In this document: piece by piece, positions 1 to 64,000 of the stretch | How positions within the stretch are numbered: the stretch's first letter is position 1 | Layout: each line of letters begins with the position of its first letter | DNA from: a virus | Direction: 5' to 3' (one strand) | Virus record (IMG/VR): IMGVR_UViG_2630968645_000001 | DNA length: 64,000 bases | Translations under genes and position numbers: made by a program | The notes under the pieces: model-generated | The model's database searches: none | What the model saw: the letters and a program-made list of their open reading frames with translations, nothing else | What the model was told of the DNA's origin: nothing

Positions 1-374
1 AGGAAGAGATCTACAGAGTCAACTATTTGAACTTTCAAGCTGCCAAAAGAGCCTTATTCGAATTTATAGAAGGCTGGTACAATCGGAAACGGATTCATAG
101 CTGCTTGGGCTATATGACGCCACAAGAGACAGAAGACAGTATCAAAGGGGCAGCGTAGTGCTCTTCACAATTTTACAAGCATCCGCTTTACATGGAGTGG
201 CGGGTGTGGCAGGCTTGTTTGCCATGCGAAAGAAATCATTGCCCCTTTCGCCCTTCGCATAACACCACGCCCGCAGAGGCTCCATGTCAAGCGACCAGCG
301 ATGTCATGAAAAATATGGCATGAGATCAAAATTAAATTTCACTTATTGGTGTCCAAAATATTGACTTAAATCCA
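1..374 (+). mobile_element. 3' end of the IS3-family element (wrap-around copy of 57317-57690)
   Basis: Identical to 57317-57690; ends in right IR ...GGTGTCCAAAATATTGACTTAAATCCA. Confidence 0.9.
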
Positions 375-375
375 T

Positions 376-564
376 ATGGGCACATTACGTGGTGAGTTGA
401 AGAAATGGGGAAAGCAGAATCAAAATAAGGAAAATAAGCCACGAGGAAGGCCGAGAAAGACGAAATCAGAGCGATTAAGTCAACACGATATAAAAACACT
501 TATGGGATATTATGATCCCGTATATAAGCGAGGGAGAGGCGGAGCATGGAGAAATGGAAGATGA
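376..564 (+). CDS. Small basic phage protein; its native RBS is displaced by the IS3 insertion
   Basis: 62-aa ORF overlapping the next gene; ATG lies directly after the IS3 end. Confidence 0.7.
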   Translation: MGTLRGELKKWGKQNQNKENKPRGRPRKTKSERLSQHDIKTLMGYYDPVYKRGRGGAWRNGR

Positions 565-1004
565 ACAAGCAAGAAATCTCACAGGCATTAAAGGATTATC
601 ATTGGATGATCAACGAAATCAAGAGACAGCGTAAAATGCTGGAGAATGAAGTGAGAAGCAACATCACATCCCAATATGGGGAAGAATCCGCCTTACCGAA
701 GCCAAAAGGAACAAATAGTGATCCGGTTTACCGTGAAATTTTACGTCGGGAGAAAACGCATCAATGGATTAATCGGCTGCAGAAGAAAGTTCTATTTATT
801 CAGGAACATGTTGATTGTGTACGAGGAGAACGCGAACGTGCTGTGCTGGAGTGCCTGCTGGACGGGATGAGCGTAATTGCCATTAGCCGGCACATGGGAC
901 TATCAGAAAGGAATATTCGTCTTATACGGGAAGACATTGTCAATGCTATGTATGAAAATGCCGGATTTGCCGGAAATGCCGGATTTGCCGGTTTTGCAGG
1001 ATAG
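546..1004 (+). CDS. RinA/ArpU-like late transcriptional activator (sigma-70 region 4-like C-terminal HTH)
   Basis: Last early gene before the terminase; C-terminal ERERAVLECLLDGMSVIAISRHMGLSERNI HTH. Confidence 0.75.
   Translation: MEKWKMNKQEISQALKDYHWMINEIKRQRKMLENEVRSNITSQYGEESALPKPKGTNSDPVYREILRREKTHQWINRLQKKVLFIQEHVDCVRGERERAVLECLLDGMSVIAISRHMGLSERNIRLIREDIVNAMYENAGFAGNAGFAGFAG
957..1001 (+). repeat. Five tandem 9-bp repeats (WWTGCCGGA) at the end of the activator gene
   Basis: aatgccgga tttgccgga aatgccgga tttgccggt tttgcagga. Confidence 0.9.
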
Positions 1005-1214
1005 ATGCAGCACAAGAAAAAATATATGTAAAATGGAAGGCAGGACCGGAGAGGAAAAATCCGGGGCGTGAGAAATTTCACGAAAACCATAATTCACCTT
1101 GCGGTGAATAATTAAGGGTTCGAGGTTATCCCGGACGAGCTTCTTAATTCGAGACGGGGTAGCAGAAATGTGGACCTGGGTTAAAACCTTGTCGGTTTCG
1201 AGGCTTATTTTATT

Positions 1215-1240
1215 GCAGGAATTTGCCTTCTTTTGTCGAA
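1215..1240 (+). promoter_or_regulatory. Putative sigma-H-type promoter
   Basis: GCAGGAATT...GTCGAA spacing resembles the Bacillus sigH consensus; lies upstream of RBS GGGAGG and ORF 1267. Confidence 0.45.
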
Positions 1241-1266
1241 GTTATTGACGAAGGGAGGCGAATGAA

Positions 1267-1470
1267 ATGAAGGTTTATGAACTAATCAAGGAATTAGAAA
1301 ACTATCCACATCAAGATGCAGAGATTGGCGTGAATTTCCAAATAACATTAGCACAATCTGATAAAATAATTTCCAATATCACTAAAGTAAACGGCATCTT
1401 GAAACCTTTAAACAAAAATGATAATACGACGGTATTATTAGACACAGAAGAAATCAGAGAAAACATTTAA
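1267..1470 (+). CDS. Hypothetical moron-like protein
   Basis: AT-rich 67-aa ORF with its own RBS and terminator. Confidence 0.7.
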   Translation: MKVYELIKELENYPHQDAEIGVNFQITLAQSDKIISNITKVNGILKPLNKNDNTTVLLDTEEIRENI

Positions 1471-1492
1471 GCATCCTTCGGGGTGCTTTTTA
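1468..1492 (+). terminator. Intrinsic terminator
   Basis: aagcatcc-ttcg-gggtgctt followed by a T-run. Confidence 0.75.
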
Positions 1493-1543
1493 TTTTGCTC
1501 CAAAACAAACACAAATAGTCGGAGGTGGCAGGTGATGTAGCAG

Positions 1544-2311
1544 GTGACGGACAAATACATTCAAGCTGAAAAAGATTATGTCAAAGGCATGAAATACAAG
1601 GACATTGCTGAAAAATATGGCGTGTCTTTAAATACGGTCAAGTCATGGAAAAAGCGTTATGGTTGGACGCGTGAAAAGGGTGCACACAAAGAAAAAAGTG
1701 TGCACACAAAAAATAAAAGGGGCGCACCTGTCGGGAATATAAATGCAAAAGGAAATAAAGGCGGTGCGGCTCCAAAAGGAAACCAAAACGCTGTCACTCA
1801 CGGTTTCTTCTCCAAATATCTGCCACAGGAATCACTGGACATTCTGGAAGAGATTCAAGAGCATTCTCCCGTCGACATGCTCTGGGATCAGATAATGATT
1901 CAGTATGCTGCTATTATACGAGCGCAGAAAATAATGTTCGTTGAATCAAAAGATGAAATGATCAAGGAGATTAAGAAAACCAAGTCAGATATCGGGGAGA
2001 ATTACGAGACGAACGAAGAAGAGTGGGAATTTCAATTCGCTTGGGATCGCCAGGCGACTTTTCTTAACGCCCAATCTCGGGCCATGTCAGAACTGCGAAG
2101 CTTGATCAAGCAGTTTAATGAACTGGCACACGAAGATGATGAACGCCGTCTGAAGCTTGAACAGATGCAGCTAAACATTGATAAAACAAAAGCTAAGATT
2201 AAGGAAATCACGAATGAAAGCAACCAAGACGACCGGACGATCATCATCAACAACGAGGATGAAATGAGGCGGATTTTGAATGAACGCAATCAAGATAACC
2301 GACCTGATTAA
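1544..2311 (+). CDS. terS: Terminase small subunit (YqaS-like, N-terminal HTH)
   Basis: [39 protein letters not shown] motif, upstream of TerL. Confidence 0.9.
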
Positions 2312-3572
2312 TCCAGTGTTTTATGATTTCTGGCTAAATGAGAAGCCAAACAGTGTGCTAAAAGGCGGCCGTTCATCCATGAAATCCTCGGTCATCTCTT
2401 TGAAATTGCTTGTTGATTTTTTAAATGATGATCAGGGGAATGTTGTGGTGCTGCGGAAAGTAGGAAAATATCTTTCCACATCCGTTTATGAACAAATCAA
2501 ATGGGCCATATACATGCTCAAAGTCGAAAATGAATTCTACTTTGGAAAATCACCATTGATCATTCGGCACAAACGGACGAACACGGCTTTTTATTTTTAC
2601 GGCGTTGATGATCCGATGAAAATCAAATCCGCCAAGATTGCAAAGGGATATGTCATGGCACTTTGGTTCGAGGAACTGGCCGAGTTCGCAGGCGTCGAGG
2701 ATATCGATATTGTTTCCGATACATTCATCCGGCAGGACCTGGGCGAAAAGGAAGTAAAAATTTATTATTCTTACAACCCACCTCGAAACCCGTATGAGTG
2801 GGTGAATGAATGGGTAGATAGCAAAGCTAGCGATCCGGATTATTTTGTTCACCATTCAACGTACATGGATGATGAAAAAGGTTTCTTGTCGCATCAGATG
2901 ATCCGGAAAATTGAACAATACAAGGAAAATGATCTTGATTACTGGCGCTGGATGTATGCGGGTGAAATTATCGGACTTGGCGATATGGTTTACAATATGA
3001 ACCATTTCCATTGGATTGATGAATTGCCAAGTGATGATGATCTGCTGCTGATCGATATCGCGATTGACTCCGGATACCAAACATCGGCGACAACATTTTG
3101 TGCGTTTGGGCTTACAAAACGGCTTAATGTTATTCTGCTCGATACTTTTTACTATTCCCCTCAAAATCGAGTGGTTAAGAAGGCACCAAGTGAGTTCTCG
3201 GACGACTTGAAAGAGTTTGAAAGGGAACTATCGAGGTTTAAAAGAAACATCGATATGAGGACGATAGACAGTGCAGAAGGAGCGTTGCGAAACCAATACA
3301 TGAAAGATTATGGTATCCAGCTACATCCGATTGCAAAAAAGAAAAAGGTAAACATGATCGAAAATGTTCAGGACCTGCTGGCACAAGGTCGTTTTTTTAT
3401 GCTCAGAAACAGTAACAATCAAATCTTTTATGAAGAACACAAAAAGTATCAATGGGATGCCGACACGTTGCAAAGCGATGACCCGAAAGTCGTCAAAGAG
3501 GACGACCATACTTGTGATGCTTTTCAATACTATGTAAATGACAATTTAAGGAAACTGAACTTGAAATATTAA
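2280..3572 (+). CDS. terL: Terminase large subunit, PBSX family
   Basis: Walker [16 protein letters not shown] Walker B, SYNPP, nuclease EDDHTCDA. Confidence 0.95.
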
Positions 3573-3584
3573 GGCGGTGATGCC

Positions 3585-5108
3585 ATGTTTCGAACCATCC
3601 TAGCCAAGATAAAGGGGGTGCTCGCTAAAATGGGATTGATCAAACAAATTAATAATGTTTCACAGCTGGCCGCCGTACAGGAGAGTGAGGCACAATACAG
3701 CCGAATTGAAGTATGGAAGTCTTTATACCACGGCTATTTGCCTTTTTACCAGGAAGGTGATGTACGAATCCCATTTCACGACACCAAATGGACGGATGCT
3801 GCTGGAAATGAGCATAAACGCCGCCGGGCATCTATGAAGATGCCAAAAGTAATAGCGGAAGAAATGGCTTCACTGGTTTTTAATGAGAAATGTGTAATTA
3901 ATATCTCGTCTGATCAGGAAATTCAAGAACTGATCGATGATATTTTTAAAGAAAACCGGTTTGAAAAACGATTCCAAAATTACCTCGAATATGGGTTTGC
4001 CATGGGCGGATTTGTCATGAAACCTTATTATGACGATGGTATCAAGATCGCTTTTGTTAGGGCTGACTGTTTCCTGCCGACCCAAAGCACAAATGATGAG
4101 ATTCAAGCCGGCGTGTTCATTAACGAGACGCGGAAAGGTGACAAATTTTATACGCTGCTTGAATGGCACAATTGGGACGGTACTGACTATGTGATCACGA
4201 ATGAGCTGTATGAAAGTAAAACAAAGGGTTCACTAGGATCAAAGGTGCCGTTGTCCGATCTTTATCCTGACCTAGAAGAAACCGTAACAATTCAAGGCCT
4301 TACGCATCCATTGTTTGTGTATGTTAAGCCAAATCTTGCAAACAATTTTGAACCGGATTCACCGTTAGGCATTTCCATTTATGCGAATGCAATCGACACG
4401 CTAAAATCTCTTGATATCGCATTTGACAGCTTTCAACGCGAATTTGTGTTGGGAAAACGCCGAATTATGGTACCACATACGGCGATCCGGACAGTAGTTG
4501 ACCCGGAAACAGGCCAGATGCAGAGATACTTTGACATAAACGATGAAGCATATATCAGCTATGCGGAAAACGATACTCAAAAAATGATTCAAGAGATGGC
4601 CGCAGAACTGCGGATAGAAGAACACATATCCGCAATCAATGCGTTGCTGAACATTCTGGCTGCGCAGACTGGTTTCAGCTCCGGCACCTTTGCTTTTACG
4701 GGTGGGGCAAGCGTCCAAACAGCAACACAAGTCATCTCGGAAAACAGCAAAACATTCCGGACTAAAAATAGCCATGAAATCATGATTGAAGCCGGGATAA
4801 AAGAATTAATTGAGGCCATTTTGCAATTGCTTGTCATTTATCAAGAGCTTCCGGCAATACCGGATATTGATGTGACAATTGACTTTGATGACTCCATTGC
4901 AGAGGACAGGCAGGCAAACGCTAATTATTATAGCGGTCTCGTATCTATGGGGCTTATGCCAAAGCTTAAAGCAATCATGAGAATATTCGACTTGCCGGAA
5001 GAAGAAGCTCGTGAGTGGCTGGCGCAAATCCAACAGGAAAACGGTCAACAGGTCCCACAAATGATGGAAAGCTTCCTGAACACGGCGGAAACAGATGAGG
5101 TAGGGTGA
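3585..5108 (+). CDS. Portal protein (A118/SPP1-like)
   Basis: 507 aa after TerL; SPLGISIYANA and TATQVISENS motifs. Confidence 0.9.
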   Translation: MFRTILAKIKGVLAKMGLIKQINNVSQLAAVQESEAQYSRIEVWKSLYHGYLPFYQEGDVRIPFHDTKWTDAAGNEHKRRRASMKMPKVIAEEMASLVFNEKCVINISSDQEIQELIDDIFKENRFEKRFQNYLEYGFAMGGFVMKPYYDDGIKIAFVRADCFLPTQSTNDEIQAGVFINETRKGDKFYTLLEWHNWDGTDYVITNELYESKTKGSLGSKVPLSDLYPDLEETVTIQGLTHPLFVYVKPNLANNFEPDSPLGISIYANAIDTLKSLDIAFDSFQREFVLGKRRIMVPHTAIRTVVDPETGQMQRYFDINDEAYISYAENDTQKMIQEMAAELRIEEHISAINALLNILAAQTGFSSGTFAFTGGASVQTATQVISENSKTFRTKNSHEIMIEAGIKELIEAILQLLVIYQELPAIPDIDVTIDFDDSIAEDRQANANYYSGLVSMGLMPKLKAIMRIFDLPEEEAREWLAQIQQENGQQVPQMMESFLNTAETDEVG

Positions 5109-5114
5109 TAATCT

Positions 5115-6224
5115 ATGTTAACTCCCAACCAACTGGAACAGCTTGCAAAGCCCCTTATTAATATTTATGGGCAGCTGGAAATAGACATCATCAAAGCCAT
5201 TGTAAAACGTCTGGAGACAAAGCAGGACATAACAAAGGACAATGTATTGCATTGGAAGTTTGAGAAGCTCCGGCAGCTCGGAGACCTAAATAAAGACGTA
5301 ATTCAACTCATCTCACTGATGACCGGCAAGACAGAAAAGGAGTTGGAAAAGCTGATTAAAGAGAGCATGAAGCAGAGCGTGCAACCTATGGATAATTGGT
5401 TGAGTGGTTTGGCTGATGACGGAAAAATTGATAAAGCACCGCCACTCGAGCAAGACACGCGTATTTTTAATACACTTCTCACATTTCAGAGGCAGGCAAC
5501 ATCAACGCTCAACTTAACAAATTCGACCATTTTGCAGAACAGCCAACAAGTTTACCGGGACATTATCTCCCAGTCGACAGTAAGCGTCATGACTGGCATG
5601 AAAACCCATCAGCAGGCGGTAGCAGATACGGCAGCCAAATGGGCAGAAAAAGGCATTCCGGCACTTGTGGACAAAAAAGGACGACAATGGTCAATTGAAG
5701 GGTATATTCCGATGGTGGTTAAGTCAGTCGCTAACAATGTGGCAAATCAAACGCAATTCGACCGGATGGACAGCTATGGGGTTGACTTAATTGAAATCAG
5801 CAGTCACGTTGGCGCTCGTCCGGGATGTGCTCCCTATCAGGGCAGGATATTTGACCGTAACGGTAAAAGTAAGAAATATCCCTCGTTGGCAAGCACGACA
5901 TATGGAAAGCCCGCCGGTATATTTGGTATTAATTGCCATCATCACCCTTACCCGTATATCCCAGGTGTAAGCGTAAAGCGATATGAGCCATATCCGATAG
6001 AGGAAAATGCAAAAGCCTATGAGCAAAGCCAACAGCAACGCAAGATGGAACGGGATATCCGCAAGGCCAAGAATAATCTTGAAGTGATCCGGCGGCTCGG
6101 TACAAAAGAAGATGTTGCCGCCGCCCGAAAGAAAGTGAGGGAAAAGCAAGCGAACATGAGGGCATTTATCAATGATACCGGCAGAACGCGGAGGTATGAT
6201 CGAGAGCAAATCATTAAAAAATGA
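5115..6224 (+). CDS. Minor capsid protein (phage minor capsid 2 family)
   Basis: SSHVGARPGCAPYQG and GINCHH motifs; follows the portal. Confidence 0.9.
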   Translation: MLTPNQLEQLAKPLINIYGQLEIDIIKAIVKRLETKQDITKDNVLHWKFEKLRQLGDLNKDVIQLISLMTGKTEKELEKLIKESMKQSVQPMDNWLSGLADDGKIDKAPPLEQDTRIFNTLLTFQRQATSTLNLTNSTILQNSQQVYRDIISQSTVSVMTGMKTHQQAVADTAAKWAEKGIPALVDKKGRQWSIEGYIPMVVKSVANNVANQTQFDRMDSYGVDLIEISSHVGARPGCAPYQGRIFDRNGKSKKYPSLASTTYGKPAGIFGINCHHHPYPYIPGVSVKRYEPYPIEENAKAYEQSQQQRKMERDIRKAKNNLEVIRRLGTKEDVAAARKKVREKQANMRAFINDTGRTRRYDREQIIKK

Positions 6225-6277
6225 AATATTAAATGATTTGTCGGAAATATACCGGCTACAATGTGAGGTGAGCGCAA

Positions 6278-6534
6278 ATGCTAAAATATCGAAAGAAACC
6301 AGTCGTGATTGAAGCGGTACAGTATTTAGGTAACAAAATTATCAAGATATATGTAAGTTTGTCGGTAAAGAGTTGACAATGGAGTACATGGATACGGAGC
6401 AAATCTTAACCATTGAAACACTTGAAGGCGAATTGAAAGCAAATAAAGGTGATTACATCATCAAGGGTGTGCAAGGTGAGTTTTACCCATGCAAGCCGGA
6501 CATTTTTGAGAAAACATATGAGCCTGCCGAATAG
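6278..6534 (+). pseudogene. Small phage protein (KKPVVIEA...GDYIIKGVQGEFYPCKPDIFEKTYE family), frameshifted
   Basis: Adding one A in the aacaaaattat run joins MLKYRKKPVVIEAVQYLGNK to NYQDICKFVGKEL...KTYEPAE*. Confidence 0.8.
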
Positions 6535-6624
6535 GTGGAGATGATCCAACATCTCGGATCAACGCTGTTATGTGTGAAATTAAGTCGCCAATAGGCGTCT
6601 TTTTTAATTCCAATACGAGGAGCG

Positions 6625-7302
6625 ATGCAAATGTTTAACATTCTACGTTTAAACTTGCAATTTTTTGCAGCAGACACCGGGGCTGGAGTAGAGGGCGGAG
6701 GTGTTCCAGTTGACACTGGGCAAGGAGGTGATCAAAAAACAGAGACGGTACCGCCTGCAAACCAAACGCCGCCGGCTCAACCACAACAGACACAGCCGGA
6801 GAAACAAGAACAAACAAATCCTGAGCCGCCAAAGGTAGATACAAAGGAAATCAAGACCAAAGCCCAGGCTGAACTGCTGAAAAAGCTCGGTTTTGAAAAG
6901 GTGGATGAGCTGCAAGAAGTGCTGACCAAATACAAAGAGGAGCAAGACGCTAAAAAATCCGAATTCGAACTGCAATCTGAAAAGTTGCAGAAAATCGAAG
7001 CGGATTTTTCTTCTGTTCAGGCCGAAAATGAGTCGCTAAAGGCTCAAATCAGCGCCATGAAAGCAGGAGTGAAGGCAGATGCTGTAGAGGATGTGGTCGT
7101 GCTTGCCAAAACAATGGTCAATGATGAGGTGGACATGGATGCCGCCATAGCAAAAGTGCTTGAAAAATATCCGCAATTTGGACAGGGAAAGGAGGATCCA
7201 GAGCCTGAACAAAAACCGAGCTTTAAAACCACGACTGGGGAGCACAAAACGCAGCCGACCACTGATGTAGAAAAATGGCTTGAAGCATTCAAACTTAAAT
7301 AA
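6625..7302 (+). CDS. Capsid scaffolding protein
   Basis: LRLNLQFFA N-terminus, coiled-coil, directly upstream of the capsid gene. Confidence 0.85.
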   Translation: MQMFNILRLNLQFFAADTGAGVEGGGVPVDTGQGGDQKTETVPPANQTPPAQPQQTQPEKQEQTNPEPPKVDTKEIKTKAQAELLKKLGFEKVDELQEVLTKYKEEQDAKKSEFELQSEKLQKIEADFSSVQAENESLKAQISAMKAGVKADAVEDVVVLAKTMVNDEVDMDAAIAKVLEKYPQFGQGKEDPEPEQKPSFKTTTGEHKTQPTTDVEKWLEAFKLK

Positions 7303-7308
7303 TAGGAG

Positions 7309-8244
7309 ATGAAAATGATGCCAGTAAACTATGCTGAGCTGTATTTGCAAGCTTTACAACAACGTTTTGCAGAGGGTCTTCTTTTTAATGATCTCTACAA
7401 TACGCCAAACAATCAAAATATCAAATGGACAAACGCGAAGACGATTCAAATTCCGAGAATCACAACCGGCGGATACATTGATGTCGATCGTGATGTAGTG
7501 GGCGGTTTCACTCGCCGTGCCGAAAATGATTTTGAACCGAAAACACTTGAACATGACCGGGAATTTTCAACTTTGGTTGACCCGGTGGATGTGGACGAGT
7601 CAAATATGGCTTTGACTATTGCAAACATTACTCGCGTTTTTAACGACGAACAAAAAATTCCTGAAATGGACAAATATATGGCGTCAAAATTATATACGGA
7701 ATTTATCAAATATGGTGGTTCGGCATTAACAGATAATATCACGGAAGCTATTGTTTTGCAGGTCTATGATGAACTGATGATGCAAATGGATGAAGCTGAA
7801 GTGCCACAAACTGGACGCATTCTTTATGTGACGCCTGCAGTGAATAAAGTATTGAAGAATGCTGACAGTGTCCAGCGTTCTATTTTGGTTACGCAGAATT
7901 CAGGTTCTATTAATCGAAATGTCCGTAGCCTGGATGAGGTGACAATTAAAGTTGTTCCTTCTAATCGGATGAAAACTATCTATGACTTTACGGATGGTGC
8001 GGTGGCTGATGCTTCAGCGGCACAAATCAACATGATTCTGGTGCATCCGTTATCGCTAATTGCACCGATGAAATATGAATTTGTCAGCTTGGATGAACCG
8101 TCCGCAAAAACAGGCGGAAAATACCTGTACTACGAACGTGCCTACTGGGATGTATTTGCAATCGAGAAGAAAGCGCCAGGCATTAAATTTGCTATTACTC
8201 CAGCTGCTCCAGCGAGTGACGGCGGAGGCTCGACGGGGGCGTAA
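7309..8244 (+). CDS. Major capsid protein
   Basis: 311 aa; TLEHDREFSTLVDPVDVDE and DEAEVPQTGRILYVTP motifs. Confidence 0.9.
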   Translation: MKMMPVNYAELYLQALQQRFAEGLLFNDLYNTPNNQNIKWTNAKTIQIPRITTGGYIDVDRDVVGGFTRRAENDFEPKTLEHDREFSTLVDPVDVDESNMALTIANITRVFNDEQKIPEMDKYMASKLYTEFIKYGGSALTDNITEAIVLQVYDELMMQMDEAEVPQTGRILYVTPAVNKVLKNADSVQRSILVTQNSGSINRNVRSLDEVTIKVVPSNRMKTIYDFTDGAVADASAAQINMILVHPLSLIAPMKYEFVSLDEPSAKTGGKYLYYERAYWDVFAIEKKAPGIKFAITPAAPASDGGGSTGA

Positions 8245-8277
8245 GAGCTCCCGTTTTGATATAAGGGAGGTAACAGA

Positions 8278-8514
8278 ATGAGCACAGTAAAAGTCAGGAA
8301 AGAAAACCGTGTCTTGCATGTACCAGAAGGGCAAGTAGCCAAGTTTTTAAATCAAGGGTATGACCAAATTGACGAGACTGGCAATATCGTAAAACGTGCG
8401 ACTGGCGGCCGAATGGTTACATTGCAAGAATATAATCGCTTGCTTGACCGTGTGGCGGAATTAGAACAGGAGTTGTCCGCTCCAAAAGGCGCCAAACAAA
8501 AAAAGAGTGAGTGA
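8278..8514 (+). CDS. Hypothetical head-associated protein
   Basis: RBS GGGAGG; position after the capsid gene. Confidence 0.7.
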   Translation: MSTVKVRKENRVLHVPEGQVAKFLNQGYDQIDETGNIVKRATGGRMVTLQEYNRLLDRVAELEQELSAPKGAKQKKSE

Positions 8515-8900
8515 CGATGAAATACATTGACCAGGATTTTTACTCGAATGAATATGGCGGAACGACCATTCCGCCTGATAAGTTTACAGAAATCGCAAAC
8601 GCAGCCGAACGCGTGATTGATCAGGCTACTTTTTTCCGGATGAGCCAGCTGGATTTTTCCAAGCTATCCAACCGCATTCAGTGGCTTGTAAAAATGGCCA
8701 TATCAGCGCAAATAGAATATTTTTACGAACTGGGCAGCCATACGGAAGCGGGCATGCAGACGGTACAAAGCGCATCCATCGGCGGGTTTAGTTACGCTAA
8801 TCCGCAGATGGATAGCAATAAAAATATAATGCTATCTGAAACTGCCATTATGTATCTAACGCAAACTGGGCTGATGTATAGCGGCGTGAACGTATATTAA
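8511..8900 (+). CDS. Head-tail adaptor/connector
   Basis: AERVIDQAT, SASIGGFSY, YLTQTGLMYSGV motifs. Confidence 0.8.
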   Translation: MTMKYIDQDFYSNEYGGTTIPPDKFTEIANAAERVIDQATFFRMSQLDFSKLSNRIQWLVKMAISAQIEYFYELGSHTEAGMQTVQSASIGGFSYANPQMDSNKNIMLSETAIMYLTQTGLMYSGVNVY

Positions 8901-8912
8901 ACGTGATTCCGT

Positions 8913-9317
8913 TTGTCTTCCGTTTCGGAGGTGATTACTATCTTTGTAAGACCAATTCCGCCAATCATGATGCCACACACCGTCCAGCTGCAGTCCTACT
9001 CGGGTAGTAGCCGATACGGTGAATCTTACGCGGATCCCGTGACGATTACGCATGTTCGCGTTGTACCAAAATCACAGTTGAAAACACAGCTTACCTTTGG
9101 ATTTAACGCTGAAACAATCGACTTTGCATCTATGTTGTTTATCGACGTAAGCACATCGAAACAAATCACAGACGGTGCAGAGCAGGATTTGAAGATTGTC
9201 CCAAAAGAAAAAGACAAGGTCATTTTTAAGGGAAAGGAATACGTCATCCAAAGCGCAGATGAGCTGTTGGCCGGAGATAAAGTACATCATTATGAATGCG
9301 GGCTAAACGGGGTGTGA
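8913..9317 (+). CDS. Head-closure protein (A118 minor capsid 1-like); true start probably 20-40 nt downstream
   Basis: Synteny; C-terminal VHHYECGL. Confidence 0.7.
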   Translation: MSSVSEVITIFVRPIPPIMMPHTVQLQSYSGSSRYGESYADPVTITHVRVVPKSQLKTQLTFGFNAETIDFASMLFIDVSTSKQITDGAEQDLKIVPKEKDKVIFKGKEYVIQSADELLAGDKVHHYECGLNGV

Positions 9318-9321
9318 TCAG

Positions 9322-9675
9322 ATGATTAATGTGCAAGTCAATATCGGGAATATACGAGGAAAAGTTGAAAAGGCTACGAGGTATGGGCAATTCATAACCA
9401 GCCAACAAGTATTAAAAGACTGTAACTACTACATCCCGAAGGATAAGGGCACATTAGAGCGTTCATCTTTGCAAGCCTCAGACCTTGAGCGTGGTGAAAT
9501 CGTTTGGGATACGCCTTATGCGCGGCGCCTTTACTATCACCCGGAATACAATTTCTCAAAAGATAAAAATCCGCACGCACGCGGCCTTTGGTTTGATGAA
9601 GCGAAAGCAGTGCGTGGAGATAAGTGGGTTGCCGTTGCACAGGAAGGGGTTGAACAGGGCCTTGACAGAGAATGA
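9322..9675 (+). CDS. Neck protein (A118 minor capsid 2-like)
   Basis: YIPKDKGTLERS, WDTPYARRLYY, ARGLWFDEA motifs. Confidence 0.85.
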   Translation: MINVQVNIGNIRGKVEKATRYGQFITSQQVLKDCNYYIPKDKGTLERSSLQASDLERGEIVWDTPYARRLYYHPEYNFSKDKNPHARGLWFDEAKAVRGDKWVAVAQEGVEQGLDRE

Positions 9676-10081
9676 GCTCGATTTTCAGGACTGCATGATT
9701 GATGCCATTGAAGCGAATTGCAATTTATTTGCGCCCATTGATGTGCCAATCATTAAAATCAATGTGGACGGCACAGGAAGTGGTATCGCCTTCATGTTAA
9801 CGCCAATCGGTGAGGAAACACGATTCATGGATGGCAGCCGTGACAGGATGTATGCTTTTCAAATTAGTGCTCGCAGCCCTGATCAGCTACAAGTCCTCAA
9901 CACATTATTCAGCATCAATAGATTCATAGATGGGCTTAAAAGTGGTGACATTAAAAGCAAAAATGGAACATTTGAGTTTATTAATGCCGTGATTAGAAGC
10001 GTGCCAAATTTGGTGCAAGCTGACACTCACGGCTTTTTATATGTATCAAATTTCGAGGCTGAACTTTTATTAAAGGAGTGA
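9650..10081 (+). CDS. Tail terminator (A118 minor capsid 3-like); start approximate
   Basis: C-terminal part of ORF 9485-10081; synteny before the tail tube gene. Confidence 0.7.
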   Translation: MNRALTENELDFQDCMIDAIEANCNLFAPIDVPIIKINVDGTGSGIAFMLTPIGEETRFMDGSRDRMYAFQISARSPDQLQVLNTLFSINRFIDGLKSGDIKSKNGTFEFINAVIRSVPNLVQADTHGFLYVSNFEAELLLKE

Positions 10082-10086
10082 GATGA

Positions 10087-12269
10087 ATGGCTTTTAACTT
10101 AAACTACAAAAACAAGTTTGAGATCGACACAAAAGGGAATTTAGACCCGAATTCGACGACAGGAGCTGAATTTGTTCCGATTGCAGCCGGGATTTCCACG
10201 GTTACACCTGCTCCAGGTGACACAACGGACAATACAGCCTACTACAACGGTGGCGGATTTGCAAGTACAGATGTAACCGGGCAGTTCTGAAGAGTAAATT
10301 CATCAATTTTTAGATGTTTTATGATAAAATGACTTATCCACATTTAGAAAATTTTTCCATCTATTTTTTCTGCTTTCAAAGTCAAAAAGAGCCGAATTTG
10401 CAAATTTCTTTTTTAAAATTGTGGATAACTTCAAAAAAACCTTTTTTTACATCACATCCTTTGCTATAATATAACCATTAAGTAAACCTTACTTGTATTG
10501 GCTTACTTAAATGGGTGAAATCCTCGTCTGTTAAAATGCGTGTCCGAAACGATTCCAACAGATTTGAGGATTTTTCTTTTGCCGTTTTTTTGAGTGCTTT
10601 TAAGATTGACGAACCTTTTTCAAACAGCTGTCTAATAATATCTGTTATTTGAACTAATAAATAATGATTTTTCATGGCTGTGTAGTTTTGGCTATTGGCA
10701 TGTTCTATATTGTAACGATTATTTTTTTGTCGTTAAATCCTTGATTTTCAATCTTCCAGCGGCTTCTTCCTGCAGCGATGAGTCGTTCCACGTTCTTTTT
10801 CGTGATTTTAATATCCGTTATAAATACATACTCTTTCGATTTCCCATCCTCTGTTTTCATTGTGGCTCCATCAGATTGACCGTTCTGTCTTTGTAGGCAA
10901 TATCATTCACCCAAACTAATGAATTCTGATCCTTACTTTGTTCCAGCTCTTTTATTGCCTTAAACTCCGTCGAGATACTTTTAATTCTCCCTTCCTTAAA
11001 TCTGCATATATATTTCCATTTGTGCGCCCTGCACAGATTAAATACCGTTTCACATGCATAGAGACTATCTCCCAAGATACAAATCGGTAGTCTTTTAAAT
11101 ATTTTTTTATTTTCTTTGCCAGCCTGTCGAAGGCTTTTAATTCACAATCTTGCTTAGAAACATTTTCTGATTCATTTTCGATAAATTCGGAGGCAATACT
11201 GAAGACCATATCCCCCACGACAAGCTTGGCTTCAAGTACATGGTGCATATAAAGTACGTTCGTTTCTCCTGTTTCTTTATTTGTATATGCCCGTCTCAGG
11301 CAGTGTTTACAATGTTTCTCATGAAAGGTGTGTAATCCAGTTCCATCAATGATGACACCCCAGTACTTTCCTTCAATTCGATAAGACTCGAGAGACCTTT
11401 TTTTCAATAATTCTTTAATCATATACGTTCTAATTTTTTCTAATTCATTTACATCTAAGCCAGATAAAAAGTCGTTAATTGTATCATAATGTGGAAGTTC
11501 TTCAAGAGAATCTAAGCCTAACACCTTCCCTACATTTTTAATACATTCTTCTTTATTAAAACTCTCACTCATGTTTCTCATGGATTTTAGGCCGGTCATA
11601 TTTTTCAACATCATCGTAAATAAAAGGACCTCTGGACCATAAGTGATATAGCTTTGATGTCGGTGGTCTGCTACCTTTTTAGGTTATTCATCAGGTCTTT
11701 GAAAAAATGCTTCTGAATTTTAAGGAACTCGAAAAAATAATTTGCTTCTTTTTCACGATTTCTTTTTTCTTTTCTAGTAACCAAAATAAAAACCCCCTCA
11801 AAACAGCCAAGTTTAATTAGGGCTTGCTGAACGAATCAAATTTTAGCTTGTATTCGACTTGTCACTAAGCCATGCCAAAATATTCGTCCAGCAAGCTCTA
11901 ATTATTTAAATTATTACATATTTAGCCGCATTTTTGGGGGGGAATAGTTAAATTATCACGAAAAATTTTTACTCCTCAGAGCTGGTAACCGGGAAAAACT
12001 TCTCGCTTGCGTTTTCCGGTAACCGTGTCGAGGGCGACGCCGCACAAGATTATATTACAAGCAAAGAGTTTTCACTTGGAGACGATTGCAAAACGCTGCT
12101 AAGGTGGACAAAATCAGACGGCCGTGTAGTTGTGGCTCAAGTCACTTTGAGCGCTATTACCACCTCCGGAGGCGCAGCAAACGCAAAGCAAACGTTTAGC
12201 TTTACAGCTAACTTTAATGGAGCACCGGTTGTGCAAGATCAGGCCGCGCAAGGTCAGGCCGCAGGATAA
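10087..12269 (+). pseudogene. Major tail tube protein split by an IS
   Basis: Removing the IS and one GTAACCGGG copy gives the continuous frame ...ASTDVTG-KNFSLAFSGNRVEGDAAQDYI...QAAG*. Confidence 0.9.
10282..11984 (-). mobile_element. IS with DDE transposase (DDE_Tnp_1 clan), copy 1; transposase frameshifted
   Basis: IRs CAGTTCTGAAGAGTAAA / CAGCTCTGAGGAGTAAA; 9-bp TSD GTAACCGGG (10273-10281, 11985-11993); near-identical to 29317-31024. Confidence 0.93.
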
Positions 12270-12321
12270 AAAGGGGCTTTGTGCCCCTTTTTGTACATAC
12301 CAAAAAAAGGAAGTGTGCTAA

Positions 12322-12747
12322 ATGATTAAAATTAATCTGCAAAAAGTAACTGAAACCTTTCAAATTGGAGACAAGACATATGAAGCTGATTTTAACGATG
12401 AGGCATTGAAAAAATATTTCAAGCAAGGGCAAAAAATCTGGGAATACGACAAACAAGTTAGTGAAAAATATCCGGATATCGAGAACACTGATGATTTCGG
12501 TAAGGTCTGCACCGCAGTCATTGACGTGCTCCCAGCCCGGGCGGAAAGCTATAAATCTTTTTTCGACGAAACTTTTGGTGAAGGGGCCGGTGAAAAGATT
12601 TATGCCATCTGTGGAAAGTCTACACCGAACATGCAGAAAGTATTCATGGAAGTGTGGAAAGTGATCTATCGTAAAGTGATGGATATTGAAACGGAGTCTG
12701 ACAGGACTGCCAAAAAGTATGTGAAAAACCGCAACCAAAAGCGATGA
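12322..12747 (+). CDS. Tail assembly chaperone
   Basis: Located between the tail tube gene and gp15/TMP. Confidence 0.7.
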   Translation: MIKINLQKVTETFQIGDKTYEADFNDEALKKYFKQGQKIWEYDKQVSEKYPDIENTDDFGKVCTAVIDVLPARAESYKSFFDETFGEGAGEKIYAICGKSTPNMQKVFMEVWKVIYRKVMDIETESDRTAKKYVKNRNQKR

Positions 12748-12753
12748 TGATCC

Positions 12754-13371
12754 ATGTTGAGCCTGACACAGCCATTAGATAACGAAATTGAGATTAATGG
12801 ACAAACTTATGAATGGGATTTGTCATATGACAACGTGCTACGATTTTATGAACTTATGAATGATGATAGCGTGAATGAAATCGAAAAGATACAGCTCGCT
12901 TTTAAAATGTTTGTACCAGAATGCACTGCGGATATCGAAACACAAATTGAAACAGTGCAAGCCATCTCCAAATATATCTCCGGGCAGGACGAGGAAGAAC
13001 TAGAGCCAAGTGAAAACCACAAACAATATTACAGTTTTGAGCAAGATGCAGATTATATTTATGCATCTTTTTTGCAGGACTATGGGGTAGACTTAATCGA
13101 CTTACAAGGCACACTCCGATGGGAAAAATTTATTGCCATGCTGAACAGCTTGAGTGAACGCACGAAATTTAGCCAGGTTGTCAGCATCAGGGCAGCTGAA
13201 ATCCCATCTGGAAACAGTGAATATGAGATTGCCGAGCGCAACCGGTTAATCCAGTTGAAAGATTTGTATGCGTTAAAAGACGAGAACAGTGTCTCTTATG
13301 CTGAACAGGAAATAGATAGCATGTTTGATCGATTAGTTGAATCTGCACAGGAAGGGGGCGAAAGGGAATGA
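12754..13371 (+). CDS. A118 Gp15-like tail protein
   Basis: [22 protein letters not shown]...[10 protein letters not shown] motif. Confidence 0.85.
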
Positions 13372-16300
13372 GTGATGGAAAAGTCGTCATCGACGTTAGG
13401 CTGGATGATAAAGGTGTAAAGTCAGATATTCAGATAATCGAAACACTTTTAAAAGCCATAGGCCAAGACGCCGGTAAGAAAATGGATGTCAATTTTAAAA
13501 AAAATGCCGAAAAAATGGTAAATGAAGCTGAAAAAACGGCTGACAAAGTAGACAAAGAATTTGATAAACCTGTCGAGCAAGAAGTCAAGATTAAAGATAA
13601 GGCCACAAAGCAGGCTGAAAATGTCCATAAAGATGTAAAAAAAGAAACAGAAAAACCGGTTACACAAGAAATTAAAGTTGATGAATCAGGTGCCGTGGAA
13701 GCTGCTAAGAAAGCACGGCAAAAGATGGTGAGAGAAGCAGAAGAAGCACGCAGCCAGATTTCATCCGTATTGAAAGGCTCATTTGTCGGTACATTTCTGG
13801 GAAATATGGCAACAAACGCTGTATCGACAGTTAAAAGCGGTATTTCTGAATTGATCCATGCCGGCATTGAATATAATGCCACACAAGACAAGATGCTGGC
13901 TACATGGACGACATTGGCCGGATCAGCAACAAAGGGTAAACAAATGGTGGACATGGTTAACATGTTCCAGCGGAAGACAGGATATGCTACAGAAGCCCTC
14001 AACGAAATGGAGCAAAAAATTTATCACATTAAATCTAGTGCATCCGAAACTGAAACCATGACCAGGGCATTTACTACTTTGGGAGATGCCATGGGCTTGA
14101 CTAATGATCGACTTGTTGGTGTAGCGGAACAGTTTAGCCAGATGATGGCGACCGGAAAAGCCTATACAGGTGACCTTAATATCATGACCAACGCCTTTCC
14201 TGCCTTTGGTGAAGCTTTGCAGGAAACCACTGGGGAAAGCATGGCCACTATCCGCAAAATGGCAAGTGAGGGGAAATTGGATGCCTCTGTTGTAGAAGAA
14301 ACACTTATTAATATGTCCCACAAATACAAGGACGCCACAGAAAACGCCATGAATACGACGCAAGGATTATGGCGGTCGATCGAATCGAACTGGGGACGTC
14401 TGGCCGGAAAATTTACCGCACCGATTTTCAATTTGAAAAAGAGTGGATTTAAAGACTTGGAAGACTGGTTGGCATCAAGTAAGGCAGATGCTTACTTTAC
14501 AAATCTTGGGAAAGACGCAGCACAAGTTGTAAGCAAAATCACAGACATTGTGGAATATGTAAAAGACCACAAAGACACCATCCTCGGATTTGCCAAAGCT
14601 TTCGGTATCCTTTACGGCGAAATATGGGCCATGAAAAAAATTGCGGGCATTGTAGATTCTTTTAATATCGTAATGGGCGGATTAGGCCGTTTACGAGGAT
14701 CAATGGCACTTACGGCACGGTCATCAGAAACGATGGCGGCAACAACAATAGCATCCAACGAAAAAGTAGTTGCCAGCAGCGGAGCTTTTAGCCTTGTTGG
14801 TAAACGTATGGGGATTCTAAGAAGTGCTGCCAATATTGGCGGCGCGGCTCTTATGGCATTTGGTGGAAAATGGGGCATGATTGCAGGTATTGCAGCCAAT
14901 TTTCTGCCCGAAATTTTAAAAGCAGGAGGCGGTATTTTACGATTTGGCGGGCAAGCGCTCGGTGCTGTAAAAAATATGCGTTTTTTAATAGGGGCTTTTG
15001 GAGATGCCGGCGCTGCAGCATTTGGGTTGAGTAACCCACTTGGCTGGATCATAACGGCGATTGCTGCCGTAGGTACCGGCTTTTACTATGCCTATAAACA
15101 TATAAAGCCATTCCGTGATAGTATCAATGATCTTGGTGACGATTTAAAAGGTCATTTCATTCATACCATGAATAAAGTAAAGGATTTTTTCGCCAACCCT
15201 TTGAACTTAAAAATCAAATGGGATTCCAGTGTCAGTAAATCAGACCAGAAAGCAATAGACAGCTACACAAAACTTGTGGACCAGGCACAACGAAAACTTG
15301 AAGATTTCGTAGTTACAGGCCGAAAAGTAAGCAAACAAAATGTTGGTAGCTTAGTAAAACCATACGAGCAGATGGCAAAACAAATCTCAAAGCATTTTGA
15401 CGACGCGACGAAAAGTGCGAAAAAGAATCTCAAATATTTGGATGGCCTAAACAGAGATGAGTATAACGACATCTTAAAAAGGACTACTAAAGCTAATAAT
15501 AAAAACAAAAAAGAAGTACAGAAAATCACTAACGACATAAAAAAAATATATGAAAATGCAGCCAAGCACCATAGAAGTCTGACAGCGGAAGAGCAGGAAA
15601 AAGTAAACAAACTACAAGAAAAAATGAACACATACGCCGCAAAAAGCGTTTCTAAGTCTGCGAAAGAGCAGCAGGAAATTCTCGGTAAATTAAGGGATCA
15701 CGCCGGGAAATTGAGTGCACAGCAAGCAGCGAAAATAGTAGCAAACGCTAAAAAGCAAGAAGAACAAACCATAAAACATGCCAGAAATGAATACAAAGAA
15801 GCAGTGGACCAAGCCGAAAAGAAATACAAGGGTACGAAGAACTGGGCTGACGAGCAGTACTATGTGAACGGATCAATTTCTAAAAAGGAATACCAGGACA
15901 TCGTAAAAAACGCAAAACGGCAAAGAGACGAAAGCATTAAACACGCTAAGAACAAGCGTGATGCAGTGATCGCAAATGCCAAAACAGAGCAAAACCAAAC
16001 GGTCGAGTTAGCAAAGAAACAAGCAAAAGGACATATAGACGCGGTCGATTGGGAAACCGGGAAAGTATTGAACAAATACGATAAATTCCGGGCAAGCTTT
16101 GCGCATGTTATTAATGGCATTACTGGATTTTTCAATAAAATCTTTGACAAGATTGGTATGGGTAAAATAAACATCCCACAATGGCATCCATCCGGATATG
16201 CACGCGGAACAAGTGGTACAACAAAAGATGAAATTGCACTGACGGGGGAAGAAGGTCCGGAATTGGCACATTCTCCTGGCATTGGAACATATATTGTCGG

Positions 16301-17408
16301 GAAGACAGGACCAGAATTACGGTATTTGCCAAAAGGAACTTCCATTTTGCCACATGGCCCATCTATGAAGCTATTAAACAGCCTTGGCATAAAAGGATAT
16401 GCTGGCGGCATTGGTGACTTTTTCACTGGTTTGTGGCACAACGTAGAAAAAGGAGCAAAAACGGCCATTGACATCATTTCCGACCCATCAAAATTAATCT
16501 CGTATATAAAAGACAAGACTGGCCTATCAAACTTCCGGAATAAATATACTGGGGTTTTAAAAGATTTGGCGATCGGACTTCCAGATGAATTTTTTAAAGG
16601 CATAAAAAACAAATTAAAAGACGCATTGATTGTGAATCCAAGTGGATCCGGGGTACAGCGATGGAAACCGGCAGTTGTGAGAGCCCTTGCCATGAACGGG
16701 CTATCTACAAGTGCTGAAATGGTGAATAAAGTTTTGCGTCAGATTGCAACAGAGTCCGGCGGTAATCCATTAGCTGTACAGCACGGATACACAGATATAA
16801 ACACTATAACCGGCGACTTGGCCAAGGGCTTAATGCAGACGATTTCCGCAACCTTTAACGCTTACAAATTCCCGGGGCACGGAAATATTTTTAATGGATT
16901 TGATAGCCTGCTGGCAGCCTTAAACTATGCGAAACACCGGTATGGTAGAAACCTGTCCGGACTAGGTGAAGGCCATGGGTATGCAGACGGAACGGAAAGC
17001 TCAGCAGGCGGACATGTATATGTAGCCGAAAAAGAACCAGAAATCATTGAAACGAAAGATGGGCGCATTGCAATTGCAACACGTCCGACAAGTTTTGATG
17101 ATTTCATGGCCGGAAGCAAAGTGACGCCGATCTCGAAATTAAAGAGATACGCAGCTGGAACAATTGAAAAAGCAGCAAACTTAGTTAACAGTGTATCTGG
17201 TCCTAAAGTTATCATCGCGCAAACGGTCACTGCGGCGGGTAATGGGAAACCAAATACCAAAACACCGCCGATCGAAGTACAAGTTGATGTGAAACCACAA
17301 ACACACGTCATACAGTGGAATGGTAAAGCGGTATATACCGAAATGGTCAAATATGACAAACAGGCTACGAATATAAGAAGCATTTTTAAGGGGTTGAGCT
17401 CGATATGA
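13368..17408 (+). CDS. Tape measure protein with C-terminal SLT-like lytic transglycosylase
   Basis: 1346 aa; tape-measure domain; IATESGGNP...KGLMQ lytic transglycosylase motif. Confidence 0.92.
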
Positions 17409-19090
17409 CCGCGATAGTTTCAGATACAGAATTCGGATTTTTTTATGCCGGCGCTCATTCCCGGGAATTTAATTTAAAAGTCATTGAGATCCATAGAAAC
17501 ATTTTTCCAACAGTCGAAGAGCAAACGCAAAATATCCCCGGAATGTCCGGGGATTTATATTTGGGAACAAACGTGAAAAATCGTACTTTTGTGGTAGATG
17601 TTGAAATTGTGGCCGGGTCTCATACGCAGCGTATTGATCTGATTCACCAAATTAGTGACTGGCTTATGCCGGTCGATGATGCTGAATTTGACTTAATTTT
17701 TGATGATGAGCAGGACTTTACTTACTATGCGCATGTATCTAATATAACCGAAGTCACACGGTCGTTATACAAAGGGAAGGCAAGCATTACCTTTAGCTGC
17801 AGCGACCCGAAAGGCTACGGCGAATATCAGCAGCATGACATGACCACAAATCCTATAACGATTACACCAGACGGGACAGCGGAATGCTATCCTATTTTTA
17901 CATGCATGCCCAAAAAAGATGTAACCAAAATTGCGATTACTGATGAGGATGGAAATTATGTCTACTTAGGAGCTGATGTTGATCCTGATACTGGTGACGC
18001 CCCAATAGATAAGGAACCCTTAGTTTTCCATGACACTTGTAATACATTAGCTAATTGGACTGCTATTAATTCATCTAACATTACTTTTGAGTTGGAAAAT
18101 GGTATTCCATCAGGAACCATGAGAAGTACAGCAAATGCGATAAAAGTAGGGAAAACGAGTGATGGTTATGCTGATTTTGGAGCTGCCACAAACGATAAAA
18201 AATGGCACGGTCCTGTTAGATTACAATGGCTCCCTAATGGATATGATGATTTTCGAATTAGAGTCCGCATGTGGAATCGTCAATATTACTCAAGAGCTAG
18301 GGGCAAATGTGAAGTATATTTGTTGGACTCAAACGGGACAAGATTTGGAAAAATCATGCTGAAAGATAATGGAAGCAGCGAAGAAGTATATGCGCAAGTA
18401 CAACTGGGCACATCAAGTAGTTATAAAAACATTTATTATGGTAAAGGAAACATCAAAAAAGGGAAAAAGAAAACAAAAACAGTTAAGCTTGGAACGGGTA
18501 CAAAGAAAGTTACTGAAAAGGGAAAGTCAAAAACAGTACAGCAGTGGAAAACAGTCAAGCTAGATGAAGATACATCAACTAATACTTTTACTGATTTCTA
18601 CGGCTATATCGAATTGCAAAAAATAGGCAATAAATATCGTGTTGAAATCATGAAATTTGACGATGATTCAAACCCTGCTTGGAGTAAACCTTTGGTTTAC
18701 ACATACACGGATTCTAGCGGTAAATATGCAAAACAGTTAGCTGGAATTGCTTTTTATACTGCCAAAATGGACATTAAAGAAGATGCTGCTGATCCAGTCA
18801 AGCATTATACAAATAATGGGATGGGGCTTAGTGATGTTAAAGTATGGAATATTATCGATGGAGGAAATGGATCCAGTGCTTCTCCCACAACCATTGCTCA
18901 TAAAGGTGATGAAATAAAAATCAATTGTGAAGATCGCACCGTATATAAAAACGGTGCTATTTTTATGGATAAACTTTATATTGGAAGTAATTTTCCAACA
19001 TTACAAGGTGGTGTTGAAAAGGTATTTTCCTTCGAACCCGATCTAAGTGATGCAGACTGGTATTATGAATATAAAAGTACAACCATTTAG
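17405..19090 (+). CDS. Distal tail (Dit) protein with a large inserted domain
   Basis: N-terminal Sipho_tail-like ([21 protein letters not shown]); 561 aa. Confidence 0.85.
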
Positions 19091-19198
19091 AAATTTACGT
19101 TATAATCAATTTATAGGCTAGGGTCGCTCCCGAAAAGAAGGCACCCACCTTCCTGCCTAATAATAACAAATGGGAGATAACTTGGGGAGGTTATCAAT

Positions 19199-19717
19199 AT
19201 GCAGGAAGTTTGGAAAGACATCAGTGGCTATGAAGGTTTGTATCAAGTAAGTAATTTAGGACGAATCAAATCCCTTGAACGATTTGATAGCTTAGGAAGA
19301 AAAGTACATGAAAAAATACGGAAACTACAGATAACCCCACATGGGTATGTTACGGTTGATTTAAAATCAAATGGTAAAAGACAAACTTATAATGTTCATA
19401 GGTTGGTAGCAATAGCTTTTATGGGTTACGAGAAAGATAAGGATATAAATCATATAGATGGTAACAAACAAAACAACCGTTTGGAAAATTTGGAGTGGGT
19501 TACAAGGCGAGAAAATATGATTCATGCATGGGATACGGGTCTTAATAAGAAAAAGCGAAAACCGGTTATACAGTTTAAAGCCGGGAAAAAAATTGCCGTT
19601 TTCGCTTCTGCCTACGATGCTCAAAAATCAACAAAAGTACACGCTCCACACATCTGTGCTTGCTGTCATGGTAAAAGAAAAACCGCCGGAGGATACACTT
19701 GGAATTATGCTGAATAA
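19199..19717 (+). CDS. NUMOD4/HNH homing endonuclease with C-terminal NUMOD1-like DNA-binding domain
   Basis: EVWKDISGYEGLYQVSNLGRIKS; VHRLVA...INHIDGNKQNNRLENLEW. Confidence 0.93.
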   Translation: MQEVWKDISGYEGLYQVSNLGRIKSLERFDSLGRKVHEKIRKLQITPHGYVTVDLKSNGKRQTYNVHRLVAIAFMGYEKDKDINHIDGNKQNNRLENLEWVTRRENMIHAWDTGLNKKKRKPVIQFKAGKKIAVFASAYDAQKSTKVHAPHICACCHGKRKTAGGYTWNYAE

Positions 19718-19770
19718 ATTACTTTTACAGATCCTAAAAAGGATCTTTTTTTGTTAGGAGGTGATAGTCA

Positions 19771-22092
19771 ATGTATACAATATTAGATCCGGATTTAAAT
19801 GTCTGTGGAGTGCTTGACCTAGATGGTAAAGGATGCAAGTTTTACAATGACGTACGATCAACCAAAATTGCGGATGATCAGGGGAAAATTTGGAGTGATA
19901 CCCTACAAATATCAGTCCCATATGGTTATCGGGAGACAGCCTACATGACAAATGGCTATCACCTTCTTAAGCAGGGAGGGGATGGCCGTTTTTATTGTTA
20001 TAGAATTTTTAGTCCAACAGATGAAGCTGGTGGCTCAACACATACAAAAACAGTTCAGGCAATTAATCTACTAGCTTGGGATTTAACTCACATATACGTA
20101 CAACCAAAAACATTTAAAGCTGCAAATAGCCAAGATGCATTTGAATATATTCTTCAAAGATCAGGCTGGGAAATAGGTGAGAATGATTTCTTCGGTGGGG
20201 TTAAGTCACTTGAGATATCTGCTGGTAATAATGCTATATATTGGTTAGATCAATTCACTAGCCAATTTGGTGTTGAAATTAGGGCCTATGTAGAGGTTTA
20301 TAACGGAAAAATTGTTCGAAAATTAATTGACATAGTAGAAGAATTAGGAGAATCAGAGGGGCGCAGATTTGAGTATTCTCATGATTTATTAGGAGTGACT
20401 AGAACCGGTGACGACTCGCAGATGTATACTAAGCTATATGTCTACGGAGGTACAAATAGTAAAGGCGAGATAGTCTCGATAGCAAGCGTGAATAATGGCC
20501 GAGATTATATTGTAGATGACGAAGCAAATGATCTCTATAACAATGGTAATCAATACTTAGAAGGATACATTGTAAATGAAAGTATTGCTAACCCTAGTGG
20601 TTTATTAGATTGGGGTAAACAGCAACTGGCCAAATATAATCATCCTAAATATACTTATACAGTTGATGTTGCACATTTAGGCTACAAGCCGAATCTTGGC
20701 GATCGTATACAAGTTATTGATTTTTCAATGGATCCTGAGTTGACTTTAGATGCCAGGGTCATTCAAATGGATGAATCTGAGGCAAATCCAGAAAACAATA
20801 AAGTAATCCTAGGGGAATTTGTTGAGGTGCAAGTAGTTACCCCAGAGGATATTTGGAAACTACAAGCTAAGGCTGCACAGGCATACCAAGAATCACAAAA
20901 GGCCAAAGCATATAAAGTGGAGTACTTTACTCCAGATGGAACGGATTTTGCAGATGATACGGAAAAGCGCATTATCATCAGGGTTTATCAAGGGGCTGAT
21001 GAAATCACGTCGAAAATAGATAATGATAAGTTTATTTGGCAAAAAATAAATTCGGATGGAAGCCATGATACAGATTGGGAAGATAGACATGTAGGAATCG
21101 GAAATGTAATCACAGTAGGTTCCGAAGTGGCGGGAAGCACAATTCGTTGTCAAGTTGATGATGGTTTAAGTGATTCGATTTTATTTGCCACAGAAGAAGA
21201 TGCAGCATACTTCGCTACCTTGCAAATGGATCCGCCTAGTGGTTGGGACGACTTTACTAACAGTGTTGCTCAGTATGCTCAGGTAGATTATCCAAGAAGT
21301 GATATTTATTGGTCGCAAAGATATTATGGTAATAAACGCCATAGTGGTGATGGATCGGCTAATATACAAAGTTATGTACTTACTCGCACTGATTTAACCG
21401 GAGCCATTAAAGACCGTATGTGGGTTATTCGTGGTGGACATGGTGCCCAATTTGGAATTGAGTATATTAACGGCAAGATGTGGATTTGGTCTTATTATCT
21501 TGATGCTGCTAATAATCAATGGCATGTTGTTAAATTTCCTTACCAAGCTAATAAGGTTTTGGATTGGGGAGATAGCAGCATTGTAAATCTACTAAGTACA
21601 AATGGCGGTTATAGAACGAATTTAGACGTACGAAATGGGTACGTCCTTTTTGTATATGGAACTACTAATCCAACATTTTACGTTTGCAAAAAAGCTGATG
21701 TGGAGAACAAACAATTTAAACCATTATACACTGCCCGAGGAACTGATGTGAATTATTTTGGAACAGATCAAACTTATCAAAGTGCGTGCCTAGACTTTCC
21801 TTACGTCTATTTTACAAGTGGCAATGGAGACGGTAGCGACCAACGTTGTTTGTATTGTTTTGATATACGATCAAAGTCATTAGTTTACCGGATTGTTTAT
21901 ACATTTGACAAAGGCACAATCAATCAAATAGGGCAGTATAACGAACCCGAAGCAATCAGTTATTACTACGACTCGGATGGAAAGAAATGGCTAATACAAG
22001 GTTTCGCCTGGGGAAATGAAGATTCGGAAGATAGTCAAAGGACAAATCAATTATTTAGGATTAATGAGCATAAGCGAGGTGATGCATCATGA
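19771..22092 (+). CDS. Tal/tail endopeptidase-type baseplate protein with putative receptor-binding C-terminal domain
   Basis: Prophage-tail N-terminal motifs (LGDRIQVID...LDARVIQM); C-terminal RMWVIRGGHGAQFGIE propeller-like region. Confidence 0.8.
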   Translation: MYTILDPDLNVCGVLDLDGKGCKFYNDVRSTKIADDQGKIWSDTLQISVPYGYRETAYMTNGYHLLKQGGDGRFYCYRIFSPTDEAGGSTHTKTVQAINLLAWDLTHIYVQPKTFKAANSQDAFEYILQRSGWEIGENDFFGGVKSLEISAGNNAIYWLDQFTSQFGVEIRAYVEVYNGKIVRKLIDIVEELGESEGRRFEYSHDLLGVTRTGDDSQMYTKLYVYGGTNSKGEIVSIASVNNGRDYIVDDEANDLYNNGNQYLEGYIVNESIANPSGLLDWGKQQLAKYNHPKYTYTVDVAHLGYKPNLGDRIQVIDFSMDPELTLDARVIQMDESEANPENNKVILGEFVEVQVVTPEDIWKLQAKAAQAYQESQKAKAYKVEYFTPDGTDFADDTEKRIIIRVYQGADEITSKIDNDKFIWQKINSDGSHDTDWEDRHVGIGNVITVGSEVAGSTIRCQVDDGLSDSILFATEEDAAYFATLQMDPPSGWDDFTNSVAQYAQVDYPRSDIYWSQRYYGNKRHSGDGSANIQSYVLTRTDLTGAIKDRMWVIRGGHGAQFGIEYINGKMWIWSYYLDAANNQWHVVKFPYQANKVLDWGDSSIVNLLSTNGGYRTNLDVRNGYVLFVYGTTNPTFYVCKKADVENKQFKPLYTARGTDVNYFGTDQTYQSACLDFPYVYFTSGNGDGSDQRCLYCFDIRSKSLVYRIVYTFDKGTINQIGQYNEPEAISYYYDSDGKKWLIQGFAWGNEDSEDSQRTNQLFRINEHKRGDAS

Positions 22093-25000
22093 CCATTATG
22101 GGCAGTGTAGATATTTCTTTTACTAACTCAACTCAGATTGCAAAAGGAGCAGAGCAAACAGCTGGAAGCGCGCAACAAACAGCAAATACTGCCCAAGAAA
22201 CGGCAAATGGTGCAGCACAGACAGCTGGACAGGCTCAAGAAACTGCTGAAGCTGCGACACAAACAGCCACACAGGCAGCAGAAGCAGCTGCAGATGCAGC
22301 ACAAGCAGCACAGACAGCAATTACGACTGCCAATGGTAAAAACAAAGCATATTATGGCGCAACAACACCAACCAGTCCCAAATCCGGTGATATTTGGTTT
22401 GTGGAGGATAGTAGCGGCAATGTGACAGCAATTAAGCATTATGATGGCACACAGTGGGTAACGGACGTTGACAACACCGCACTTGCGCAACAGATTAGTG
22501 CCGCACAAGCAGCCGCAGATAATGCGGTCACAGTCGGACAAGCCGCCCAGCAAACAGCCGCAGATGCGGAAGCCAAAGGGGACGCGGCGGCGAAAACGGC
22601 AGAGGAAGCAAAGGATGCGGCAACAAAAGCCCAAGCAGATGCCGCCAGCGCAGTTACAAGCGCAAATAATGCGGTCGACACTGCTAACAAAGCAACACAA
22701 GACGCACAAGATGCCATCGACAAAGCGCAGGATGGATTTGATGCGGCGCAGGACGCCCTATCTAAAGCAGGCGCCGCAGTCGACACAGCAAACACAGCCA
22801 AACAGGTAGCGTCCGATGCAGCGACACAAGCAAACACAGCAAAAACAAACGCACAGACAGCGATGTCTAATGCTCAGGATGCTATAAGCCAGGCTAAAGC
22901 GGCAAATGACAACGCCAATACGCGTGAAAAGTCTATTATAAAATCCAACACGGCGCCATCCGATCCAGCAACAGATCAGTTGTGGATAGATACATCCAAA
23001 ACACCGCAAATTATGCGGAGATGGACTGGTAGCACATGGGTTGACTTGTCTCCAACACAAGCAAGCCAGATCGGCGCAGTAAGCACTACAACCTATACAA
23101 CCGACATTACAAATATTAATAATACATTGAGCCAAAAAGCGAGCGCTACGACCGTAAACACCCTAACAGGGCGCGTGGATAAAGCGGAAACCGCCATAAG
23201 CCAAAATGCCAGTGATATTGCTTTAAAGGCGGATAAATCCTATGTAGACACAATAAAAAATACCGTAGACAACCATAGCACATTGATCAGCCAAAACGCC
23301 GATGCGATTGCATTAAAAGCCAGCCAATCCACGGTTGACGCGCTTACGGGCCGGGTAAGTACGGCGGAAGCAACGCTAAAAACGCAGGCGGATCAAATCT
23401 CGGCGAGGATAACCAAAACAGACGCAGACGCAAAATACGCCACGCAGACAGCTTTAACGGCGACTGCGAACAGTTTGACGAGCAATATTACCGCAGTGCA
23501 AACAAACCTGGATAACTTGTCTGTTGGCGGACGAAACTACGTTTTAAATTCTACTTTAGATAATGTTAGTAACTGGTTTTTTAAAAATGGTGTTACAGTT
23601 GATTCAAGCATGCTGTATAACGGCCATAAAACATTAAAGTTTTCCGCTAGTGATCTTTCGAGTGATACATGGTTATTTGCAAAACCTCCTTTACGAAACG
23701 CTAAAGCAGGGGAAATTTATAGCGCAGGGGCATGGTTTAATCTTAAATCAAACACAATGGCAAGCGATGACGGTGCGTATTTAGTAATTGAATTTTATGA
23801 TTCATCAAAGACTCGAATTGCTTATTGGAATATTCGAGCCGATAATACAGTTTTAGATAAATGGCAATATGTTAAATCGGAGAATAGGACTGCGCCAACT
23901 AATACAGCATATGTAACAGTTACGTCATTTTCCAAAAGAAACGGTACATTTTGGGTAGCCGATATGACCTTAAATAAAGGTACGAAAGTTTCGGATTGGT
24001 CGCCAGCCCCGGAAGATATGGCAACGCAATCCCAAATCAGCCAATTATCCGATGATATTAATTTACGCGTACAAAAAAACGATGTGATCACCCAGATTAA
24101 TCTCAGCACCGAGAGCATCCTGATTGCTGGTAACAAAGTCCACATTACCGGGCAGACCACCATTGACAATGCCGTTATTAAAGATGCCATGATTGCCAGC
24201 ATGACTGCCAACAAACTTACAGCCGGCACGATAGACGCAAATGTGATTACGGTTAAAAATATAAACGCCTCTAACATCACGGCAGGGACGCTGTCAGCGG
24301 ATAGGATTGCCGCAAGGTCCATTGACGCAAGTAAGCTAGCAACTGGCACGATTACGGCAGCATCCGGGGTTATTGGAAGCCTTGATGCGTCCAAAATTAC
24401 GACCGGCACGCTGGACGCGGCAAAAATTAATGTTGTAAATCTCACCGCAGATAGCATCAAATCTGGAACGTTAACGTCAATTAATATTAACGGCGGCAAC
24501 ATTAATATTGGGGGCGGTAAATTTACCGTTGATTCTAACGGACTAATGTCTGCCACAAATGCAACGGTAACAGGTTCATTTTCATCAAGTGCCAAAGACG
24601 ATCAGGGCACCTGGGACGCATCACTGAGTTCCGGCAGGATAGCGATGTCTAAGATTGGGGATGCGTCGGAAACAGGCGGGCAATACGTGCCAATCTACGA
24701 AGCAAACATATCTGCGGGAGGAATTTACACAGTAATGAGAAGAAATAGCCGTCCCTGGAATTATGTACAGATGTCCGCAGGTGCCGTAGGTAGCAACGAT
24801 ACTTTTATATCAGTAACGGCCAATGAAGGCGACTCGTCAGCTTTATACCCGGAGAAACTGGTGGTTGGAAATCGTACTATAGTTGGTACAGACGGGTTAC
24901 ACCTTGATGATGATATCGTGATTGGATCAGGCGGTTGGAGGGCTCTTAAATTTCAGACCATAAGATATAATAGTACTGATTATCCGGCTATAACTCAAAA

Positions 25001-25145
25001 AGACGGTAAAGCAGGTATATTGTTTGGTTCCGGATATATGTATTTGTTGTGCAGTAATAAGGTGGTAAATCTAGCACAAGTATATTGGCCAACAAAAATT
25101 GATAGCTCCGGCAAAGTAGTAACTTGGGTCAATCCATTGAAATAA
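22089..25145 (+). CDS. Tail fibre/host-specificity protein with Ala/Gln/Thr coiled-coil repeats
   Basis: 1018 aa; GRNYVLNS carbohydrate-binding-type module; ITQINLSTESILIAGNKVHITG and beta-helical repeats. Confidence 0.8.
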   Translation: MTIMGSVDISFTNSTQIAKGAEQTAGSAQQTANTAQETANGAAQTAGQAQETAEAATQTATQAAEAAADAAQAAQTAITTANGKNKAYYGATTPTSPKSGDIWFVEDSSGNVTAIKHYDGTQWVTDVDNTALAQQISAAQAAADNAVTVGQAAQQTAADAEAKGDAAAKTAEEAKDAATKAQADAASAVTSANNAVDTANKATQDAQDAIDKAQDGFDAAQDALSKAGAAVDTANTAKQVASDAATQANTAKTNAQTAMSNAQDAISQAKAANDNANTREKSIIKSNTAPSDPATDQLWIDTSKTPQIMRRWTGSTWVDLSPTQASQIGAVSTTTYTTDITNINNTLSQKASATTVNTLTGRVDKAETAISQNASDIALKADKSYVDTIKNTVDNHSTLISQNADAIALKASQSTVDALTGRVSTAEATLKTQADQISARITKTDADAKYATQTALTATANSLTSNITAVQTNLDNLSVGGRNYVLNSTLDNVSNWFFKNGVTVDSSMLYNGHKTLKFSASDLSSDTWLFAKPPLRNAKAGEIYSAGAWFNLKSNTMASDDGAYLVIEFYDSSKTRIAYWNIRADNTVLDKWQYVKSENRTAPTNTAYVTVTSFSKRNGTFWVADMTLNKGTKVSDWSPAPEDMATQSQISQLSDDINLRVQKNDVITQINLSTESILIAGNKVHITGQTTIDNAVIKDAMIASMTANKLTAGTIDANVITVKNINASNITAGTLSADRIAARSIDASKLATGTITAASGVIGSLDASKITTGTLDAAKINVVNLTADSIKSGTLTSININGGNINIGGGKFTVDSNGLMSATNATVTGSFSSSAKDDQGTWDASLSSGRIAMSKIGDASETGGQYVPIYEANISAGGIYTVMRRNSRPWNYVQMSAGAVGSNDTFISVTANEGDSSALYPEKLVVGNRTIVGTDGLHLDDDIVIGSGGWRALKFQTIRYNSTDYPAITQKDGKAGILFGSGYMYLLCSNKVVNLAQVYWPTKIDSSGKVVTWVNPLK

Positions 25146-25162
25146 AAAAGGAGAATCTTAAA

Positions 25163-25600
25163 ATGGCAAAAACAATAGAATTCAAAAATGAAGAATTGGC
25201 GGCAATCGCAAACTTTTTGGGAGATTTAAAACTAAAAAACAAGCCTAGTCGTGGACGATCTAAGTTAATTAAATTGCTGGCATCTAAAAATCAGGAATAC
25301 CTGGATGAGAGAGACGAAGAGCGCATGCCGTATTTTAAAAAAGATGAAAACGGTAATCCAGTTGTTGAAGATAATAAATACGTTTTAGAGGATGAATCTA
25401 AGAAACAGGAGCTTGATAAAATTTTAGAAGATATTGCAACGGAAAAAGCCGTGATTGATCTAACCGAATATGCCGAAAAAGTTGAAGCCCTATACCGTGA
25501 ACTTGAAAACTATGAGGAGGTGATGACCGGAGAAGACGCATTGATTTATGATACCCTACTAGACCAATTGGAAAATATATTTGAAGGAGAGGATGAATAA
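25163..25600 (+). CDS. Hypothetical tail-region protein (DUF1617-like)
   Basis: RBS AAGGAG before ATG at 25163; KPSRGRSKLIKLL motif. Confidence 0.65.
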   Translation: MAKTIEFKNEELAAIANFLGDLKLKNKPSRGRSKLIKLLASKNQEYLDERDEERMPYFKKDENGNPVVEDNKYVLEDESKKQELDKILEDIATEKAVIDLTEYAEKVEALYRELENYEEVMTGEDALIYDTLLDQLENIFEGEDE

Positions 25601-25767
25601 TGAGTACATCGGTTAGTTTTTCGGAATTAAAGTTTTTGACAGACACAGAAGGAAAGATTGTGGGCGGTGTAGTACCAACAACCGCCACGTCTCAAGGCGA
25701 CTCTTATTATACGGCATCAGGATCGTTTTCCCTTACGCTCGAGGATTTTGCAACTATTGGAGGTAAT

Positions 25768-27516
25768 TGCGATGTTACAGACTCCTTGTAGCCCAAGGGT
25801 TTGAAAAAAGGATAAAAAAATTTTCCCCCTAAAAAGAGGGGGAAACAAGCAAAAATGATAAAAAAATAAGGAGTGGACAAAAATTCCACCCCACTGAAAC
25901 AAAAACAGGTGAACCCGTTTCCCCAGTAGGTTAAAATAGTTTTAGGACTAACATCTTAACACTGGGAGTTAACACTGGGAGGTTCACCTGTATGGCTATT
26001 ATACCACAAATGAGTCTGTTTACATGGAAAGAAATTGAGATTCTTGGAGATTTAGACCGTCTTCGCCTTGTACTGGACTACATGCCTGATGAAGCGTTCA
26101 TGCAAAGCCTTGAAAAGAAAAGGGGGAAGGGCCGTAATGACTACCCCGTTCGTGCCATGTGGAATTCTATCTTGGCAGGCATTGTATTTCAACATGAAAG
26201 CATTGAGAAATTACGCCGTGAACTCTCCCGTAATGGCCAATTAAGGGAGATGTGTGGCTTTGAAGGGCAGGTTCCAACTTCATATGCCTATACGCGCTTT
26301 CTAAAATCCCTAATCCGTGACGAAGAAATGATGGATAAAATGTTTGAGACTTTGGTAGAACAGCTCCTGGAACGGTTGCCGGATTTTGGTAAACGCTTGG
26401 CAATCGACAGCAAGGCGATCTCATCGTTTTCTAAACATCCGAACAAGCATGAAACCGAGGATGGCCGCCGGGATCTGGATGCAAATCATAGCCAGAAGGT
26501 TTACAGTGGTGTGACAAAAGAAGGCAACCCATGGCAAAAAGTTGTGAAATGGTTTGGCTACAAACTGCATCTGGTGGTGGATGCAACCTACGAGTTACCG
26601 GTAACATTCAAGGTTACAAAAGCGTCTGAGTCAGACATTACGGAAGGGCATAAACTCTTAGAGCAAATGGAAGAAAAGCAGCCAAAGCTTCTGAAAACAG
26701 CGGAAACGATGGCGGGAGACCGGGGTTATGATGACACGAAGCTGATTACGAAACTCTGGGATACGTATAAGATTAAGCCCATCATTGATATTCGCAATAT
26801 GTGGAAAGACCCCGACAAAACACGATTACTCCCGGGAAAGGAAAACGTCGTTTATAACTACAAAGGAACCGTATCCTGCGTATGCCCTGAAACAGGTAAA
26901 CAACGGGAAATGTGCAACGGGGGATTTGAGAAAGACCGCCAGAAACTAAAAAAACTTTGCCCGGCGAAACAAATGGGAGTGACATGTGAAGGCAAGGCTC
27001 AATGCCCCGTGGCACAAGGGCTCCGTATCTCATTATCTGAAGACAGGCGTATTTTTACACCCATTGATCGATCGAGCTATAAGTGGAAAAAAGAATACAA
27101 CAGACGTACAGCTGTAGAGCGCGTGAACAGCCGGCTTGATACTTCTTTCGGCTTTGAACTTCATACAATTCGGGGAATGGCTAAAATGAAGCTGCGTTGT
27201 GGACTGGCACTCTGTGTCATGTTAGCCATGGCCTTAGGCCGGATCAAAGAGAACCAGGCTGAAAAAATGAGAAGCCTCGTTTCTTAACTTATCCACATAA
27301 AGGAAATCAATTTCAAAAAAAGCGCTTGTGGATCATTGGATTCGTGCGCCTTTTTTTAGATACATTTCTATATTTTTTCAACAATTATCTGATAACAGTA
27401 CATTTTTTAAGCGTGCAAAATTGACTTTATAGTGAAAATGGGCATATATTTATCTGACAATATTATATTTCTGGTGGTGTTCTATTTGCATTGAAAGAAA
27501 AATTGTTAACATCGCA
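25768..27516 (+). mobile_element. IS (IS5/IS1182-like DDE transposase); exact ends uncertain by 1-3 nt
   Basis: Terminal IRs TGCGATGTTA / TAACATCGCA flank transposase 25992-27287. Confidence 0.85.
25992..27287 (+). CDS. DDE transposase
   Basis: GRNDYPVRAMW, AIDSK, WFGYKLHLVVD, GDRGYD, RTAVERVNSRL motifs. Confidence 0.93.
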   Translation: MAIIPQMSLFTWKEIEILGDLDRLRLVLDYMPDEAFMQSLEKKRGKGRNDYPVRAMWNSILAGIVFQHESIEKLRRELSRNGQLREMCGFEGQVPTSYAYTRFLKSLIRDEEMMDKMFETLVEQLLERLPDFGKRLAIDSKAISSFSKHPNKHETEDGRRDLDANHSQKVYSGVTKEGNPWQKVVKWFGYKLHLVVDATYELPVTFKVTKASESDITEGHKLLEQMEEKQPKLLKTAETMAGDRGYDDTKLITKLWDTYKIKPIIDIRNMWKDPDKTRLLPGKENVVYNYKGTVSCVCPETGKQREMCNGGFEKDRQKLKKLCPAKQMGVTCEGKAQCPVAQGLRISLSEDRRIFTPIDRSSYKWKKEYNRRTAVERVNSRLDTSFGFELHTIRGMAKMKLRCGLALCVMLAMALGRIKENQAEKMRSLVS

Positions 27517-27664
27517 AAAAGCTCTATTGGATTAGACCTTGACAAGCTTAAAAAAATGATGAGTAAAAAAGTCGCAGAAAATCTATCGGCAATGGCTACC
27601 GATCTTACCGCTACCGCAGACACAGAACAAACAGCATCGTAAGGAGTTAGGGGGTACGGATCCA

Positions 27665-27997
27665 TTGGAGGAGATGACTGTGGATCAAAGAATCGAGAAC
27701 CATGAAGAGCGGATCACAGCGTTAGAAAAAAACTATGCCGACCTGACCAACAAAATGCAGGCGGTCGAAACCGGCCAGTTACGAATAGAAAAAACGTTGC
27801 TCGTGGAAGGAAAAGAACAGAAAAAGCTGATCAACCAGCAGCGAGAAGAACAGCAGGAATTGCTAAACAGGTTACTCGAGCACACACTAAATATTCGGAA
27901 AAATAATGCGTATAAAAAATGGGATTTAGCCCTTGCCCTATTTGGCGGCGGGGGCTTAATTTATGGCCTGATTAGCCTGGCCGAAAAATTTTTATAA
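27665..27997 (+). CDS. Lysis-cassette protein, coiled-coil with C-terminal TM (XhlA-like)
   Basis: NHEERITALE start, hydrophobic C-terminus, upstream of the holin. Confidence 0.6.
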   Translation: MEEMTVDQRIENHEERITALEKNYADLTNKMQAVETGQLRIEKTLLVEGKEQKKLINQQREEQQELLNRLLEHTLNIRKNNAYKKWDLALALFGGGGLIYGLISLAEKFL

Positions 27998-28010
27998 GGG
28001 AGACTAAAAA

Positions 28011-28250
28011 ATGAAAATGGATAAAGGCACATTGATTCGGACCATTGTTTTATTTATCGCTTTGCTAAACCAAATCCTGGTTAGCTGCGGACTTTATAAA
28101 ATCCCAGGCACAGCAGAGCAGCAAACAGAAGTGTTATCTACGCTGTTTACACTCGTAACGTCCATAATCGCATGGTTTAAAAATAACTATGTAACCGCTA
28201 AGGGAAAAAGGCAAAAAGAAGTGTTAAAACAGCAAAATCTTACAAAATAA
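28011..28250 (+). CDS. Holin, SPP1 family
   Basis: MDKGTLIRTIVLFIALLNQIL...AWFKNNYVTAKGKRQKEVL. Confidence 0.92.
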   Translation: MKMDKGTLIRTIVLFIALLNQILVSCGLYKIPGTAEQQTEVLSTLFTLVTSIIAWFKNNYVTAKGKRQKEVLKQQNLTK

Positions 28251-28299
28251 GGGCAGCCATAGGGTTGCTCTTTTTATTTTTTGAAGGGAGACTTTTAAA

Positions 28300-29259
28300 A
28301 TGGGTCAAATTGTAGACTTATCGCATCACAAACCCGCGAATAAAATCAACTGGGAACGATTTGGCAAAGATGTTGATCTGGCCATTATCCGGGTGCAATA
28401 TGGGTCGCTCAAGGAGGACACGGAATATAAAAATCATGTGGCCAACTGCAAAAAGCAGGGCGTGCCCTTTGGCCATTATGCCTATGGGTGCTTTGTATCC
28501 GTAAATGATGCAAAAACCGAGGCAAGGGACTTTTTAAAAAGGGCGGATCCTGCCGCAAAGTTTTTGGTGCTGGACGTGGAAGGCGACACGGTAGAAGCAT
28601 GCGGCACTGAAAACCTCGCGAAAGCGTCCCAGGCATTTATTGACACTTGCAAAGCGGCTGGCCACAAGGTGGGCATTTACATTTCCCACGAGCTTTATAA
28701 AAAGTATGGGCTAAATAAAGTAAAGGCGGATTTTTTATGGCTGCCGCGATACGGTGCAGATAACGGCAAGCCGGACAAGAAGCCAGATTATCCATGCGAT
28801 TTGTGGCAGTACAGCCAAAATTGCAGGGTAGCATGGTACCCGGGCACCGTGGATCTTAATCTGTTAAACGGCAGCAAAAAACTATCCTACTTTACCGGAG
28901 GCGTTGAAAAGGCGGCCGTACAAGTGACGAAATCGGTTAAAAAAGTAGACAACAACAGGACTACCGTTTACACCGTTAAGCCCGGCGATACGCTGTCCGG
29001 TATCGCGCAAAAGTACGGCACCACAGTGGCCAAGCTGCAAAGTCTAAACAGCATCAGCGACCCCAACAAAATTTATGCGGGCCAAAAGCTGAAAATTGCC
29101 GGGAGTGCCTCCACAGCGCAATACTACACGGTTAAGGCTGGGGACAATCTATCCAAAATTGCAAAGCGGTTTGGCACGTCTGTCAGTCACCTGGTGGCGC
29201 TAAATAAGATTAAAAATCCTAACCTGATCCGTGTTGGCCAAAAGTTGCGGGTAAAATAA
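28300..29259 (+). CDS. Endolysin: GH25 lysozyme plus two LysM domains
   Basis: IVDLSHH, LVLDVE, DLWQYS, VDLN; two YTVKxGDxLSxIA LysM repeats. Confidence 0.95.
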
Positions 29260-29316
29260 GCCGGATCCAGCCATAATAATGATCCACCAGGATAAATCAA
29301 AAAAGCCCTCGCAAAT

Positions 29317-31024
29317 CAGCTCTGAGGAGTAAAAATTTTTCGTGATAATTTAACTATTCCCCCCCCAAAAATGCGGCTAAATATGTAATAATTTAAATAA
29401 TTAGAGCTTGCTGGACGAATATTTTGGCATGGCTTAGTGACAAGTCGAATACAAGCTAAAATTTGATTCGTTCAGCAAGCCCTAATTAAACTTGGCTGTT
29501 TTGAGGGGGTTTTTATTTTGGTTACTAGAAAAGAAAAAAGAAATCGTGAAAAAGAAGCAAATTATTTTTTCGAGTTCCTTAAAATTCAGAAGCATTTTTT
29601 CAAAGACCTGATGAATAACCTAAAAAAGGTAGCAGACCACCGACATCAAAGCTATATCACTTATGGTCCAGAGGTCCTTTTATTTACGATGATGTTGAAA
29701 AATATGACCGGCCTAAAATCCATGAGAAACATGAGTGAGAGTTTTAATAAAGAAGAATGTATTAAAAATGTAGGGAAGGTGTTAGGCTTAGATTCTCTTG
29801 AAGAACTTCCACATTATGATACAATTAACGACTTTTTATCTGGCTTAGATGTAAATGAATTAGAAAAAATTAGAACGTATATGATTAAAGAATTATTGAA
29901 AAAAAGGTCTCTCGAGTCTTATCGAATTGAAGGAAAGTACTGGGGTGTCATCATTGATGGAACTGGATTACACACCTTTCATGAGAAACATTGTAAACAC
30001 TGCCTGAGACGGGCATATACAAATAAAGAAACAGGAGAAACGAACGTACTTTATATGCACCATGTACTTGAAGCCAAGCTTGTCGTGGGGGATATGGTCT
30101 TCAGTATTGCCTCCGAATTTATCGAAAATGAATCAGAAAATGTTTCTAAGCAAGATTGTGAATTAAAAGCCTTCGACAGGCTGGCAAAGAAAATAAAAAA
30201 AATATTTAAAAGACTACCGATTTGTATCTTGGGAGATAGTCTCTATGCATGTGAAACGGTATTTAATCTGTGCAGGGCGCACAAATGGAAATATATATGC
30301 AGATTTAAGGAAGGGAGAATTAAAAGTATCTCGACGGAGTTTAAGGCAATAAAAGAGCTGGAACAAAGTAAGGATCAGAATTCATTAGTTTGGGTGAATG
30401 ATATTGCCTACAAAGACAGAACGGTCAATCTGATGGAGGCCACAATGAAAACAGAGGATGGGAAATCGAAAGAGTATGTATTTATAACGGATATTAAAAT
30501 CACGAAAAAGAACGTGGAACGACTCATCGCTGCAGGAAGAAGCCGCTGGAAGATTGAAAATCAAGGATTTAACGAACAAAAAAATAATCGTTACAATATA
30601 GAACATGCCAATAGCCAAAACTACACAGCCATGAAAAATCATTATTTATTAGTTCAAATAACAGATATTATTAGACAGCTGTTTGAAAAAGGTTCGTCAA
30701 TCTTAAAAGCACTCAAAAAAACGGCAAAAGAAAAATCCTCAAATCTGTTGGAATCGTTTCGGACACGCATTTTAACAGACGAGGATTTCACCCATTTAAG
30801 TAAGCCAATACAAGTAAGGTTTACTTAATGGTTATATTATAGCAAAGGATGTGATGTAAAAAAAGGTTTTTTTGAAGTTATCCACAATTTTAAAAAAGAA
30901 ATTTGCAAATTCGGCTCTTTTTGACTTTGAAAGCAGAAAAAATAGATGGAAAAATTTTCTAAATGTGGATAAGTCATTTTATCATAAAACATCTAAAAAT
31001 TGATGAATTTACTCTTCAGAACTG
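29317..31024 (+). mobile_element. IS copy 2 with intact transposase, inserted in the lysis-cassette terminator
   Basis: Same IRs as copy 1; 9-bp TSD CTCGCAAAT (29308-29316, 31025-31033). Confidence 0.95.
29518..30828 (+). CDS. DDE transposase (436 aa)
   Basis: IIDGTG, LGDSLYA, GRSRWKIENQGF motifs. Confidence 0.92.
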   Translation: MVTRKEKRNREKEANYFFEFLKIQKHFFKDLMNNLKKVADHRHQSYITYGPEVLLFTMMLKNMTGLKSMRNMSESFNKEECIKNVGKVLGLDSLEELPHYDTINDFLSGLDVNELEKIRTYMIKELLKKRSLESYRIEGKYWGVIIDGTGLHTFHEKHCKHCLRRAYTNKETGETNVLYMHHVLEAKLVVGDMVFSIASEFIENESENVSKQDCELKAFDRLAKKIKKIFKRLPICILGDSLYACETVFNLCRAHKWKYICRFKEGRIKSISTEFKAIKELEQSKDQNSLVWVNDIAYKDRTVNLMEATMKTEDGKSKEYVFITDIKITKKNVERLIAAGRSRWKIENQGFNEQKNNRYNIEHANSQNYTAMKNHYLLVQITDIIRQLFEKGSSILKALKKTAKEKSSNLLESFRTRILTDEDFTHLSKPIQVRFT

Positions 31025-31041
31025 CTCGCAAATGTGGGGGC

Positions 31042-31070
31042 TTGAAATTTAAAAAATAACGTGATAATAT
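31042..31070 (+). promoter_or_regulatory. SigA promoter with extended -10
   Basis: TTGAAA-17bp-TAATAT preceded by TGn. Confidence 0.65.
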
Positions 31071-31076
31071 CTTTTT

Positions 31077-31183
31077 AAAGGTATCGCGTCCTTTTAAAAA
31101 AAAATGCGTGGATTGAAACTGTGAATTGGATATTTGAGCTAAGCAAAAACTGCCGGGGCTTATTCCTCGGCAGTTTTGCTTTA
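31077..31183 (+). ncRNA. Solitary type I-C-like CRISPR repeat RNA (Racr candidate)
   Basis: ATCGCGTCC...TGCGTGGATTGAAAC resembles I-C repeats (GTCGC...GCGTGGATTGAAAY); bounded by a promoter and the terminator AAGCAAAAACTGCCGGGG-cttatt-CCTCGGCAGTTTTGCTTT. Confidence 0.65.
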
Positions 31184-31252
31184 TAAATAAGGTCGTAAAA
31201 CCCCTACGCCTTTAGGCTAGTGGTAGTTCAATTTTTAGCCAGAATTGCGTGG

Positions 31253-31645
31253 CTAAATATTTGTTTCCCAGGCATCCACAGTTGCTTTCATAGCTTCCAT
31301 GGCATGTTTTTTTGTGGGAAAATGTTCTATGCCGGATTCCCCGTCATCGACATTGTAAGACGGAACTTCATCCGCATACGGATATTCCGGTCCCCAAGCG
31401 AAGAAGTAATTTCCATTTTCGGCCTTCCCGACGGCGTAGGCCTCGCCGTTATTTGGGAAGTTGTCACGCAATTCAACGATTTCTAATACCTCCACTTTCA
31501 ACTCCTCCTCTTTTTCCTCTACATATTTCCTCATCAATTGTCGGATGACTTCACTCTTGTTTTGCATCAGTGCTTCATTTACGCGGTCGAACCGATCAAG
31601 AAGATCCTGATCAATCCTGTATTGCCTCGTACGTTTCACTTTCAT
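31253..31645 (-). CDS. RHH (CopG-like) domain fused to an acidic unknown domain
   Basis: RBS GGGAGGT before ATG at 31645; TRQYRIDQDLLDRFDRVNEALMQNKSEVIRQLMRKYVE. Confidence 0.7.
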   Translation of the reverse strand: MKVKRTRQYRIDQDLLDRFDRVNEALMQNKSEVIRQLMRKYVEEKEEELKVEVLEIVELRDNFPNNGEAYAVGKAENGNYFFAWGPEYPYADEVPSYNVDDGESGIEHFPTKKHAMEAMKATVDAWETNI

Positions 31646-31682
31646 ACCTCCCATAACCAAAAAGATGGACACAACATGCGCA

Positions 31683-31711
31683 TTGACATGATAAAAGTTT
31701 GTGATTATAAT
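31683..31711 (+). promoter_or_regulatory. Perfect consensus SigA promoter
   Basis: TTGACA-17bp-TATAAT. Confidence 0.85.
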
Positions 31712-31716
31712 TAGTC

Positions 31717-31812
31717 CATGAACCATAACACAGGGTGTATTTAAATAGCATCTTTTTAATTAATTAACCTGTGCTATTTTTTGTTGAACCGTAACATGAG
31801 ATGTAGGGGAAG
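31717..31812 (+). CRISPR. Single-spacer type I-B-like mini-array / CRISPR-like RNA
   Basis: CATGAACCATAACACAGGGTGTATTTAAAT + 36-nt spacer + GTTGAACCGTAACATGAGATGTA(ggggaag); matches the clostridial I-B repeat family GTTGAACC.TAACATGAGATGTATTTAAAT. Confidence 0.75.
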
Positions 31813-31842
31813 AGGGAGCGAATATAAATCCGCTCTCTTTTC
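31811..31842 (+). terminator. Intrinsic terminator, probably bidirectional
   Basis: AGAGGGAGCG-aatataaatc-CGCTCTCTTTT. Confidence 0.7.
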
Positions 31843-32351
31843 TATTTTTCTGGTTTCCCGAATTTTTCCGTCAGCGCAGTTTCTGATATAAACGTATAGG
31901 CGCCGTTACTTTTAAAATGGCCCTCCGGATAATCGGCGCCGTCTATCTCTTCCACCGATATGCCCCAAGTTTTTGCGGCGTCCTTTGCTTCCCACACCTT
32001 AATGCCCAGCGGTTTAAAAGTTTTTCGCATTTCCCGGTACATTTCGGAGGCTTCCGCACGATTCTTTCGTCTGTTATTACGTTCTGCTATTATTTCCTTT
32101 ATTTTCTCGGCAGCCGCCAGGAACTCATCTTCCTCTACTTCCCACGTTCCGACCGTTTTATAATCTGTTTGTATTCTTGATTCGCTGTTGTCGAAAGTGG
32201 TTGACGGTAAAACCTCCCCAAGGCTGAATATGTAATCTTCCTTAACGGCATGTTCGACAATCGCAAATGCCTCGGCAGCTTTTGGTGTCCCCTTTACAAG
32301 CTCCGGGTAAACAGTTTCGGAATAAGACGTTTCTTTATACACAATTTTCAT
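31842..32351 (-). CDS. Hypothetical protein (anti-defence candidate)
   Basis: RBS AGGAGG; co-transcribed with 32371-32742. Confidence 0.75.
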   Translation of the reverse strand: MKIVYKETSYSETVYPELVKGTPKAAEAFAIVEHAVKEDYIFSLGEVLPSTTFDNSESRIQTDYKTVGTWEVEEDEFLAAAEKIKEIIAERNNRRKNRAEASEMYREMRKTFKPLGIKVWEAKDAAKTWGISVEEIDGADYPEGHFKSNGAYTFISETALTEKFGKPEK

Positions 32352-32370
32352 TTTTGTTTCCTCCTAATTT

Positions 32371-32742
32371 TTATGCGTTTATTTTAGCGCCTTTAAATCT
32401 CCAAAACGCTTTTGTTACCGGTGTATATGCGCCACGTTCTTGTGCCACAATAACACCGTTTTGCAATTCAAGAAACCCTTGTTCTTTACGGTATCCGGAT
32501 CCTGTATAGTAATTTACGTATAAGCGTTCCTTCCCGTATTTTGCCCAGTAGTTAACGGAATAGGAATCGCTCTTCATTACGGAATTGATGTATGTTTCAA
32601 CATCTTCCACCGTAATTTCTTTTGCTGCTTTTGCCTCCTTCCATGCGAGCCGGAGAGATTCTGCAAAGTATTCCTTTACCTTTCCGCCAAATTTACGTTG
32701 CCCTGCTTTAGCAATCTCCCAAGCCCGTTTCATAACGTTCAT
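32371..32742 (-). CDS. Hypothetical protein with MKRAWEIAK...LRLAWKEAK N-terminal motif (Acr candidate)
   Basis: First gene after a strong promoter; RBS GAAAGGAG. Confidence 0.75.
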   Translation of the reverse strand: MNVMKRAWEIAKAGQRKFGGKVKEYFAESLRLAWKEAKAAKEITVEDVETYINSVMKSDSYSVNYWAKYGKERLYVNYYTGSGYRKEQGFLELQNGVIVAQERGAYTPVTKAFWRFKGAKINA

Positions 32743-32773
32743 TTCTCTTATCTCCTTTCCTTATCTTGATTTC

Positions 32774-32802
32774 ATTGTATCATTTTGTATGTACATTGTC
32801 AA
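32774..32802 (-). promoter_or_regulatory. Near-consensus SigA promoter of the small-ORF operon
   Basis: Minus strand TTGACA-17bp-TACAAT. Confidence 0.8.
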
Positions 32803-32880
32803 TACATTTTTAGATATTTTTTATTGGTTTTTGAAAAAAAGTGATCCCGCCAAAAAACCAAAAAAATTTTTCGGGGGATA

Positions 32881-33008
32881 TAGACAAAATAGTTCAATTT
32901 TCTTATAATTTTGTTAGCAGGCGTTCCCAATTGTCCATGTATTTTGCAAAAAATACCCCCCTATGCCTGCACAAAAATAGAGCAGGTGGTTGGCCTGCTC
33001 CTTTTTTA
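32881..33008 (+). ncRNA. Putative small RNA (promoter plus about 95-nt hairpin transcript)
   Basis: TAGACA-17bp-TATAAT (32881-32909); GCAGGC...GCCTGC stem; terminator GAGCAGG-tggttgg-CCTGCTC followed by a T-run. Confidence 0.5.
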
Positions 33009-33037
33009 CGAAGTTTCTGGATGGGGAAGGGGAAGCC

Positions 33038-33268
33038 TTAATCTTCCCACACATCATCCATCATTTTTTCGATTTCTCTCTTCATTTCATCAGTGCGCTT
33101 TTTGTCAATTCGATATTCGCCGTTTTCATAAATCAGCGCATCGCCCTCTTTGGCACTCTTAGGAAGCTTGCTTCTTTCGATGTCCACCAGTTTCAGGCTC
33201 TCATCTTCACAAACTGCAAATTTTTCGCCCTCAAAATGATCAATAATATACCGTTTCATTGCCCTCAC
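33038..33268 (-). CDS. DUF3006-like protein
   Basis: YIIDHFEGEKFAVCE...LPKSAKEGDAL motif; downstream of the ComEC-like gene. Confidence 0.8.
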   Translation of the reverse strand: MRAMKRYIIDHFEGEKFAVCEDESLKLVDIERSKLPKSAKEGDALIYENGEYRIDKKRTDEMKREIEKMMDDVWED

Positions 33269-34401
33269 CTCGGCGTAAAAGACGTTTGTGTTTTGTATGT
33301 TTTGCCTTTGTAACTTGCCAAGACATCCACTTTTACTTTATATCCCTTTGCTGCCCGGCATATTTTAATAGGGAGTTTCGAGCCGACTTTCCCATTGTAT
33401 GTCGTATTTTTTGACTTATAGTGGCAAACTGCTTTATACTTTGTGCCGTTGGGCAGCCCTCGGACCGTTAGATAAATCGTGCTGTATTGTTTTGGCCTAG
33501 TATTGCTCAATGATGCGGACAATTTGTAGGATGCTTTTGCCGTTGAGCTGGTAGTAGGTGTGCTAACAGGCTTTGTATTAAAGCTTAAATTTTTGCCATC
33601 TGTGTTTGCAACGATCGTGCCTTGTTTGTCTGTACGAAAAACCTTTACTTTTGCAGCTTTTAAGCGATTAAGTGTATCTGCAGTAGGGTGGCCGTAGCTG
33701 TTTCCTTTGCCGACACTGATAACAGCATAGGCAGGTTTAACAGCTCGTAAAAAAGCGGTACTCGTGGATGTTTTAGCACCGTGATGACCAACTTTCAGCA
33801 CATCGGACCGTATATATTGTCTCGATTTAATCATGTCTGACTCGGCCTTAAATTCGGCGTCACCGGTAAACAGAAATGCTTTCTTATTATATTGAAGCCG
33901 TAAAACAGCGCTGTTGTCGTTTAGATCGCTATATTTTTTAACCGGTCCGGCAAACTTGGCAGAAACACCTTTTACGGATAAGCTCACACCCTTAGCAGCA
34001 GTTTTTGCCTTTAATCCCTCATTTTTAACGGCTCTCAGCAAATTAGCATAAGCTTGGGTGCTGTTGGACACTTTTGGAGCATAAAAAGATTTGACTTTGT
34101 ATGCTTTTAAGACCTCGTCCAATCCGCCGATGTGATCGGCATCTGGATGTGTCGCGATCATCACTTCAATGTCACCGACATGTTGCCGTTTTAAATATGA
34201 TACTACTTTGTTTCCGTCACGGCCGCCATCAATTATGATGTCCTCTCCGTTTGGTGCCTTAATATAAATCGAGTCACCCTGTCCAACGTTTATGTAGTGG
34301 ACATACATTTTCTTTGTTGCCGCGTCCGGGCTTTGTGGCAACGCTACCAAAGACAGCAATAAAGCGAGCGCAACTAAGACTTTAAACCTAAAATTTTTCA
34401 T
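33265..34401 (-). CDS. Secreted ComEC/Rec2-like metallo-beta-lactamase-fold hydrolase
   Basis: Signal peptide; INVGQGDSI, THPDADHIGG, LFTGDAE, LKVGHHGA motifs. Confidence 0.9.
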   Translation of the reverse strand: MKNFRFKVLVALALLLSLVALPQSPDAATKKMYVHYINVGQGDSIYIKAPNGEDIIIDGGRDGNKVVSYLKRQHVGDIEVMIATHPDADHIGGLDEVLKAYKVKSFYAPKVSNSTQAYANLLRAVKNEGLKAKTAAKGVSLSVKGVSAKFAGPVKKYSDLNDNSAVLRLQYNKKAFLFTGDAEFKAESDMIKSRQYIRSDVLKVGHHGAKTSTSTAFLRAVKPAYAVISVGKGNSYGHPTADTLNRLKAAKVKVFRTDKQGTIVANTDGKNLSFNTKPVSTPTTSSTAKASYKLSASLSNTRPKQYSTIYLTVRGLPNGTKYKAVCHYKSKNTTYNGKVGSKLPIKICRAAKGYKVKVDVLASYKGKTYKTQTSFTPR

Positions 34402-34551
34402 CTGCACATCTCCCTTCGTGAATATTTTATATGAGAATTTTGGATATGCAATGGGTTTTTGAAAAAAATATGTAAATGCCTGCAAAAAAGAGCAGGCTTT
34501 CACCTGCTCTTTTTTCTACTCAATACAGCTGGCTGGCTGTCATCTTTTGAG

Positions 34552-34843
34552 TTGTTGACGAATTGTTGACGAAATTCATCATTGTTGACCATTTTACTCC
34601 CCATAAAATCAGATAACTAATTTTTAAAATCCACTTATACCAATGGTTTTCGATTCATTTCCATCGAGTTCCTAAATTGCCTAACACCTTCCCAAGGTGT
34701 GGGTCGCGGGTTCGAGTCCCGTCTTCCGCTTAAAGTTTAAACGCTCAAACCTCTTGATATAAAAGGGTTTGAGCGTTTTTTGCTTTTCAATAAATTGTAG
34801 CTCACGGAAGCACAATTTATGACTTGTTGACGGATTGTTGACG
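34552..34843. promoter_or_regulatory. attP region with integrase arm-type direct repeats TTGTTGACG
   Basis: Copies at 34552, 34563, 34582 (TTGTTGACC), 34824 and 34835 flank the tRNA-like core. Confidence 0.7.
34683..34730 (+). other. attP core: 3' part of tRNA-Gly(CCC); not a complete tRNA
   Basis: ACACC-TTCCCAA-GGTGT anticodon arm, GGTTCGAGTCC T-arm, acceptor CTTCCGCT; D-arm and 5' acceptor strand absent; adjacent to the integrase 3' end. Confidence 0.85.
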
Positions 34844-36049
34844 GTTTGATTCTTTTTGGCTTTTTGACCGGAAAATAGTATCCAATTTTTCAGCTGCCGA
34901 CTTATCCGCAGTTCGGAGCGCGTGGCCGTAAGTATCCATCGTAATACCGATATCAGCATGCCCAAGTCTTTCTGATATAATTTTAGCATGCACACCCTGG
35001 TTAATTAGAAGCGTAGCCGAAGTATGTCGCAGATCGTGCAGGCGGATATGCCTTACTCCAGCTTTTTTAACAAATCGGGACCACCATTTGCTTGGTGTCG
35101 TCGGATAAAGATGATGACCGTATTCGTTACAAAACAGCCATTGGTGTTCTTGCTCATATGCATCGCCCATTTTTTCCTTTTCTTTTTCAAGATACTTTAC
35201 ATAAAACTTTAGCTCATCCATAACGGTTTTAGGCAACGAGACAAGGCGTGCCGACTTTTTAGTTTTAGTTGACTTGATTTCGGGTTTATTATTTTCTCCC
35301 ATTACAATGGTCTGGTCAATCTCAATTGTCTGCTCGTCAAAGTTTATTTTCGAGACTTCAAGCCCTAATAATTCGCCTTTCCGCAGCCCGCCGGCCAATG
35401 CGAGGGAAGTAAAGATACGCCAATGGATCGGCTCAGATTGTACAGCTAAAAAAAGTTGTTCCACTTCTTCCTCGTCATACACATTAACTTTGTGCATTTC
35501 CTCATCCTTATTTCGTGGCTTTTTCACACCGTCTACCGGATTGTTTTTTACCAGCTTCCATTCGTAAGCACGGCTCATGATGTTCCTTATCACCCGGTAT
35601 GTATATTGTTTGACGTGGATTGAACTTTCCCCATTTCCATCGGTGCGCTTTAGATTATTCAAAAGGTTTACGATGTGTATTGTTTTGATTTGGTCTAGCC
35701 TAAGGTCACCAAGCACCGGTTCTATATGGTTTTTAAAGTTGCTCAGATAATTATTTAAAGTGCCACCTGACAGGGCTTCTTTTGCATATTTTTTCTCCCA
35801 TTCCTTTACAAACTCAGATAGTACCATTTTTTCAGGCGCAATATATTCCCCGGCTTCCACTTCAATTTTAAATTTTGTCAGTTCATCATTTAAATACTCA
35901 TTGAGTTTTTTCTTTTTCTTTAATAACTGCGGATCATTAACATGGATTGTTTTTGTTCTTTTTAGGCGTTTTCCCTTCGCACTATATCCAATCTCAACAA
36001 CAAGTAGAAAAGAGTTTGCACCACGTTTTTGTATACTTGCCATATTCAT
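34817..36049 (-). CDS. int: Tyrosine integrase
   Basis: GLRKGELLGL, HDLRHTSAT, RLGHADIGITMDTYGH motifs. Confidence 0.95.
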   Translation of the reverse strand: MNMASIQKRGANSFLLVVEIGYSAKGKRLKRTKTIHVNDPQLLKKKKKLNEYLNDELTKFKIEVEAGEYIAPEKMVLSEFVKEWEKKYAKEALSGGTLNNYLSNFKNHIEPVLGDLRLDQIKTIHIVNLLNNLKRTDGNGESSIHVKQYTYRVIRNIMSRAYEWKLVKNNPVDGVKKPRNKDEEMHKVNVYDEEEVEQLFLAVQSEPIHWRIFTSLALAGGLRKGELLGLEVSKINFDEQTIEIDQTIVMGENNKPEIKSTKTKKSARLVSLPKTVMDELKFYVKYLEKEKEKMGDAYEQEHQWLFCNEYGHHLYPTTPSKWWSRFVKKAGVRHIRLHDLRHTSATLLINQGVHAKIISERLGHADIGITMDTYGHALRTADKSAAEKLDTIFRSKSQKESNRQQSVNKS

Positions 36050-36147
36050 TTACCTCCATTTTGTACAAAAAACTCATTGACATTGTACAGAAAATTAAGT
36101 ACGTATGTTCTTCTTTAGTTCTAAAGAAAAGCCCCTCAGGGCCTTTC

Positions 36148-37356
36148 TTATCTTTCACATGCATAATTGTCGTGATCCCGGTCCATCTTTTCTTGATAAG
36201 CAGGGTGTCCTTTCGGCACTCCGTTTGGATATTTTTTTCTCAACTCGGTACAGTTTGCAAAAATTTCTGTGCCTCCGGAAGAAGTAGGGGCGCTCGTGGC
36301 CGATGAGCTTGAACCATTTGAAGATCCAGAATTCGTTGAATGGCTTGTTGTGCTGGAGTCACTGGAAGCCGTGCTTGTTCCACTTGATGTCTTTGCACAA
36401 CCATTAAATCCAGAGTCCGTTACATATCCACTTTCTGACCATATGTTGAGATGATTGCTTTTAGCGGTATTTTCATCACTTTCATATTTGGACAGATACT
36501 TATACGGTGGGTTATAAATGTAAGCTACCCGGGCATATCCACCTTTCAGCAACTCCTCTTGGACTGATTTACCATTTACAAATACATATGCTAGTAACCG
36601 ACCATATTTATCGTATTTGTCGCCATTCGTTTCAAATTCAAGAGTCAGCTTACCACTGTTAACCAGCTGCTTATTCTTGTTATAAGCACTAACTGCATAC
36701 GGCTGTACGCAAGTACCAGGTTTCTTTTCCTCTGGCGTGTCAACAAGTAAATAACGCACTGTTTCGGTTTTACCTTTGTAGTTTACCTTTATGGTATCCC
36801 CATCAACAGTTTCAACTAGTGTTACCGGCTCTTGATTGGTTGGTGTAGCACTTGTTTTTTGCTTGTTGGTATTATTGGATTTGGATTGCTTATTTTTAGT
36901 ACTTACTGCGGCAGTGGTGCCTGCGGCCACAGATGCTTTATCTTTCTTTTGCTCATCTGCCCTTTTATTCTCATCTGCTTGCTTGTTTTTTTCCTCTTTT
37001 TTACCATCATCTGCCTTCTTAGCAGAGATGTTGCTCTTTTTACTTTCTTCTTTTTTAATTTCAGATGAAGCTGTTTTTGCCTTATTATCTTTAGTTGCTA
37101 CATCTTGGTTGGGCGAAAAAATTGCAAAAAGTACAGAGAAAACAATTGTTAAAATAAGGTAACCTATACCAGCGGATTTTCTTGTTTTTTTCTTAGACCA
37201 AAATGCTAGTTTAGGTTCAAACAAACCGGCAATCAATAAAAAGAAACATGCGAGTGACAGTAATAGAAAAAAACCATATAAATATTTACCAATTACCGAA
37301 AGGATGAACAAAACAACAAGAACACCCAAGCACCATAGACTTCCTTTTTTCATCAT
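36148..37356 (-). CDS. Membrane-anchored thermonuclease (SNase) with C-terminal Excalibur domain
   Basis: N-terminal TMs; TVDGDTI, RYLLVDTPE, DKYGRLLAYV; FANCTELR...MDRDHDNYACE. Confidence 0.9.
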   Translation of the reverse strand: MMKKGSLWCLGVLVVLFILSVIGKYLYGFFLLLSLACFFLLIAGLFEPKLAFWSKKKTRKSAGIGYLILTIVFSVLFAIFSPNQDVATKDNKAKTASSEIKKEESKKSNISAKKADDGKKEEKNKQADENKRADEQKKDKASVAAGTTAAVSTKNKQSKSNNTNKQKTSATPTNQEPVTLVETVDGDTIKVNYKGKTETVRYLLVDTPEEKKPGTCVQPYAVSAYNKNKQLVNSGKLTLEFETNGDKYDKYGRLLAYVFVNGKSVQEELLKGGYARVAYIYNPPYKYLSKYESDENTAKSNHLNIWSESGYVTDSGFNGCAKTSSGTSTASSDSSTTSHSTNSGSSNGSSSSATSAPTSSGGTEIFANCTELRKKYPNGVPKGHPAYQEKMDRDHDNYACER

Positions 37357-37398
37357 TTTTCCCCCTTAGCTCATTTTACAATTTATATAAGATAGAAA

Positions 37399-38334
37399 TT
37401 AATATGATGCCAATTCCTTAGAAAAATCATTGGATAGTTTATAGTCACTTGAATTTTTATATGCAGATAAACCATGCATAAATGGCTTTACATCTTTGTA
37501 AATTGCCGGATTGATGTAATATCCACTTGCCACTTTGTAAAACTTATATGGGTTCAGATCGACAAGATTCCGAAAGTTCCCGTAAGAAATCGAATTCGCA
37601 TCCTTTTTTGTAAAATAAGCAATAATTGCTGTTCCTGTAGTTTTGTTTCCTTTATTGTCTTCAAATGTCGTGTCACGGATAAAGGCAAATCCATTTACAT
37701 TCGGATTATTTTTTTCTTTTTCCATGAGTCGAGTACTGTATAAAGCGAAATTCTGGAGCATGGTTTTCTCATTCGTTTCAAATTCATCTTTGAATTCGAT
37801 CACTGCAATTTTATCTTTTATATAAGCTGTTTTTACATTGTCTTTATCTGCTTTTTTAGCGGCTAATTTTAACTCGGAGCTGCTGGATGCTCCTTTCATG
37901 GTATCTGATTCGACTGTATCCGAGCTGGAATCGGAAGAAGCTGTATTTGATTTATCATTTGTATCTTTACCAGTAAATTGATCGACAGAAGTGTCATAAG
38001 CTGTCAAAAGTCCCTGTTGCTCTTTCCTTATCAACACATAAGCGTTTGAGTTAATATCATCACTCATGTCAAATGTAAGAATTACATAAGAATCTTTTGC
38101 TAATTTATGTTTAATGCTGTAATACCACATGTTGCTATTATTAGGGTCTTTCTTCGTTGGCTTCCCTATTGCCTTAATCACTTGTTTTTTTGTCATTCCT
38201 ATTTTCAAATTTTTATATTCAGTTGGCGCAATATAGTTAACATGGCGCTTAGGCGCTTGAGCTTGAGGCTTGCCGCAGCCCATTAATGATAAAATTACAG
38301 ATAATGTTATTAATGAAATAACAATTTTTCTCAT
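37399..38334 (-). CDS. Lipoprotein of unknown function (superinfection exclusion candidate)
   Basis: Lipobox LMGC; LKIGMTKKQVIKAIGKP (SmpA/BLIP-like) repeat. Confidence 0.7.
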   Translation of the reverse strand: MRKIVISLITLSVILSLMGCGKPQAQAPKRHVNYIAPTEYKNLKIGMTKKQVIKAIGKPTKKDPNNSNMWYYSIKHKLAKDSYVILTFDMSDDINSNAYVLIRKEQQGLLTAYDTSVDQFTGKDTNDKSNTASSDSSSDTVESDTMKGASSSSELKLAAKKADKDNVKTAYIKDKIAVIEFKDEFETNEKTMLQNFALYSTRLMEKEKNNPNVNGFAFIRDTTFEDNKGNKTTGTAIIAYFTKKDANSISYGNFRNLVDLNPYKFYKVASGYYINPAIYKDVKPFMHGLSAYKNSSDYKLSNDFSKELASY

Positions 38335-38371
38335 ATATATTCGCCTCGAGTTATAAGTTTTTCCAGTTGGT

Positions 38372-38998
38372 TTACAGTGAAAATTGTTCCTTGCCGTTAG
38401 CCATGATTACTAAATTCTGCTTTTTTACGTTTGGAATTCTATAAAATATTGGATCTGGTTGTAGCTCACGTAATTCATCAGAATCTGTATTGAAAATACA
38501 AGTTTCCTGCAATAAATTTAAGCGGTTCAAAGCAAAATCAACCGTCACATTATATTCTTTCGCAAGTTCATCAGCTAAAATTTGACGATTATTATAATGT
38601 TGAGAAACATCAGCTTTTAATATCCAGCTAACCGGCATTAATAAATTTGCAGCCAATTTGAAAGCCTGCAGTTCCGTTTTATTCAGTGAATATTCGTTCA
38701 TCAGCAATTCGTTTGAATAGTGTAGATACAAATGAGAAAATTCTTCAGCAAGAATTTGTCTTTCGACAATTTCATTTTTGTATGTCCCTAATTCAATAAG
38801 GCCCCGTCGCTTATCTTTAATAGGCCAGGATCGACTGTATGGTTCCTTGATGTGATTTATTTTCATGCCATATAAATCGCATAGTGTAAATAGATCAATT
38901 TCAGACGGATGCTTGAATTGAACATGTTTCAATATTTTCTTTGCCTCTTCTTCGTAAAAATCTTTTTTCTTCATTAAAATAAATTGTCGAAGTCTCAT
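38372..38998 (-). CDS. ImmA/IrrE-family metallopeptidase (anti-repressor protease)
   Basis: LAEEFSHLYLH, ELQAFKLAANLLMP; downstream of the repressor. Confidence 0.85.
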   Translation of the reverse strand: MRLRQFILMKKKDFYEEEAKKILKHVQFKHPSEIDLFTLCDLYGMKINHIKEPYSRSWPIKDKRRGLIELGTYKNEIVERQILAEEFSHLYLHYSNELLMNEYSLNKTELQAFKLAANLLMPVSWILKADVSQHYNNRQILADELAKEYNVTVDFALNRLNLLQETCIFNTDSDELRELQPDPIFYRIPNVKKQNLVIMANGKEQFSL

Positions 38999-39021
38999 TG
39001 TTCCACCTCAAATCGGATATG

Positions 39022-39426
39022 TCATTCTAAATAGTCATTATCATCCTTTAATGCTTCCTCTACATATTTCTTGTATAACTCATAAGATTTTATCAAGTGC
39101 CTTACGTTTTTTTCGGGATCTTTTTTTAAATCATGGAATAATGATGGATGTTTCAATAATTCCTTAAAAACTTCATATTCATCTTTATCCAATGTGATTT
39201 TTTCTCCAGCAACATCAATTTCCTTGTCCTCTTCACCCAATATGTAAGCAGTCGTTACTCCAAATAAATCAGCAAACGCTTTTATTTCTTGGTCTTTCAA
39301 CGGACGTTTACCGGATTCAATTCTGCTTATCACCGAATAATCTATTCCTATTCGTTTTTCAACTTCCCTCAAAGACCAGTTGTTCTGTTCCCTTAGTTTT
39401 TTAATAATCTGACCTGGTTCGGACAT
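39022..39426 (-). CDS. XRE-family immunity repressor (ImmR/CI-like)
   Basis: WSLREVEKRIGIDYSVISRIESGKR HTH. Confidence 0.9.
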   Translation of the reverse strand: MSEPGQIIKKLREQNNWSLREVEKRIGIDYSVISRIESGKRPLKDQEIKAFADLFGVTTAYILGEEDKEIDVAGEKITLDKDEYEVFKELLKHPSLFHDLKKDPEKNVRHLIKSYELYKKYVEEALKDDNDYLE

Positions 39427-39439
39427 GGTATCACCACGC

Positions 39440-39812
39440 TTTTTTCTGTTTTAGCAATAATATTTTATCATGTTTCTGTTTTAGAAACATATTTTTTGCT
39501 GAAATAACAACAAAAAAATGTTGACTTTGCCAAAATAACAACTTATAATAGAGACAAGTTGTTAATATAGCAACAAGAAAGGAGGACATCATGCAACAGT
39601 TTAACCTTGCGTTCATTGTTAAAAGAAGGAAAGAACTCAATCTTTCACTTCAGTATATGGCGGATGGATTAGGATTCAGGAATGCCTCAACCTATTTAAA
39701 ATACGAAAGGGGAGAATATCAGTTAAGGGCAAATCAACTGCCCATTTTAGCCAAGCTACTGCAATGCAGTGTATCAGATTTTTTTATAAAAAACGTTGCT
39801 AAATCAGCAACA
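39440..39812. promoter_or_regulatory. Lysis/lysogeny switch: divergent promoters and TGTTGCT-N5-AGCAACA-type operators
   Basis: TTGACT-17-TATAAT at 39521-39549; palindrome TGTTTCT-gtttt-AGAAACA 39471-39489; related sites near 39442, 39495, 39525, 39556 and 39794. Confidence 0.75.
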
Positions 39813-39833
39813 AAAGCAAAGGAGGTTTGTTAA
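39591..39833 (+). CDS. Cro-like XRE regulator
   Basis: LSLQYMADGLGFRNASTYLKYERG HTH, divergent from the repressor. Confidence 0.85.
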   Translation: MQQFNLAFIVKRRKELNLSLQYMADGLGFRNASTYLKYERGEYQLRANQLPILAKLLQCSVSDFFIKNVAKSATKAKEVC

Positions 39834-40625
39834 TTGAACTCATTACAAGTTTTCAACTTTAAACAGAATGAAGTTCGCACCATTTTAAAAGGAGATGAAC
39901 CTTGGTTTGTCGCAAAAGATGTATCAGTTATTTTGGGTTTTGAGCATACACCAACAATGACACGCATTCTGGATGAAGATGAAAAGGGGGTACACATTGT
40001 GCACACCCCTGGCGGCGAGCAACACATGACAATTATTAATGAGCCTGGTTTGTATTCAGTCATTCTTAAAAGCCGCAAACCAGAAGCAAAAGAATTCAAA
40101 CGCTGGATTACCCACGAGGTTATCCCGTCCATCCGAAAACATGGCGCATATATGACACCAGAAACGCTCGAAAAAACAATCAGTGACCCGGATTTCTTAA
40201 TTGGTCTGCTCACTAATCTCAAAGAAGAAAAGGCAAAACGGGTTAAGGCCGAGCAAGAACGCAACCGGGTCATTGAACAACAAAGAGCTGATCTCCCATA
40301 CACCAGCTTTGGAAAAGTCGTGTCAAACTCAACCGGTGCAGTCAGCATTGGGGCTTTTGCCAAAATGCTTTATGACAAGCACGGTATCAATATTGGCCGA
40401 AACAAGCTGTTTGAGTGGTTGCGCTCCCATGGATATCTCATTTCTGGAGGACGTGAACATAACAATCCTAAACAAATTTATCTGGAACAAGGATTGTTTG
40501 TTGTAAAACCAACTATTGTCAGCCGAACAGAAGGTGATGTTGAGAAGCTTACACCTTTAATTACTGGCAAAGGTCAAATCAAAATCGCCGAACTCCTGAT
40601 CAAAGAATTTGAGGCGGTGGTCTAA
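39834..40625 (+). CDS. Antirepressor (Bro-N plus KilAC/ANT)
   Basis: PWFVAKDVS...INEPGLYSVILKSRKPEAKEFKRWITHEVIPSIRKHG; TPLITGKGQ. Confidence 0.92.
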   Translation: MNSLQVFNFKQNEVRTILKGDEPWFVAKDVSVILGFEHTPTMTRILDEDEKGVHIVHTPGGEQHMTIINEPGLYSVILKSRKPEAKEFKRWITHEVIPSIRKHGAYMTPETLEKTISDPDFLIGLLTNLKEEKAKRVKAEQERNRVIEQQRADLPYTSFGKVVSNSTGAVSIGAFAKMLYDKHGINIGRNKLFEWLRSHGYLISGGREHNNPKQIYLEQGLFVVKPTIVSRTEGDVEKLTPLITGKGQIKIAELLIKEFEAVV

Positions 40626-40626
40626 A

Positions 40627-40812
40627 ATGCGTCACAACACCCTAACAGTCCAGGAAGTTGCAACCTATTTAGGGGTTCATCCAGACACGATTTATACCAT
40701 GGTCCGTGAAAAGCAGATCCCATTTTTCCGAGTTAGGAAACGCATCTTCTTTTCACGTGAATCAATCGACAACTGGATTGCTGCCCAGGAAAACAGTGTT
40801 GCATCGTTCTAG
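40627..40812 (+). CDS. xis: Excisionase-like HTH_17 protein
   Basis: LTVQEVATYLGVHPDTIYTMVREKQIP. Confidence 0.8.
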   Translation: MRHNTLTVQEVATYLGVHPDTIYTMVREKQIPFFRVRKRIFFSRESIDNWIAAQENSVASF

Positions 40813-40872
40813 TTTTATCTTACTTTTTTTGATGTCCAGAATAAACAAGAACTTTGTACAGGAGGAAAACTG

Positions 40873-41391
40873 ATGAGAGAATCCGCAAAGGTGCAAGAAG
40901 CCTTGGCGATTCTGCAACAAGATGGGCTAACACAGAAACAGATCGCGAAGGACACTTATCAATCATACGAATCGGTTAACAAACAGCGAAAAGGGGAGAG
41001 GACCATGAACAAGGATGTTGCCCACCGGGCCATGCAGATCTACCAAAACTATGAGTTTGAGGCATCCATCCTGCACGAGTTTTCGGACGGCCTCGCTAGC
41101 CCGGTTATGGGCGGTCCATACGTCGAACGGCACCGAATGGTACTTGAAGAAATCACGGAAGCAGAGGTAAAAGATGTTATCAGGATCATCAATGAAGTTT
41201 CCTTGGTAAAGCCGCCAAATGTGTGTTCAAAGGACGAGCGGGAGAATGTCCGTCGCATGATGCACGAGCTCATTGAAGCGCGGGTGGCGATTGACAACCT
41301 GCTCATGGTGTTGGAAAGAGACTACGGACTTTCGGTTTTAGAAGAATCGAAGAAAGTCCTAAAAAAACTGAGAAGTGAGAGGAGAGTTTGA
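40873..41391 (+). CDS. Hypothetical XRE-like phage protein
   Basis: RBS GGAGG; N-terminal HTH-like segment. Confidence 0.7.
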   Translation: MRESAKVQEALAILQQDGLTQKQIAKDTYQSYESVNKQRKGERTMNKDVAHRAMQIYQNYEFEASILHEFSDGLASPVMGGPYVERHRMVLEEITEAEVKDVIRIINEVSLVKPPNVCSKDERENVRRMMHELIEARVAIDNLLMVLERDYGLSVLEESKKVLKKLRSERRV

Positions 41392-41675
41392 TGATTACCA
41401 AAGAAGATTTTCTACCGGCTGATTTGCCGAAGGCAATCGAACATTACAAATGCTGTAAAACCTGCCTGCATCTCGCTGAAACTGAACTGGAAATTGGGCA
41501 GATCGACATGGCAGAAATGCGAATGATTGATTTCAACCGGTCACTTGCAGAACTTAAGCGACTGAAGGAGCGGAAAGTTCAACAGGACCGAATCAATGCC
41601 ATGATCTTTGAGTTGATCGAAAAAGGCATTGATATTCACAAAATTATATTTTTGGGTGGCCAACAAAATGGGTGA
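41388..41675 (+). CDS. Hypothetical protein
   Basis: Coupled ORF in the early operon. Confidence 0.65.
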   Translation: MMITKEDFLPADLPKAIEHYKCCKTCLHLAETELEIGQIDMAEMRMIDFNRSLAELKRLKERKVQQDRINAMIFELIEKGIDIHKIIFLGGQQNG

Positions 41676-41963
41676 GCTATTTTTCATGGGGTTGTTCCTG
41701 CCGGCCATAATCATTGGGAGATGGGTTTTAGAGGAATGGTTGAAATGAATATTTACGAAAAGGCTGAAATTATTCTGAAGTCACTATCCGAATATATCAA
41801 CGTTGACGATGAAGCTTTTCATGACATTTACATTAAAGCAATTGTCAACGGATTGGTTGAAATCAGGAAAAAAGAAAAGCAGTAAGAAGTTGGCGCTTCA
41901 AACTGCCTATAACGTTCACGCATGTAATTTACTCTTTCATTGTATCACAGTGAGGTGTGTTAA

Positions 41964-42146
41964 ATGAAGAAAAAACTGACTAACTATTCAAGCGTTGATC
42001 ATCATTGGAAAAAGCTGCTAGGTTGCAAGTGCGGATGGTTCATTGAGACCACAGACGTGCTTCTCATTATCAAAGATTACAACCATAGCAGGCTAATTGA
42101 TTACAGGCAAGAAATTAAGTCGAAACTAGGCGCAATGATCGCCTAG
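41964..42146 (+). CDS. Hypothetical small protein
   Basis: RBS GAGGTG; its stop codon overlaps the ribozyme. Confidence 0.55.
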   Translation: MKKKLTNYSSVDHHWKKLLGCKCGWFIETTDVLLIIKDYNHSRLIDYRQEIKSKLGAMIA

Positions 42147-42185
42147 TCCGCCGGAGATAGCCTCCCGGCGCTGATGAGACAGGCT
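42119..42185 (+). ncRNA. Hammerhead ribozyme, type II
   Basis: GTC-GAAA-[CTAGGCG caatgat CGCCTAG]-TC-[CGCCGG...CCGGCG]-CTGATGA-GAC; GUC cleavage triplet 42146-42148. Confidence 0.88.
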
Positions 42186-42297
42186 GCGGAAAGGGGCGAA
42201 TCAATGAAAATTAAAACAGGTGATTGGCTTAAACTGAATCGTTTTGAAAAGCACATATTGTTGTGTTTGGCAATTCAAGCTGGAAGGAGTGAAAAGA

Positions 42298-42537
42298 GTG
42301 AAACAGCCAGTGCTTAATGTGAATGGGAAACGATTCAAAATCCATTCGATTAATTGGTATAAAAATGGTGAGATTTGCCATATCTCAGTTTTCATGAACG
42401 GGGAGAGCAAAACGATTTTCAATGATGATGCTTCTATCTTCAAGTACGGAATTGTTTTCGACGGTGAAACGGAAGATTCGTATTCACAGCATTACATGCT
42501 TGACTTAAGCCAGGAAGGAATGATTACGAATGATTAA
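42298..42537 (+). CDS. Hypothetical protein
   Basis: RBS GGAAGGAG before GTG, within ORF 42244-42537. Confidence 0.6.
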   Translation: MKQPVLNVNGKRFKIHSINWYKNGEICHISVFMNGESKTIFNDDASIFKYGIVFDGETEDSYSQHYMLDLSQEGMITND

Positions 42538-42742
42538 CACAATTGAACACCCGGATATTACCAGAGTGCGTCGATTTGGATATCTGCAAAATAATGAGCC
42601 GGAGCTTTTCGGTTATGACTACTTCGGTGATGAAATCTTTTATGGCGACGACGTGGTTGAAATGGATGGGGAGATTGTTTTACAAGACAATCTTCAAAAA
42701 TTTTTGGTTGAGCTCTACGACGCAAAGTTTTACACGGCATAA
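42530..42742 (+). CDS. YqaI-like protein
   Basis: IEHPDIT...DYFGDEIFYGDD; upstream of the YqaJ-like gene. Confidence 0.7.
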   Translation: MINTIEHPDITRVRRFGYLQNNEPELFGYDYFGDEIFYGDDVVEMDGEIVLQDNLQKFLVELYDAKFYTA

Positions 42743-42838
42743 TAAAAAACTTCCATTGCCGTGGGAGTAAGGTGCTTTAAATAAGACTACACCTTAATTC
42801 TATCGGTCTTTGAAAATTTTATCAAGAGGTGAAGAAGC

Positions 42839-43786
42839 ATGGCGATGAATCAAAACGCTATTCCCACAAAAGAAATGAGCCGGCATGAATGGCTTCAGGC
42901 TCGCACCAAGGGGATTGGCGGTAGTGATGCCGGCGTCATCCTTGGCTTGAATAAATACAAGACGCCTTTCGAACTCTGGCTTGAAAAGACTGGCCAGGTC
43001 GAGCCCCAAGAAGGCGACAGTGAAGCGATCTATTGGGGAAACCAAATGGAAAATGTCGTGGCAAAAGAGTTTGAAAAACGAACGGATAAAAAGGTACGCC
43101 GGTCAAACTTTATGTACAGCCATCCAGATTATCCTTTTATCCGTGCCAATGTCGATAGGTTGGTAGTTGGAGAATCGGCCGTACTTGAATGCAAGACGGC
43201 CAGCGCTTACCTTGCAAAAGAGTGGGCAGGTGACGAGGTTCCAGCCTCTTACCTTGTCCAAGTCCAGCACTATCTGGGCGTTACCGGCAAGGAAAAAGGA
43301 TATATTGCCGTGCTGATCGGAGGGAATCGGTTCGTATGGAAAGAAATCGAACGCGACGATGAACTGATCAGCATGATTTTCCAAGCTGAAAAGGATTTTT
43401 GGGAAAACAATGTGCTGGCCGGAGTTGCCCCTGAACTGGACGGAAGCAGCGCGGCTGAGAAGTATCTGGCCGAAAAATATGCCAAATCGGATCCTGATAA
43501 AGAGATCGTTCTTCCAAAAGATTTCAATGCCTATTTGGAAGAATACTTCAAAATCAAGGAAAACGAGAAGCTGATTAAAGCTGCGAAAACTGAGATTGAA
43601 AACAAACTTAAAGCTGAGCTGAAAGAAGCGGAGATTGGCCGGGTTGGCGACTATATCGTCACTTGGAAGAAGCAGGTACAGAAACGCGTTGATTCCAAAG
43701 CATTACGGGAAAAGTTCCCCGATATTCACCAGCAAGTTATTAAAGAAACATCATTCCGCAAACTTGCGGTTAAGGAGGAAAAATAA
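42839..43786 (+). CDS. YqaJ-like viral recombinase exonuclease
   Basis: WLQARTKGIGGSDAG, RANVDRLV, LECKTA, YLVQVQHY motifs. Confidence 0.95.
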   Translation: MAMNQNAIPTKEMSRHEWLQARTKGIGGSDAGVILGLNKYKTPFELWLEKTGQVEPQEGDSEAIYWGNQMENVVAKEFEKRTDKKVRRSNFMYSHPDYPFIRANVDRLVVGESAVLECKTASAYLAKEWAGDEVPASYLVQVQHYLGVTGKEKGYIAVLIGGNRFVWKEIERDDELISMIFQAEKDFWENNVLAGVAPELDGSSAAEKYLAEKYAKSDPDKEIVLPKDFNAYLEEYFKIKENEKLIKAAKTEIENKLKAELKEAEIGRVGDYIVTWKKQVQKRVDSKALREKFPDIHQQVIKETSFRKLAVKEEK

Positions 43787-44694
43787 TGGCAACAAATGCA
43801 GCGCTAAAAAACCAAATTGCAAGTAAACAGGAAGGAACCAAACAAGTATCTGCTCAATCGTTGGGGTTAAAAGCTTTGCTCAATACCCCAACGATGCAAA
43901 AAAAGTTTGAACAAGTTTTGGACAAGAAGGCACCACAATTTATGTCTTCTCTGCTCAACCTTTATAACGGTGATCCGAACATTCAGGCCGCCGAGCCAAT
44001 GAGTATTATTTCAAGTGCAATGGTCGCAGCAAGCCTTGATCTTCCAGTTGACAAAAACCTAGGTTATGCCTGGATCGTTCCATTTTATGACAGTAAGAAA
44101 GGCCATAAGGTAGCACAGTTCCAGCTTGGTTATAAGGGGTACATTCAACTGGCATTACGGACTGGTCAATATAAAGCAATTAACGTCATCGCTGTTCATG
44201 AAGGTGAGCTCATTAAGTGGAACCGGCTGACCGAAGAAATCGAACTGGATTTAGAAGGTGCCACAAGCGAGAAGGTAATCGGATACTGCGGATATTTCAA
44301 GCTGATCAATGGCTTTGAAAAGACGGTCTACTGGACCAAGGATGAGATCGAAGCGCACAGGATTAAGCATAACAAGATGAAGGACAAGAATGCTCTCAAT
44401 AATGTATGGAAAAGCGATTATGACGCTATGGCCATGAAAACGGTCATCCGCAACATGCTCAGTAAGTGGGGAATTTTGAGCATTGAAATGCAGACGGCTG
44501 TCATTGAGGACGAAAAGGAAACACATGATATCACGGATGAAACGAATGCGGAAGAACCTGAAATCATTGATTACAATCCAGAACCGGAAGCCAAGAAAGA
44601 AAAAGCGCCACAACCGGAGCAGGCAAAGAAACAGGCAAAAGTGGAAGATAAGAAATCGGCTGTTGAAATGGATGAAAATGACCTTCCATTCTGA
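43786..44694 (+). CDS. recT: RecT single-strand annealing protein
   Basis: LDLPVDKNLGYAWIVPF, QFQLGYKGYIQLALRTG, MAMKTVIR motifs. Confidence 0.95.
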   Translation: MATNAALKNQIASKQEGTKQVSAQSLGLKALLNTPTMQKKFEQVLDKKAPQFMSSLLNLYNGDPNIQAAEPMSIISSAMVAASLDLPVDKNLGYAWIVPFYDSKKGHKVAQFQLGYKGYIQLALRTGQYKAINVIAVHEGELIKWNRLTEEIELDLEGATSEKVIGYCGYFKLINGFEKTVYWTKDEIEAHRIKHNKMKDKNALNNVWKSDYDAMAMKTVIRNMLSKWGILSIEMQTAVIEDEKETHDITDETNAEEPEIIDYNPEPEAKKEKAPQPEQAKKQAKVEDKKSAVEMDENDLPF

Positions 44695-44750
44695 AAAAAT
44701 CCCCCTCACCTCGAGGGGGAAACAACACAGGAAATTGAGGTGGTGAAAGC

Positions 44751-45566
44751 ATGGCCAACATATACAGAGTCCAAAAGAACGGCAACTACGTCGTAATGAA
44801 TAAAACATCGCTTATGGATGAACGGCTGAGCTGGAAAGCGAAAGGGCTGCATGCCTATATGCTTTCTTTACCCGACGATTGGAGGTTTTATGACACAGAG
44901 TTGCAAAAACATGCTAAGGACGGACGCGACTCACTTCGGACTGCGCTTAAAGAACTGCGAGATCTGGGTTATTTAAAGCGGGTGCAGCACCGGAATGAGG
45001 ACGGGACATTCAACTATGAAACACTTGTTTTTGAAGTCCCTCAAATGGATCAACCGTTACCGGGAAAACCGTTGACGGAAAATCCGCTTACGGAAAAACC
45101 GTTGACGGATTATCCGTCGACGGAAAACCCGAAACTACTAAGTAATAAAGAACTAAGTATTGATGAACTAAATAATAATGGACTAAATAATGAAGCAGCT
45201 GCTGTAAATAAGCTTCTCAATCGATTTATAGAGTTAAGGAATCACGGATTTGTGGCTACCCCTAAGGATAAAGCAGCAGCAGATGAGATCATCCAATACG
45301 GTGTCAATGTCGATGATGCAATCAAATGGATGGAAGAGAAATTTGCGTCTTACCAGCCTAAACATCCAAAAGACTACATCAAGACGCTTGACTATTGCGC
45401 CGGATATATATTTGACCGGTTTATCGAGAAGCAGGAAGCAGAGAGAGGTGAAGACAATGGAACAAAGATTCCAAAGTATCGCAGAAGTTATGGCCGACCT
45501 GCTGGAAAAAGCGCAGAACAGGCAATCCGAGAAGCCGAAGAAGCAAGACGAGCTTGGGGCGGATGA
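44751..45566 (+). CDS. Phage replication initiator (N-terminal HTH)
   Basis: LSWKAKGLHAYMLSLPDDW...DSLRTALKELRDLGY; contains internal iterons. Confidence 0.85.
   Translation: MANIYRVQKNGNYVVMNKTSLMDERLSWKAKGLHAYMLSLPDDWRFYDTELQKHAKDGRDSLRTALKELRDLGYLKRVQHRNEDGTFNYETLVFEVPQMDQPLPGKPLTENPLTEKPLTDYPSTENPKLLSNKELSIDELNNNGLNNEAAAVNKLLNRFIELRNHGFVATPKDKAAADEIIQYGVNVDDAIKWMEEKFASYQPKHPKDYIKTLDYCAGYIFDRFIEKQEAERGEDNGTKIPKYRRSYGRPAGKSAEQAIREAEEARRAWGG
45054..45128 (+). repeat. Replication-origin iterons: five CCGT-N2-ACGG-type units at a 15-bp period, followed by an AT-rich tract
   Basis: ccgttaccgg, ccgttgacgg, ccgcttacgg, ccgttgacgg, ccgtcgacgg at 45054/69/84/99 and 45114. Confidence 0.85.
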
Positions 45567-46356
45567 TTACGAATGCCCGATTTGTAAGGATACGGAATTT
45601 GTTTTTTATCGGAATGAGCAGGGATATGAAGTTGCTAAGCCTTGCGAATGTCGGGAAAGAAAAGCATGGCGGCGCCGGTTCCGAAACTCCATGATTCCAG
45701 ATGAGTTTACAAACGCCAATTTTGAAAACTATCAGCGTACGAGCCAAATCCAAGAAGACATGTATGACCTTACAAAAAGGTATTTGCAAGAATACAAGAT
45801 GACGACCAATGAAAATGGCGAAAAGGAAAAAACGGTTTCTTCCCATAATTTTGGGTTGATTGCAGTTTTTGGCGAACAGCGCATGAAAGAATTGCCATCA
45901 GCAGAGCGGGCCGCCGTGAAACAGCAACATAACAATTTTGGGATTGGAAAGACTCATCTGCAGATTGCACTGGCAAAACGCCTGATTAAAGACGGATTCA
46001 ATGTTCTGGTTATATCAGATGTCACTTTCATGGATGAGCTTATTCAGGCCCGAATGATGAACGATGAGGGAGAGCAGCTGAACCGTTTGCTTTATGCGGC
46101 CACAAATGCAGATGTACTGATTTGGGATGACATCGGCAAAGTGAAGTGGTCGGAAGCGAAGGAATCTCTTTACTACCAGATTATTAACGAGCGATACCGG
46201 AAACAGAAACCGATTGTATTCAACTCGAATGAGGATCGCGGCACCTTGGCAGAAAAAGTAGGATATGCGGCCGCAAGCCGGCTAATTGGGCAGTGCGGAA
46301 AATACCTGCTTGAAGCCGAGGGGACTGACTGGCGTATCAAGAAAGGAGCAAGCTGA
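45457..46356 (+). CDS. DnaC/IstB-like helicase loader
   Basis: CPICKD...CEC Zn motif, GIGKTHL Walker A, LIWDDIG Walker B. Confidence 0.9.
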   Translation: MEQRFQSIAEVMADLLEKAQNRQSEKPKKQDELGADDYECPICKDTEFVFYRNEQGYEVAKPCECRERKAWRRRFRNSMIPDEFTNANFENYQRTSQIQEDMYDLTKRYLQEYKMTTNENGEKEKTVSSHNFGLIAVFGEQRMKELPSAERAAVKQQHNNFGIGKTHLQIALAKRLIKDGFNVLVISDVTFMDELIQARMMNDEGEQLNRLLYAATNADVLIWDDIGKVKWSEAKESLYYQIINERYRKQKPIVFNSNEDRGTLAEKVGYAAASRLIGQCGKYLLEAEGTDWRIKKGAS

Positions 46357-46536
46357 TGTGTGAACTATGCAATGGCCGGCATGTTGTTTACGAGGATATG
46401 GGATTTGGAATCATGGTAAAACCTTGCCCGGCGTGCGGACCGAAGCCGCAAGAGCAAATTAAGAAAGAAGAAATCATTTTGCAACGACGTTTGGAAGAAG
46501 CACGGGATCAACTCAAGATAGAAAGGGTGTACTAAA

Positions 46537-46695
46537 ATGACAAACGCCACAATTACCGAGTTGAAGCGGAGCCACCTACTCCGCCAACTCGAAAATAACG
46601 GTGTAACTCAATTCAATAATCAATCAATCTACGACTTATCTTATCACGATCTGGTGTACGCTTTAACCCTCCAAAAAATACAAATGGGGGATTGA
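46537..46695 (+). CDS. FbpA-like small basic protein
   Basis: MTNATITELKRSHLLRQLENNGV...LSYHDL read manually; below the ORF track cutoff. Confidence 0.5.
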   Translation: MTNATITELKRSHLLRQLENNGVTQFNNQSIYDLSYHDLVYALTLQKIQMGD

Positions 46696-46696
46696 T

Positions 46697-46894
46697 ATGG
46701 CAAAAAATCCGGTTATCCAGCAGGCTTATGAGCGTGGCAAGCGTGAGGGAATCGAGATCGGCATGCAGATGGGCATTAGCAAAGCGATTGGATTTATGCA
46801 GGCAAGGCTAAACAAACTGGCTGAGACGCCCGGGATCGGGCCCAAGACGATAGAAAAATTTAAGAAAGCATTTGGGGAGGAGTACTTTAAGTGA
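46697..46894 (+). CDS. Hypothetical protein
   Basis: Common phage small ORF (TPGIGPKT). Confidence 0.65.
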   Translation: MAKNPVIQQAYERGKREGIEIGMQMGISKAIGFMQARLNKLAETPGIGPKTIEKFKKAFGEEYFK

Positions 46895-47523
46895 ACCTAC
46901 AAAAATTATTTGAAGCACAGGCGGAACTGGACCAGCACATTATTGAAAAGAAAGGATTGCAGGGCGTTAATTTGCTACCGAACTTAATCCTGGCTTTGCA
47001 AGTTGAGCTCGGAGAATGTGCGCAAGAATGGCGAGGGTTTAAGTTTTGGCGCAATGACCAAGAGCCGAGAACAGAAATACCGATTGATTGTCCGTATTGT
47101 TACGGTAAAGGTTACATGAACCACGATGAAGTTTTTGAAGGTGGAGAACCTTGGCCTTGTAAAAGGTGTGATGGATCAGGTGTTTACGGATACAAAAATC
47201 CTTTACTTGAAGAATACGTTGATTGCCTGCATTTTATTTTGAGCATTGGAAACCGTCTTGGGTTGCAAGATATAAATCCTTGGTATTCCAGTGTTGCGGT
47301 CAGCTTTGGCGCCGATAAATTAACAATGCAATGGCAAGAAGTATTTGAATGTGCTTCAACTTTTAGACAATATACAGAAGATAGCAGAAAAGCATGGTAT
47401 GAATTTCTTTTTTCAAACTTCCTTGGACTAGGTGAAATGCTCGGCTTTACCTGGGAACAAATCGAGAAAGCGTACTTTGAGAAAAACAAAGTGAACTATA
47501 GACGGCAGGAAAATGGATATTGA
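46891..47523 (+). CDS. dut: Dimeric (all-alpha) dUTPase with a Zn-finger insertion
   Basis: LILALQVELGECAQEWRGFKFW, LLEEYVDCLHFILSIG, YFEKNKVNYRRQ motifs. Confidence 0.92.
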   Translation: MNLQKLFEAQAELDQHIIEKKGLQGVNLLPNLILALQVELGECAQEWRGFKFWRNDQEPRTEIPIDCPYCYGKGYMNHDEVFEGGEPWPCKRCDGSGVYGYKNPLLEEYVDCLHFILSIGNRLGLQDINPWYSSVAVSFGADKLTMQWQEVFECASTFRQYTEDSRKAWYEFLFSNFLGLGEMLGFTWEQIEKAYFEKNKVNYRRQENGY

Positions 47524-47532
47524 GGTGCAAAC

Positions 47533-47994
47533 ATGCAGGAACGAATGACAGCGAAAGAATACCGCCAGCTTACCAAGAAAACGAAGTACGGATCGAAAAA
47601 AGTTAAATTGGACGGATATGTTTTTGACAGCAAAATCGAAGCCCGTTACTACGAGCAATTGAAATGGCTTCAGGAAAACAATCGAATCTTATTTTTCCGG
47701 CTACAGCCGCGGTACTTGCTTCAGGAAGCTTTCGAGAAAAACGGAAAAAAATACCGCAAGATTGAGTACATCGCAGATTTTGAGATTCACCATTTGGATG
47801 GATCCATCGAGGTTGTGGATGTAAAGGGCATGGAAACTGAAGCGTTCAAGATAAAGAAAAAGCTGTTCGAGCATAAATATCCCCATAAACTCAGCCTGGT
47901 TACATACAGCAAGAAATGGGGCGGATGGATTGAATTGGAGGAATTGGAGAAGAAACGGAAGGCAGCGAAGAAAATAGCGCAGGCAGGGATTTAG
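47533..47994 (+). CDS. DUF1064 family PD-(D/E)XK nuclease
   Basis: KYGSKKVKLDGYVFDSKIEARYY, YIADF, VVDVKG motifs. Confidence 0.88.
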   Translation: MQERMTAKEYRQLTKKTKYGSKKVKLDGYVFDSKIEARYYEQLKWLQENNRILFFRLQPRYLLQEAFEKNGKKYRKIEYIADFEIHHLDGSIEVVDVKGMETEAFKIKKKLFEHKYPHKLSLVTYSKKWGGWIELEELEKKRKAAKKIAQAGI

Positions 47995-48109
47995 GCGCTG
48001 GACTTCTCTATTGCCTCATATACCCGTTTTAAAACGGAACATGACTATTTATATACCAAAATCTTAAAACGGCTTATAAGCCAAAATAAACAGTTTAGGA
48101 GTGGTATGG

Positions 48110-48289
48110 ATGACAGTAACTTACGTTCATGATCCTTAGGACAGATACAATCTCCGAACCAGCACCGGATGGAGAGCCAAACGCCCCGGCAAGGTTACAA
48201 TCTGGTATCTAACTCCGGAACAGCTGGAACGAGTAAGACGCGGTGAGCGCACGACCGATGTGATTGGAAATGACAAGAAGGGTCACTGA
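48110..48289 (+). pseudogene. 59-codon ORF with an in-frame TAG at codon 10
   Basis: ATG ACA GTA ACT TAC GTT CAT GAT CCT TAG GAC AGA ... YLTPEQLERVR ... TGA, all in one frame. Confidence 0.6.
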
Positions 48290-48436
48290 ACATCGGGCCA
48301 TATCTCATGACCGGGAAGAATTAATGGTCATCACGGTTTTTGAAGAAGGCCTAAACAAGGAACAGGTGCGTAAGGAAAGTATCTTTAGCAAGAGACACGC
48401 CGTGTTGGTGAAACGTGACGGCAAATACGACTGGAA

Positions 48437-49147
48437 GTGATGGAGACAATGTCGGTTGACCGGATGATCAAGCTTTTTGAAAAACTGCGATACAGGCACG
48501 ATATGTTTACTGTCTTTGCGGATTTTCTTGAAATGTCGGCGATATCTATTTCAAACGCAGTAGATTTTCAACATATGAAAGAGCGTGAGGCACGATACAT
48601 GGATATCGTGAAAAAGTATGACAAGAAGGAAATGAAAATATTTCCTCAAATCCTGGGTGAGCTGATTAACTCACTGGACAAGCATCCGTCAGATGTGCTG
48701 GGTGATATCTTTATGAAATTGGAACTTTCAAGTTCCTGGCATGGTCAGTTTTTTACACCGATGTCGCTTGCAAATATGTTTGCAGAACTGACAATTAGCG
48801 GATATGAGAAGCAAATTAAGAAGAACGGTTACTTCACATTAAATGAGCCTGCTTGTGGTGGAGGAGCAACCATAATCGGCATGGTCAATGCATTGGAAAA
48901 ACGAAAGTTAAATTATCAGGCCTGTATGCGGGTTGTGGCACAAGATATCGATGCAAAAGCAGTTCACATGTGTTATCTGCAGCTGAGCCTTCTTGGCGTG
49001 GATGCGGTCATTCTGCAGGGCGATACGCTTTCCTATAAATTTTCAGACGTATGGATGACGCCAAACCATATTTTGAGATGGGCACGTTCACGGAAACCAG
49101 TACCGGATCCAAAACCGCAATTTGAACAACTAAGCCTTGCACTTTGA
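48437..49147 (+). CDS. Short N6-adenine methyltransferase-like protein (HsdM-like fragment)
   Basis: GQFFTPMSLA, EPACGGG, AQDID, GDTL motifs; no NPP(Y/F). Confidence 0.8.
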   Translation: MMETMSVDRMIKLFEKLRYRHDMFTVFADFLEMSAISISNAVDFQHMKEREARYMDIVKKYDKKEMKIFPQILGELINSLDKHPSDVLGDIFMKLELSSSWHGQFFTPMSLANMFAELTISGYEKQIKKNGYFTLNEPACGGGATIIGMVNALEKRKLNYQACMRVVAQDIDAKAVHMCYLQLSLLGVDAVILQGDTLSYKFSDVWMTPNHILRWARSRKPVPDPKPQFEQLSLAL

Positions 49148-49216
49148 ATGGGTGTATAAAAAAAGCCGGGTTCCCCCGGCGTGGTAAACAGCTGATACCT
49201 AATTTTACCACGAGGG

Positions 49217-49420
49217 GTGAACCTATTGGAAGATAATAAACAAAACATGACAACTGAAATAGATTTGATGGAGACAGCTGTGTATATCGTCCAGGATGGG
49301 CAGCTGACTAAAGTGACTCCAAAATCTTTTGGCCAGGATATCTTGATATGGCAAAACGGAAAGGTTTTTGATATAGAGCGTATCGATCGGATGAGACTAA
49401 TCGGGCAGGATGTCATATAG
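49217..49420 (+). CDS. DUF3954-like protein
   Basis: AVYIVQDGQL...FGQDILIWQNGKV motif. Confidence 0.7.
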   Translation: MNLLEDNKQNMTTEIDLMETAVYIVQDGQLTKVTPKSFGQDILIWQNGKVFDIERIDRMRLIGQDVI

Positions 49421-49577
49421 GATGGAGGTGAAAGATATGAAACCAAAGGTACGGAAAAAGGGCGAAAAATTTCGCCCGATTGTAACGGTGCTAAAGGTAA
49501 AGCGAGGCCTGCCGACAAAAATTATGGTGAGTGGCCAGGAATATGCATTGATCCATAAAAACCAATACAAGGGATAG

Positions 49578-49760
49578 GAGCAAGTTATGAGAACAATAGT
49601 TTTTCTAAGAAACAGGGGACCACAATTCACGCCAATCGAGGAAGAATTTGAGTTTGAAGATAATTCGACGGATAAAGAAATCATAGATGCATTTGAGGAT
49701 TGGGTTTGGGATGAAGTTGGTGAAGAATTCACTTGGTTTGAGAAAGAGGAGGATAAATAA
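49578..49760 (+). CDS. Hypothetical acidic protein
   Basis: RBS GGAG; EEEFEFEDNSTDKEIIDAFEDWVWDEVG read manually; ends approximate. Confidence 0.5.
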   Translation, partial: EQVMRTIVFLRNRGPQFTPIEEEFEFEDNSTDKEIIDAFEDWVWDEVGEEFTWFEKEEDK

Positions 49761-50113
49761 TGAACCTACAAAAATTATTTAAAGCGCAGGCGGAATTGGA
49801 CAAACACATTATTGGTTGAACCAAAATTCGAAGGGTGGACAATTATGACAAAAGATGAATTGATTGAATTATTAAAAGCGAATGAACTTGCAGGAGATGC
49901 GAAAGTATTCATTCCTAGCAGATACGATGACGGTTCATTAGTTGAATTAGATGAAGTTAACATTGACCGAATTGGTACATTAAAAAATCCAATAGAAGTC
50001 ATTGTACTGTATTGAAAGAAGGAGATAGTGAAATGTTACTGATTTTTCTTGGCGGATTCATTTTCGGCCTGTCACTTGGCAGGCTGATATGGAATAAATA
50101 GTGAGGTGACAAG

Positions 50114-50584
50114 ATGCGGGCTGAACGCTGCTACACATTGAATGAAGAAACGGAGATACGGGTTGGAAATTGTTTTTTTACCCGTGATGATTTGATTTTG
50201 ATGTATATCGACAGCGGCATGGACGTTTTAAGTTTGGCAAAATCATTGCATATCGGACGGCCAAGGATGGAACGAATACTGGACAAGTTTAACATTCCGA
50301 GAAACTGGCATGCGGAGTTGACACCACGGCATTTACGGGTATTGCGCTTTATTAAATATTTTCAGACGCGCAACAAACGGAGTCCTACAAATTTGGAAAT
50401 TTCAAAAGCATTGAGACTATCGCCCGGTTGCACGAACTATCATCTCAAAAAATTAAAAGCACACGGATATGTAGACTGGAAAAGGTACAGCAGCGGTACA
50501 TTCAAATTAACCAAAAAAGGGGAAGGTTGGTGCCGGAATGCCCACACATTTAATCTATTCTGCTTGGAAGAAGACGAAGGATGA
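50114..50584 (+). CDS. Dual-HTH regulator with LexA-type DNA-binding C-terminal domain
   Basis: LTPRHLRVLRFIKYF...SPTNLEISKALRLSPGCTNYHLKKL; overlaps the csf1 start. Confidence 0.7.
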   Translation: MRAERCYTLNEETEIRVGNCFFTRDDLILMYIDSGMDVLSLAKSLHIGRPRMERILDKFNIPRNWHAELTPRHLRVLRFIKYFQTRNKRSPTNLEISKALRLSPGCTNYHLKKLKAHGYVDWKRYSSGTFKLTKKGEGWCRNAHTFNLFCLEEDEG

Positions 50585-51293
50585 AAACGGTGTGATCTGG
50601 CAGAACACGAAAGACGGAAAAGGAAATGAGATCATACGGAATATTAAGTTTGTAGACCCGATGCAGCATAAGGACATGGAGGAACATACCGGGGCCTGCT
50701 TCCTCTGTGGAAAGCAAATGACACACGGGATGAAGCTGAAAAAGGTATTCTCAAACGTATTCACGGACTGGAACCAGGCAAAAAACCCGTCCGGTACCCA
50801 CGTCTGCCCGGCCTGCTGCTTTTCAATTTTGACCACAAAGGAACGGTACGGATTGAGAACATTCTCCAATGTGGCGAATGAAGAACACCTGTGGCTGCCG
50901 AACCGGGTGGAAATGCGAGAATTCTTGCTGCGGCCACCTGATCCTCCTTTTGTGGTCAACCTGGCCGTTTCGCAGAAAAAGCACATTGCCTTTAAAGGGG
51001 AGGTTAATTATTCACGCGACATATTTACGGTCATGTACGAGGAAATGCCGGTGCTGATTGTATTAAAAAAATTTAAAAAGCTACTAACAATAGTTGAACA
51101 TTTTTTATATGGCTTTACCAAAACTGAAATCACAACAGGAGAATATAGTCAAAAGCGGATCCTTGATTTTGGGATCGATGCATGGGAAGCCTTTGAAGAA
51201 CAGGTAAAACCATACCGGGGTACGCCATTTTTAGACGTCGTTATGTTTGTGGCACAAAGAATAGAAAACGAGGAGCATTCCTGTAATGAAGGA
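50538..51293 (+). CDS. csf1: Type IV CRISPR large subunit Csf1 (Cas8-like); last few codons displaced by IS110
   Basis: CFLCG and CPACC Zn ligands, FSNVFTDWN, PPDPPFVVNLAVSQKKH, GFTKTEITTGEY; native end ...NEGGKLR* at 53089. Confidence 0.85.
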
Positions 51294-53074
51294 AATTTGA
51301 GGTTTGCACAAAAAAGAGCCCCCCTGGTATGATACGAGGTGTCCAGAGCTTCAAAAGCAAGAATGGACCCTTAATTGATATCCAGGGAGGACTCACCATG
51401 AATTATACCCAGAATCACAAGATTTCGCAAATCACGACATCAACGCTCATTATCGGCATTGATGTAGCGAAGGACAAACATGTCGCACGAGCGCAGGATG
51501 ACAGAGGCATTGAGTTTGGCAAACGTCTGATCTTTGAAAATCGATTTCATGGCTTTCAAACCCTGTTGGATTGGATGGAAAGACTAAGAAAACAGAACCA
51601 TAAAGACCATGTGATTTTCGGGTTGAACCAACAGGGCATTTTTGGCTGAGCCTTGCCTATTTTCTTAAGGCTAAGGGTTATGATTTTGTTTTGGTCAACC
51701 CGATGCACGTCAAGAAAAGCAAAGAGCTGGATGACAATTCGCCAACGAAAAATGATACGAAAGATGCCAAAGTGATTGCACAGCTGATTAAGGACGGGCG
51801 ATACTCCGTACCCAATCTCCTGGACGGCATTTATGCCGAACTGAGAGAAGGCGCCAAATTAAGAGATCAGCTCGTTAAACAGCTTATGATCACAGATGGC
51901 CGTATTCAAAACGTTATTCAGCGCTACTTTCCGGAGTTTTTTGACGTATTTAAAGACTGGGAAGGCAAAGCGGCCCTTTGTACCTTAAAAAGTTTTCCAT
52001 TTCCTTCACAAATCAAGGAAATGACTCCTGAAGAAGTGCTTGAGAAATGGAAGACACAGGTTAAAAGAGGTGTCGGCATCAAAAAGGCAACAAAGCTTGT
52101 GGAAGCAGCCAGAAAGAGTATTGGCATTCAAGTTGGCATGAAGTTTGCCAAACGGGAAATAGACTGCCTGCTTGAGCAGTATGAGCTTTACAATCAACAA
52201 ATCCAACAGTTGGATCAAGAACTGGAAAGCCTGGTAGAAGATCTACCGGGAGCCAGGCAAATGATGGCTATCCCAGGCCTGGGAAAGACCACAGTCGCTT
52301 TATTTTTCGCTGAGGTGGGTGACATTACAAAGTATAGCCACCCCCAACAGCTTGTAAATTTAGCAGGGCTCTCATTGAAAGAACATAGTTCAGGGAAGTT
52401 TAAAGGGCAAACAACCATCACCAAACGGGGAAGAAAGAGGCTTCGAAGAGCCTTGTATCTGGCAATTCGCCCGCTGGTTGTGCACAATCCGGCGTTTAAA
52501 GCCCTGCACCAATATTATACAAAGCGCCCTAAACACCCGTTGAAGAAACAGCAGTCACTCATAGCCTTGTGTTGTAAGTTATTGCGTGTCCTATTTGCCA
52601 TTGGCAACAAGCAATGCGATTTTGATGGGGCAAAATTATTGCAAGGATTGCCTCAAATAGAAACATTACAGGTAGCTTAAAAAAGCAAGGTAGCTCTTAA
52701 ATACAGCTTTATTCCGAATAAAACACCAATAGTGCAGAGCCGGAGTTTATTTATTCCATTCGGGCATTATGACCCAGTCGAGGAGCATATCCGGCCTCCA
52801 CCTCATGGATACGCAGGACGAAGGAATGTGTGGACCCCGATCCTGGGAGACATAGGAGGGTGAGCGACCGTGAGTTGTGTGGAGATTTTATGCACGGTTA
52901 TACCTTTTCGTTTACCAAATATATCCAATTTGGTTGTTAGGATGGACCTTACCCTGCAAGAAAATTCTGCTTATATCTATTTAGAGGTGTGACAACGATT
53001 AGGTGTAAATCAAATACCTATGAAATTTGGAGAATATGCGAGTAAATGAGAGATAATTGAACTTTATTGAAGGA
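51294..53074 (+). mobile_element. IS110-family element; transposase frameshifted
   Basis: Shared core TGAAGGA at 51287 and 53068; IGIDVAKD, NPMHVK...KNDTKDA, SSGKFKG...ITKRGRKRLR motifs; one base missing near 51620. Confidence 0.9.
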
Positions 53075-53085
53075 GGAAAACTAAG

Positions 53086-54039
53086 ATGAATCATTACCGT
53101 TTAGAAACCATTTATACATTTGTTGCAACCGTTAAGCCATATCGGGGAAAGTGAATCAACTCAAAGTTTTCTGAACACGGCTACAGTCGTCAACGATGGA
53201 AAGCCGGAGGAAGTATTTGTTTATACGGGAAATGCTTTGAGAGGCATGCTGCGGGACTGTGGGGCGCGTTACTTACTAAACCGGTTAGATATTCGTGTCC
53301 CGTTAAAAGCCTTCCATTTTGCTTTTCAGCGGCGGCTCAATTTGGTGGGGCCCAGGCACTGGATATTGACCAGGCTAAGATCATCCGCAAGGCCCTTCCA
53401 TTTGTCTCCCTATTTGGCGGAGGCGTCGGAAATCAGATTTTGGATGGAAAGCTAAAGCAAACATTTGTTTATCCTGTCTGCAGGGAAACGAACAATATCA
53501 TCCCAAGTTATGTTGAAAAGTCCGACTATAGTTGGAGACATTTTACAAATGTGATTGAGTTTACCCGGAAAGATGACGAGAAGAATGTGAATCTTGCGGA
53601 GCAGTTTTTAATTGGACAAGGAGAACAGCAATTACTCGAGGGAGAAAACCACCAAAAAAGAAGAAAGAAAAGATGGCCCAGCTACACAAATGCGGTACGG
53701 CGTCGAATATTTAGCGGCCGGTACGAAACTATGGCACCGTTGGGATATTATCTGCGATGAATTAGAGCTTGGGGCATTTGTATCAGCCCTGCACGAATGG
53801 CAGAAGCAGCCTTACCTTGGGGGCATGAGCGGCAAGGGTTTTGGATTGGTTGGCAGCCGATATGGAATTGGTAACGGAAGACGGACGCGAAACAATTTGC
53901 ACAGATTGGACAGGAATTTATCAAGCTAGGAACGACCGCAGAACAGGCAAAGGCTGCATATGATGCTCATCTGCAGGAAATGTATGATGCTTATTTAATT
54001 GACAACAAAGAAGAATTCACCAAGCTGCTGGCAGGTTGA
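53086..54039 (+). pseudogene. csf2: Type IV Cas7 (Csf2), six +1 frameshifts as sequenced
   Basis: PLSHIG, GNALRGMLRD, LFSGG, SLFGGGVGNQILDGKL, TRKDD, YLGGMSGKGFG; removing 6 duplicated bases gives 315 aa. Confidence 0.88.
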
Positions 54040-54045
54040 GGTGAA

Positions 54046-54731
54046 ATGAAGAATTTGAAGATCACGGCCCGTCTTTTGGACGGGCGCGTGAACTCCAATG
54101 ATGGCATTTTTAATCTCGACAGCATATTGGCCTATGCGTGGATGTTGGAAAACCATCCGGACGATCTGCTCAATAACAATTTAAAGCCAGATAACCTAAT
54201 AGAACCAGATCTTCCTCTAGCTAAAGATGAGGACGGAAGGTGGAAAGTATCTCTAGGATTTTATAAGCAATATGCTGAAACCGTTGAGTACTGGGCATAA
54301 GAAAGTAAACGATTTTGACCGCGGCTTATTACGTTGATTTTGGTGGAAAGCGCGGCAAAATAAACGGTGCGTCCGGTGAGTTTAAAGCTTACCGCATGCC
54401 ACAAATGATCAGAATCGTAAGTGATATTGAATTTTACGCGGTTGGTGATCCAAACGGGATCCGGCACTTGCTTGCTCATATAACGAATATTGGCAAGAAA
54501 GCATCTCAAGGCTATGGATATATACGAGAATGGGCCATAGAAGAAAGCGAAGACGATTATACAGATATCGGTCCGTATGGAATCATGCGGGCACGCCCGT
54601 TTAAAGGTGAACTTCCGGACGATGGTCAAGCATATCAAATTAAGAAAATACGAATGAAACCGCCCTATCACCTACATACGGGCCAGGTGCCGTGTATTAT
54701 CCCAAATGTAAGGAGAGATCAGCTTGCTTAA
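54046..54731 (+). pseudogene. csf3: Type IV Cas5 (Csf3), two +1 frameshifts as sequenced
   Basis: LDSILAYA, LPLA, GEFKAYRMP, FYAVGD, IGKKASQGYGYIREWAIE; corrected length 227 aa. Confidence 0.85.
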
Positions 54732-55440
54732 AATAAAACTACCTATCCAATTTGATGATGGAAAAGCCATGTATGATGCAGTATTGGCGATCATTCATAA
54801 ACATTCTCCTGTGCTGTCTAAAATGGTTCACGATAACCACGAATACAATCCGTTTAGTATTGAATTGCCTGACATTGTCAATGTGATAGGTTTGGAGATT
54901 GAACCATTTTTTAAAAACCTGAATGGTATCGAAATTTTGCGTGATGTTTCATATAAAGATTTGTTAAATAAGAAATATGACAATGTGACAATTCTCGTAC
55001 AGTTTAACAATACGACGTTTTCCCGAAAAGGATATGATACACCGATCCCAGATCCAAATCATATTTTACAGAGTTTGAAAGACAGGTGGAACCAGCTTTT
55101 TCCAGATAAAATCGATATTAAAATCCCTTTTCACGGTGAAAATACCAGGGAATATACGGTGATTAAATTTTTGAACATACATTCAGCAACGCAAAAAATA
55201 GCCGACTACAGGCCATACACTGTTTTTTATGGAAAAGTTGGATTTAAATTTTACGGAGATGAGGCATACGTTCAAAAAGCAAATATTCTTTTTCGGTTTG
55301 CTGAATTTGCGGGTGTTGGGCTTAAACGGCAAATGGGAATGGGAGTTACAAAAATATTGGCAAAAGGGGACGCGAAAACAAATGATGACAGAAGCAGAGA
55401 AAGAAACGTACATGCTGCGTGCGACGCTGCCGGGATTTAA
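54724..55440 (+). CDS. cas6: Cas6 crRNA-processing endoribonuclease
   Basis: NPFSI, PDPNHILQSLKDRWN, GKVGF, FRFAEFAGVGLKRQMGMG G-rich loop. Confidence 0.9.
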   Translation: MLKIKLPIQFDDGKAMYDAVLAIIHKHSPVLSKMVHDNHEYNPFSIELPDIVNVIGLEIEPFFKNLNGIEILRDVSYKDLLNKKYDNVTILVQFNNTTFSRKGYDTPIPDPNHILQSLKDRWNQLFPDKIDIKIPFHGENTREYTVIKFLNIHSATQKIADYRPYTVFYGKVGFKFYGDEAYVQKANILFRFAEFAGVGLKRQMGMGVTKILAKGDAKTNDDRSRERNVHAACDAAGI

Positions 55441-56158
55441 AAGAAAAGTATCAAGAAGTTTAGAAATTATTCGCGAAGCACTGGCAATAGAAGGCATTAA
55501 GTGGTCTGCATCCGTTAGCTTTGGGAAGGATAGTCTCGTGATGCTGGATTTATTAAGCCAGGTGATGGATGAGATCCCCGTATACTTCATGGATAGCGAC
55601 TATAAACTCCCAGAAATATATGAGACTATTGAATTATCACAGGAGCGATATAAAATAAATATTAGTAGAGCATATTTTGCTGACCGTCGCCCAATACAAG
55701 AGGTTTGGGAAAAGTTCGGAATTCCGGGTATCAATCGAACAACGAACATGCAAAATAAGGCACTCAAAGTTTTAAAGAAGGATGTCTCTGATAAATGGGC
55801 AAAAGAACATGGCTATAACGGAATCTTTTGGGGTATCCGCAAACAAGAATCAGCTCAAAGGAAATGGATGGTCACATCTTTTGGTGTGACATTTGAGAAC
55901 AAGCAGGGATTTTACCGATGTGCGCCCATTGCCTACTGGGATGCAAAAGACGTATGGGCTTATATCGTATCTCGAAATTTGGATTATCCTAAATTATATG
56001 ATTATCAAAAATACCAAACACGCGACTGGATCCGTAACACTGGTTGGGCGACGACAGACGGTGCTGAACGTGGACGTATTATCTGGTTGCGGGAATTCTA
56101 TCCAAACTATTACGATGAGTTGCGGTGGATGCTACCGAAAATAGATGCATATGTTTAA
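55382..56158 (+). CDS. CysH/PAPS-reductase-like protein (type IV-B accessory)
   Basis: SVSFGKDSLVML, FWGIRKQESAQR, PIAYWDAKDVWAYI, YPKLYD; ATG 55382 overlaps the cas6 end. Confidence 0.88.
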   Translation: MMTEAEKETYMLRATLPGFKRKVSRSLEIIREALAIEGIKWSASVSFGKDSLVMLDLLSQVMDEIPVYFMDSDYKLPEIYETIELSQERYKINISRAYFADRRPIQEVWEKFGIPGINRTTNMQNKALKVLKKDVSDKWAKEHGYNGIFWGIRKQESAQRKWMVTSFGVTFENKQGFYRCAPIAYWDAKDVWAYIVSRNLDYPKLYDYQKYQTRDWIRNTGWATTDGAERGRIIWLREFYPNYYDELRWMLPKIDAYV

Positions 56159-56243
56159 GTCTAAGGGAAAAACCCAGGACACTAGATGGCAAGGAAATTG
56201 TCGTTTGGTGTCCTTTTTTATTATCAGGAAGGATGACAGATAT

Positions 56244-57690
56244 TGATGCTAGTATAGTTTCATGGACACCCTTTAGTGAAATATAATATTAACGAAGGGA
56301 TGTGTCCTGATATGGGTAACACAAGCGAAAAACGTAAAAGTTATCATGCTGAATTTAAAGAAATGGTGGTTGAGCTTTATCAAACTGGAACACCAGTAAA
56401 ACAGATCTGCAGCGAATATGGCCTGTCTGAAACGACAATCTACAAATGGATCAGAAAACAAAAACCGGTTAAGCTGGATGACGGGAGCTCTTTTACCCCG
56501 GAAGAATTTCTGAACCTGCAAAAAGAATTGCACCGGCTGAAAGAGGAAAACGAAATCTTAAAAAAAGCTATGGCCATATTCGCAAAGAAGTAGATCAAAC
56601 CACTGTTATATCCATGATTGACGAGATAAGAGCCAAACACCATTATGACCTTAAAACCATGTGTACGGTCCTTGGCGTGCCGAGAAGTACCTACTATCAA
56701 TCCAAACAAAAAAAAGAGTCAAAAACAAAACGGGAAAACCGGGAGTTGACAGACAGAATACGAAAAATCCATACGGAAAGCAAGCAGAGGTACGGAGCGC
56801 CGAAGATCCGCCATATGCTTGAAAAAGAAGGGCTCAAAGTCAGCCTGAAACGGGTTCAGCGTTTGATGAAGGCTGCAGGCATTTATTCCATTATCAGAAA
56901 AAAGTACCGTCCCCATTCCAATAAGGGCAAGATGGAAGAACACGATAACCTGCTGAACCAGGACTTCTCAACGACAACCATCAACGAGAAATGGGTTACG
57001 GATATTACGTACATTCATACTTTGAGAGACGGTTGGTGCTACCTGGCTTCCGTAATGGATTTACATTCCAGAAAGATTGTCGGTTACGCTTTTGACCGCC
57101 ACATGACGACTGAACTGGCTTTAAAGGCAGTAGAAAACGCTTATCAGGCACAACGTCCAGGTCCGGGATTGATCTTGCATTCTGATTTGGGATCCCAGTA
57201 TACAAGCGAGAAATTTGCAGAATACATGGAAAAGAAGCAGTTCAAACACTCCTTCAGTAAAAAAGGTTGCCCATACGATAACGCCTGCATTGAGTCTTTC
57301 CATGCAATTCTGAAAAAGGAAGAGATCTACAGAGTCAACTATTTGAACTTTCAAGCTGCCAAAAGAGCCTTATTCGAATTTATAGAAGGCTGGTACAATC
57401 GGAAACGGATTCATAGCTGCTTGGGCTATATGACGCCACAAGAGACAGAAGACAGTATCAAAGGGGCAGCGTAGTGCTCTTCACAATTTTACAAGCATCC
57501 GCTTTACATGGAGTGGCGGGTGTGGCAGGCTTGTTTGCCATGCGAAAGAAATCATTGCCCCTTTCGCCCTTCGCATAACACCACGCCCGCAGAGGCTCCA
57601 TGTCAAGCGACCAGCGATGTCATGAAAAATATGGCATGAGATCAAAATTAAATTTCACTTATTGGTGTCCAAAATATTGACTTAAATCCA
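56244..57690 (+). mobile_element. IS3-family element (orfA 56311-56593, orfB 56614-57474)
   Basis: TG...CA ends with imperfect IRs ending in TGGACACC; 3-bp TSD TAT; WVTDITY, HSDLGSQY, DNACIESF rve motifs. Confidence 0.93.
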
Positions 57691-60600
57691 TATGGGCACA
57701 TTACGTGGTGAGTTGAAGAAATGGGGAAAGCAGAATCAAAATAAGGAAAATAAGCCACGAGGAAGGCCGAGAAAGACGAAATCAGAGCGATTAAGTCAAC
57801 ACGATATAAAAACACTTATGGGATATTATGATCCCGTATATAAGCGAGGGAGAGGCGGAGCATGGAGAAATGGAAGATGAACAAGCAAGAAATCTCACAG
57901 GCATTAAAGGATTATCATTGGATGATCAACGAAATCAAGAGACAGCGTAAAATGCTGGAGAATGAAGTGAGAAGCAACATCACATCCCAATATGGGGAAG
58001 AATCCGCCTTACCGAAGCCAAAAGGAACAAATAGTGATCCGGTTTACCGTGAAATTTTACGTCGGGAGAAAACGCATCAATGGATTAATCGGCTGCAGAA
58101 GAAAGTTCTATTTATTCAGGAACATGTTGATTGTGTACGAGGAGAACGCGAACGTGCTGTGCTGGAGTGCCTGCTGGACGGGATGAGCGTAATTGCCATT
58201 AGCCGGCACATGGGACTATCAGAAAGGAATATTCGTCTTATACGGGAAGACATTGTCAATGCTATGTATGAAAATGCCGGATTTGCCGGAAATGCCGGAT
58301 TTGCCGGTTTTGCAGGATAGATGCAGCACAAGAAAAAATATATGTAAAATGGAAGGCAGGACCGGAGAGGAAAAATCCGGGGCGTGAGAAATTTCACGAA
58401 AACCATAATTCACCTTGCGGTGAATAATTAAGGGTTCGAGGTTATCCCGGACGAGCTTCTTAATTCGAGACGGGGTAGCAGAAATGTGGACCTGGGTTAA
58501 AACCTTGTCGGTTTCGAGGCTTATTTTATTGCAGGAATTTGCCTTCTTTTGTCGAAGTTATTGACGAAGGGAGGCGAATGAAATGAAGGTTTATGAACTA
58601 ATCAAGGAATTAGAAAACTATCCACATCAAGATGCAGAGATTGGCGTGAATTTCCAAATAACATTAGCACAATCTGATAAAATAATTTCCAATATCACTA
58701 AAGTAAACGGCATCTTGAAACCTTTAAACAAAAATGATAATACGACGGTATTATTAGACACAGAAGAAATCAGAGAAAACATTTAAGCATCCTTCGGGGT
58801 GCTTTTTATTTTGCTCCAAAACAAACACAAATAGTCGGAGGTGGCAGGTGATGTAGCAGGTGACGGACAAATACATTCAAGCTGAAAAAGATTATGTCAA
58901 AGGCATGAAATACAAGGACATTGCTGAAAAATATGGCGTGTCTTTAAATACGGTCAAGTCATGGAAAAAGCGTTATGGTTGGACGCGTGAAAAGGGTGCA
59001 CACAAAGAAAAAAGTGTGCACACAAAAAATAAAAGGGGCGCACCTGTCGGGAATATAAATGCAAAAGGAAATAAAGGCGGTGCGGCTCCAAAAGGAAACC
59101 AAAACGCTGTCACTCACGGTTTCTTCTCCAAATATCTGCCACAGGAATCACTGGACATTCTGGAAGAGATTCAAGAGCATTCTCCCGTCGACATGCTCTG
59201 GGATCAGATAATGATTCAGTATGCTGCTATTATACGAGCGCAGAAAATAATGTTCGTTGAATCAAAAGATGAAATGATCAAGGAGATTAAGAAAACCAAG
59301 TCAGATATCGGGGAGAATTACGAGACGAACGAAGAAGAGTGGGAATTTCAATTCGCTTGGGATCGCCAGGCGACTTTTCTTAACGCCCAATCTCGGGCCA
59401 TGTCAGAACTGCGAAGCTTGATCAAGCAGTTTAATGAACTGGCACACGAAGATGATGAACGCCGTCTGAAGCTTGAACAGATGCAGCTAAACATTGATAA
59501 AACAAAAGCTAAGATTAAGGAAATCACGAATGAAAGCAACCAAGACGACCGGACGATCATCATCAACAACGAGGATGAAATGAGGCGGATTTTGAATGAA
59601 CGCAATCAAGATAACCGACCTGATTAATCCAGTGTTTTATGATTTCTGGCTAAATGAGAAGCCAAACAGTGTGCTAAAAGGCGGCCGTTCATCCATGAAA
59701 TCCTCGGTCATCTCTTTGAAATTGCTTGTTGATTTTTTAAATGATGATCAGGGGAATGTTGTGGTGCTGCGGAAAGTAGGAAAATATCTTTCCACATCCG
59801 TTTATGAACAAATCAAATGGGCCATATACATGCTCAAAGTCGAAAATGAATTCTACTTTGGAAAATCACCATTGATCATTCGGCACAAACGGACGAACAC
59901 GGCTTTTTATTTTTACGGCGTTGATGATCCGATGAAAATCAAATCCGCCAAGATTGCAAAGGGATATGTCATGGCACTTTGGTTCGAGGAACTGGCCGAG
60001 TTCGCAGGCGTCGAGGATATCGATATTGTTTCCGATACATTCATCCGGCAGGACCTGGGCGAAAAGGAAGTAAAAATTTATTATTCTTACAACCCACCTC
60101 GAAACCCGTATGAGTGGGTGAATGAATGGGTAGATAGCAAAGCTAGCGATCCGGATTATTTTGTTCACCATTCAACGTACATGGATGATGAAAAAGGTTT
60201 CTTGTCGCATCAGATGATCCGGAAAATTGAACAATACAAGGAAAATGATCTTGATTACTGGCGCTGGATGTATGCGGGTGAAATTATCGGACTTGGCGAT
60301 ATGGTTTACAATATGAACCATTTCCATTGGATTGATGAATTGCCAAGTGATGATGATCTGCTGCTGATCGATATCGCGATTGACTCCGGATACCAAACAT
60401 CGGCGACAACATTTTGTGCGTTTGGGCTTACAAAACGGCTTAATGTTATTCTGCTCGATACTTTTTACTATTCCCCTCAAAATCGAGTGGTTAAGAAGGC
60501 ACCAAGTGAGTTCTCGGACGACTTGAAAGAGTTTGAAAGGGAACTATCGAGGTTTAAAAGAAACATCGATATGAGGACGATAGACAGTGCAGAAGGAGCG

Positions 60601-63600
60601 TTGCGAAACCAATACATGAAAGATTATGGTATCCAGCTACATCCGATTGCAAAAAAGAAAAAGGTAAACATGATCGAAAATGTTCAGGACCTGCTGGCAC
60701 AAGGTCGTTTTTTTATGCTCAGAAACAGTAACAATCAAATCTTTTATGAAGAACACAAAAAGTATCAATGGGATGCCGACACGTTGCAAAGCGATGACCC
60801 GAAAGTCGTCAAAGAGGACGACCATACTTGTGATGCTTTTCAATACTATGTAAATGACAATTTAAGGAAACTGAACTTGAAATATTAAGGCGGTGATGCC
60901 ATGTTTCGAACCATCCTAGCCAAGATAAAGGGGGTGCTCGCTAAAATGGGATTGATCAAACAAATTAATAATGTTTCACAGCTGGCCGCCGTACAGGAGA
61001 GTGAGGCACAATACAGCCGAATTGAAGTATGGAAGTCTTTATACCACGGCTATTTGCCTTTTTACCAGGAAGGTGATGTACGAATCCCATTTCACGACAC
61101 CAAATGGACGGATGCTGCTGGAAATGAGCATAAACGCCGCCGGGCATCTATGAAGATGCCAAAAGTAATAGCGGAAGAAATGGCTTCACTGGTTTTTAAT
61201 GAGAAATGTGTAATTAATATCTCGTCTGATCAGGAAATTCAAGAACTGATCGATGATATTTTTAAAGAAAACCGGTTTGAAAAACGATTCCAAAATTACC
61301 TCGAATATGGGTTTGCCATGGGCGGATTTGTCATGAAACCTTATTATGACGATGGTATCAAGATCGCTTTTGTTAGGGCTGACTGTTTCCTGCCGACCCA
61401 AAGCACAAATGATGAGATTCAAGCCGGCGTGTTCATTAACGAGACGCGGAAAGGTGACAAATTTTATACGCTGCTTGAATGGCACAATTGGGACGGTACT
61501 GACTATGTGATCACGAATGAGCTGTATGAAAGTAAAACAAAGGGTTCACTAGGATCAAAGGTGCCGTTGTCCGATCTTTATCCTGACCTAGAAGAAACCG
61601 TAACAATTCAAGGCCTTACGCATCCATTGTTTGTGTATGTTAAGCCAAATCTTGCAAACAATTTTGAACCGGATTCACCGTTAGGCATTTCCATTTATGC
61701 GAATGCAATCGACACGCTAAAATCTCTTGATATCGCATTTGACAGCTTTCAACGCGAATTTGTGTTGGGAAAACGCCGAATTATGGTACCACATACGGCG
61801 ATCCGGACAGTAGTTGACCCGGAAACAGGCCAGATGCAGAGATACTTTGACATAAACGATGAAGCATATATCAGCTATGCGGAAAACGATACTCAAAAAA
61901 TGATTCAAGAGATGGCCGCAGAACTGCGGATAGAAGAACACATATCCGCAATCAATGCGTTGCTGAACATTCTGGCTGCGCAGACTGGTTTCAGCTCCGG
62001 CACCTTTGCTTTTACGGGTGGGGCAAGCGTCCAAACAGCAACACAAGTCATCTCGGAAAACAGCAAAACATTCCGGACTAAAAATAGCCATGAAATCATG
62101 ATTGAAGCCGGGATAAAAGAATTAATTGAGGCCATTTTGCAATTGCTTGTCATTTATCAAGAGCTTCCGGCAATACCGGATATTGATGTGACAATTGACT
62201 TTGATGACTCCATTGCAGAGGACAGGCAGGCAAACGCTAATTATTATAGCGGTCTCGTATCTATGGGGCTTATGCCAAAGCTTAAAGCAATCATGAGAAT
62301 ATTCGACTTGCCGGAAGAAGAAGCTCGTGAGTGGCTGGCGCAAATCCAACAGGAAAACGGTCAACAGGTCCCACAAATGATGGAAAGCTTCCTGAACACG
62401 GCGGAAACAGATGAGGTAGGGTGATAATCTATGTTAACTCCCAACCAACTGGAACAGCTTGCAAAGCCCCTTATTAATATTTATGGGCAGCTGGAAATAG
62501 ACATCATCAAAGCCATTGTAAAACGTCTGGAGACAAAGCAGGACATAACAAAGGACAATGTATTGCATTGGAAGTTTGAGAAGCTCCGGCAGCTCGGAGA
62601 CCTAAATAAAGACGTAATTCAACTCATCTCACTGATGACCGGCAAGACAGAAAAGGAGTTGGAAAAGCTGATTAAAGAGAGCATGAAGCAGAGCGTGCAA
62701 CCTATGGATAATTGGTTGAGTGGTTTGGCTGATGACGGAAAAATTGATAAAGCACCGCCACTCGAGCAAGACACGCGTATTTTTAATACACTTCTCACAT
62801 TTCAGAGGCAGGCAACATCAACGCTCAACTTAACAAATTCGACCATTTTGCAGAACAGCCAACAAGTTTACCGGGACATTATCTCCCAGTCGACAGTAAG
62901 CGTCATGACTGGCATGAAAACCCATCAGCAGGCGGTAGCAGATACGGCAGCCAAATGGGCAGAAAAAGGCATTCCGGCACTTGTGGACAAAAAAGGACGA
63001 CAATGGTCAATTGAAGGGTATATTCCGATGGTGGTTAAGTCAGTCGCTAACAATGTGGCAAATCAAACGCAATTCGACCGGATGGACAGCTATGGGGTTG
63101 ACTTAATTGAAATCAGCAGTCACGTTGGCGCTCGTCCGGGATGTGCTCCCTATCAGGGCAGGATATTTGACCGTAACGGTAAAAGTAAGAAATATCCCTC
63201 GTTGGCAAGCACGACATATGGAAAGCCCGCCGGTATATTTGGTATTAATTGCCATCATCACCCTTACCCGTATATCCCAGGTGTAAGCGTAAAGCGATAT
63301 GAGCCATATCCGATAGAGGAAAATGCAAAAGCCTATGAGCAAAGCCAACAGCAACGCAAGATGGAACGGGATATCCGCAAGGCCAAGAATAATCTTGAAG
63401 TGATCCGGCGGCTCGGTACAAAAGAAGATGTTGCCGCCGCCCGAAAGAAAGTGAGGGAAAAGCAAGCGAACATGAGGGCATTTATCAATGATACCGGCAG
63501 AACGCGGAGGTATGATCGAGAGCAAATCATTAAAAAATGAAATATTAAATGATTTGTCGGAAATATACCGGCTACAATGTGAGGTGAGCGCAAATGCTAA

Positions 63601-64000
63601 AATATCGAAAGAAACCAGTCGTGATTGAAGCGGTACAGTATTTAGGTAACAAAATTATCAAGATATATGTAAGTTTGTCGGTAAAGAGTTGACAATGGAG
63701 TACATGGATACGGAGCAAATCTTAACCATTGAAACACTTGAAGGCGAATTGAAAGCAAATAAAGGTGATTACATCATCAAGGGTGTGCAAGGTGAGTTTT
63801 ACCCATGCAAGCCGGACATTTTTGAGAAAACATATGAGCCTGCCGAATAGGTGGAGATGATCCAACATCTCGGATCAACGCTGTTATGTGTGAAATTAAG
63901 TCGCCAATAGGCGTCTTTTTTAATTCCAATACGAGGAGCGATGCAAATGTTTAACATTCTACGTTTAAACTTGCAATTTTTTGCAGCAGACACCGGGGCT
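57317..64000 (+). repeat. Exact repeat of 1-6684 (circular wrap); duplicates the activator, terS, terL, portal and minor capsid genes
   Basis: All ORFs recur at an offset of +57316. Confidence 0.97.

Follow-up and report, generated by a model that had tools for sequence, protein, structure and literature searches.

The analysed window, a viral DNA stretch of 64,000 nt (IMG/VR record IMGVR_UViG_2630968645_000001), represents a circular or terminally redundant genome of 57,316 bp, with its first 6.7 kb repeated at 57317-64000. Among the phage genes are those for structural proteins, including the portal, for a holin and endolysin, and for an integrase that is 100% identical to one of Heyndrickxia (Bacillus/Weizmannia) coagulans DSM 1. 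The phage DNA is found in isolates of two organisms and in several RNA-seq studies of them, as well as in metagenomes from bioreactors and food fermentations. Based on the integrase identity and this pattern of occurrence, we conclude that it is a temperate phage of H. coagulans. A megablast search of GenBank phages with positions 29500-33500 returned no match.

At 31042-31183 on the plus strand, within the accessory region that separates the lysis genes from the integrase, there is a type I-C RNA element. Upstream of it lies an insertion sequence (29314-31024, +; DDE transposase ORF 29518-30828, Pfam DDE_Tnp_1), included here as context only, of which at least seven copies at 99-100% identity occur in the H. 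coagulans-type genome G044. The insertion ends 17 nt upstream of the -35 box of the I-C element, and the I-C promoter is intact. It is missing from sister phages, and homology with G001 begins at 31025. The insertion breaks the terminator of the preceding gene, which the sister phages show, and a second DDE-transposase insertion sequence lies inside the phage at 25992-27287.

Downstream, a ribbon-helix-helix (RHH, CopG) protein of 128 aa is encoded on the minus strand at 31253-31639, convergent with the I-C RNA gene and sharing a bidirectional terminator with it; this protein could be an Aca-like regulator. A 44-nt stretch right after the I-C terminator (31180-31223) matches a relative's genome at 89% (G040 contig 157). 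The promoter region of the RHH gene overlaps the promoter of a neighboring type I-B unit through the palindromic sequence ATTATAAT. At 31667-31675, RNA-seq reads and contigs (three runs) have loose ends that resemble insertion sequence inverted repeats with a 9-bp target duplication, and some lysogens therefore appear to have an extra insertion between the RHH gene and the I-B unit promoter. The original prediction had cited solitary repeat units near anti-CRISPR genes, a setting that finds no backing here: the neighboring ORFs lack recognizable Acr homology, with 31842-32351 and 32371-32742 having no sequence relatives in the PDB and Pfam being uninformative beyond Phage_Gp111. Further along, an MBL-fold protein (33265-34503, -) is 51% identical over 373 residues to a host gene (L117 7687-9018) directly upstream of the CreR-like RNA and cas3 of a host type I-C locus (locus 2, below). 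That host gene has a weak Anti-Pycsar_Apyc1 hit in the precomputed Pfam list, and the likeness of the two proteins may be a trace of DNA exchange or may reflect an anti-defense nuclease.

Sequence inspection, a promoter scan and folding placed the promoter, repeat unit and terminator of the I-C element within 31042-31183, just where they had been predicted. The sigma-A type promoter with an extended -10 (31042-31070, +) consists of a -35 box TTGAAA at 31042-31047, a 17-nt spacer with TG at 31062-31063, and a -10 box TAATAT at 31065-31070, giving a predicted transcription start at about 31077. It is followed by a 39-nt degenerate type I-C repeat (psiR; 31081-31119, +), identified by Rfam, shuffled controls and alignment with host elements, which reads GTATCGCGTCC, then T4A9, then TGCGTGGATTGAAAC. 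A 5-bp basal stem (CGCGU/AUGCG, including a G-U pair) abuts the handle, and the fold is a weak hairpin with a large A/U loop, so processing by Cas5c is not assured. The T/A-rich expanded loop noted in the original prediction is there, but it is a variable homopolymer insertion, being T4A8 in two sister phages and missing from a third.

The 3' part of the repeat had been taken for the type I-C handle end, and this assignment was borne out: the 11-nt 5'-handle region TGGATTGAAAC is intact at 31109-31119, and the psiR aligns both with the H. coagulans I-C repeats and with a host CreR-like psiR. The handle-forming part is kept when the phage unit (TGCGTGGATTGAAAC) is set against the host CreR-like RNA (GTGCGTGGATTGAAAT) and the H. 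coagulans repeat ends (GCGTGGATTGAAAT and GTGTGGATTGAAAT). The final base of the phage handle is C, which is T in the H. coagulans repeats and C in one host CreR-like RNA as well. Rfam CRISPR-DR9 matches the psiR over its full length at 22 bits, a value below the gathering score and hence a lead only. An exact search for the 15-mer TGCGTGGATTGAAAC gives a single hit in the window and none in any of 100 shuffles; a chance expectation of 0.61 for this 15-mer holds only when two mismatches are allowed. An exact-pattern scan of genomes of the species for the phage's own I-C repeat unit found none.

A spacer-like guide segment (psiS; 31120-31144, +) with the seed TGTGAATTGGA-T-ATTT and 21-25 unpaired nt runs from the handle into a rho-independent terminator hairpin (31141-31182, +), defined by folding and alignment, with the core CTGCCGGGG / CCTCGGCAG followed by a T-run. 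The terminator folds at -30.2 kcal/mol (z = -2.4) and is flanked by an A-run and a T-run, making it bidirectional; a simple terminator scan did not pick up the hairpin, although the fold and the T-run behind it are clear. Weak Rfam hits to BSnc120, ohsC and others were dismissed as terminator look-alikes. The hairpin is likely the 3' hairpin of the mature RNA, and this part of the original prediction fits, the host counterpart described below having the same layout of single repeat, guide and terminator with homologous terminators. The element is not a canonical array or mini-array, since there is a single repeat and the 21-25-nt guide runs into the terminator with no second repeat. In the window the I-C handle occurs once, in the one I-C-type unit, and I-C cas genes are absent; about 600 nt separate the unit from the next CRISPR-like repeat, which is of type I-B.

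For expression, raw stranded RNA reads from one public run were placed on 31025-31900. One strand channel gave about 4 at 31025-31084 and then 31, 89 and 98 across 31085-31174, followed by 125 and a rise to about 410. The other stayed at 0-4 across 31055-31174 and at 0-6 up to 31204, then covered the minus-strand RHH gene and faded at the bidirectional terminator. Under the usual convention, which we assume (first mate antisense), the rise in the first channel places a plus-strand start within one bin of 31077. Coverage runs on past the I-C terminator, indicating read-through, and an RNA of about 100 nt would escape capture in the library used.

The host genome used for comparison, G044 (GCA_018101145.1), is of the same species as H. 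coagulans or very close to it, and its Cas3 is 100% identical to H. coagulans proteins. It carries two type I-C loci: locus 1, with cas3-cas5-cas8c-cas7-cas4-cas1-cas2 and a 112-repeat array, and locus 2, with cas3-cas5-cas8c-cas7 and a 9-repeat array. H. coagulans strains have been described as having two I-C repeat types and one matching I-B repeat type (PMC8954581). We found spacers matching the phage at 97-100% identity in both I-C arrays, five in the locus-1 array and two of the eight in the locus-2 array. The protospacers lie at 38345-38378, 48007-48041, 32927-32953, 34774-34806, 48645-48679, 49731-49764 and 49325-49358, and every one of the seven has a 5' TTC. These matches indicate that the phage is a real target of type I-C immunity and that TTC is the PAM of both I-C systems. 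A solitary I-C unit with its own promoter and terminator, as originally proposed, sits in the accessory island of a temperate phage that host I-C systems target. Pfam gives no HD domain hit for the locus-2 Cas3, so interference by this locus is only putative.

BLAST of the phage region against G044 gave one match (91% over 34 nt, E = 6e-6), covering the 3' end of the repeat and the segment after it and lying about 300 nt upstream of the locus-2 cas3. The host element found there is a degenerate repeat with a 5-bp hairpin, a handle, the guide TGTGAATTGGAAATTTACG and a terminator. Its target, TTC followed by TGTGAATTGGAAATTTA, is on the opposite strand of the locus-2 cas3 promoter (TTGCAG-17-TATAAT), between the -10 box TATAAT and the cas3 start. 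The host guide is identical to the target over 17 contiguous nt. The first 11-16 nt of the phage guide equal the host CreR-like guide, so the stretch of about 20 nt that the original prediction had left without a role is a conserved guide-like segment and not a linker, matching both the host CreR-like guide and the cas3 promoter site.

Against the H. coagulans target, the phage guide matches over 11 contiguous nt and at 16 of 18 positions overall, with mismatches at positions 12 and 17 and the match resuming at positions 13-16. Type I crRNAs leave every sixth position unpaired, as seen in Cascade structures, and position 12 is one such position. Against the target of another allele (L140), the phage guide matches over 16 of 16 contiguous nt; that strain's own CreR guide mismatches its target at positions 6, 12 and 18, and the phage guide fits better. 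The TTC-plus-seed pattern was found once among 42 family genomes, at the cas3 promoter site. Searches for guide targets in the phage itself and in other viral contigs gave none that was convincing, and for the full 25-nt guide the viral collection held no protospacer except the element itself.

A CreR-like element precedes cas3 in all seven related loci, with its target 5-71 nt before the annotated cas3 start. These loci come from H. coagulans, H. acidiproducens, a contig with its Cas3 annotated as Schinkia azotoformans, one annotated as Paenibacillaceae, and metagenomic contigs. Across the seven, changes at guide positions 2 and 9 are accompanied by changes in the target. Judged by this covariation as its signature, the host element upstream of the locus-2 cas3 is a putative CreR-type autoregulator. 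Locus 1 contains a different unit between cas3 and cas5 (L118 ~8440-8500, minus strand; G044 contig 1), which comprises a degenerate I-C repeat, GTCGC..GCGCGGATTGAAAT, a guide-like segment rich in A/T and then a hairpin. The unit may be a CreR-like RNA serving the main I-C locus, and we saw no mimic of it in the phage. Without a mimic for locus 1 and its 112 repeats, the phage would disarm only one of the two systems by repression.

Four further viral contigs carry the I-C element, all with promoter and terminator. Two have the same hairpin with T4A8, and in one of these an A-U pair replaces the G-U pair. In another, the unit is of the canonical 32 nt, the loop is short and guide position 12 is G, and the remaining contig has a very different, G+C-rich hairpin followed by the same 16-nt seed. 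The seed is thus kept across three viral psiR lineages while position 12 varies (T or G). In the alignment of viral and host elements the handle and seed are invariant and the terminator stems align too, and about 22 nt of the distal host guide are missing from every viral copy. The homology through handle, seed and terminator, combined with this shortening, leads us to regard the phage gene as a shortened derivative of the host CreR gene.

Together these results suggest that the I-C element is a phage-borne mimic of the host cas-regulating crRNA-like RNA (CreR), that is, a type I-C Cracr, a reading to which we assign a probability of roughly 80%. Three features of a Cracr are present: viral location outside a cas locus, a psiR with handle, and a seed match of at least 9 nt to both a CreR guide and a PAM-flanked site. 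The preprint describing Cracrs (bioRxiv 10.1101/2024.10.29.618823) uses a criterion of at least 9 PAM-proximal matches, describes shortened spacers as a trait of viral mimics, and predicts I-C and I-B candidates in Bacillota. The PAM-proximal matches to the CreR guide and cas promoter, the viral location, the psiR and the terminator therefore class the element as a Cracr and not as a plain Racr.

We infer the following sequence of events from processing to phage benefit. The RNA would be transcribed from its own promoter with a start near 31077, and host Cas5c would recognize the repeat-like hairpin and handle, yielding a product made up of the handle TGGATTGAAAC, the short guide and the terminator hairpin. 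The processed RNA would join host Cas5c, Cas7 and Cas8c in a shortened Cascade. Its guide would pair over only about 16-17 PAM-proximal nt with the TTC-flanked site between the -10 box and the cas3 start codon of locus 2, and such partial pairing would allow binding without cleavage by Cas3. The cas3-cas5-cas8c-cas7 operon would then be kept repressed, the RNA would also compete with immune crRNAs for Cas proteins, and a phage or prophage targeted by host I-C spacers would be protected. Racr-type sequestration is part of the Cracr model and may act alongside repression.

In the simpler case of a plain Racr, the unit would only sequester Cas5c and Cas7 in aberrant subcomplexes, and the downstream 21-25 nt would have no guide function. 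A solitary phage repeat unit (SRU) with its own promoter does look like the SRUs reported as Racrs, among which RacrIC1 is an inhibitory I-C SRU, and there are further viral contigs whose I-C SRUs have intact hairpins and lead into unrelated sequence, in some cases with a terminator. Sequestration also belongs to the Cracr model, making the two explanations partly nested. We nevertheless consider a plain Racr unlikely given that the seed is constant across three viral hairpins and identical to the host CreR-like guide and to the PAM-flanked cas3 promoter site, that it varies at position 12, which is expected to be unpaired, and that the Cracr preprint's own filter assigns the element to the Cracrs. 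The RNA anti-CRISPR role of the original prediction is the best reading, but its plain decoy does not agree with a 3' segment that matches the TTC-flanked cas3 promoter site. A pool of Racr/Cracr candidates is provided by nine unrelated viral contigs (L004-L013), in which solitary I-C repeats keep the hairpin intact, GTCGCGTCCC..GGGCGCGTGGATTGAAAC. In one pair of them a terminator follows after about 18 nt and one contig contains a second, partial repeat, while the rest have flanks that look coding.

The homology to the host element, the MBL-fold gene (33265-34503), a possible sign of earlier DNA exchange in being 51% identical to the gene just upstream of the host CreR-cas3 locus, and the abundance of insertion sequences in the region would all fit an inert relic, a fragment of host DNA around the CreR gene that the phage picked up and that is now functionless. 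This is very improbable, as at least four phages keep a near-consensus promoter and a terminator, the hairpin loop and distal guide have diverged around a strictly conserved seed, the shortening by about 22 nt is common to all viral copies, and transcript coverage begins at the predicted start. Phages are known to carry mini-arrays directed at rival elements, and a guide RNA for the phage's own use, loaded onto a type IV effector or directing host Cascade to competing mobile elements, could have been the purpose here as well. Type IV operons of H. coagulans DSM 1 are reported to lie within prophages (PMC8954581). Yet the handle and hairpin are of I-C type and homologous to the CreR-like RNA of the I-C locus, the sole PAM-flanked match found is in the cas3 promoter, the 25-nt guide has no protospacer in the viral collection besides the element itself, and the guide is too short and too partly matched for interference, leaving this the least probable of the readings.

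The neighboring type I-B mini-array (31683-31849, +), detected by Rfam CRISPR-DR3 hits and the promoter scan, bears on the reach of the Cracr reading. Its perfect promoter, TTGACA-17-TATAAT (31683-31711, +), is followed on the same strand by psiR1 with an intact handle (31717-31746, CRISPR-DR3), a 36-nt psiS (31747-31782), psiR2 truncated after 23 nt (31783-31805, CRISPR-DR3) and a terminator at ~31812-31849. The same I-B layout, with psiR2 cut at the same place, occurs upstream of cas6 in a Lederbergia sp., a metagenome contig and H. coagulans H-1. In the Lederbergia sp. and the metagenome contig the guides match the cas6 promoter over 22 nt, adjoining TCA. Over their first 18 positions the phage I-B guide and that of H-1 disagree at 3, 6, 12 and 18, leaving one effective mismatch, and the next-best match of the phage guide in the H-1 locus is a TCA-flanked site just upstream of the cas6 -35 box. 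In the 42 family genomes, nothing but A/T-rich chance matches with no relation to cas genes turned up for the I-B guide. The I-B unit is thus probably a second viral mimic of the same kind, a reading that the seed mismatch at position 3 makes weaker than that for the I-C element.

Taking the two units together, we tentatively propose, at slightly less than even odds, that the 31.0-31.9 kb island is a multiplexed RNA counter-defense in which two separately promoted, host-derived mimics would silence I-C locus 2 through the cas3 promoter and the I-B system through the cas6 promoter. The I-C mimic would be tuned to its promoter target rather than to the host CreR, acting as a 'super-repressor', and the homologous terminator would be a direct record of CreR capture from host to phage.

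Type I-C Cracr activity is so far a prediction, and the I-C element provides a natural and well-defined system in which to test it. H. coagulans is cultivable and is an industrial probiotic and lactic-acid producer for which lysogens, RNA-seq data and matching host spacers exist. Our analysis also provides covariation evidence for a CreR-type autoregulator in a type I-C locus, and it traces the phage copy to such a host gene, the terminator included. Differences in CRISPR activity and phage sensitivity between H. coagulans production strains may be due to prophage RNAs of this kind, and the compact scaffold of repeat, guide and terminator could serve as a minimal guide format for I-C tools.

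We regard the element as a clean new example of a recently described RNA anti-CRISPR and not as a new principle, and the I-C candidates of the Cracr preprint may include this phage. The experiments in that preprint covered V-A, I-E and I-F only, with I-C Cracrs being predicted (bioRxiv 10.1101/2024.10.29.618823). Like Cracrs, the element is a viral crRNA-like RNA outside a cas locus that combines a single degenerate repeat, a spacer-like segment and a rho-independent terminator, the layout of CracrVA1, with a PAM-proximal seed that matches a cas promoter and the host CreR and a spacer shorter than that of the host RNA. It differs in its setting, where two units for I-C and I-B have separate promoters in one island, whereas the co-arrayed Cracrs of the preprint target variants of the same type.

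The host counterpart corresponds to the CreR RNAs (bioRxiv 10.1101/2023.03.10.532045) in having a degenerate repeat and a guide that partly matches, and covaries with, the cas promoter. A CreR lies within the cas locus for host autoregulation, in contrast to the present copy, which is on a phage and lacks about 22 nt of distal guide. In the abstract of that preprint, CreR is shown experimentally for I-B, I-E and V-A, not for I-C. With the Racrs, including RacrIC1 (Camara-Wilpert et al., Nature 2023, PMC10651486), the element shares the form of a solitary (pro)phage repeat unit that mimics the host repeat and is expected to compete for Cas proteins; Racr activity against I-C has been shown for RacrIC1, a unit from a Bifidobacterium prophage. 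Racrs sequester without a guide, whereas the present element has a guide-like segment with a promoter target. RacrIC1 also lies 11 nt downstream of an AcrIC5 homologue on one transcript, unlike the I-C element with its own promoter and no recognizable acr neighbor.

The same logic extends to two further groups of RNAs. In the CreA antitoxin RNAs of CreTA modules, a partly complementary crRNA-like RNA makes the Cas effector a transcriptional repressor and viral copies hijack the circuit, although the target in the present case is the cas3 promoter and not a toxin gene. The viral single-guide RNAs (vsgRNAs), derived from tracr-L, follow this repressor logic in type II Cas9 systems.

Follow-up and report, generated by a model that had tools for sequence, protein, structure and literature searches.

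Two RNA units in a temperate phage island are probably copies of the type I-C and type I-B cas regulators of its Heyndrickxia host

Introduction

The viral mechanism in which crRNA-like RNAs counteract CRISPR has been tested for types V-A, I-E and I-F and is predicted for types I-C and I-B (10.1101/2024.10.29.618823; PMC10120712). The Cracr RNAs described by Liu et al. (10.1101/2024.10.29.618823) are borne by phages outside the cas locus, among candidate anti-defence genes, and consist of a pseudo-repeat and a short guide, which copies at least nine PAM-proximal nucleotides (nts) of the guide of host CreR or CreA and has its target in a cas promoter. In the same study, the targets of guides that share an array are always variants of a single type. 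The host counterparts are the CreR mini-arrays, with which CRISPR-cas loci regulate themselves (Liu et al., 10.1101/2023.03.10.532045). For Clostridium perfringens, the relevant passages of Shmakov et al. (2023) describe a type I-B circuit with the host mini-array upstream of cas6 and the target between them, in which the seed is common to the guides of phage and host (PMC10120712). Racr RNAs, on the other hand, are promoter-driven repeat look-alikes found on phages near anti-CRISPR loci, with the repeat as their sole defining feature (Camara-Wilpert et al., Nature 2023, PMC10651486).

Results

The window analyzed here, the whole 64,000-nt stretch of the IMG/VR virus record IMGVR_UViG_2630968645_000001, is the wrapped 57,316-bp (57.3-kb) genome of a temperate phage, and the host species group is Heyndrickxia (Bacillus) coagulans / H. 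faecalis. The transposase of an IS element in the phage is 100% identical to 7 copies in H. faecalis, and the best host match, the H. faecalis genome G002, carries a 112-repeat I-C array with full-length spacers against the phage. Of the I-C spacers of this genome, at least four match the phage over their full length, and many more match its relative G001. No I-B array of the repeat family described below for Unit 2 was found in G002, where matches to the handle pattern were scattered only. Published strain tables of H. coagulans list I-B, I-C or both types (strain H-1), with exactly the repeat families found here.

The island is located between the lysin and integrase genes, as judged from the ORF list and Pfam, and is composed of three plus-strand units that run from promoter to terminator, interleaved with three minus-strand ORFs (Table 1). 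All the elements that the initial annotation had placed between 31042 and 33008 were found at their positions. Its description of three plus-strand units with near-consensus promoter and terminator agreed with the promoter scan, with RNA folding, in which the terminator hairpins of the units fold, and with the ORF scan, which gave no credible ORF inside any unit. Likewise, a strong promoter precedes two of the three minus-strand ORFs, those of 123 and 169 aa. The promoter count by itself is not above chance (9 found in the scan versus 11 expected), and the units were judged to be real because they are conserved in relatives, not because of this count. In five related IMG/VR phage islands, every unit is conserved from the -35 box to the terminator and the flanks diverge; both guide RNAs are conserved and the protein cargo varies. 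The comparison of this interval among related phages, which had been proposed as a check, thus yielded conserved units within variable cargo.

The IS element is inserted 17 nts upstream of the -35 box of Unit 1. It has inverted ends and a 9-bp target duplication (29308-29316 and 31025-31033), is missing from the relative G001, and is not a component of the ancestral island.

Table 1. Positions of the island features and of the adjacent IS element in the window
Feature	Position	Strand	Remarks
IS element	29317-31024	+	DDE transposase 29518-30828; sits in the loop of the lysin terminator
Unit 1 promoter	31042-31070	+	TTGAAA-17-TAATAT, extended -10 TG; conserved in six phage islands
Unit 1 I-C pseudo-repeat	31081-31119	+	Rfam CRISPR-DR9, 22 bits, below gathering threshold
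Unit 1 guide	31120-31135	+	16 nts, TGTGAATTGGATATTT; complementary to the host cas3 region between -10 box and RBS, TTC PAM
Unit 1 terminator hairpin and U-run	31144-31186	+	From folding; stands where a second repeat would be
RHH protein, 130 aa	31253-31645	-	Pfam RHH_1, E = 7e-5; PHROG CopG-like repressors
Unit 2 promoter	31683-31711	+	TTGACA-17-TATAAT, 12 of 12; retained in relatives even with a different upstream flank
Unit 2 pseudo-repeat 1, I-B	31717-31746	+	Rfam CRISPR-DR3, 33 bits, below gathering threshold
Unit 2 guide	31747-31782	+	36 nts
Unit 2 pseudo-repeat 2	31783-31812	+	Rfam CRISPR-DR3 match 31783-31805, 28 bits, below gathering threshold
Unit 2 terminator	31806-31850	+	From folding; bidirectional, also terminates the 169-aa ORF
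169-aa orphan protein	31842-32351	-	ORF list
123-aa Gp111-like protein	32371-32742	-	N-terminal Phage_Gp111 domain, Pfam PF07410, E = 2e-18
Promoter of the 123-aa/169-aa operon	32774-32802	-	TTGACA-17-TACAAT with TG; strong
Unit 3	32881-33008	+	Promoter TAGACA-17-TATAAT, 11 of 12 (32881-32909); RNA of about 90 nts; terminator

The repeat families of Units 1 and 2, whose scores in the Rfam E-value scan were below the gathering thresholds, were confirmed by direct comparison with the host repeats. The pseudo-repeat of Unit 1 retains the hairpin base and, at its 3′ side, the handle (...TGCGTGGATTGAAAC), and its loop is swapped for a U/A-rich stretch. The handle, ATTGAAAC, agrees with the host I-C repeat; the repeat of the host I-C array ends with GCGTGGATTGAAAT, in which the final base is T. 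In addition, TGCGTGGATTGAAA is common to the pseudo-repeat of Unit 1 and a solitary host repeat upstream of cas3. This solitary repeat belongs to a host regulator, which is composed of the repeat, a 17-nt guide and a terminator and is located about 280 nts upstream of cas3-cas5c-cas8c-cas7. The 17-mer of the regulator recurs with a TTC PAM between the -10 box of cas3 and the RBS. Among five host loci, guide and target co-vary at positions 2, 9 and 13, and mismatches between them in the first 16 nts are found solely at positions 6 and 12.

The guide of Unit 1 matches the cas3 target of the host loci L178 and L179, from two strains, at all 16 positions and differs from that of G002 at one, the non-pairing position 12. 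All its paired positions within 1-16 are common to the host guides, and position 6 is the sole variable site among the phage variants. When the degenerate 17-mer was searched for among 42 genomes of the family, the cas3 locus of G002 was its only occurrence. The stem of the Unit 1 terminator is preserved in relatives through G-U pairs and compensatory changes, and sequence divergence begins directly after it.

Unit 2 is, by its sequence, a one-spacer I-B mini-array. Its first pseudo-repeat has a degenerate 5′ end, a hairpin preserved by compensatory changes and an intact handle, ATTTAAAT, which agrees with the host I-B repeat. The signature GAACCATAAC is found in this pseudo-repeat and in the regulatory pseudo-repeat of the host, not in the array repeat. 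The second pseudo-repeat is intact over its first 23 nts and has a degenerate 3′ end (...GTAGGGGAAG, to be compared with ...GTATGGAAG in the second pseudo-repeat of the host). At eight H. coagulans I-B loci, a regulatory mini-array is divergent from cas6, and its target, with a TCA PAM, lies 94 nts before the cas6 start codon and abuts the predicted -35 box. Pairing extends to about position 21 in six of the eight I-B strains, namely those with six T's. The same host circuit is present in a relative with I-B.

The T variant of the Unit 2 guide is identical to the regulatory I-B guide of the host at 19 of positions 1-22, and the three differences (6, 12 and 18) are non-pairing positions. Among six viral contigs the guide is identical except at position 3. 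The window and G001 have C at this position, a mismatch within the seed for each of the eight host targets sampled; the copy of the window may be weakened, or may be tuned to a host variant outside those sampled. The match to the guide was found in the I-B locus of H. coagulans, with none in H. faecalis G002 or Lederbergia G026, and an exact scan of a collection of genome contigs with Unit 2 returned no match. The initial annotation had regarded the two RNAs as mimics of the I-C and I-B repeats. The repeat families hold, but the RNAs are not mere mimics, as their guides are those of the host cas regulators at the pairing positions.

The island is not silent in a lysogen, an outcome that would have told against the reading initially proposed. 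Stranded RNA-seq of one lysogen (run X22) showed plus-strand RNA over Units 1 and 2, a signal that is mostly read-through in this run. RNAs of about 100 nts are under-represented in standard RNA-seq. The Unit 2 terminator is partially read through to approximately position 32153. On the minus strand, RNA depth drops from 246 to 2 across the promoter of the 123-aa/169-aa operon. The pre-crRNA reads of X22 carry an I-C spacer identical to prophage positions 32903-32936, inside Unit 3, with TTC at 32900-32902. This fits a tolerated self-target, presuming that the prophage DNA retains the protospacer.

Of the island proteins, the RHH protein has a ribbon-helix-helix and an acidic C-terminal domain and is found in all relatives with 64-100% identity; it is a candidate regulator of the island. 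The 169-aa protein had no match in Pfam, PHROG, PADLOC or PDB sequences, and just two representative clusters were found for it in 1.8 billion proteins. It occurs solely alongside Unit 2, both being missing from the related contig G047c, and it is a candidate anti-defence protein. Paralogues of the 123-aa protein are found in the variable cargo of relatives. The protein atlas gave only weak HTH_59 leads, with scores < 0.8. As a counter-CRISPR cassette directed at a host with I-B and I-C systems, the island is supported by the guides, which lead to the host cas3 and cas6 promoters. The protein layer of that proposal is unproven, as is an anti-CRISPR role of each of the three proteins, whose ORFs had no similarity to a known anti-CRISPR protein or solved structure in Pfam, PHROGs, PADLOC and PDB sequences, collections none of which is Acr-specific.

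Unit 3 is a conserved small RNA without CRISPR resemblance. The RNA has an exposed C-rich segment and a fold z-score of -4.5, and no Rfam family was found on its own strand. Its likeness to the second I-B repeat of H. coagulans was dropped since the handle is absent. Related units occur in H. faecalis G002. Unit 3 contains two host protospacers, and the G002 spacer sp69 matches it at 32927-32953. A site complementary to the C-rich loop was sought in the phage and none was found, and the duplex energies with neighbouring start regions, including that of the DUF4352 gene of a relative, were not better than those of shuffled sequences.

Discussion

We consider it likely that Units 1 and 2 represent phage-borne copies of the CreR-type, crRNA-like RNAs by which the host regulates cas, and that they correspond to the viral Cracr anti-CRISPR RNAs. 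They most likely turn host Cas proteins into repressors of the genes that encode them. A strong, constitutive-type promoter would drive each unit, and host Cas5c (I-C) or Cas6 (I-B) would cut the pseudo-repeat and leave the normal 5′ handle, after which the processed RNA would be loaded by host Cascade. The short guide would then pair over approximately 16 nts (I-C) or 21 nts (I-B) with the site next to the PAM in the cas3 or cas6 promoter region. Such partial pairing is expected to be too short to license Cas3, and Cascade would stay as a repressor that lowers cas expression. The RNAs would also compete with real crRNAs for Cas proteins. In this way, the prophage and superinfecting relatives could escape two CRISPR types, of which strains of the host species carry one or both, and the neighbouring proteins or Unit 3 may contribute.

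A solitary repeat that has a promoter and a terminator to itself and lies at the usual position of anti-CRISPR genes could also be a pure decoy of the Racr type, which soaks up Cas5c, Cas6 or Cas7 into aberrant complexes and has no guide function. Competition for Cas proteins belongs to the known viral crlRNA mechanism too. A decoy, however, needs no guide, and the 16-22 nts that follow the repeats have been conserved among diverged phages and match the host regulators and the promoter targets at all pairing positions, with differences at 6, 12 and 18; we therefore regard this explanation as quite unlikely. The units could also be inert pieces of host cas loci, acquired by recombination and no longer functional. 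The seed mismatch in Unit 2 of the window would suit such a history, and a pair resembling the phage MBL-DUF3006 pair adjoins the host I-C regulator, suggesting a route of capture. Nevertheless, strong promoters and terminators have been kept, the units are transcribed in the lysogen, variation is confined to non-pairing positions, and conservation ends exactly at promoter and terminator in phages that are 80-90% identical elsewhere, which leaves loss of function highly improbable.

Virus-borne mini-arrays that use host Cas proteins in conflicts between phages, that is, for superinfection exclusion, are also known (cited in the relevant passages of Shmakov et al. 2023, PMC10120712). Searches of GenBank phages gave no protospacer for either of the two guides, and a scan of IMG/VR, made for the Unit 2 guide only, gave the unit itself as the sole match. 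The guides are, moreover, fixed across relatives and match host promoters, and this reading was rejected as scarcely credible. It is very unlikely that Unit 2 serves as the guide of the array-less type IV system of the phage family itself (csf1-csf2-csf3-cas6-cysH), even though genes for Cas6 and CysH are present in the phage, csf1-3 is intact in relatives, the phage genome has no repeat-spacer-repeat other than Unit 2, and silencing of the same cas6 promoter by a type IV complex is conceivable in principle. The complete relatives G001 and G046 retain Unit 2 without Cas6, csf1 of the window is interrupted by IS110 and csf3 is frameshifted, and 19 other viral records of the Unit 2 repeat family are without csf2. 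The phage Cas6 has no similarity to the host I-B Cas6, and the pseudo-repeats and guide of Unit 2 plainly derive from the host I-B regulator. A broader proposal, that Unit 3 is a new, non-repeat anti-defence sRNA whose C-rich loop blocks a host RBS or else that Unit 2 is loaded by the phage Cas6/type IV-CysH, is a long shot. If true, either would be a mechanism so far undescribed, and loading by type IV-CysH would mean that the host I-B promoter is silenced without host Cascade.

H. coagulans is difficult to engineer, and the I-B and I-C systems native to it are candidate tools for genome editing. Prophages with Units 1 and 2 could silence the very systems wanted for this purpose; if the reading as copies of cas regulators is true, the units are also compact, ready-made switches for lowering cas expression. 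The 169-aa orphan linked to the I-B unit and the Unit 3 sRNA are candidates for new anti-defence functions. The circuit is visible from both sides, as regulator and target co-vary in the host and the phage copy differs at non-pairing positions (plus C3 in the window).

In comparison with known systems, Units 1 and 2 are closest to Cracr (10.1101/2024.10.29.618823), with which they share the location on a mobile element outside the cas locus and among candidate anti-defence genes, a pseudo-repeat of the host subtype with an intact handle followed by a short guide, a PAM-flanked target in a cas promoter, and at least nine PAM-proximal nts in common with the host guide. The window or related contigs may already be listed in Table S2 of that study. 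The island differs in having two separate single-guide transcription units directed against two CRISPR types and, in the I-C unit, a terminator hairpin instead of a second repeat; its units are known from sequence and RNA-seq. The host elements found here upstream of cas3 (I-C) and cas6 (I-B) are built like the CreR mini-arrays (10.1101/2023.03.10.532045), with co-variation of guide and target. The CreR mini-arrays are self-regulators of the host, whereas the units of the window are phage-borne copies under stronger promoters. The I-B design is the same as that of the C. perfringens phages in the relevant passages of Shmakov et al. (2023; 10.1101/2023.03.03.530964 / PMC10120712). Here, however, the host lineage is Bacillaceae and the host mini-array is divergent from cas6; those passages name no phage I-C example and report an anti-correlation for I-F, whereas the host loci examined here retain their own regulator. 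With Racr (PMC10651486) the units have in common the promoter-driven repeat look-alike near anti-CRISPR loci, but Units 1 and 2 each have a conserved guide whose target is a host promoter, and, by the match of these guides to the host regulators, they are not members of that class. The trick has thus already been described, and Units 1 and 2 are a well-documented further example, which extends viral crRNA-like anti-CRISPR RNAs to a Bacillaceae species of industrial and probiotic use and, if the reading is true, to a single phage island disarming two CRISPR types.

Layout and conservation of the island

Bases 1-6684 of the 64-kb window recur at 57317-64000 (period 57,316 bases), indicating a wrapped circular phage genome. 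The late genes are on the plus strand and extend to the GH25-LysM lysin. Between the lysin and the integrase, the initial annotation had described three plus-strand promoter-terminator units lacking an ORF, interleaved with three minus-strand ORFs, two of them behind a strong promoter, and all of these elements are present.

Features of the lysin-integrase interval in the window
Feature	Position	Strand	Remarks
GH25-LysM lysin	28300-29259	+	
IS with DDE transposase	29317-31024		inside lysin terminator loop, 17 nt from Unit 1 promoter; 9-bp target duplication
Unit 1	31042-31186	+	near-consensus promoter, terminator hairpin, no credible ORF
Unit 2	31683-31850	+	near-consensus promoter, terminator hairpin, no credible ORF
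Unit 3	32881-33008	+	near-consensus promoter, terminator hairpin, no credible ORF
RHH protein gene, 169-aa ORF, 123-aa Gp111-like ORF		-	interleaved with Units 1-3
Strong promoter of the 169-aa and 123-aa ORFs	32802-32774	-	
Tyrosine integrase	34817-36049	-	

Promoter-like sites as such were no more frequent than in shuffled sequence. The comparison of related prophages proposed in the initial annotation revealed that each unit is kept from the -35 box to the terminator in five further related phage islands, with diverged flanks and with a protein cargo between the units that differs among relatives; the island is a real feature. The nearest relative among the phages compared, the complete 45-kb IMG/VR genome G001, has a 99% identical island and lacks the IS at 29317-31024. 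One more IS lies at 25992-27287, and a type II hammerhead ribozyme match (39.4 bits, over the Rfam gathering score) was found in the early region at 42118-42188. Rfam CRISPR repeat models matched Unit 1 (I-C type, once) and Unit 2 (I-B type, twice) with scores under gathering, in line with the resemblance to repeats of both types noticed initially.

CRISPR types of the host

Seven copies with 100% identity to the transposase of the IS at 29317-31024 are present in Heyndrickxia faecalis Marseille-P8953. This strain carries a type I-C array of 112 repeats, in which at least four spacers match the window phage over their full length and many others match G001. In a published comparison of W. (H.) coagulans strains, I-C arrays with the same repeat, I-B arrays of Unit 2's repeat family and type IV operons inside prophages are reported. 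Both types were found together in strain H-1, so that a host with I-B and I-C, as had been supposed, exists within the species.

Unit 1 and the cas3 promoter

Unit 1 comprises a pseudo-repeat (...TGCGTGGATTGAAAC) and then 16 nt, constant in six phage copies except at position 6; downstream of this guide, conservation collapses as far as the terminator. Approximately 280 nt upstream of cas3-cas5c-cas8c-cas7, H. faecalis carries a solitary I-C repeat with a near-identical 16-17 nt and a terminator, and the same 17-mer recurs on the opposite strand behind the I-C PAM TTC, between the cas3 -10 box and the ribosome-binding site. When the 17-mer was searched in degenerate form among 42 genomes of the family, only these two sites, the I-C regulator and the cas3 target, were obtained. 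The same circuit was observed in four more cas3 upstream regions. Host guide and target co-vary at positions 2, 9 and 13, and over their first 16 nt they mismatch at positions 6 and 12 only, the positions where type I complexes (Cascade) leave the bases flipped out and unpaired. The phage guide matches the target at 16/16 positions in two of the four further loci. The match to the host regulator, the PAM-flanked cas3 site and the guide-target co-variation indicate that Unit 1 is a phage copy of this cas-regulating RNA, with the cas3 promoter as its predicted target.

The phage MBL-fold/DUF3006 gene pair (33038-34404) has a 51%-identical counterpart directly upstream of the host I-C regulator RNA and cas3 (L161 7687-9245), and a DUF3006 gene is found upstream of cas3 in a further locus, L177. 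The phage may have captured the regulator through this neighbourhood.

Unit 2 and the cas6 promoter

Judging from its sequence, the Unit 2 transcript should start with the first pseudo-repeat, in which compensatory changes maintain the hairpin and the ATTTAAAT handle remains intact. Next come a spacer of 36 nt, constant in six viral contigs except at position 3, a further pseudo-repeat that is degenerate at its 3' end, and the terminator. A regulatory mini-array oriented divergently from cas6 is present in eight H. coagulans I-B loci, among them those of strains H-1 and 2-6. Its pseudo-repeats share the peculiarities of the phage ones, and over positions 1-22 its guide is the same as the phage guide with T at position 3 (T variant), save at 6, 12 and 18. 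The target common to both guides is flanked by a TCA PAM; it is situated 94 nt ahead of the cas6 start codon and abuts the predicted -35 box. Pairing reaches position 21 in 6 of the 8 loci; the other two (L175, about 2160-2190, and L182) have lost one T of a T-run, shortening pairing to 11 nt with host and phage guide alike, and this loss may represent an escape allele from phage-imposed repression. In the window and G001, position 3 of the guide is C, which mismatches all sampled targets within the seed. The same host I-B circuit, with a different guide, occurs in Lederbergia and a relative.

Unit 2 could also be considered the guide of a phage-borne Cas6/type IV system, since a cluster of wHTH-csf1-(157 aa)-csf2-csf3-cas6-cysH is intact in a related phage, G047 (L172 2419-7127). 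In the window, however, this cluster (50114-56158) is broken: an IS110 (about 51276-53063) truncates csf1 and csf3 is frameshifted, with cas6 and cysH intact. Moreover, two complete relatives have Unit 2 but no Cas6, other phages have its repeat family without csf2, and the Cas6 of the phage shows no relationship to that of the host I-B system. Unit 2 is independent of the type IV cluster. An interviral mini-array was considered as well, and the absence of protospacers for either the Unit 1 or the Unit 2 guide in the phage collections searched argues against it. The proposed mechanism, in which both units as phage copies of host cas-regulating RNAs would act on the cas promoters, is well supported by the sequence comparisons.

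Expression in a lysogen

The initial annotation had proposed RNA-seq of the lysogen, regarding a silent island as contrary evidence. One stranded raw run (X22) gave 4002 reads on the island, which is thus transcribed. With the strand convention set by the minus-strand operon, this operon begins at its predicted promoter, across which depth drops from 246 to 2. Plus-strand RNA covered Unit 1 at a depth of 48-120 and Unit 2 at 143-458, with read-through beyond both terminators; libraries of this type are expected to under-sample short RNAs.

Approximately 60 reads contained a 34-nt match to 32903-32936 between I-C repeats on both sides. This is a transcribed host I-C spacer identical to the prophage, where a TTC PAM adjoins. 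Such a candidate self-target, apparently tolerated in the X22 strain, would fit the prediction from an active anti-CRISPR. Because these array reads contribute a large share of what appears as Unit 3 signal, the evidence for Unit 3 expression is weak.

Unit 3 and the island proteins

Unit 3 folds well, with a z-score of -4.5, and its closing stem and C-rich motif are retained in all relatives and in two H. faecalis loci. A search for its target found none. The small-RNA-like units with this motif in H. faecalis are located at L176 720-930 and L166 1500-1680, one next to an XRE-type gene directly following the I-C array, the other ahead of a tRNA gene. The Unit 3 region (32903-32953) is hit by I-C spacers of two host strains, sp69 of Marseille-P8953 and the X22 spacer, each beside a TTC PAM.

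The near-orphan 169-aa ORF is absent exactly where Unit 2 is absent. Pfam, PHROGs, PADLOC and PDB sequence searches found no link of the island proteins to known anti-CRISPRs. Of the proposed multi-layer counter-CRISPR cassette, the RNA part is supported for Units 1 and 2 by their match to host cas regulators; Unit 3 and the proteins are candidate parts.

Comparison with known systems

Unrelated, mostly AT-rich phage contigs (L009, L011, L012, L014, L018, L021 and L024), two of them about 200 kb, also carry single I-B-type repeats behind a promoter, with AT-rich sequence and then a terminator downstream; these units probably belong to the same RNA class, aimed at other hosts.

Host autoregulatory mini-arrays (CreR) and their phage copies have already been described. 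Shmakov et al. (bioRxiv 10.1101/2023.03.03.530964 / PMC10120712) predicted phage copies for I-B (Clostridium phages) and I-F, and Liu et al. (bioRxiv 10.1101/2024.10.29.618823), who coined the name Cracr, showed the mechanism for V-A, I-E and I-F and list I-C and I-B candidates in Bacillota. On sequence grounds, Units 1 and 2 both fall within the operational definition of a Cracr. Particular to the present island are two separately transcribed guides against two CRISPR types, an I-C unit with a single repeat ended by a terminator, and unusually complete sequence evidence for both the host and the phage sides.

Follow-up and report, generated by a model that had tools for sequence, protein, structure and literature searches.

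A phage-borne CRISPR-like mini-array in Heyndrickxia coagulans as a candidate type I-B Cas-repressing RNA gene

Described systems closest to the locus

The closest described relatives of the locus presented here are the Cracr RNAs, viral Cas-repressing crRNA-like RNAs that include predicted I-B candidates (Liu 2024-26; bioRxiv 10.1101/2024.10.29.618823). This model was foreshadowed for I-B phages of Clostridium perfringens, e.g. c-st and phiSM101 (Shmakov 2023, PMC10120712). There, a host mini-array upstream of cas6 targets a site with a I-B PAM between itself and cas6, and the phage copy shares the seed. CreA and CreR RNAs, known from I-B and V-A systems (CreTA and cas autorepression), are encoded by the host inside the cas locus; they consist of psi-repeat, psi-spacer and psi-repeat and act by partial complementarity, with Cascade binding without cleavage. 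Racrs (Camara-Wilpert 2023, PMC10651486) are promoter-driven, repeat-mimicking small RNAs of prophages, encoded near candidate anti-defence genes, and are single repeats that form aberrant sub-complexes. In viral mini-arrays, according to two reports (PMC6858448, PMC7099407), it is the sections kept in the mature crRNA that are conserved.

The unit described here, carried by a temperate phage of Heyndrickxia (Bacillus) coagulans, is probably a gene of the Cracr kind, i.e. one for a viral crRNA-like RNA that silences the cas operon of the host by means of the host's own Cascade. Judged by the text of the Cracr preprint, it is a new and well-supported example of this already described kind of counter-defence. 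As in the Cracr study, a crRNA-like gene is located on a phage outside a CRISPR-cas locus, in a probably anti-defence accessory island, and its guide has the PAM-proximal part of the guide of a host regulatory mini-array, with a predicted partial match to a cas promoter. Cracrs are recognised by at least 9 PAM-proximal bases in common with the host mini-array guide, and the phage guide has these. The Cracr experiments concern V-A, I-E and I-F systems, whereas the present unit is I-B; the literature consulted contains no experiments on type I-B Cracrs. Furthermore, the viral guide is longer than that of the host regulator (36 versus 28 nt), while the viral guides of the I-F Cracrs are shorter. 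Unlike in the Cracr study, all host loci here keep their own mini-array, and the allele in the analysed DNA has a seed mismatch.

With the C. perfringens case the unit shares the arrangement of host mini-array, target site and seed-sharing phage copy, and its repeat family is that of the clostridial loci L022, L133, L032 and L055. Host genus and phage are different, and the guides of phage and host differ at every sixth base instead of being identical over a 15-nt run. With an identity of only 70-77% between the phage repeats and the host repeat, the unit would probably be missed by the search in PMC10120712, which was performed at 80% identity. The architecture and the partial complementarity of CreA and CreR are found here too, but on a phage and with a match to a site at the cas6 promoter. 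Like a Racr, the unit is driven by a promoter, mimics CRISPR repeats and belongs to a prophage, where other candidate anti-defence genes are close by; in contrast to Racrs, it possesses two repeats, a guide of canonical length and a specific promoter target.

The phage and its accessory island

The DNA analysed (hereafter the window) is the whole stretch of 64,000 nucleotides of the IMG/VR record IMGVR_UViG_2630968645_000001. It repeats itself with a period of 57,316 bases, 443-1138 being the same as 57759-58454, and the chromosome CP009709.1 has two copies of the accessory island with the gene of a 169-aa protein, at a distance of 57,318 bases from each other. A Cas6 encoded by the phage falls in a protein cluster whose name gives the species as Heyndrickxia coagulans. 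In all likelihood the window thus represents a tandem prophage, or the assembly of one, from a H. coagulans strain of the DSM 1 type. A complete 45-kb phage with terminal repeats from IMG/VR (G001) is 100% identical to the window over 31200-32400. Among the GenBank phages no relative of the 1-kb region around the unit was detected.

The unit is set among phage genes, with endolysin and integrase nearby, in an accessory island that has the lysis genes on one side and the attachment site on the other. Its surroundings comprise the endolysin gene (28300-29259), an insertion sequence, genes of a ribbon-helix-helix protein, the 169-aa protein, a Gp111-like protein and a metallo-beta-lactamase-fold protein, and the integrase gene. 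Neither cas1 nor cas2 was found by annotation of the genes near the unit. Its direct neighbours are:

31253..31645, minus strand: divergent ribbon-helix-helix protein, 130 aa (PF01402, E 7e-5; CopG-like PHROGs)
31842..32351, minus strand: convergent 169-aa protein of the accessory island, no assigned function; its stop codon overlaps the terminator of the unit

The ribbon-helix-helix gene is considered as context only, and the mode of action proposed below does not depend on it; the third allele of the unit (see below) has a different upstream gene at this place. The 169-aa protein has no match in Pfam or PHROG.

Several further features of the prophage were observed. At least four transposase genes are present (25992-27287, 29518-30828, 51691-52680 and 56614-57474); the one at 29518-30828, absent in G001, splits the lysin from the accessory island. 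The metallo-beta-lactamase-fold protein (33265-34503, minus strand) is encoded beside the attachment site and has orthologues with weak Pfam matches to the anti-Pycsar protein Apyc1; it may be a cyclic-nucleotide-degrading counter-defence enzyme. The early region of the phage contains a type II hammerhead ribozyme (42118-42188, plus strand; RF02276, 39.4 bits against a gathering score of 37).

Anatomy of the unit

The preliminary description, made from the letters of the window alone, had reported a promoter, two repeats of the I-B family, a 36-nt spacer and a terminator, and each of these elements was recovered at its place:

31683..31711, plus strand: sigma-A promoter, TTGACA (31683-31688), 17 nt, TATAAT (31706-31711)
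31717..31746, plus strand: psi-repeat 1, degenerate 5' end, intact 8 nt at the 3' end
31747..31782, plus strand: psi-spacer (guide), 36 nt; pairing part at guide positions 1-21 (31747-31767)
31783..31812, plus strand: psi-repeat 2, first 23 nt repeat-like, last 7 degenerate
31808..31851, plus strand: intrinsic terminator, 13-bp stem (31808-31843) with 10-nt loop, T-run to about 31851
31739..31804, plus strand: predicted mature crRNA-like RNA, 66 nt (8-nt handle, 36-nt guide, 22-nt 3' handle)

The promoter agrees with the consensus in 12 of 12 positions and is the sole perfect match within 31000-32500; the transcript is predicted to start at about 31718. The two psi-repeats are in register, 66 nt apart, and neither strand of the 64 kb has any other match to the repeat when three versions of it are searched with up to 8 substitutions allowed. 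In folding predictions psi-repeat 1 forms the hairpin ACAC (31728-31731), AGG, GTGT (31735-31738). It is followed at 31739-31746 by the intact 8-nt 5' handle ATTTAAAT, the end of psi-repeat 1, and the Cas6 cut is predicted between 31738 and 31739. In psi-repeat 2 the first 22 nt (31783-31804) would form the 3' handle with the hairpin ACAT/GAG/ATGT, and degeneracy is confined to the part past the predicted Cas6 cut. The 66-nt RNA is predicted from the canonical Cas6 cut 8 nt ahead of the repeat end. Its guide length is within the range of 34-38 nt seen for spacers of the host arrays. The region 31718-31850 folds with -33.5 kcal/mol (z -2.85); the scanner for consensus terminators missed 31808-31851 solely because the loop has 10 nt. 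An Rfam search with the unit returned no family.

Psi-repeat 1 is identical to the H. coagulans I-B repeat (PMC8954581, Table 4) in 23 of 30 positions, and the first 23 nt of psi-repeat 2 in 19 of 23. An even closer relative of psi-repeat 1 (27 of 28 positions) is a promoter-driven solitary repeat on a plasmid of Clostridium tetani. The suggestion that the handle and the beginning of the spacer pair with the spacer end, which might favour a decoy role, was not borne out, the corresponding fold being no better than that of shuffled sequence (z -0.71).

I-B systems of the host and pressure on the phage

In the H. coagulans strains 2-6, H-1 and P38, cas operons of type I-B are present along with arrays whose 30-nt repeat belongs to the family of the unit (PMC8954581). 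DSM 1 has I-C systems and prophage-borne type IV genes and no I-B system of this repeat family (PMC8954581). The comparison with host arrays called for in the preliminary description showed that the repeat family occurs in the host lineage together with I-B cas genes. In a scan of metagenome contigs we detected 15 that carry arrays with the exact H. coagulans I-B repeat, some of them from the same samples as contigs of the phage. A scan of genome contigs for the repeat yielded almost only Clostridium arrays, with no H. coagulans record among the matches listed. A search for Cas7 (PF01905) in two Bacilli MAGs gave no match, and an open reading frame beside a Pseudogracilibacillus array, considered as a candidate Cas1, was identified as a sugar kinase by protein search.

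Nearly full-length matches to the window or to G001, many of them at 100%, were found for 31 of 393 unique spacers. The trinucleotide 5' of these 31 protospacers is TCA in 22 cases, TCG in 4 and CCA in 3. Derived from these protospacers, the TCA PAM is established independently of the phage unit. Judging by the spacers, the phage family is under strong I-B pressure. One host I-B spacer matches the gene of the 169-aa protein (32142-32177) at 100%. Another one (contig L180) matches 31110-31144 at 97%, inside a putative solitary repeat unit of I-C-like type (31042-31183).

The host mini-array and the shared target at the cas6 promoter

Contig L178 contains a complete locus in the order cas6-cas8b-cas7-cas5b-cas3-cas4-cas1b-cas2-array. 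Upstream of cas6, on the other strand, it carries a divergent mini-array with a 28-nt guide. Such a mini-array divergent from cas6 is present in all 33 H. coagulans I-B loci examined. Psi-repeat 1 and the guide of the host mini-array are invariant in these 33 loci, which represent 12 upstream variants and include strains 2-6 (CP002472.1) and H-1.

Apart from the host mini-array itself, L178 contains a single site that matches the seed of the phage guide in 10 of 10 positions. This site is flanked by the PAM TCA, is located on the coding strand of cas6 and ends 3 nt ahead of the -35 hexamer in the top-ranking predicted promoter of cas6; in strain 2-6 the distance from its start to the ATG of cas6 is 94 nt. 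The search of the guide against host cas promoters, proposed on the basis of the window alone with the provision of a I-B PAM, was thereby answered in the affirmative. Within positions 1-21 the phage guide with T at position 3 (see below) mismatches the promoter site only at 6, 12 and 18, and the host guide mismatches it only at 6 and 18. When compared with each other over positions 1-22, the two guides have 19 of 22 bases in common, the exceptions being 6, 12 and 18, and they share none of the 6 bases past position 22. For the allele of the window, 18 of the 22 bases are shared with the host guide, 9 of them in the first 11.

In type I complexes every sixth base of the guide is flipped out and remains unpaired. 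The probability that three mismatches in 21 positions coincide with precisely 6, 12 and 18 is 1 in 1330. Such drift at 6, 12 and 18 and past the paired part is, as far as the sequences tell, the trace that would be expected from selection on a partial-match guide bound by Cascade. Some host variants have one T less in the T-run of the target, so that the register is shifted past position 11-12. Moreover, the guide is AT-rich, and a degenerate pattern of 17 bases made from it gave more than 115 chance matches to unrelated viruses in IMG/VR. The weight therefore rests on the position of the site, the PAM and the sixth-base pattern and not on the match alone.

Alleles of the phage unit

Three alleles of the unit were found in 33 loci; they share one guide that differs at a single base:

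Window allele: C at guide position 3 (31749); isolates and G001
Second allele: T at guide position 3, two changes in repeat 2; 18 metagenomic phage contigs, some with very high coverage
Third allele: T at guide position 3, unrelated upstream gene, changed promoter spacer

Thirteen loci, found in several isolates and in metagenomes, have the window allele without any change. Although the flanks differ, the promoter hexamers, repeat 1 and the guide (bar position 3) are conserved across the three alleles. Both hexamers are invariant, while several bases between them and among the first ones past the -10 hexamer vary. From repeat 1 to the terminator, position 3 of the guide is the sole difference between the window allele and the third allele. 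Spacer turnover, as a trait of adaptive arrays, was not seen among the 33 loci.

The T at position 3 is the base present in both the host target and the host guide. The C of the window is therefore a derived seed mismatch. Drift in lysogens that lack I-B may account for it, or the mismatch may be tolerated.

Proposed mode of action

We propose that the sigma-A promoter, being constitutive, gives rise to a transcript of about 130 nt, which Cas6 of a I-B host would cut in both repeats, after 31738 and after 31804. The product would be a 66-nt RNA with the correct 8-nt 5' handle, the 36-nt guide and a 3' hairpin, suited to be loaded into the Cascade of the host. Positions 1-21 of the guide would then pair with the TCA-flanked site abutting the -35 hexamer of the cas6-cas8b-cas7-cas5-cas3 promoter, each sixth base being skipped. 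As the remainder of the guide would stay unpaired, Cascade is expected to bind without cleavage by Cas3, and the cas operon would be repressed, presumably to the benefit of a phage that is heavily targeted by I-B spacers. In addition, the phage RNA may compete with immune crRNAs for Cas proteins. The host itself seems to use this promoter site for autoregulation, as the target of its own mini-array, and the phage would have copied the host guide. Among the roles considered from the window alone was the hijacking of the host I-B Cascade for repression of a cas promoter; the host mini-array, the copied guide and the TCA site support this proposal.

Among the findings that count against this reading, two concern the window allele. 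Its C at guide position 3 is a mismatch in the seed and could weaken binding, and the lysogens with this allele include DSM 1, where a I-B partner for the RNA is not known.

Should the Cracr-like mode of action hold, lysogens with the unit may have weakened I-B immunity, which bears on phage problems in fermentations and on genome editing with the endogenous I-B system. H. coagulans is culturable and of industrial use, and its strains vary in the presence of I-B, making it a clean natural system for a I-B Cracr. I-B spacers against the phage family are numerous, and some metagenome samples contain phage and host together. Host regulator, phage mimic and promoter site form a matched triplet with differences in the pairing region only at every sixth base, and the naturally occurring alternatives T and C at seed position 3 offer a ready contrast for seed tolerance.

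Transcription of the region

Transcription across the region of the unit is supported by RNA data, with ambiguous strand. Contigs of about 1.7 kb that cover the unit from end to end are present in two RNA-seq assemblies, each from a different study. In one raw RNA run the depth of reads in one orientation increases from about 48 (31718-31731) to 116 (31732-31745) and to about 500 (31858-31871), and does not decrease at the terminator; for reads in the opposite orientation it remains close to 40. In a second run analysed as raw reads the phage was absent altogether. If the usual dUTP convention applies, the reads represent plus-strand RNA from just past the promoter through the terminator; under the opposite convention they are the tail of the mRNA of the convergent gene. 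These are standard RNA-seq libraries, in which a 66-nt product would not be captured. Nine fragment ends each were found at 31736 and at 31738, below the threshold of the tool. Without the last T of the adapter these become 31737 and 31739, the latter being the predicted end of the Cas6 product; this is only a hint.

In the RNA run X21, 27 reads end sharply at 31653, and 18 others continue from 31667 into a different left flank. From these read ends and the switch of the flank, it seems that the X21 strain possesses the unit a second time, in different surroundings.

Alternative explanations

The type IV-like genes of the phage are relevant to one of the alternatives and are located as follows:

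50114-56158, plus strand: type IV-like module with an HTH gene, csf-like genes, Cas6 and PAPS reductase, interrupted by insertion sequences
54724-55440, plus strand: phage Cas6 (PF10040, E 1.4e-13)
55229-56158, plus strand: PAPS reductase (CysH)

Relatives of the module encode Csf1 and Csf3 and have no array in their vicinity, and intact ones are located directly ahead of the terminase genes in the phage contigs L137 and L139. Host I-B spacers match the module at 100% at 50571-50607, 50793-50829, 51158-51193, 53479-53513 and 54881-54916. The unit had been described as far from any cas gene, which is inexact: the phage-encoded Cas6 is about 23 kb away. No functional link between the unit and this Cas6 was found.

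A pure decoy of the Racr type, in which the RNA soaks up Cas6 and Cas7 or fills Cascade uselessly and the match to the cas6 promoter is irrelevant, would suit a unit that is repeat-like, strongly promoted and located in an accessory island. The strengthened ACAC/GTGT stem of repeat 1 (see below) would be apt for competition for Cas6, the seed mismatch of the window allele would not matter, and in the Racr study a non-targeting crRNA alone lowers interference (PMC10651486). This explanation is nevertheless rather unlikely, as it cannot account for a guide that is kept at the pairing positions and drifts at 6, 12, 18 and past 22; two repeats with a full-length guide are also unlike the solitary repeat units. 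Competition for Cas proteins is probably part of the effect of the unit all the same. That the unit is an inactive relic, a decaying copy whose RNA signal is the 3' untranslated tail of the mRNA of the convergent 169-aa gene, appears improbable. The seed mismatch, the lysogen without a cognate I-B system and one interpretation of the reads (a minus-strand tail that ends near 31730, without a step at the terminator) would agree with decay. However, the perfect promoter, both hairpins, the handle and the terminator are intact, the identity of the window allele extends over isolates and metagenomes, and a single base of the guide separates it from the other alleles.

The array-less Csf/Cas6 module of the phage (about 50.1-56.2 kb) might itself use the guide in place of the host Cascade. 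The phage encodes a Cas6 and a PAPS reductase, and the relatives of the module with Csf1 and Csf3 likewise have no array near them. Type IV complexes are not known to have a nuclease, which would suit silencing. Such a use is very unlikely: G001 carries the identical mini-array but has no module, the four related type IV phage contigs L137-L140 contain no repeat of this family in up to 20 kb, and a comparison of the phage Cas6 with the I-B Cas6 of the host revealed no similarity (E 0.5). Handle and repeats fit the host I-B family instead, and the target bears the host I-B PAM. The special case that this phage complex loads the I-B-style RNA and silences the host cas6 promoter itself has just as little probability; if true, it would be a self-contained CRISPR-interference weapon of the phage against host CRISPR, active before host Cascade is available. 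An even smaller likelihood is given to a role in inter-phage conflict, also raised from the window alone, in which the crRNA would steer host Cascade and Cas3 to a competing phage or plasmid. The architecture is that of published viral mini-arrays and the guide has full length, yet a protospacer was found neither in IMG/VR nor in the GenBank phages or plasmids. In IMG/VR the exact 36-mer is confined to the element itself, the pattern tolerant at each sixth base gave only chance matches there, none of which extended, GenBank phages offered nothing better than E 0.6, and the matches in plasmids concern the repeat family only. The invariance of the guide bar one base, with the lack of spacer turnover, does not fit such a role either. 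Targets within the phage itself were absent at up to 3 mismatches.

The hairpin of repeat 1 and related units

The stem of repeat 1 (ACAC/GTGT) departs from that of array repeats (ACAT/ATGT) by a compensatory pair of changes. The changed stem occurs in 12 of 22 isolated virus-borne units of this repeat family and in none of the 1812 array repeats sampled. Six of the 12 units are from this phage family, and six are from unrelated, probably clostridial, viral contigs. The stem is present in repeat 2 of the host mini-array, too. One might speculate that the stronger hairpin favours binding of Cas6.

Many promoter-driven solitary or mini units of the same I-B family were seen, at L022 (4629-4655), L133, L032/L055, L007 (1417-1590), L145, L148, L155, L158, L160 and L163. 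Some of them are located upstream of Clostridium cas6 and resemble host regulators; others are on phages of the Clostridium type and on the C. tetani plasmid. The virus-borne ones mostly have the ACAC/GTGT stem.

Follow-up and report, generated by a model that had tools for sequence, protein, structure and literature searches.

Early operon and the hammerhead element

The DNA analyzed here, a 64-kb stretch of viral sequence that we refer to as the window, carries a classic temperate-phage switch, with ImmA/IrrE peptidase and HTH repressor genes on the minus strand (38372–39426). A near-consensus sequence on the plus strand, TTGACT-17-TATAAT (39521–39549), is, judged by its consensus match (11/12), probably the early rightward promoter, and a cro-like HTH gene (39591–39833, +) follows it. 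The plus-strand order then continues with a Bro-N/KilAC antirepressor, several small ORFs, a hammerhead sequence, and two small ORFs. Beyond these lie a YqaI-like gene (42530–42742, +; Pfam PF09466, 1.5e-8), a YqaJ exonuclease (42839–43786, +; PF09588, 1.4e-44), RecT (43786–44694, +; PF03837, 1.4e-47), a DnaC/IstB-like loader, a dUTPase, and a DUF1064 gene. The distance from the promoter to the hammerhead is ~2.6 kb, and no plus-strand terminator was predicted between the two. This supports the initial annotation, which had placed the element in an early operon upstream of recombination and replication genes.

A megablast search of window positions 38000–50000 against deposited phages gave no matches, and tRNA genes were found near the ribozyme neither in the window nor in the related loci L242, L243, and L246. 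Five consecutive ORFs (152, 255, 430, 507, and 369 aa) at 546–6224 reappear with the same lengths at 57862–63540; judged by ORF lengths alone, this offset of 57,316 nt suggests that the window is wrapped around a circular or permuted genome of ~57.3 kb.

The hammerhead is located on the plus strand between two cistrons of the early operon, a 60-aa ORF (41964–42146, +), which has no Pfam family, and a 37-aa ORF (42204–42317, +), which would be the leading cistron on the 3' product of the predicted cleavage. Next comes a 79-aa ORF (42298–42537, +) with a GTG start after GGAAGGAG; it has no Pfam family, and its relatives in IMG/VR range from 52 to 99% identity. A tblastn search with the two small ORFs flanking the ribozyme found no matches in deposited phages. 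A Shine-Dalgarno-like sequence, GGAAAGGGG (42188–42196, +), begins 3 nt past the last paired base of the ribozyme and ends 7 nt before the ATG at 42204. The spacing of about 20 nt to the ribosome-binding site given earlier therefore needs correction, since the Shine-Dalgarno sequence is only ~3 nt away and it is the ATG that follows after 19 nt.

The initial annotation had proposed a search with Rfam hammerhead models, and RF02276 (Hammerhead_II) matched 42118–42188 (+), a span of 71 nt, over model positions 1–66 of 66. The score of 39.4 bits (E = 1.7e-4, with all 4227 Rfam families searched against the entire window) exceeds the gathering score of 37, the margin being just 2.4 bits. Our own covariance model, R1, assigns the same element 80.4 bits. 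Shuffled windows would be expected to contain the bare core pattern 0.11 times each, a figure that leaves 21 further base pairs uncounted. Neither Rfam nor our covariance model detected a second hammerhead or another self-cleaving ribozyme in the 64-kb window, and no other RNA family reached its gathering score there. A relaxed search of 30000–64000 (E up to 1) yielded weak, chance-level matches to unrelated families and no further ribozyme. Given the Rfam score and E-value, the low expectation for the core pattern, and the fact that this is the sole ribozyme match, a chance origin is unlikely.

Read 5' to 3', with a slash at the predicted cut, the element is AGUC GAAA C-UAGGCG-CAAUGAU-CGCCUA-G UC / CGCCGG-AGAUAGCCUC-CCGGCG CUGAUGA GAC AGGCU GCG. 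Its strand order is stem II 5' strand, GAAA, stem III hairpin, GUC, stem I hairpin, CUGAUGA, and stem II 3' strand. Stem II is formed by GUC (42119–42121) and GAC (42178–42180), and this helix is open, the hallmark of type II. The following GAAA (42122–42125), comprising G12, A13, A14, and A15.1, aligns with the invariant GAAA of the Rfam consensus. Stem III pairs CUAGGCG (42126–42132) with CGCCUAG (42140–42146) around a loop at 42133–42139, and addition of A42125–U42147 extends the 7 bp initially described to 8 bp (42125–42132 with 42140–42147). The GUC cleavage triplet occupies 42146–42148, its last base aligning with the C17 position in Rfam, which puts the predicted scissile bond between C42148 and C42149. 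The stem I hairpin with loop I (42149–42170) consists of CGCCGG (42149–42154) paired with CCGGCG (42165–42170), all six pairs being G-C or C-G. Residues C3 to A9 of the core, CUGAUGA, align at 42171–42177, and the 3' strand of stem II, GAC, is followed immediately by the 3' arm of the pseudoknot, AGGCU, the two together covering 42178–42185. This arm (42181–42185) pairs over 5 bp with AGCCU (42159–42163) in loop I, where at least 4 bp between loop I and the sequence 3' of stem II are expected of this class (PMC3088659).

We took the core to comprise C3 U4 G5 A6 N7 G8 A9, G12 A13 A14, the pair A15.1–U16.1, H17, and the pair G10.1–C11.1. All of these are present, as CUGAUGA (42171–42177), GAA (42122–42124), A42125–U42147, C42148, and the closing pair G42178–C42121. 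Both stem I and stem III end in loops and stem II is open, in keeping with type II topology. The core motifs CUGAUGA, GAAA, and GUC, the 6-bp stem I, and the open 3-bp stem II had thus been read correctly from the sequence, and the suggested pairing of AGCCU in loop I with AGGCU proved to be a pseudoknot that covaries in relatives. A nested minimum free energy fold of the hammerhead was no better than that of shuffled sequences (z = −0.83) and did not cleanly reproduce stem I. Such folds cannot model a pseudoknot, and the result is therefore uninformative here. By score, core, topology, pseudoknot, and covariation in relatives, 42118–42188 (+) is confirmed as a type II hammerhead ribozyme.

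The ribozyme also overlaps a gene. The 60-aa ORF extends 28 nt into it, so that the 5' domain of the hammerhead encodes the last ten codons (AAG...GCC TAG). As had been noted initially, the overlap takes in the stop codon: the TAG at 42144–42146 sits in the 3' arm of stem III, and the predicted cleavage would consequently fall 2 nt past it.

Copies in relatives and family covariation

In the IMG/VR virus G001, the early region is 96% identical to that of the window and the ribozyme is identical. The more diverged loci L243–L245 keep the whole layout, with 5 differences in the 68-nt element and ~15% divergence in the flanks. These differences comprise stem I pair 2, in which G-C is replaced by A-U and is thus compensated, and three bases of loop III. 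The copy in L242 scores 42.7 bits with Hammerhead_II. In L242–L245 the homologue of the 60-aa ORF has diverged in sequence and ends at the same TAG inside stem III; judged by this conservation, the ORF is genuine. The 37-aa ORF shares 35 of 37 residues with that of L243, and the nucleotide changes are mostly synonymous.

L242 further differs by a 260-nt insert (1143–1400) between the hammerhead and the 37-aa ORF. The insert contains two T-arm-like hairpins, GUCGG-UUCGAUU-CCGAC and CAAGG-UGCAAAU-CCUUG, neither of which is recognized by ARAGORN or Rfam, and then a strong Shine-Dalgarno sequence and a 27-aa hydrophobic ORF (MILTFISWIVSILSLIVSIVVMIQYRN). It resembles a moron whose product would be a small membrane peptide and whose leader is structured.

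The nearest named relative, Anoxybacillus phage A403 (MG969427.1 / NC_048701.1), has a Hammerhead_II match of 39.7 bits (L001 3978–4043; about 30291–30356 of the record, minus strand). In the deposited genome it falls in a 220-nt gap between two hypothetical genes and bears no annotated feature. The location is syntenic, after cro, the antirepressor, and small ORFs and before the YqaI-like gene, and A403 carries AAGGAGGUG at the position equivalent to the Shine-Dalgarno sequence of the window. DNA similarity between A403 and the window is confined to a 40-nt stretch of the hammerhead and parts of the antirepressor gene. Stem III of A403 is wholly different in sequence yet complementary (CCGGGA/UCCCGG), while stem I and the pseudoknot are as in the window; no ORF overlaps the A403 hammerhead. 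Compensatory change thus maintains stem III in A403 and stem I pair 2 in L243–L245, as it does in the family-wide counts below. We also considered a larger conserved RNA cassette around the hammerhead and rejected it, as the similarity with A403 ends where the ribozyme does, and close relatives have coding sequence on either side of it. One relative whose downstream gene is 52% identical has no hammerhead within 800 nt upstream, indicating that the ribozyme is not tied to that gene.

A pattern scan collected over 200 loci in viral contigs. Another 10 came from species genomes, among them Aneurinibacillus, Paenibacillaceae, Lachnospiraceae, Christensenella, Desulfoluna, and Brevundimonas. In the class containing Aneurinibacillus, Hammerhead_II matched 7 of 151 sampled species genomes, with scores above the cut-off in 4. 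Model R1 was built from 12 sequences; 150 matches were aligned, and 145 distinct members were counted. Across the three stems and the pseudoknot, 94.5% of cells were paired in these 145 members compared with 66.3% after shuffling, and the covariation score was 0.661 compared with 0.157. Changes on both sides were seen for 20 of the 21 pairs, and sliding the partners by 1–3 columns left at most 40% paired. A pair count made without alignment, indexed outward from the core, agreed with the aligned count.

Since the pattern used for collection fixed the core and stem II, covariation is evidence for stems I and III and for the pseudoknot, not for the core; stem II itself was 99.3% paired, with all three pairs changing on both sides in some members. 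Stem I was 98.5% paired and covaried at all six pairs. Stem III was 96.5% paired with two-sided changes at 6 of 7 pairs, and 4 of the 5 pseudoknot pairs covaried strongly. Complementarity between loop I and the tail averaged 5.0 bp, as against 3.67 ± 0.07 bp when tails were swapped between sequences.

Placement at gene boundaries

In the family, the ribozyme fills the gap between genes. A Shine-Dalgarno sequence, start codon, and ORF of at least 30 codons occur within 60 nt downstream of 121 of 147 unique copies (82%), compared with 22% for positions picked at random on the same strand and 12 of 148 for the opposite strand. When ORFs of at least 50 codons were considered upstream, the stop codon ended within −3 to +1 of the first G of the ribozyme in 153 of 197 copies (78%). 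These placement counts are raw-ORF heuristics in which the tight packing of phage genes inflates proximity on both sides; packing alone is no explanation for the single-base precision at the 5' edge of the ribozyme. In 68 copies, the upstream stop is UAG and stem II begins with its G.

The window copy departs from this layout, as a stop located 15 nt or more inside the ribozyme is rare (13 of 197 copies). A TAA at 42116–42118 abuts the first base of the ribozyme, as is typical for the family, but it is out of frame with the 60-aa ORF. It may date from a recombination event that brought in the ribozyme along with the stop codon of another gene.

We tested the idea of a fixed partner gene and rejected it; downstream of 50 members, no gene family accounted for more than 3 of 144 ORFs. 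The downstream genes that can be named belong to early DNA metabolism and include Mu transposase, PD-(D/E)XK nucleases, RecT, YqaJ, ArdC, and ParB. Many relatives have the same ribozyme before every gene of an array. In the IMG/VR loci L030, L080, L031, and L005, arrays hold 7 to 10 type II hammerheads within a few kb (for example, L030 8123–11324 and L080 3616–6707), and they exceed in size the published examples we consulted.

A different arrangement occurs in L221 at about 1500–2360 (genome G075, contig C20, 7054–7910), where seven Hammerhead_II matches of 45–55 bits form a 128-nt tandem repeat after an HNH-like ORF. Each unit consists of the ribozyme and a G/U-rich spacer of ~60 nt, and no ORF respects the period. 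Self-cleavage would free RNAs of ~128 nt with 5'-OH and cyclic-phosphate ends, and the repeat could serve as an array of non-coding RNA or as the precursor from which circular RNAs form.

Proposed processing of the early transcript

As far as its sequence and position indicate, the element most likely serves to cut the early polycistronic mRNA by self-cleavage, upstream of the genes for recombination and replication. We put a probability of roughly 80% on the reading that this is an active-type, pseudoknot-stabilized type II hammerhead in the early rightward transcript that self-cleaves to split the operon mRNA. Transcription of the 71 nt would be followed by folding of the three stems and of the pseudoknot that joins loop I to the 3' tail, and the RNA would then cut itself after C42148. 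Of the two products, the upstream one would carry a 2',3'-cyclic phosphate and the downstream one a 5'-OH. The former, with the regulatory and small early genes, would end in ...UAG UC>p with stem III as a terminal hairpin. The downstream piece would start at the base of the G-C-rich stem I hairpin and continue through the pseudoknot arm, the Shine-Dalgarno sequence, and the 37-aa ORF into YqaI/YqaJ/RecT and the replication genes. The two halves of the operon would in this way become separate mRNAs with their own hairpin-capped ends, and their stability and translation would then be uncoupled. Folding predictions for the 3' products of the window and A403 revealed no shared helix masking the Shine-Dalgarno sequence, and sequestration of that sequence by the ribozyme was rejected.

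Type II hammerheads with a loop I pseudoknot cleave in vitro, natural pseudoknotted hammerheads cleave fast, and processing of long phage transcripts was proposed for the type by Perreault et al. in 2011 (PMC3088659). For three type II copies that lie near phage-like genes in Desulfovibrio vulgaris, cyPhyRNA-seq has shown cleavage in vivo (PMC8782182). These belong to the same Rfam family as the window copy and adjoin hypothetical and phage-like genes; they come from a different phylum and set an experimental precedent for the activity of such copies in cells. We infer that the window copy would cleave in vivo, and we infer an effect on expression that could be either stabilizing or destabilizing. 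The family-wide order of stop codon, ribozyme, and Shine-Dalgarno sequence fits mRNA processing, and the role of bacterial and phage hammerheads is still termed largely elusive in a review that counts the processing hypothesis as unproven (PMC6765202).

A downstream fate opposite to protection is suggested by the glmS ribozyme of Bacillus subtilis, whose 5'-OH product is degraded by RNase J1 (PMC11780869, as cited there from Collins 2007). By this precedent, cleavage by the hammerhead could destabilize the downstream mRNA instead of protecting it, and the element would act as a constitutive down-tuner, reducing how strongly the recombination and replication genes are expressed compared with those upstream. 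A Bacillaceae-like host lineage, with A403 infecting Anoxybacillus, is compatible with such a role. The predicted downstream product, however, opens with a hairpin of six G-C/C-G pairs, leaving no single-stranded 5' nucleotide, and a strong Shine-Dalgarno sequence directly follows; 5' stem-loops and bound ribosomes are 5' stabilizers recognized in B. subtilis (references in PMC3997798). Arrays with a ribozyme before every gene are also hard to square with a purely destructive role, and we regard this outcome as unlikely. The glmS ribozyme resembles the window copy in being self-cleaving, in lying in an mRNA leader of Bacillota, and in leaving a 5'-OH on the coding fragment, but it depends on a metabolite, differs from it in fold without any relation, and is tied to one gene, and its destabilizing outcome is documented.

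The coding overlap raises another scenario. Because the 60-aa ORF stops within stem III, terminating ribosomes must melt the ribozyme along with the hairpin supposed to protect the 3' end, and the frequency of cleavage or the fate of the upstream mRNA might track translation of this ORF. Diverged relatives keep the overlap with the same TAG, and it is rare in the family; A403, on the other hand, has the same ribozyme free of an overlapping ORF, the overlap may be just tolerated, and fast pseudoknotted hammerheads (PMC3088659) could act ahead of the first ribosome. Translational gating of this kind appears quite improbable. The stronger proposal, that ribozyme and ORF are deliberately interlocked, with ribosome traffic gating the folding and cleavage yielding a near non-stop mRNA with a hairpin to melt, we likewise hold as a long shot; if true, the resulting translation-coupled timer would separate the regulatory early genes from the recombination and replication genes. 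Far less probable still is an inactive relic or chance look-alike that has no function as RNA. An Rfam score barely above threshold and an unremarkable minimum free energy fold might be read that way, but the core is complete, 21 base pairs are arranged in four helices including the pseudoknot, the core pattern alone is expected only 0.11 times per window, and the changes in A403 and L243–L245 are compensatory, none being disruptive.

Processing of the early mRNA by the hammerhead, our preferred reading, would do without any protein what RNase III does to the early transcripts of phages, and in nature it would parallel the synthetic RiboJ insulator. The RNase III sites of phage early mRNAs, as in the T7 early region, are cut between cistrons and leave hairpins at the new ends; they need the host protein RNase III, and the ends produced are 5'-phosphate and 3'-OH. 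They share no sequence or fold with the hammerhead, the likeness lying in the intercistronic cut and the hairpin ends. RiboJ, which boosts expression of the genes it insulates, also places a hammerhead directly upstream of the Shine-Dalgarno sequence and fixes the mRNA 5' end regardless of the sequence upstream; in contrast, it was engineered from a type III hammerhead of satellite RNA to which a hairpin was added, and its place is behind a promoter, not between natural cistrons (PMC6206723).

Compared with the RF02276 hammerheads described previously (PMC3088659), the window copy has the same core, open and short stem II, closed stems I and III, pseudoknot of at least 4 bp, phage or prophage context, and intergenic position in a polycistronic unit. 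It differs in being single in 64 kb, where published clusters flank genes (Fig. 3 of PMC3088659), and in having a 5' domain that also encodes the final ten codons of a conserved ORF. The class, its pseudoknot, the association with prophages, and the processing hypothesis have been known since 2011, so the window copy is a clean new example and not a new type. On the sequence comparisons made here, the conserved overlap of coding sequence with the ribozyme is its one modest peculiarity.

The literature that we searched contains no mention of hammerheads in Geobacillus, Anoxybacillus, or coagulans phages, and the present analysis adds a well-supported one for temperate phages of thermotolerant Bacillaceae. 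The family survey puts numbers on a layout hitherto described only qualitatively in the literature, in which the upstream stop usually marks the start of the ribozyme, the G of UAG often belonging to both, and a few bases separate the ribozyme's end from the ribosome-binding site that follows. With a single copy, this layout, and A403 available on a cultured Anoxybacillus strain, these phages offer a simple system for the effects of phage hammerheads on mRNA fate.
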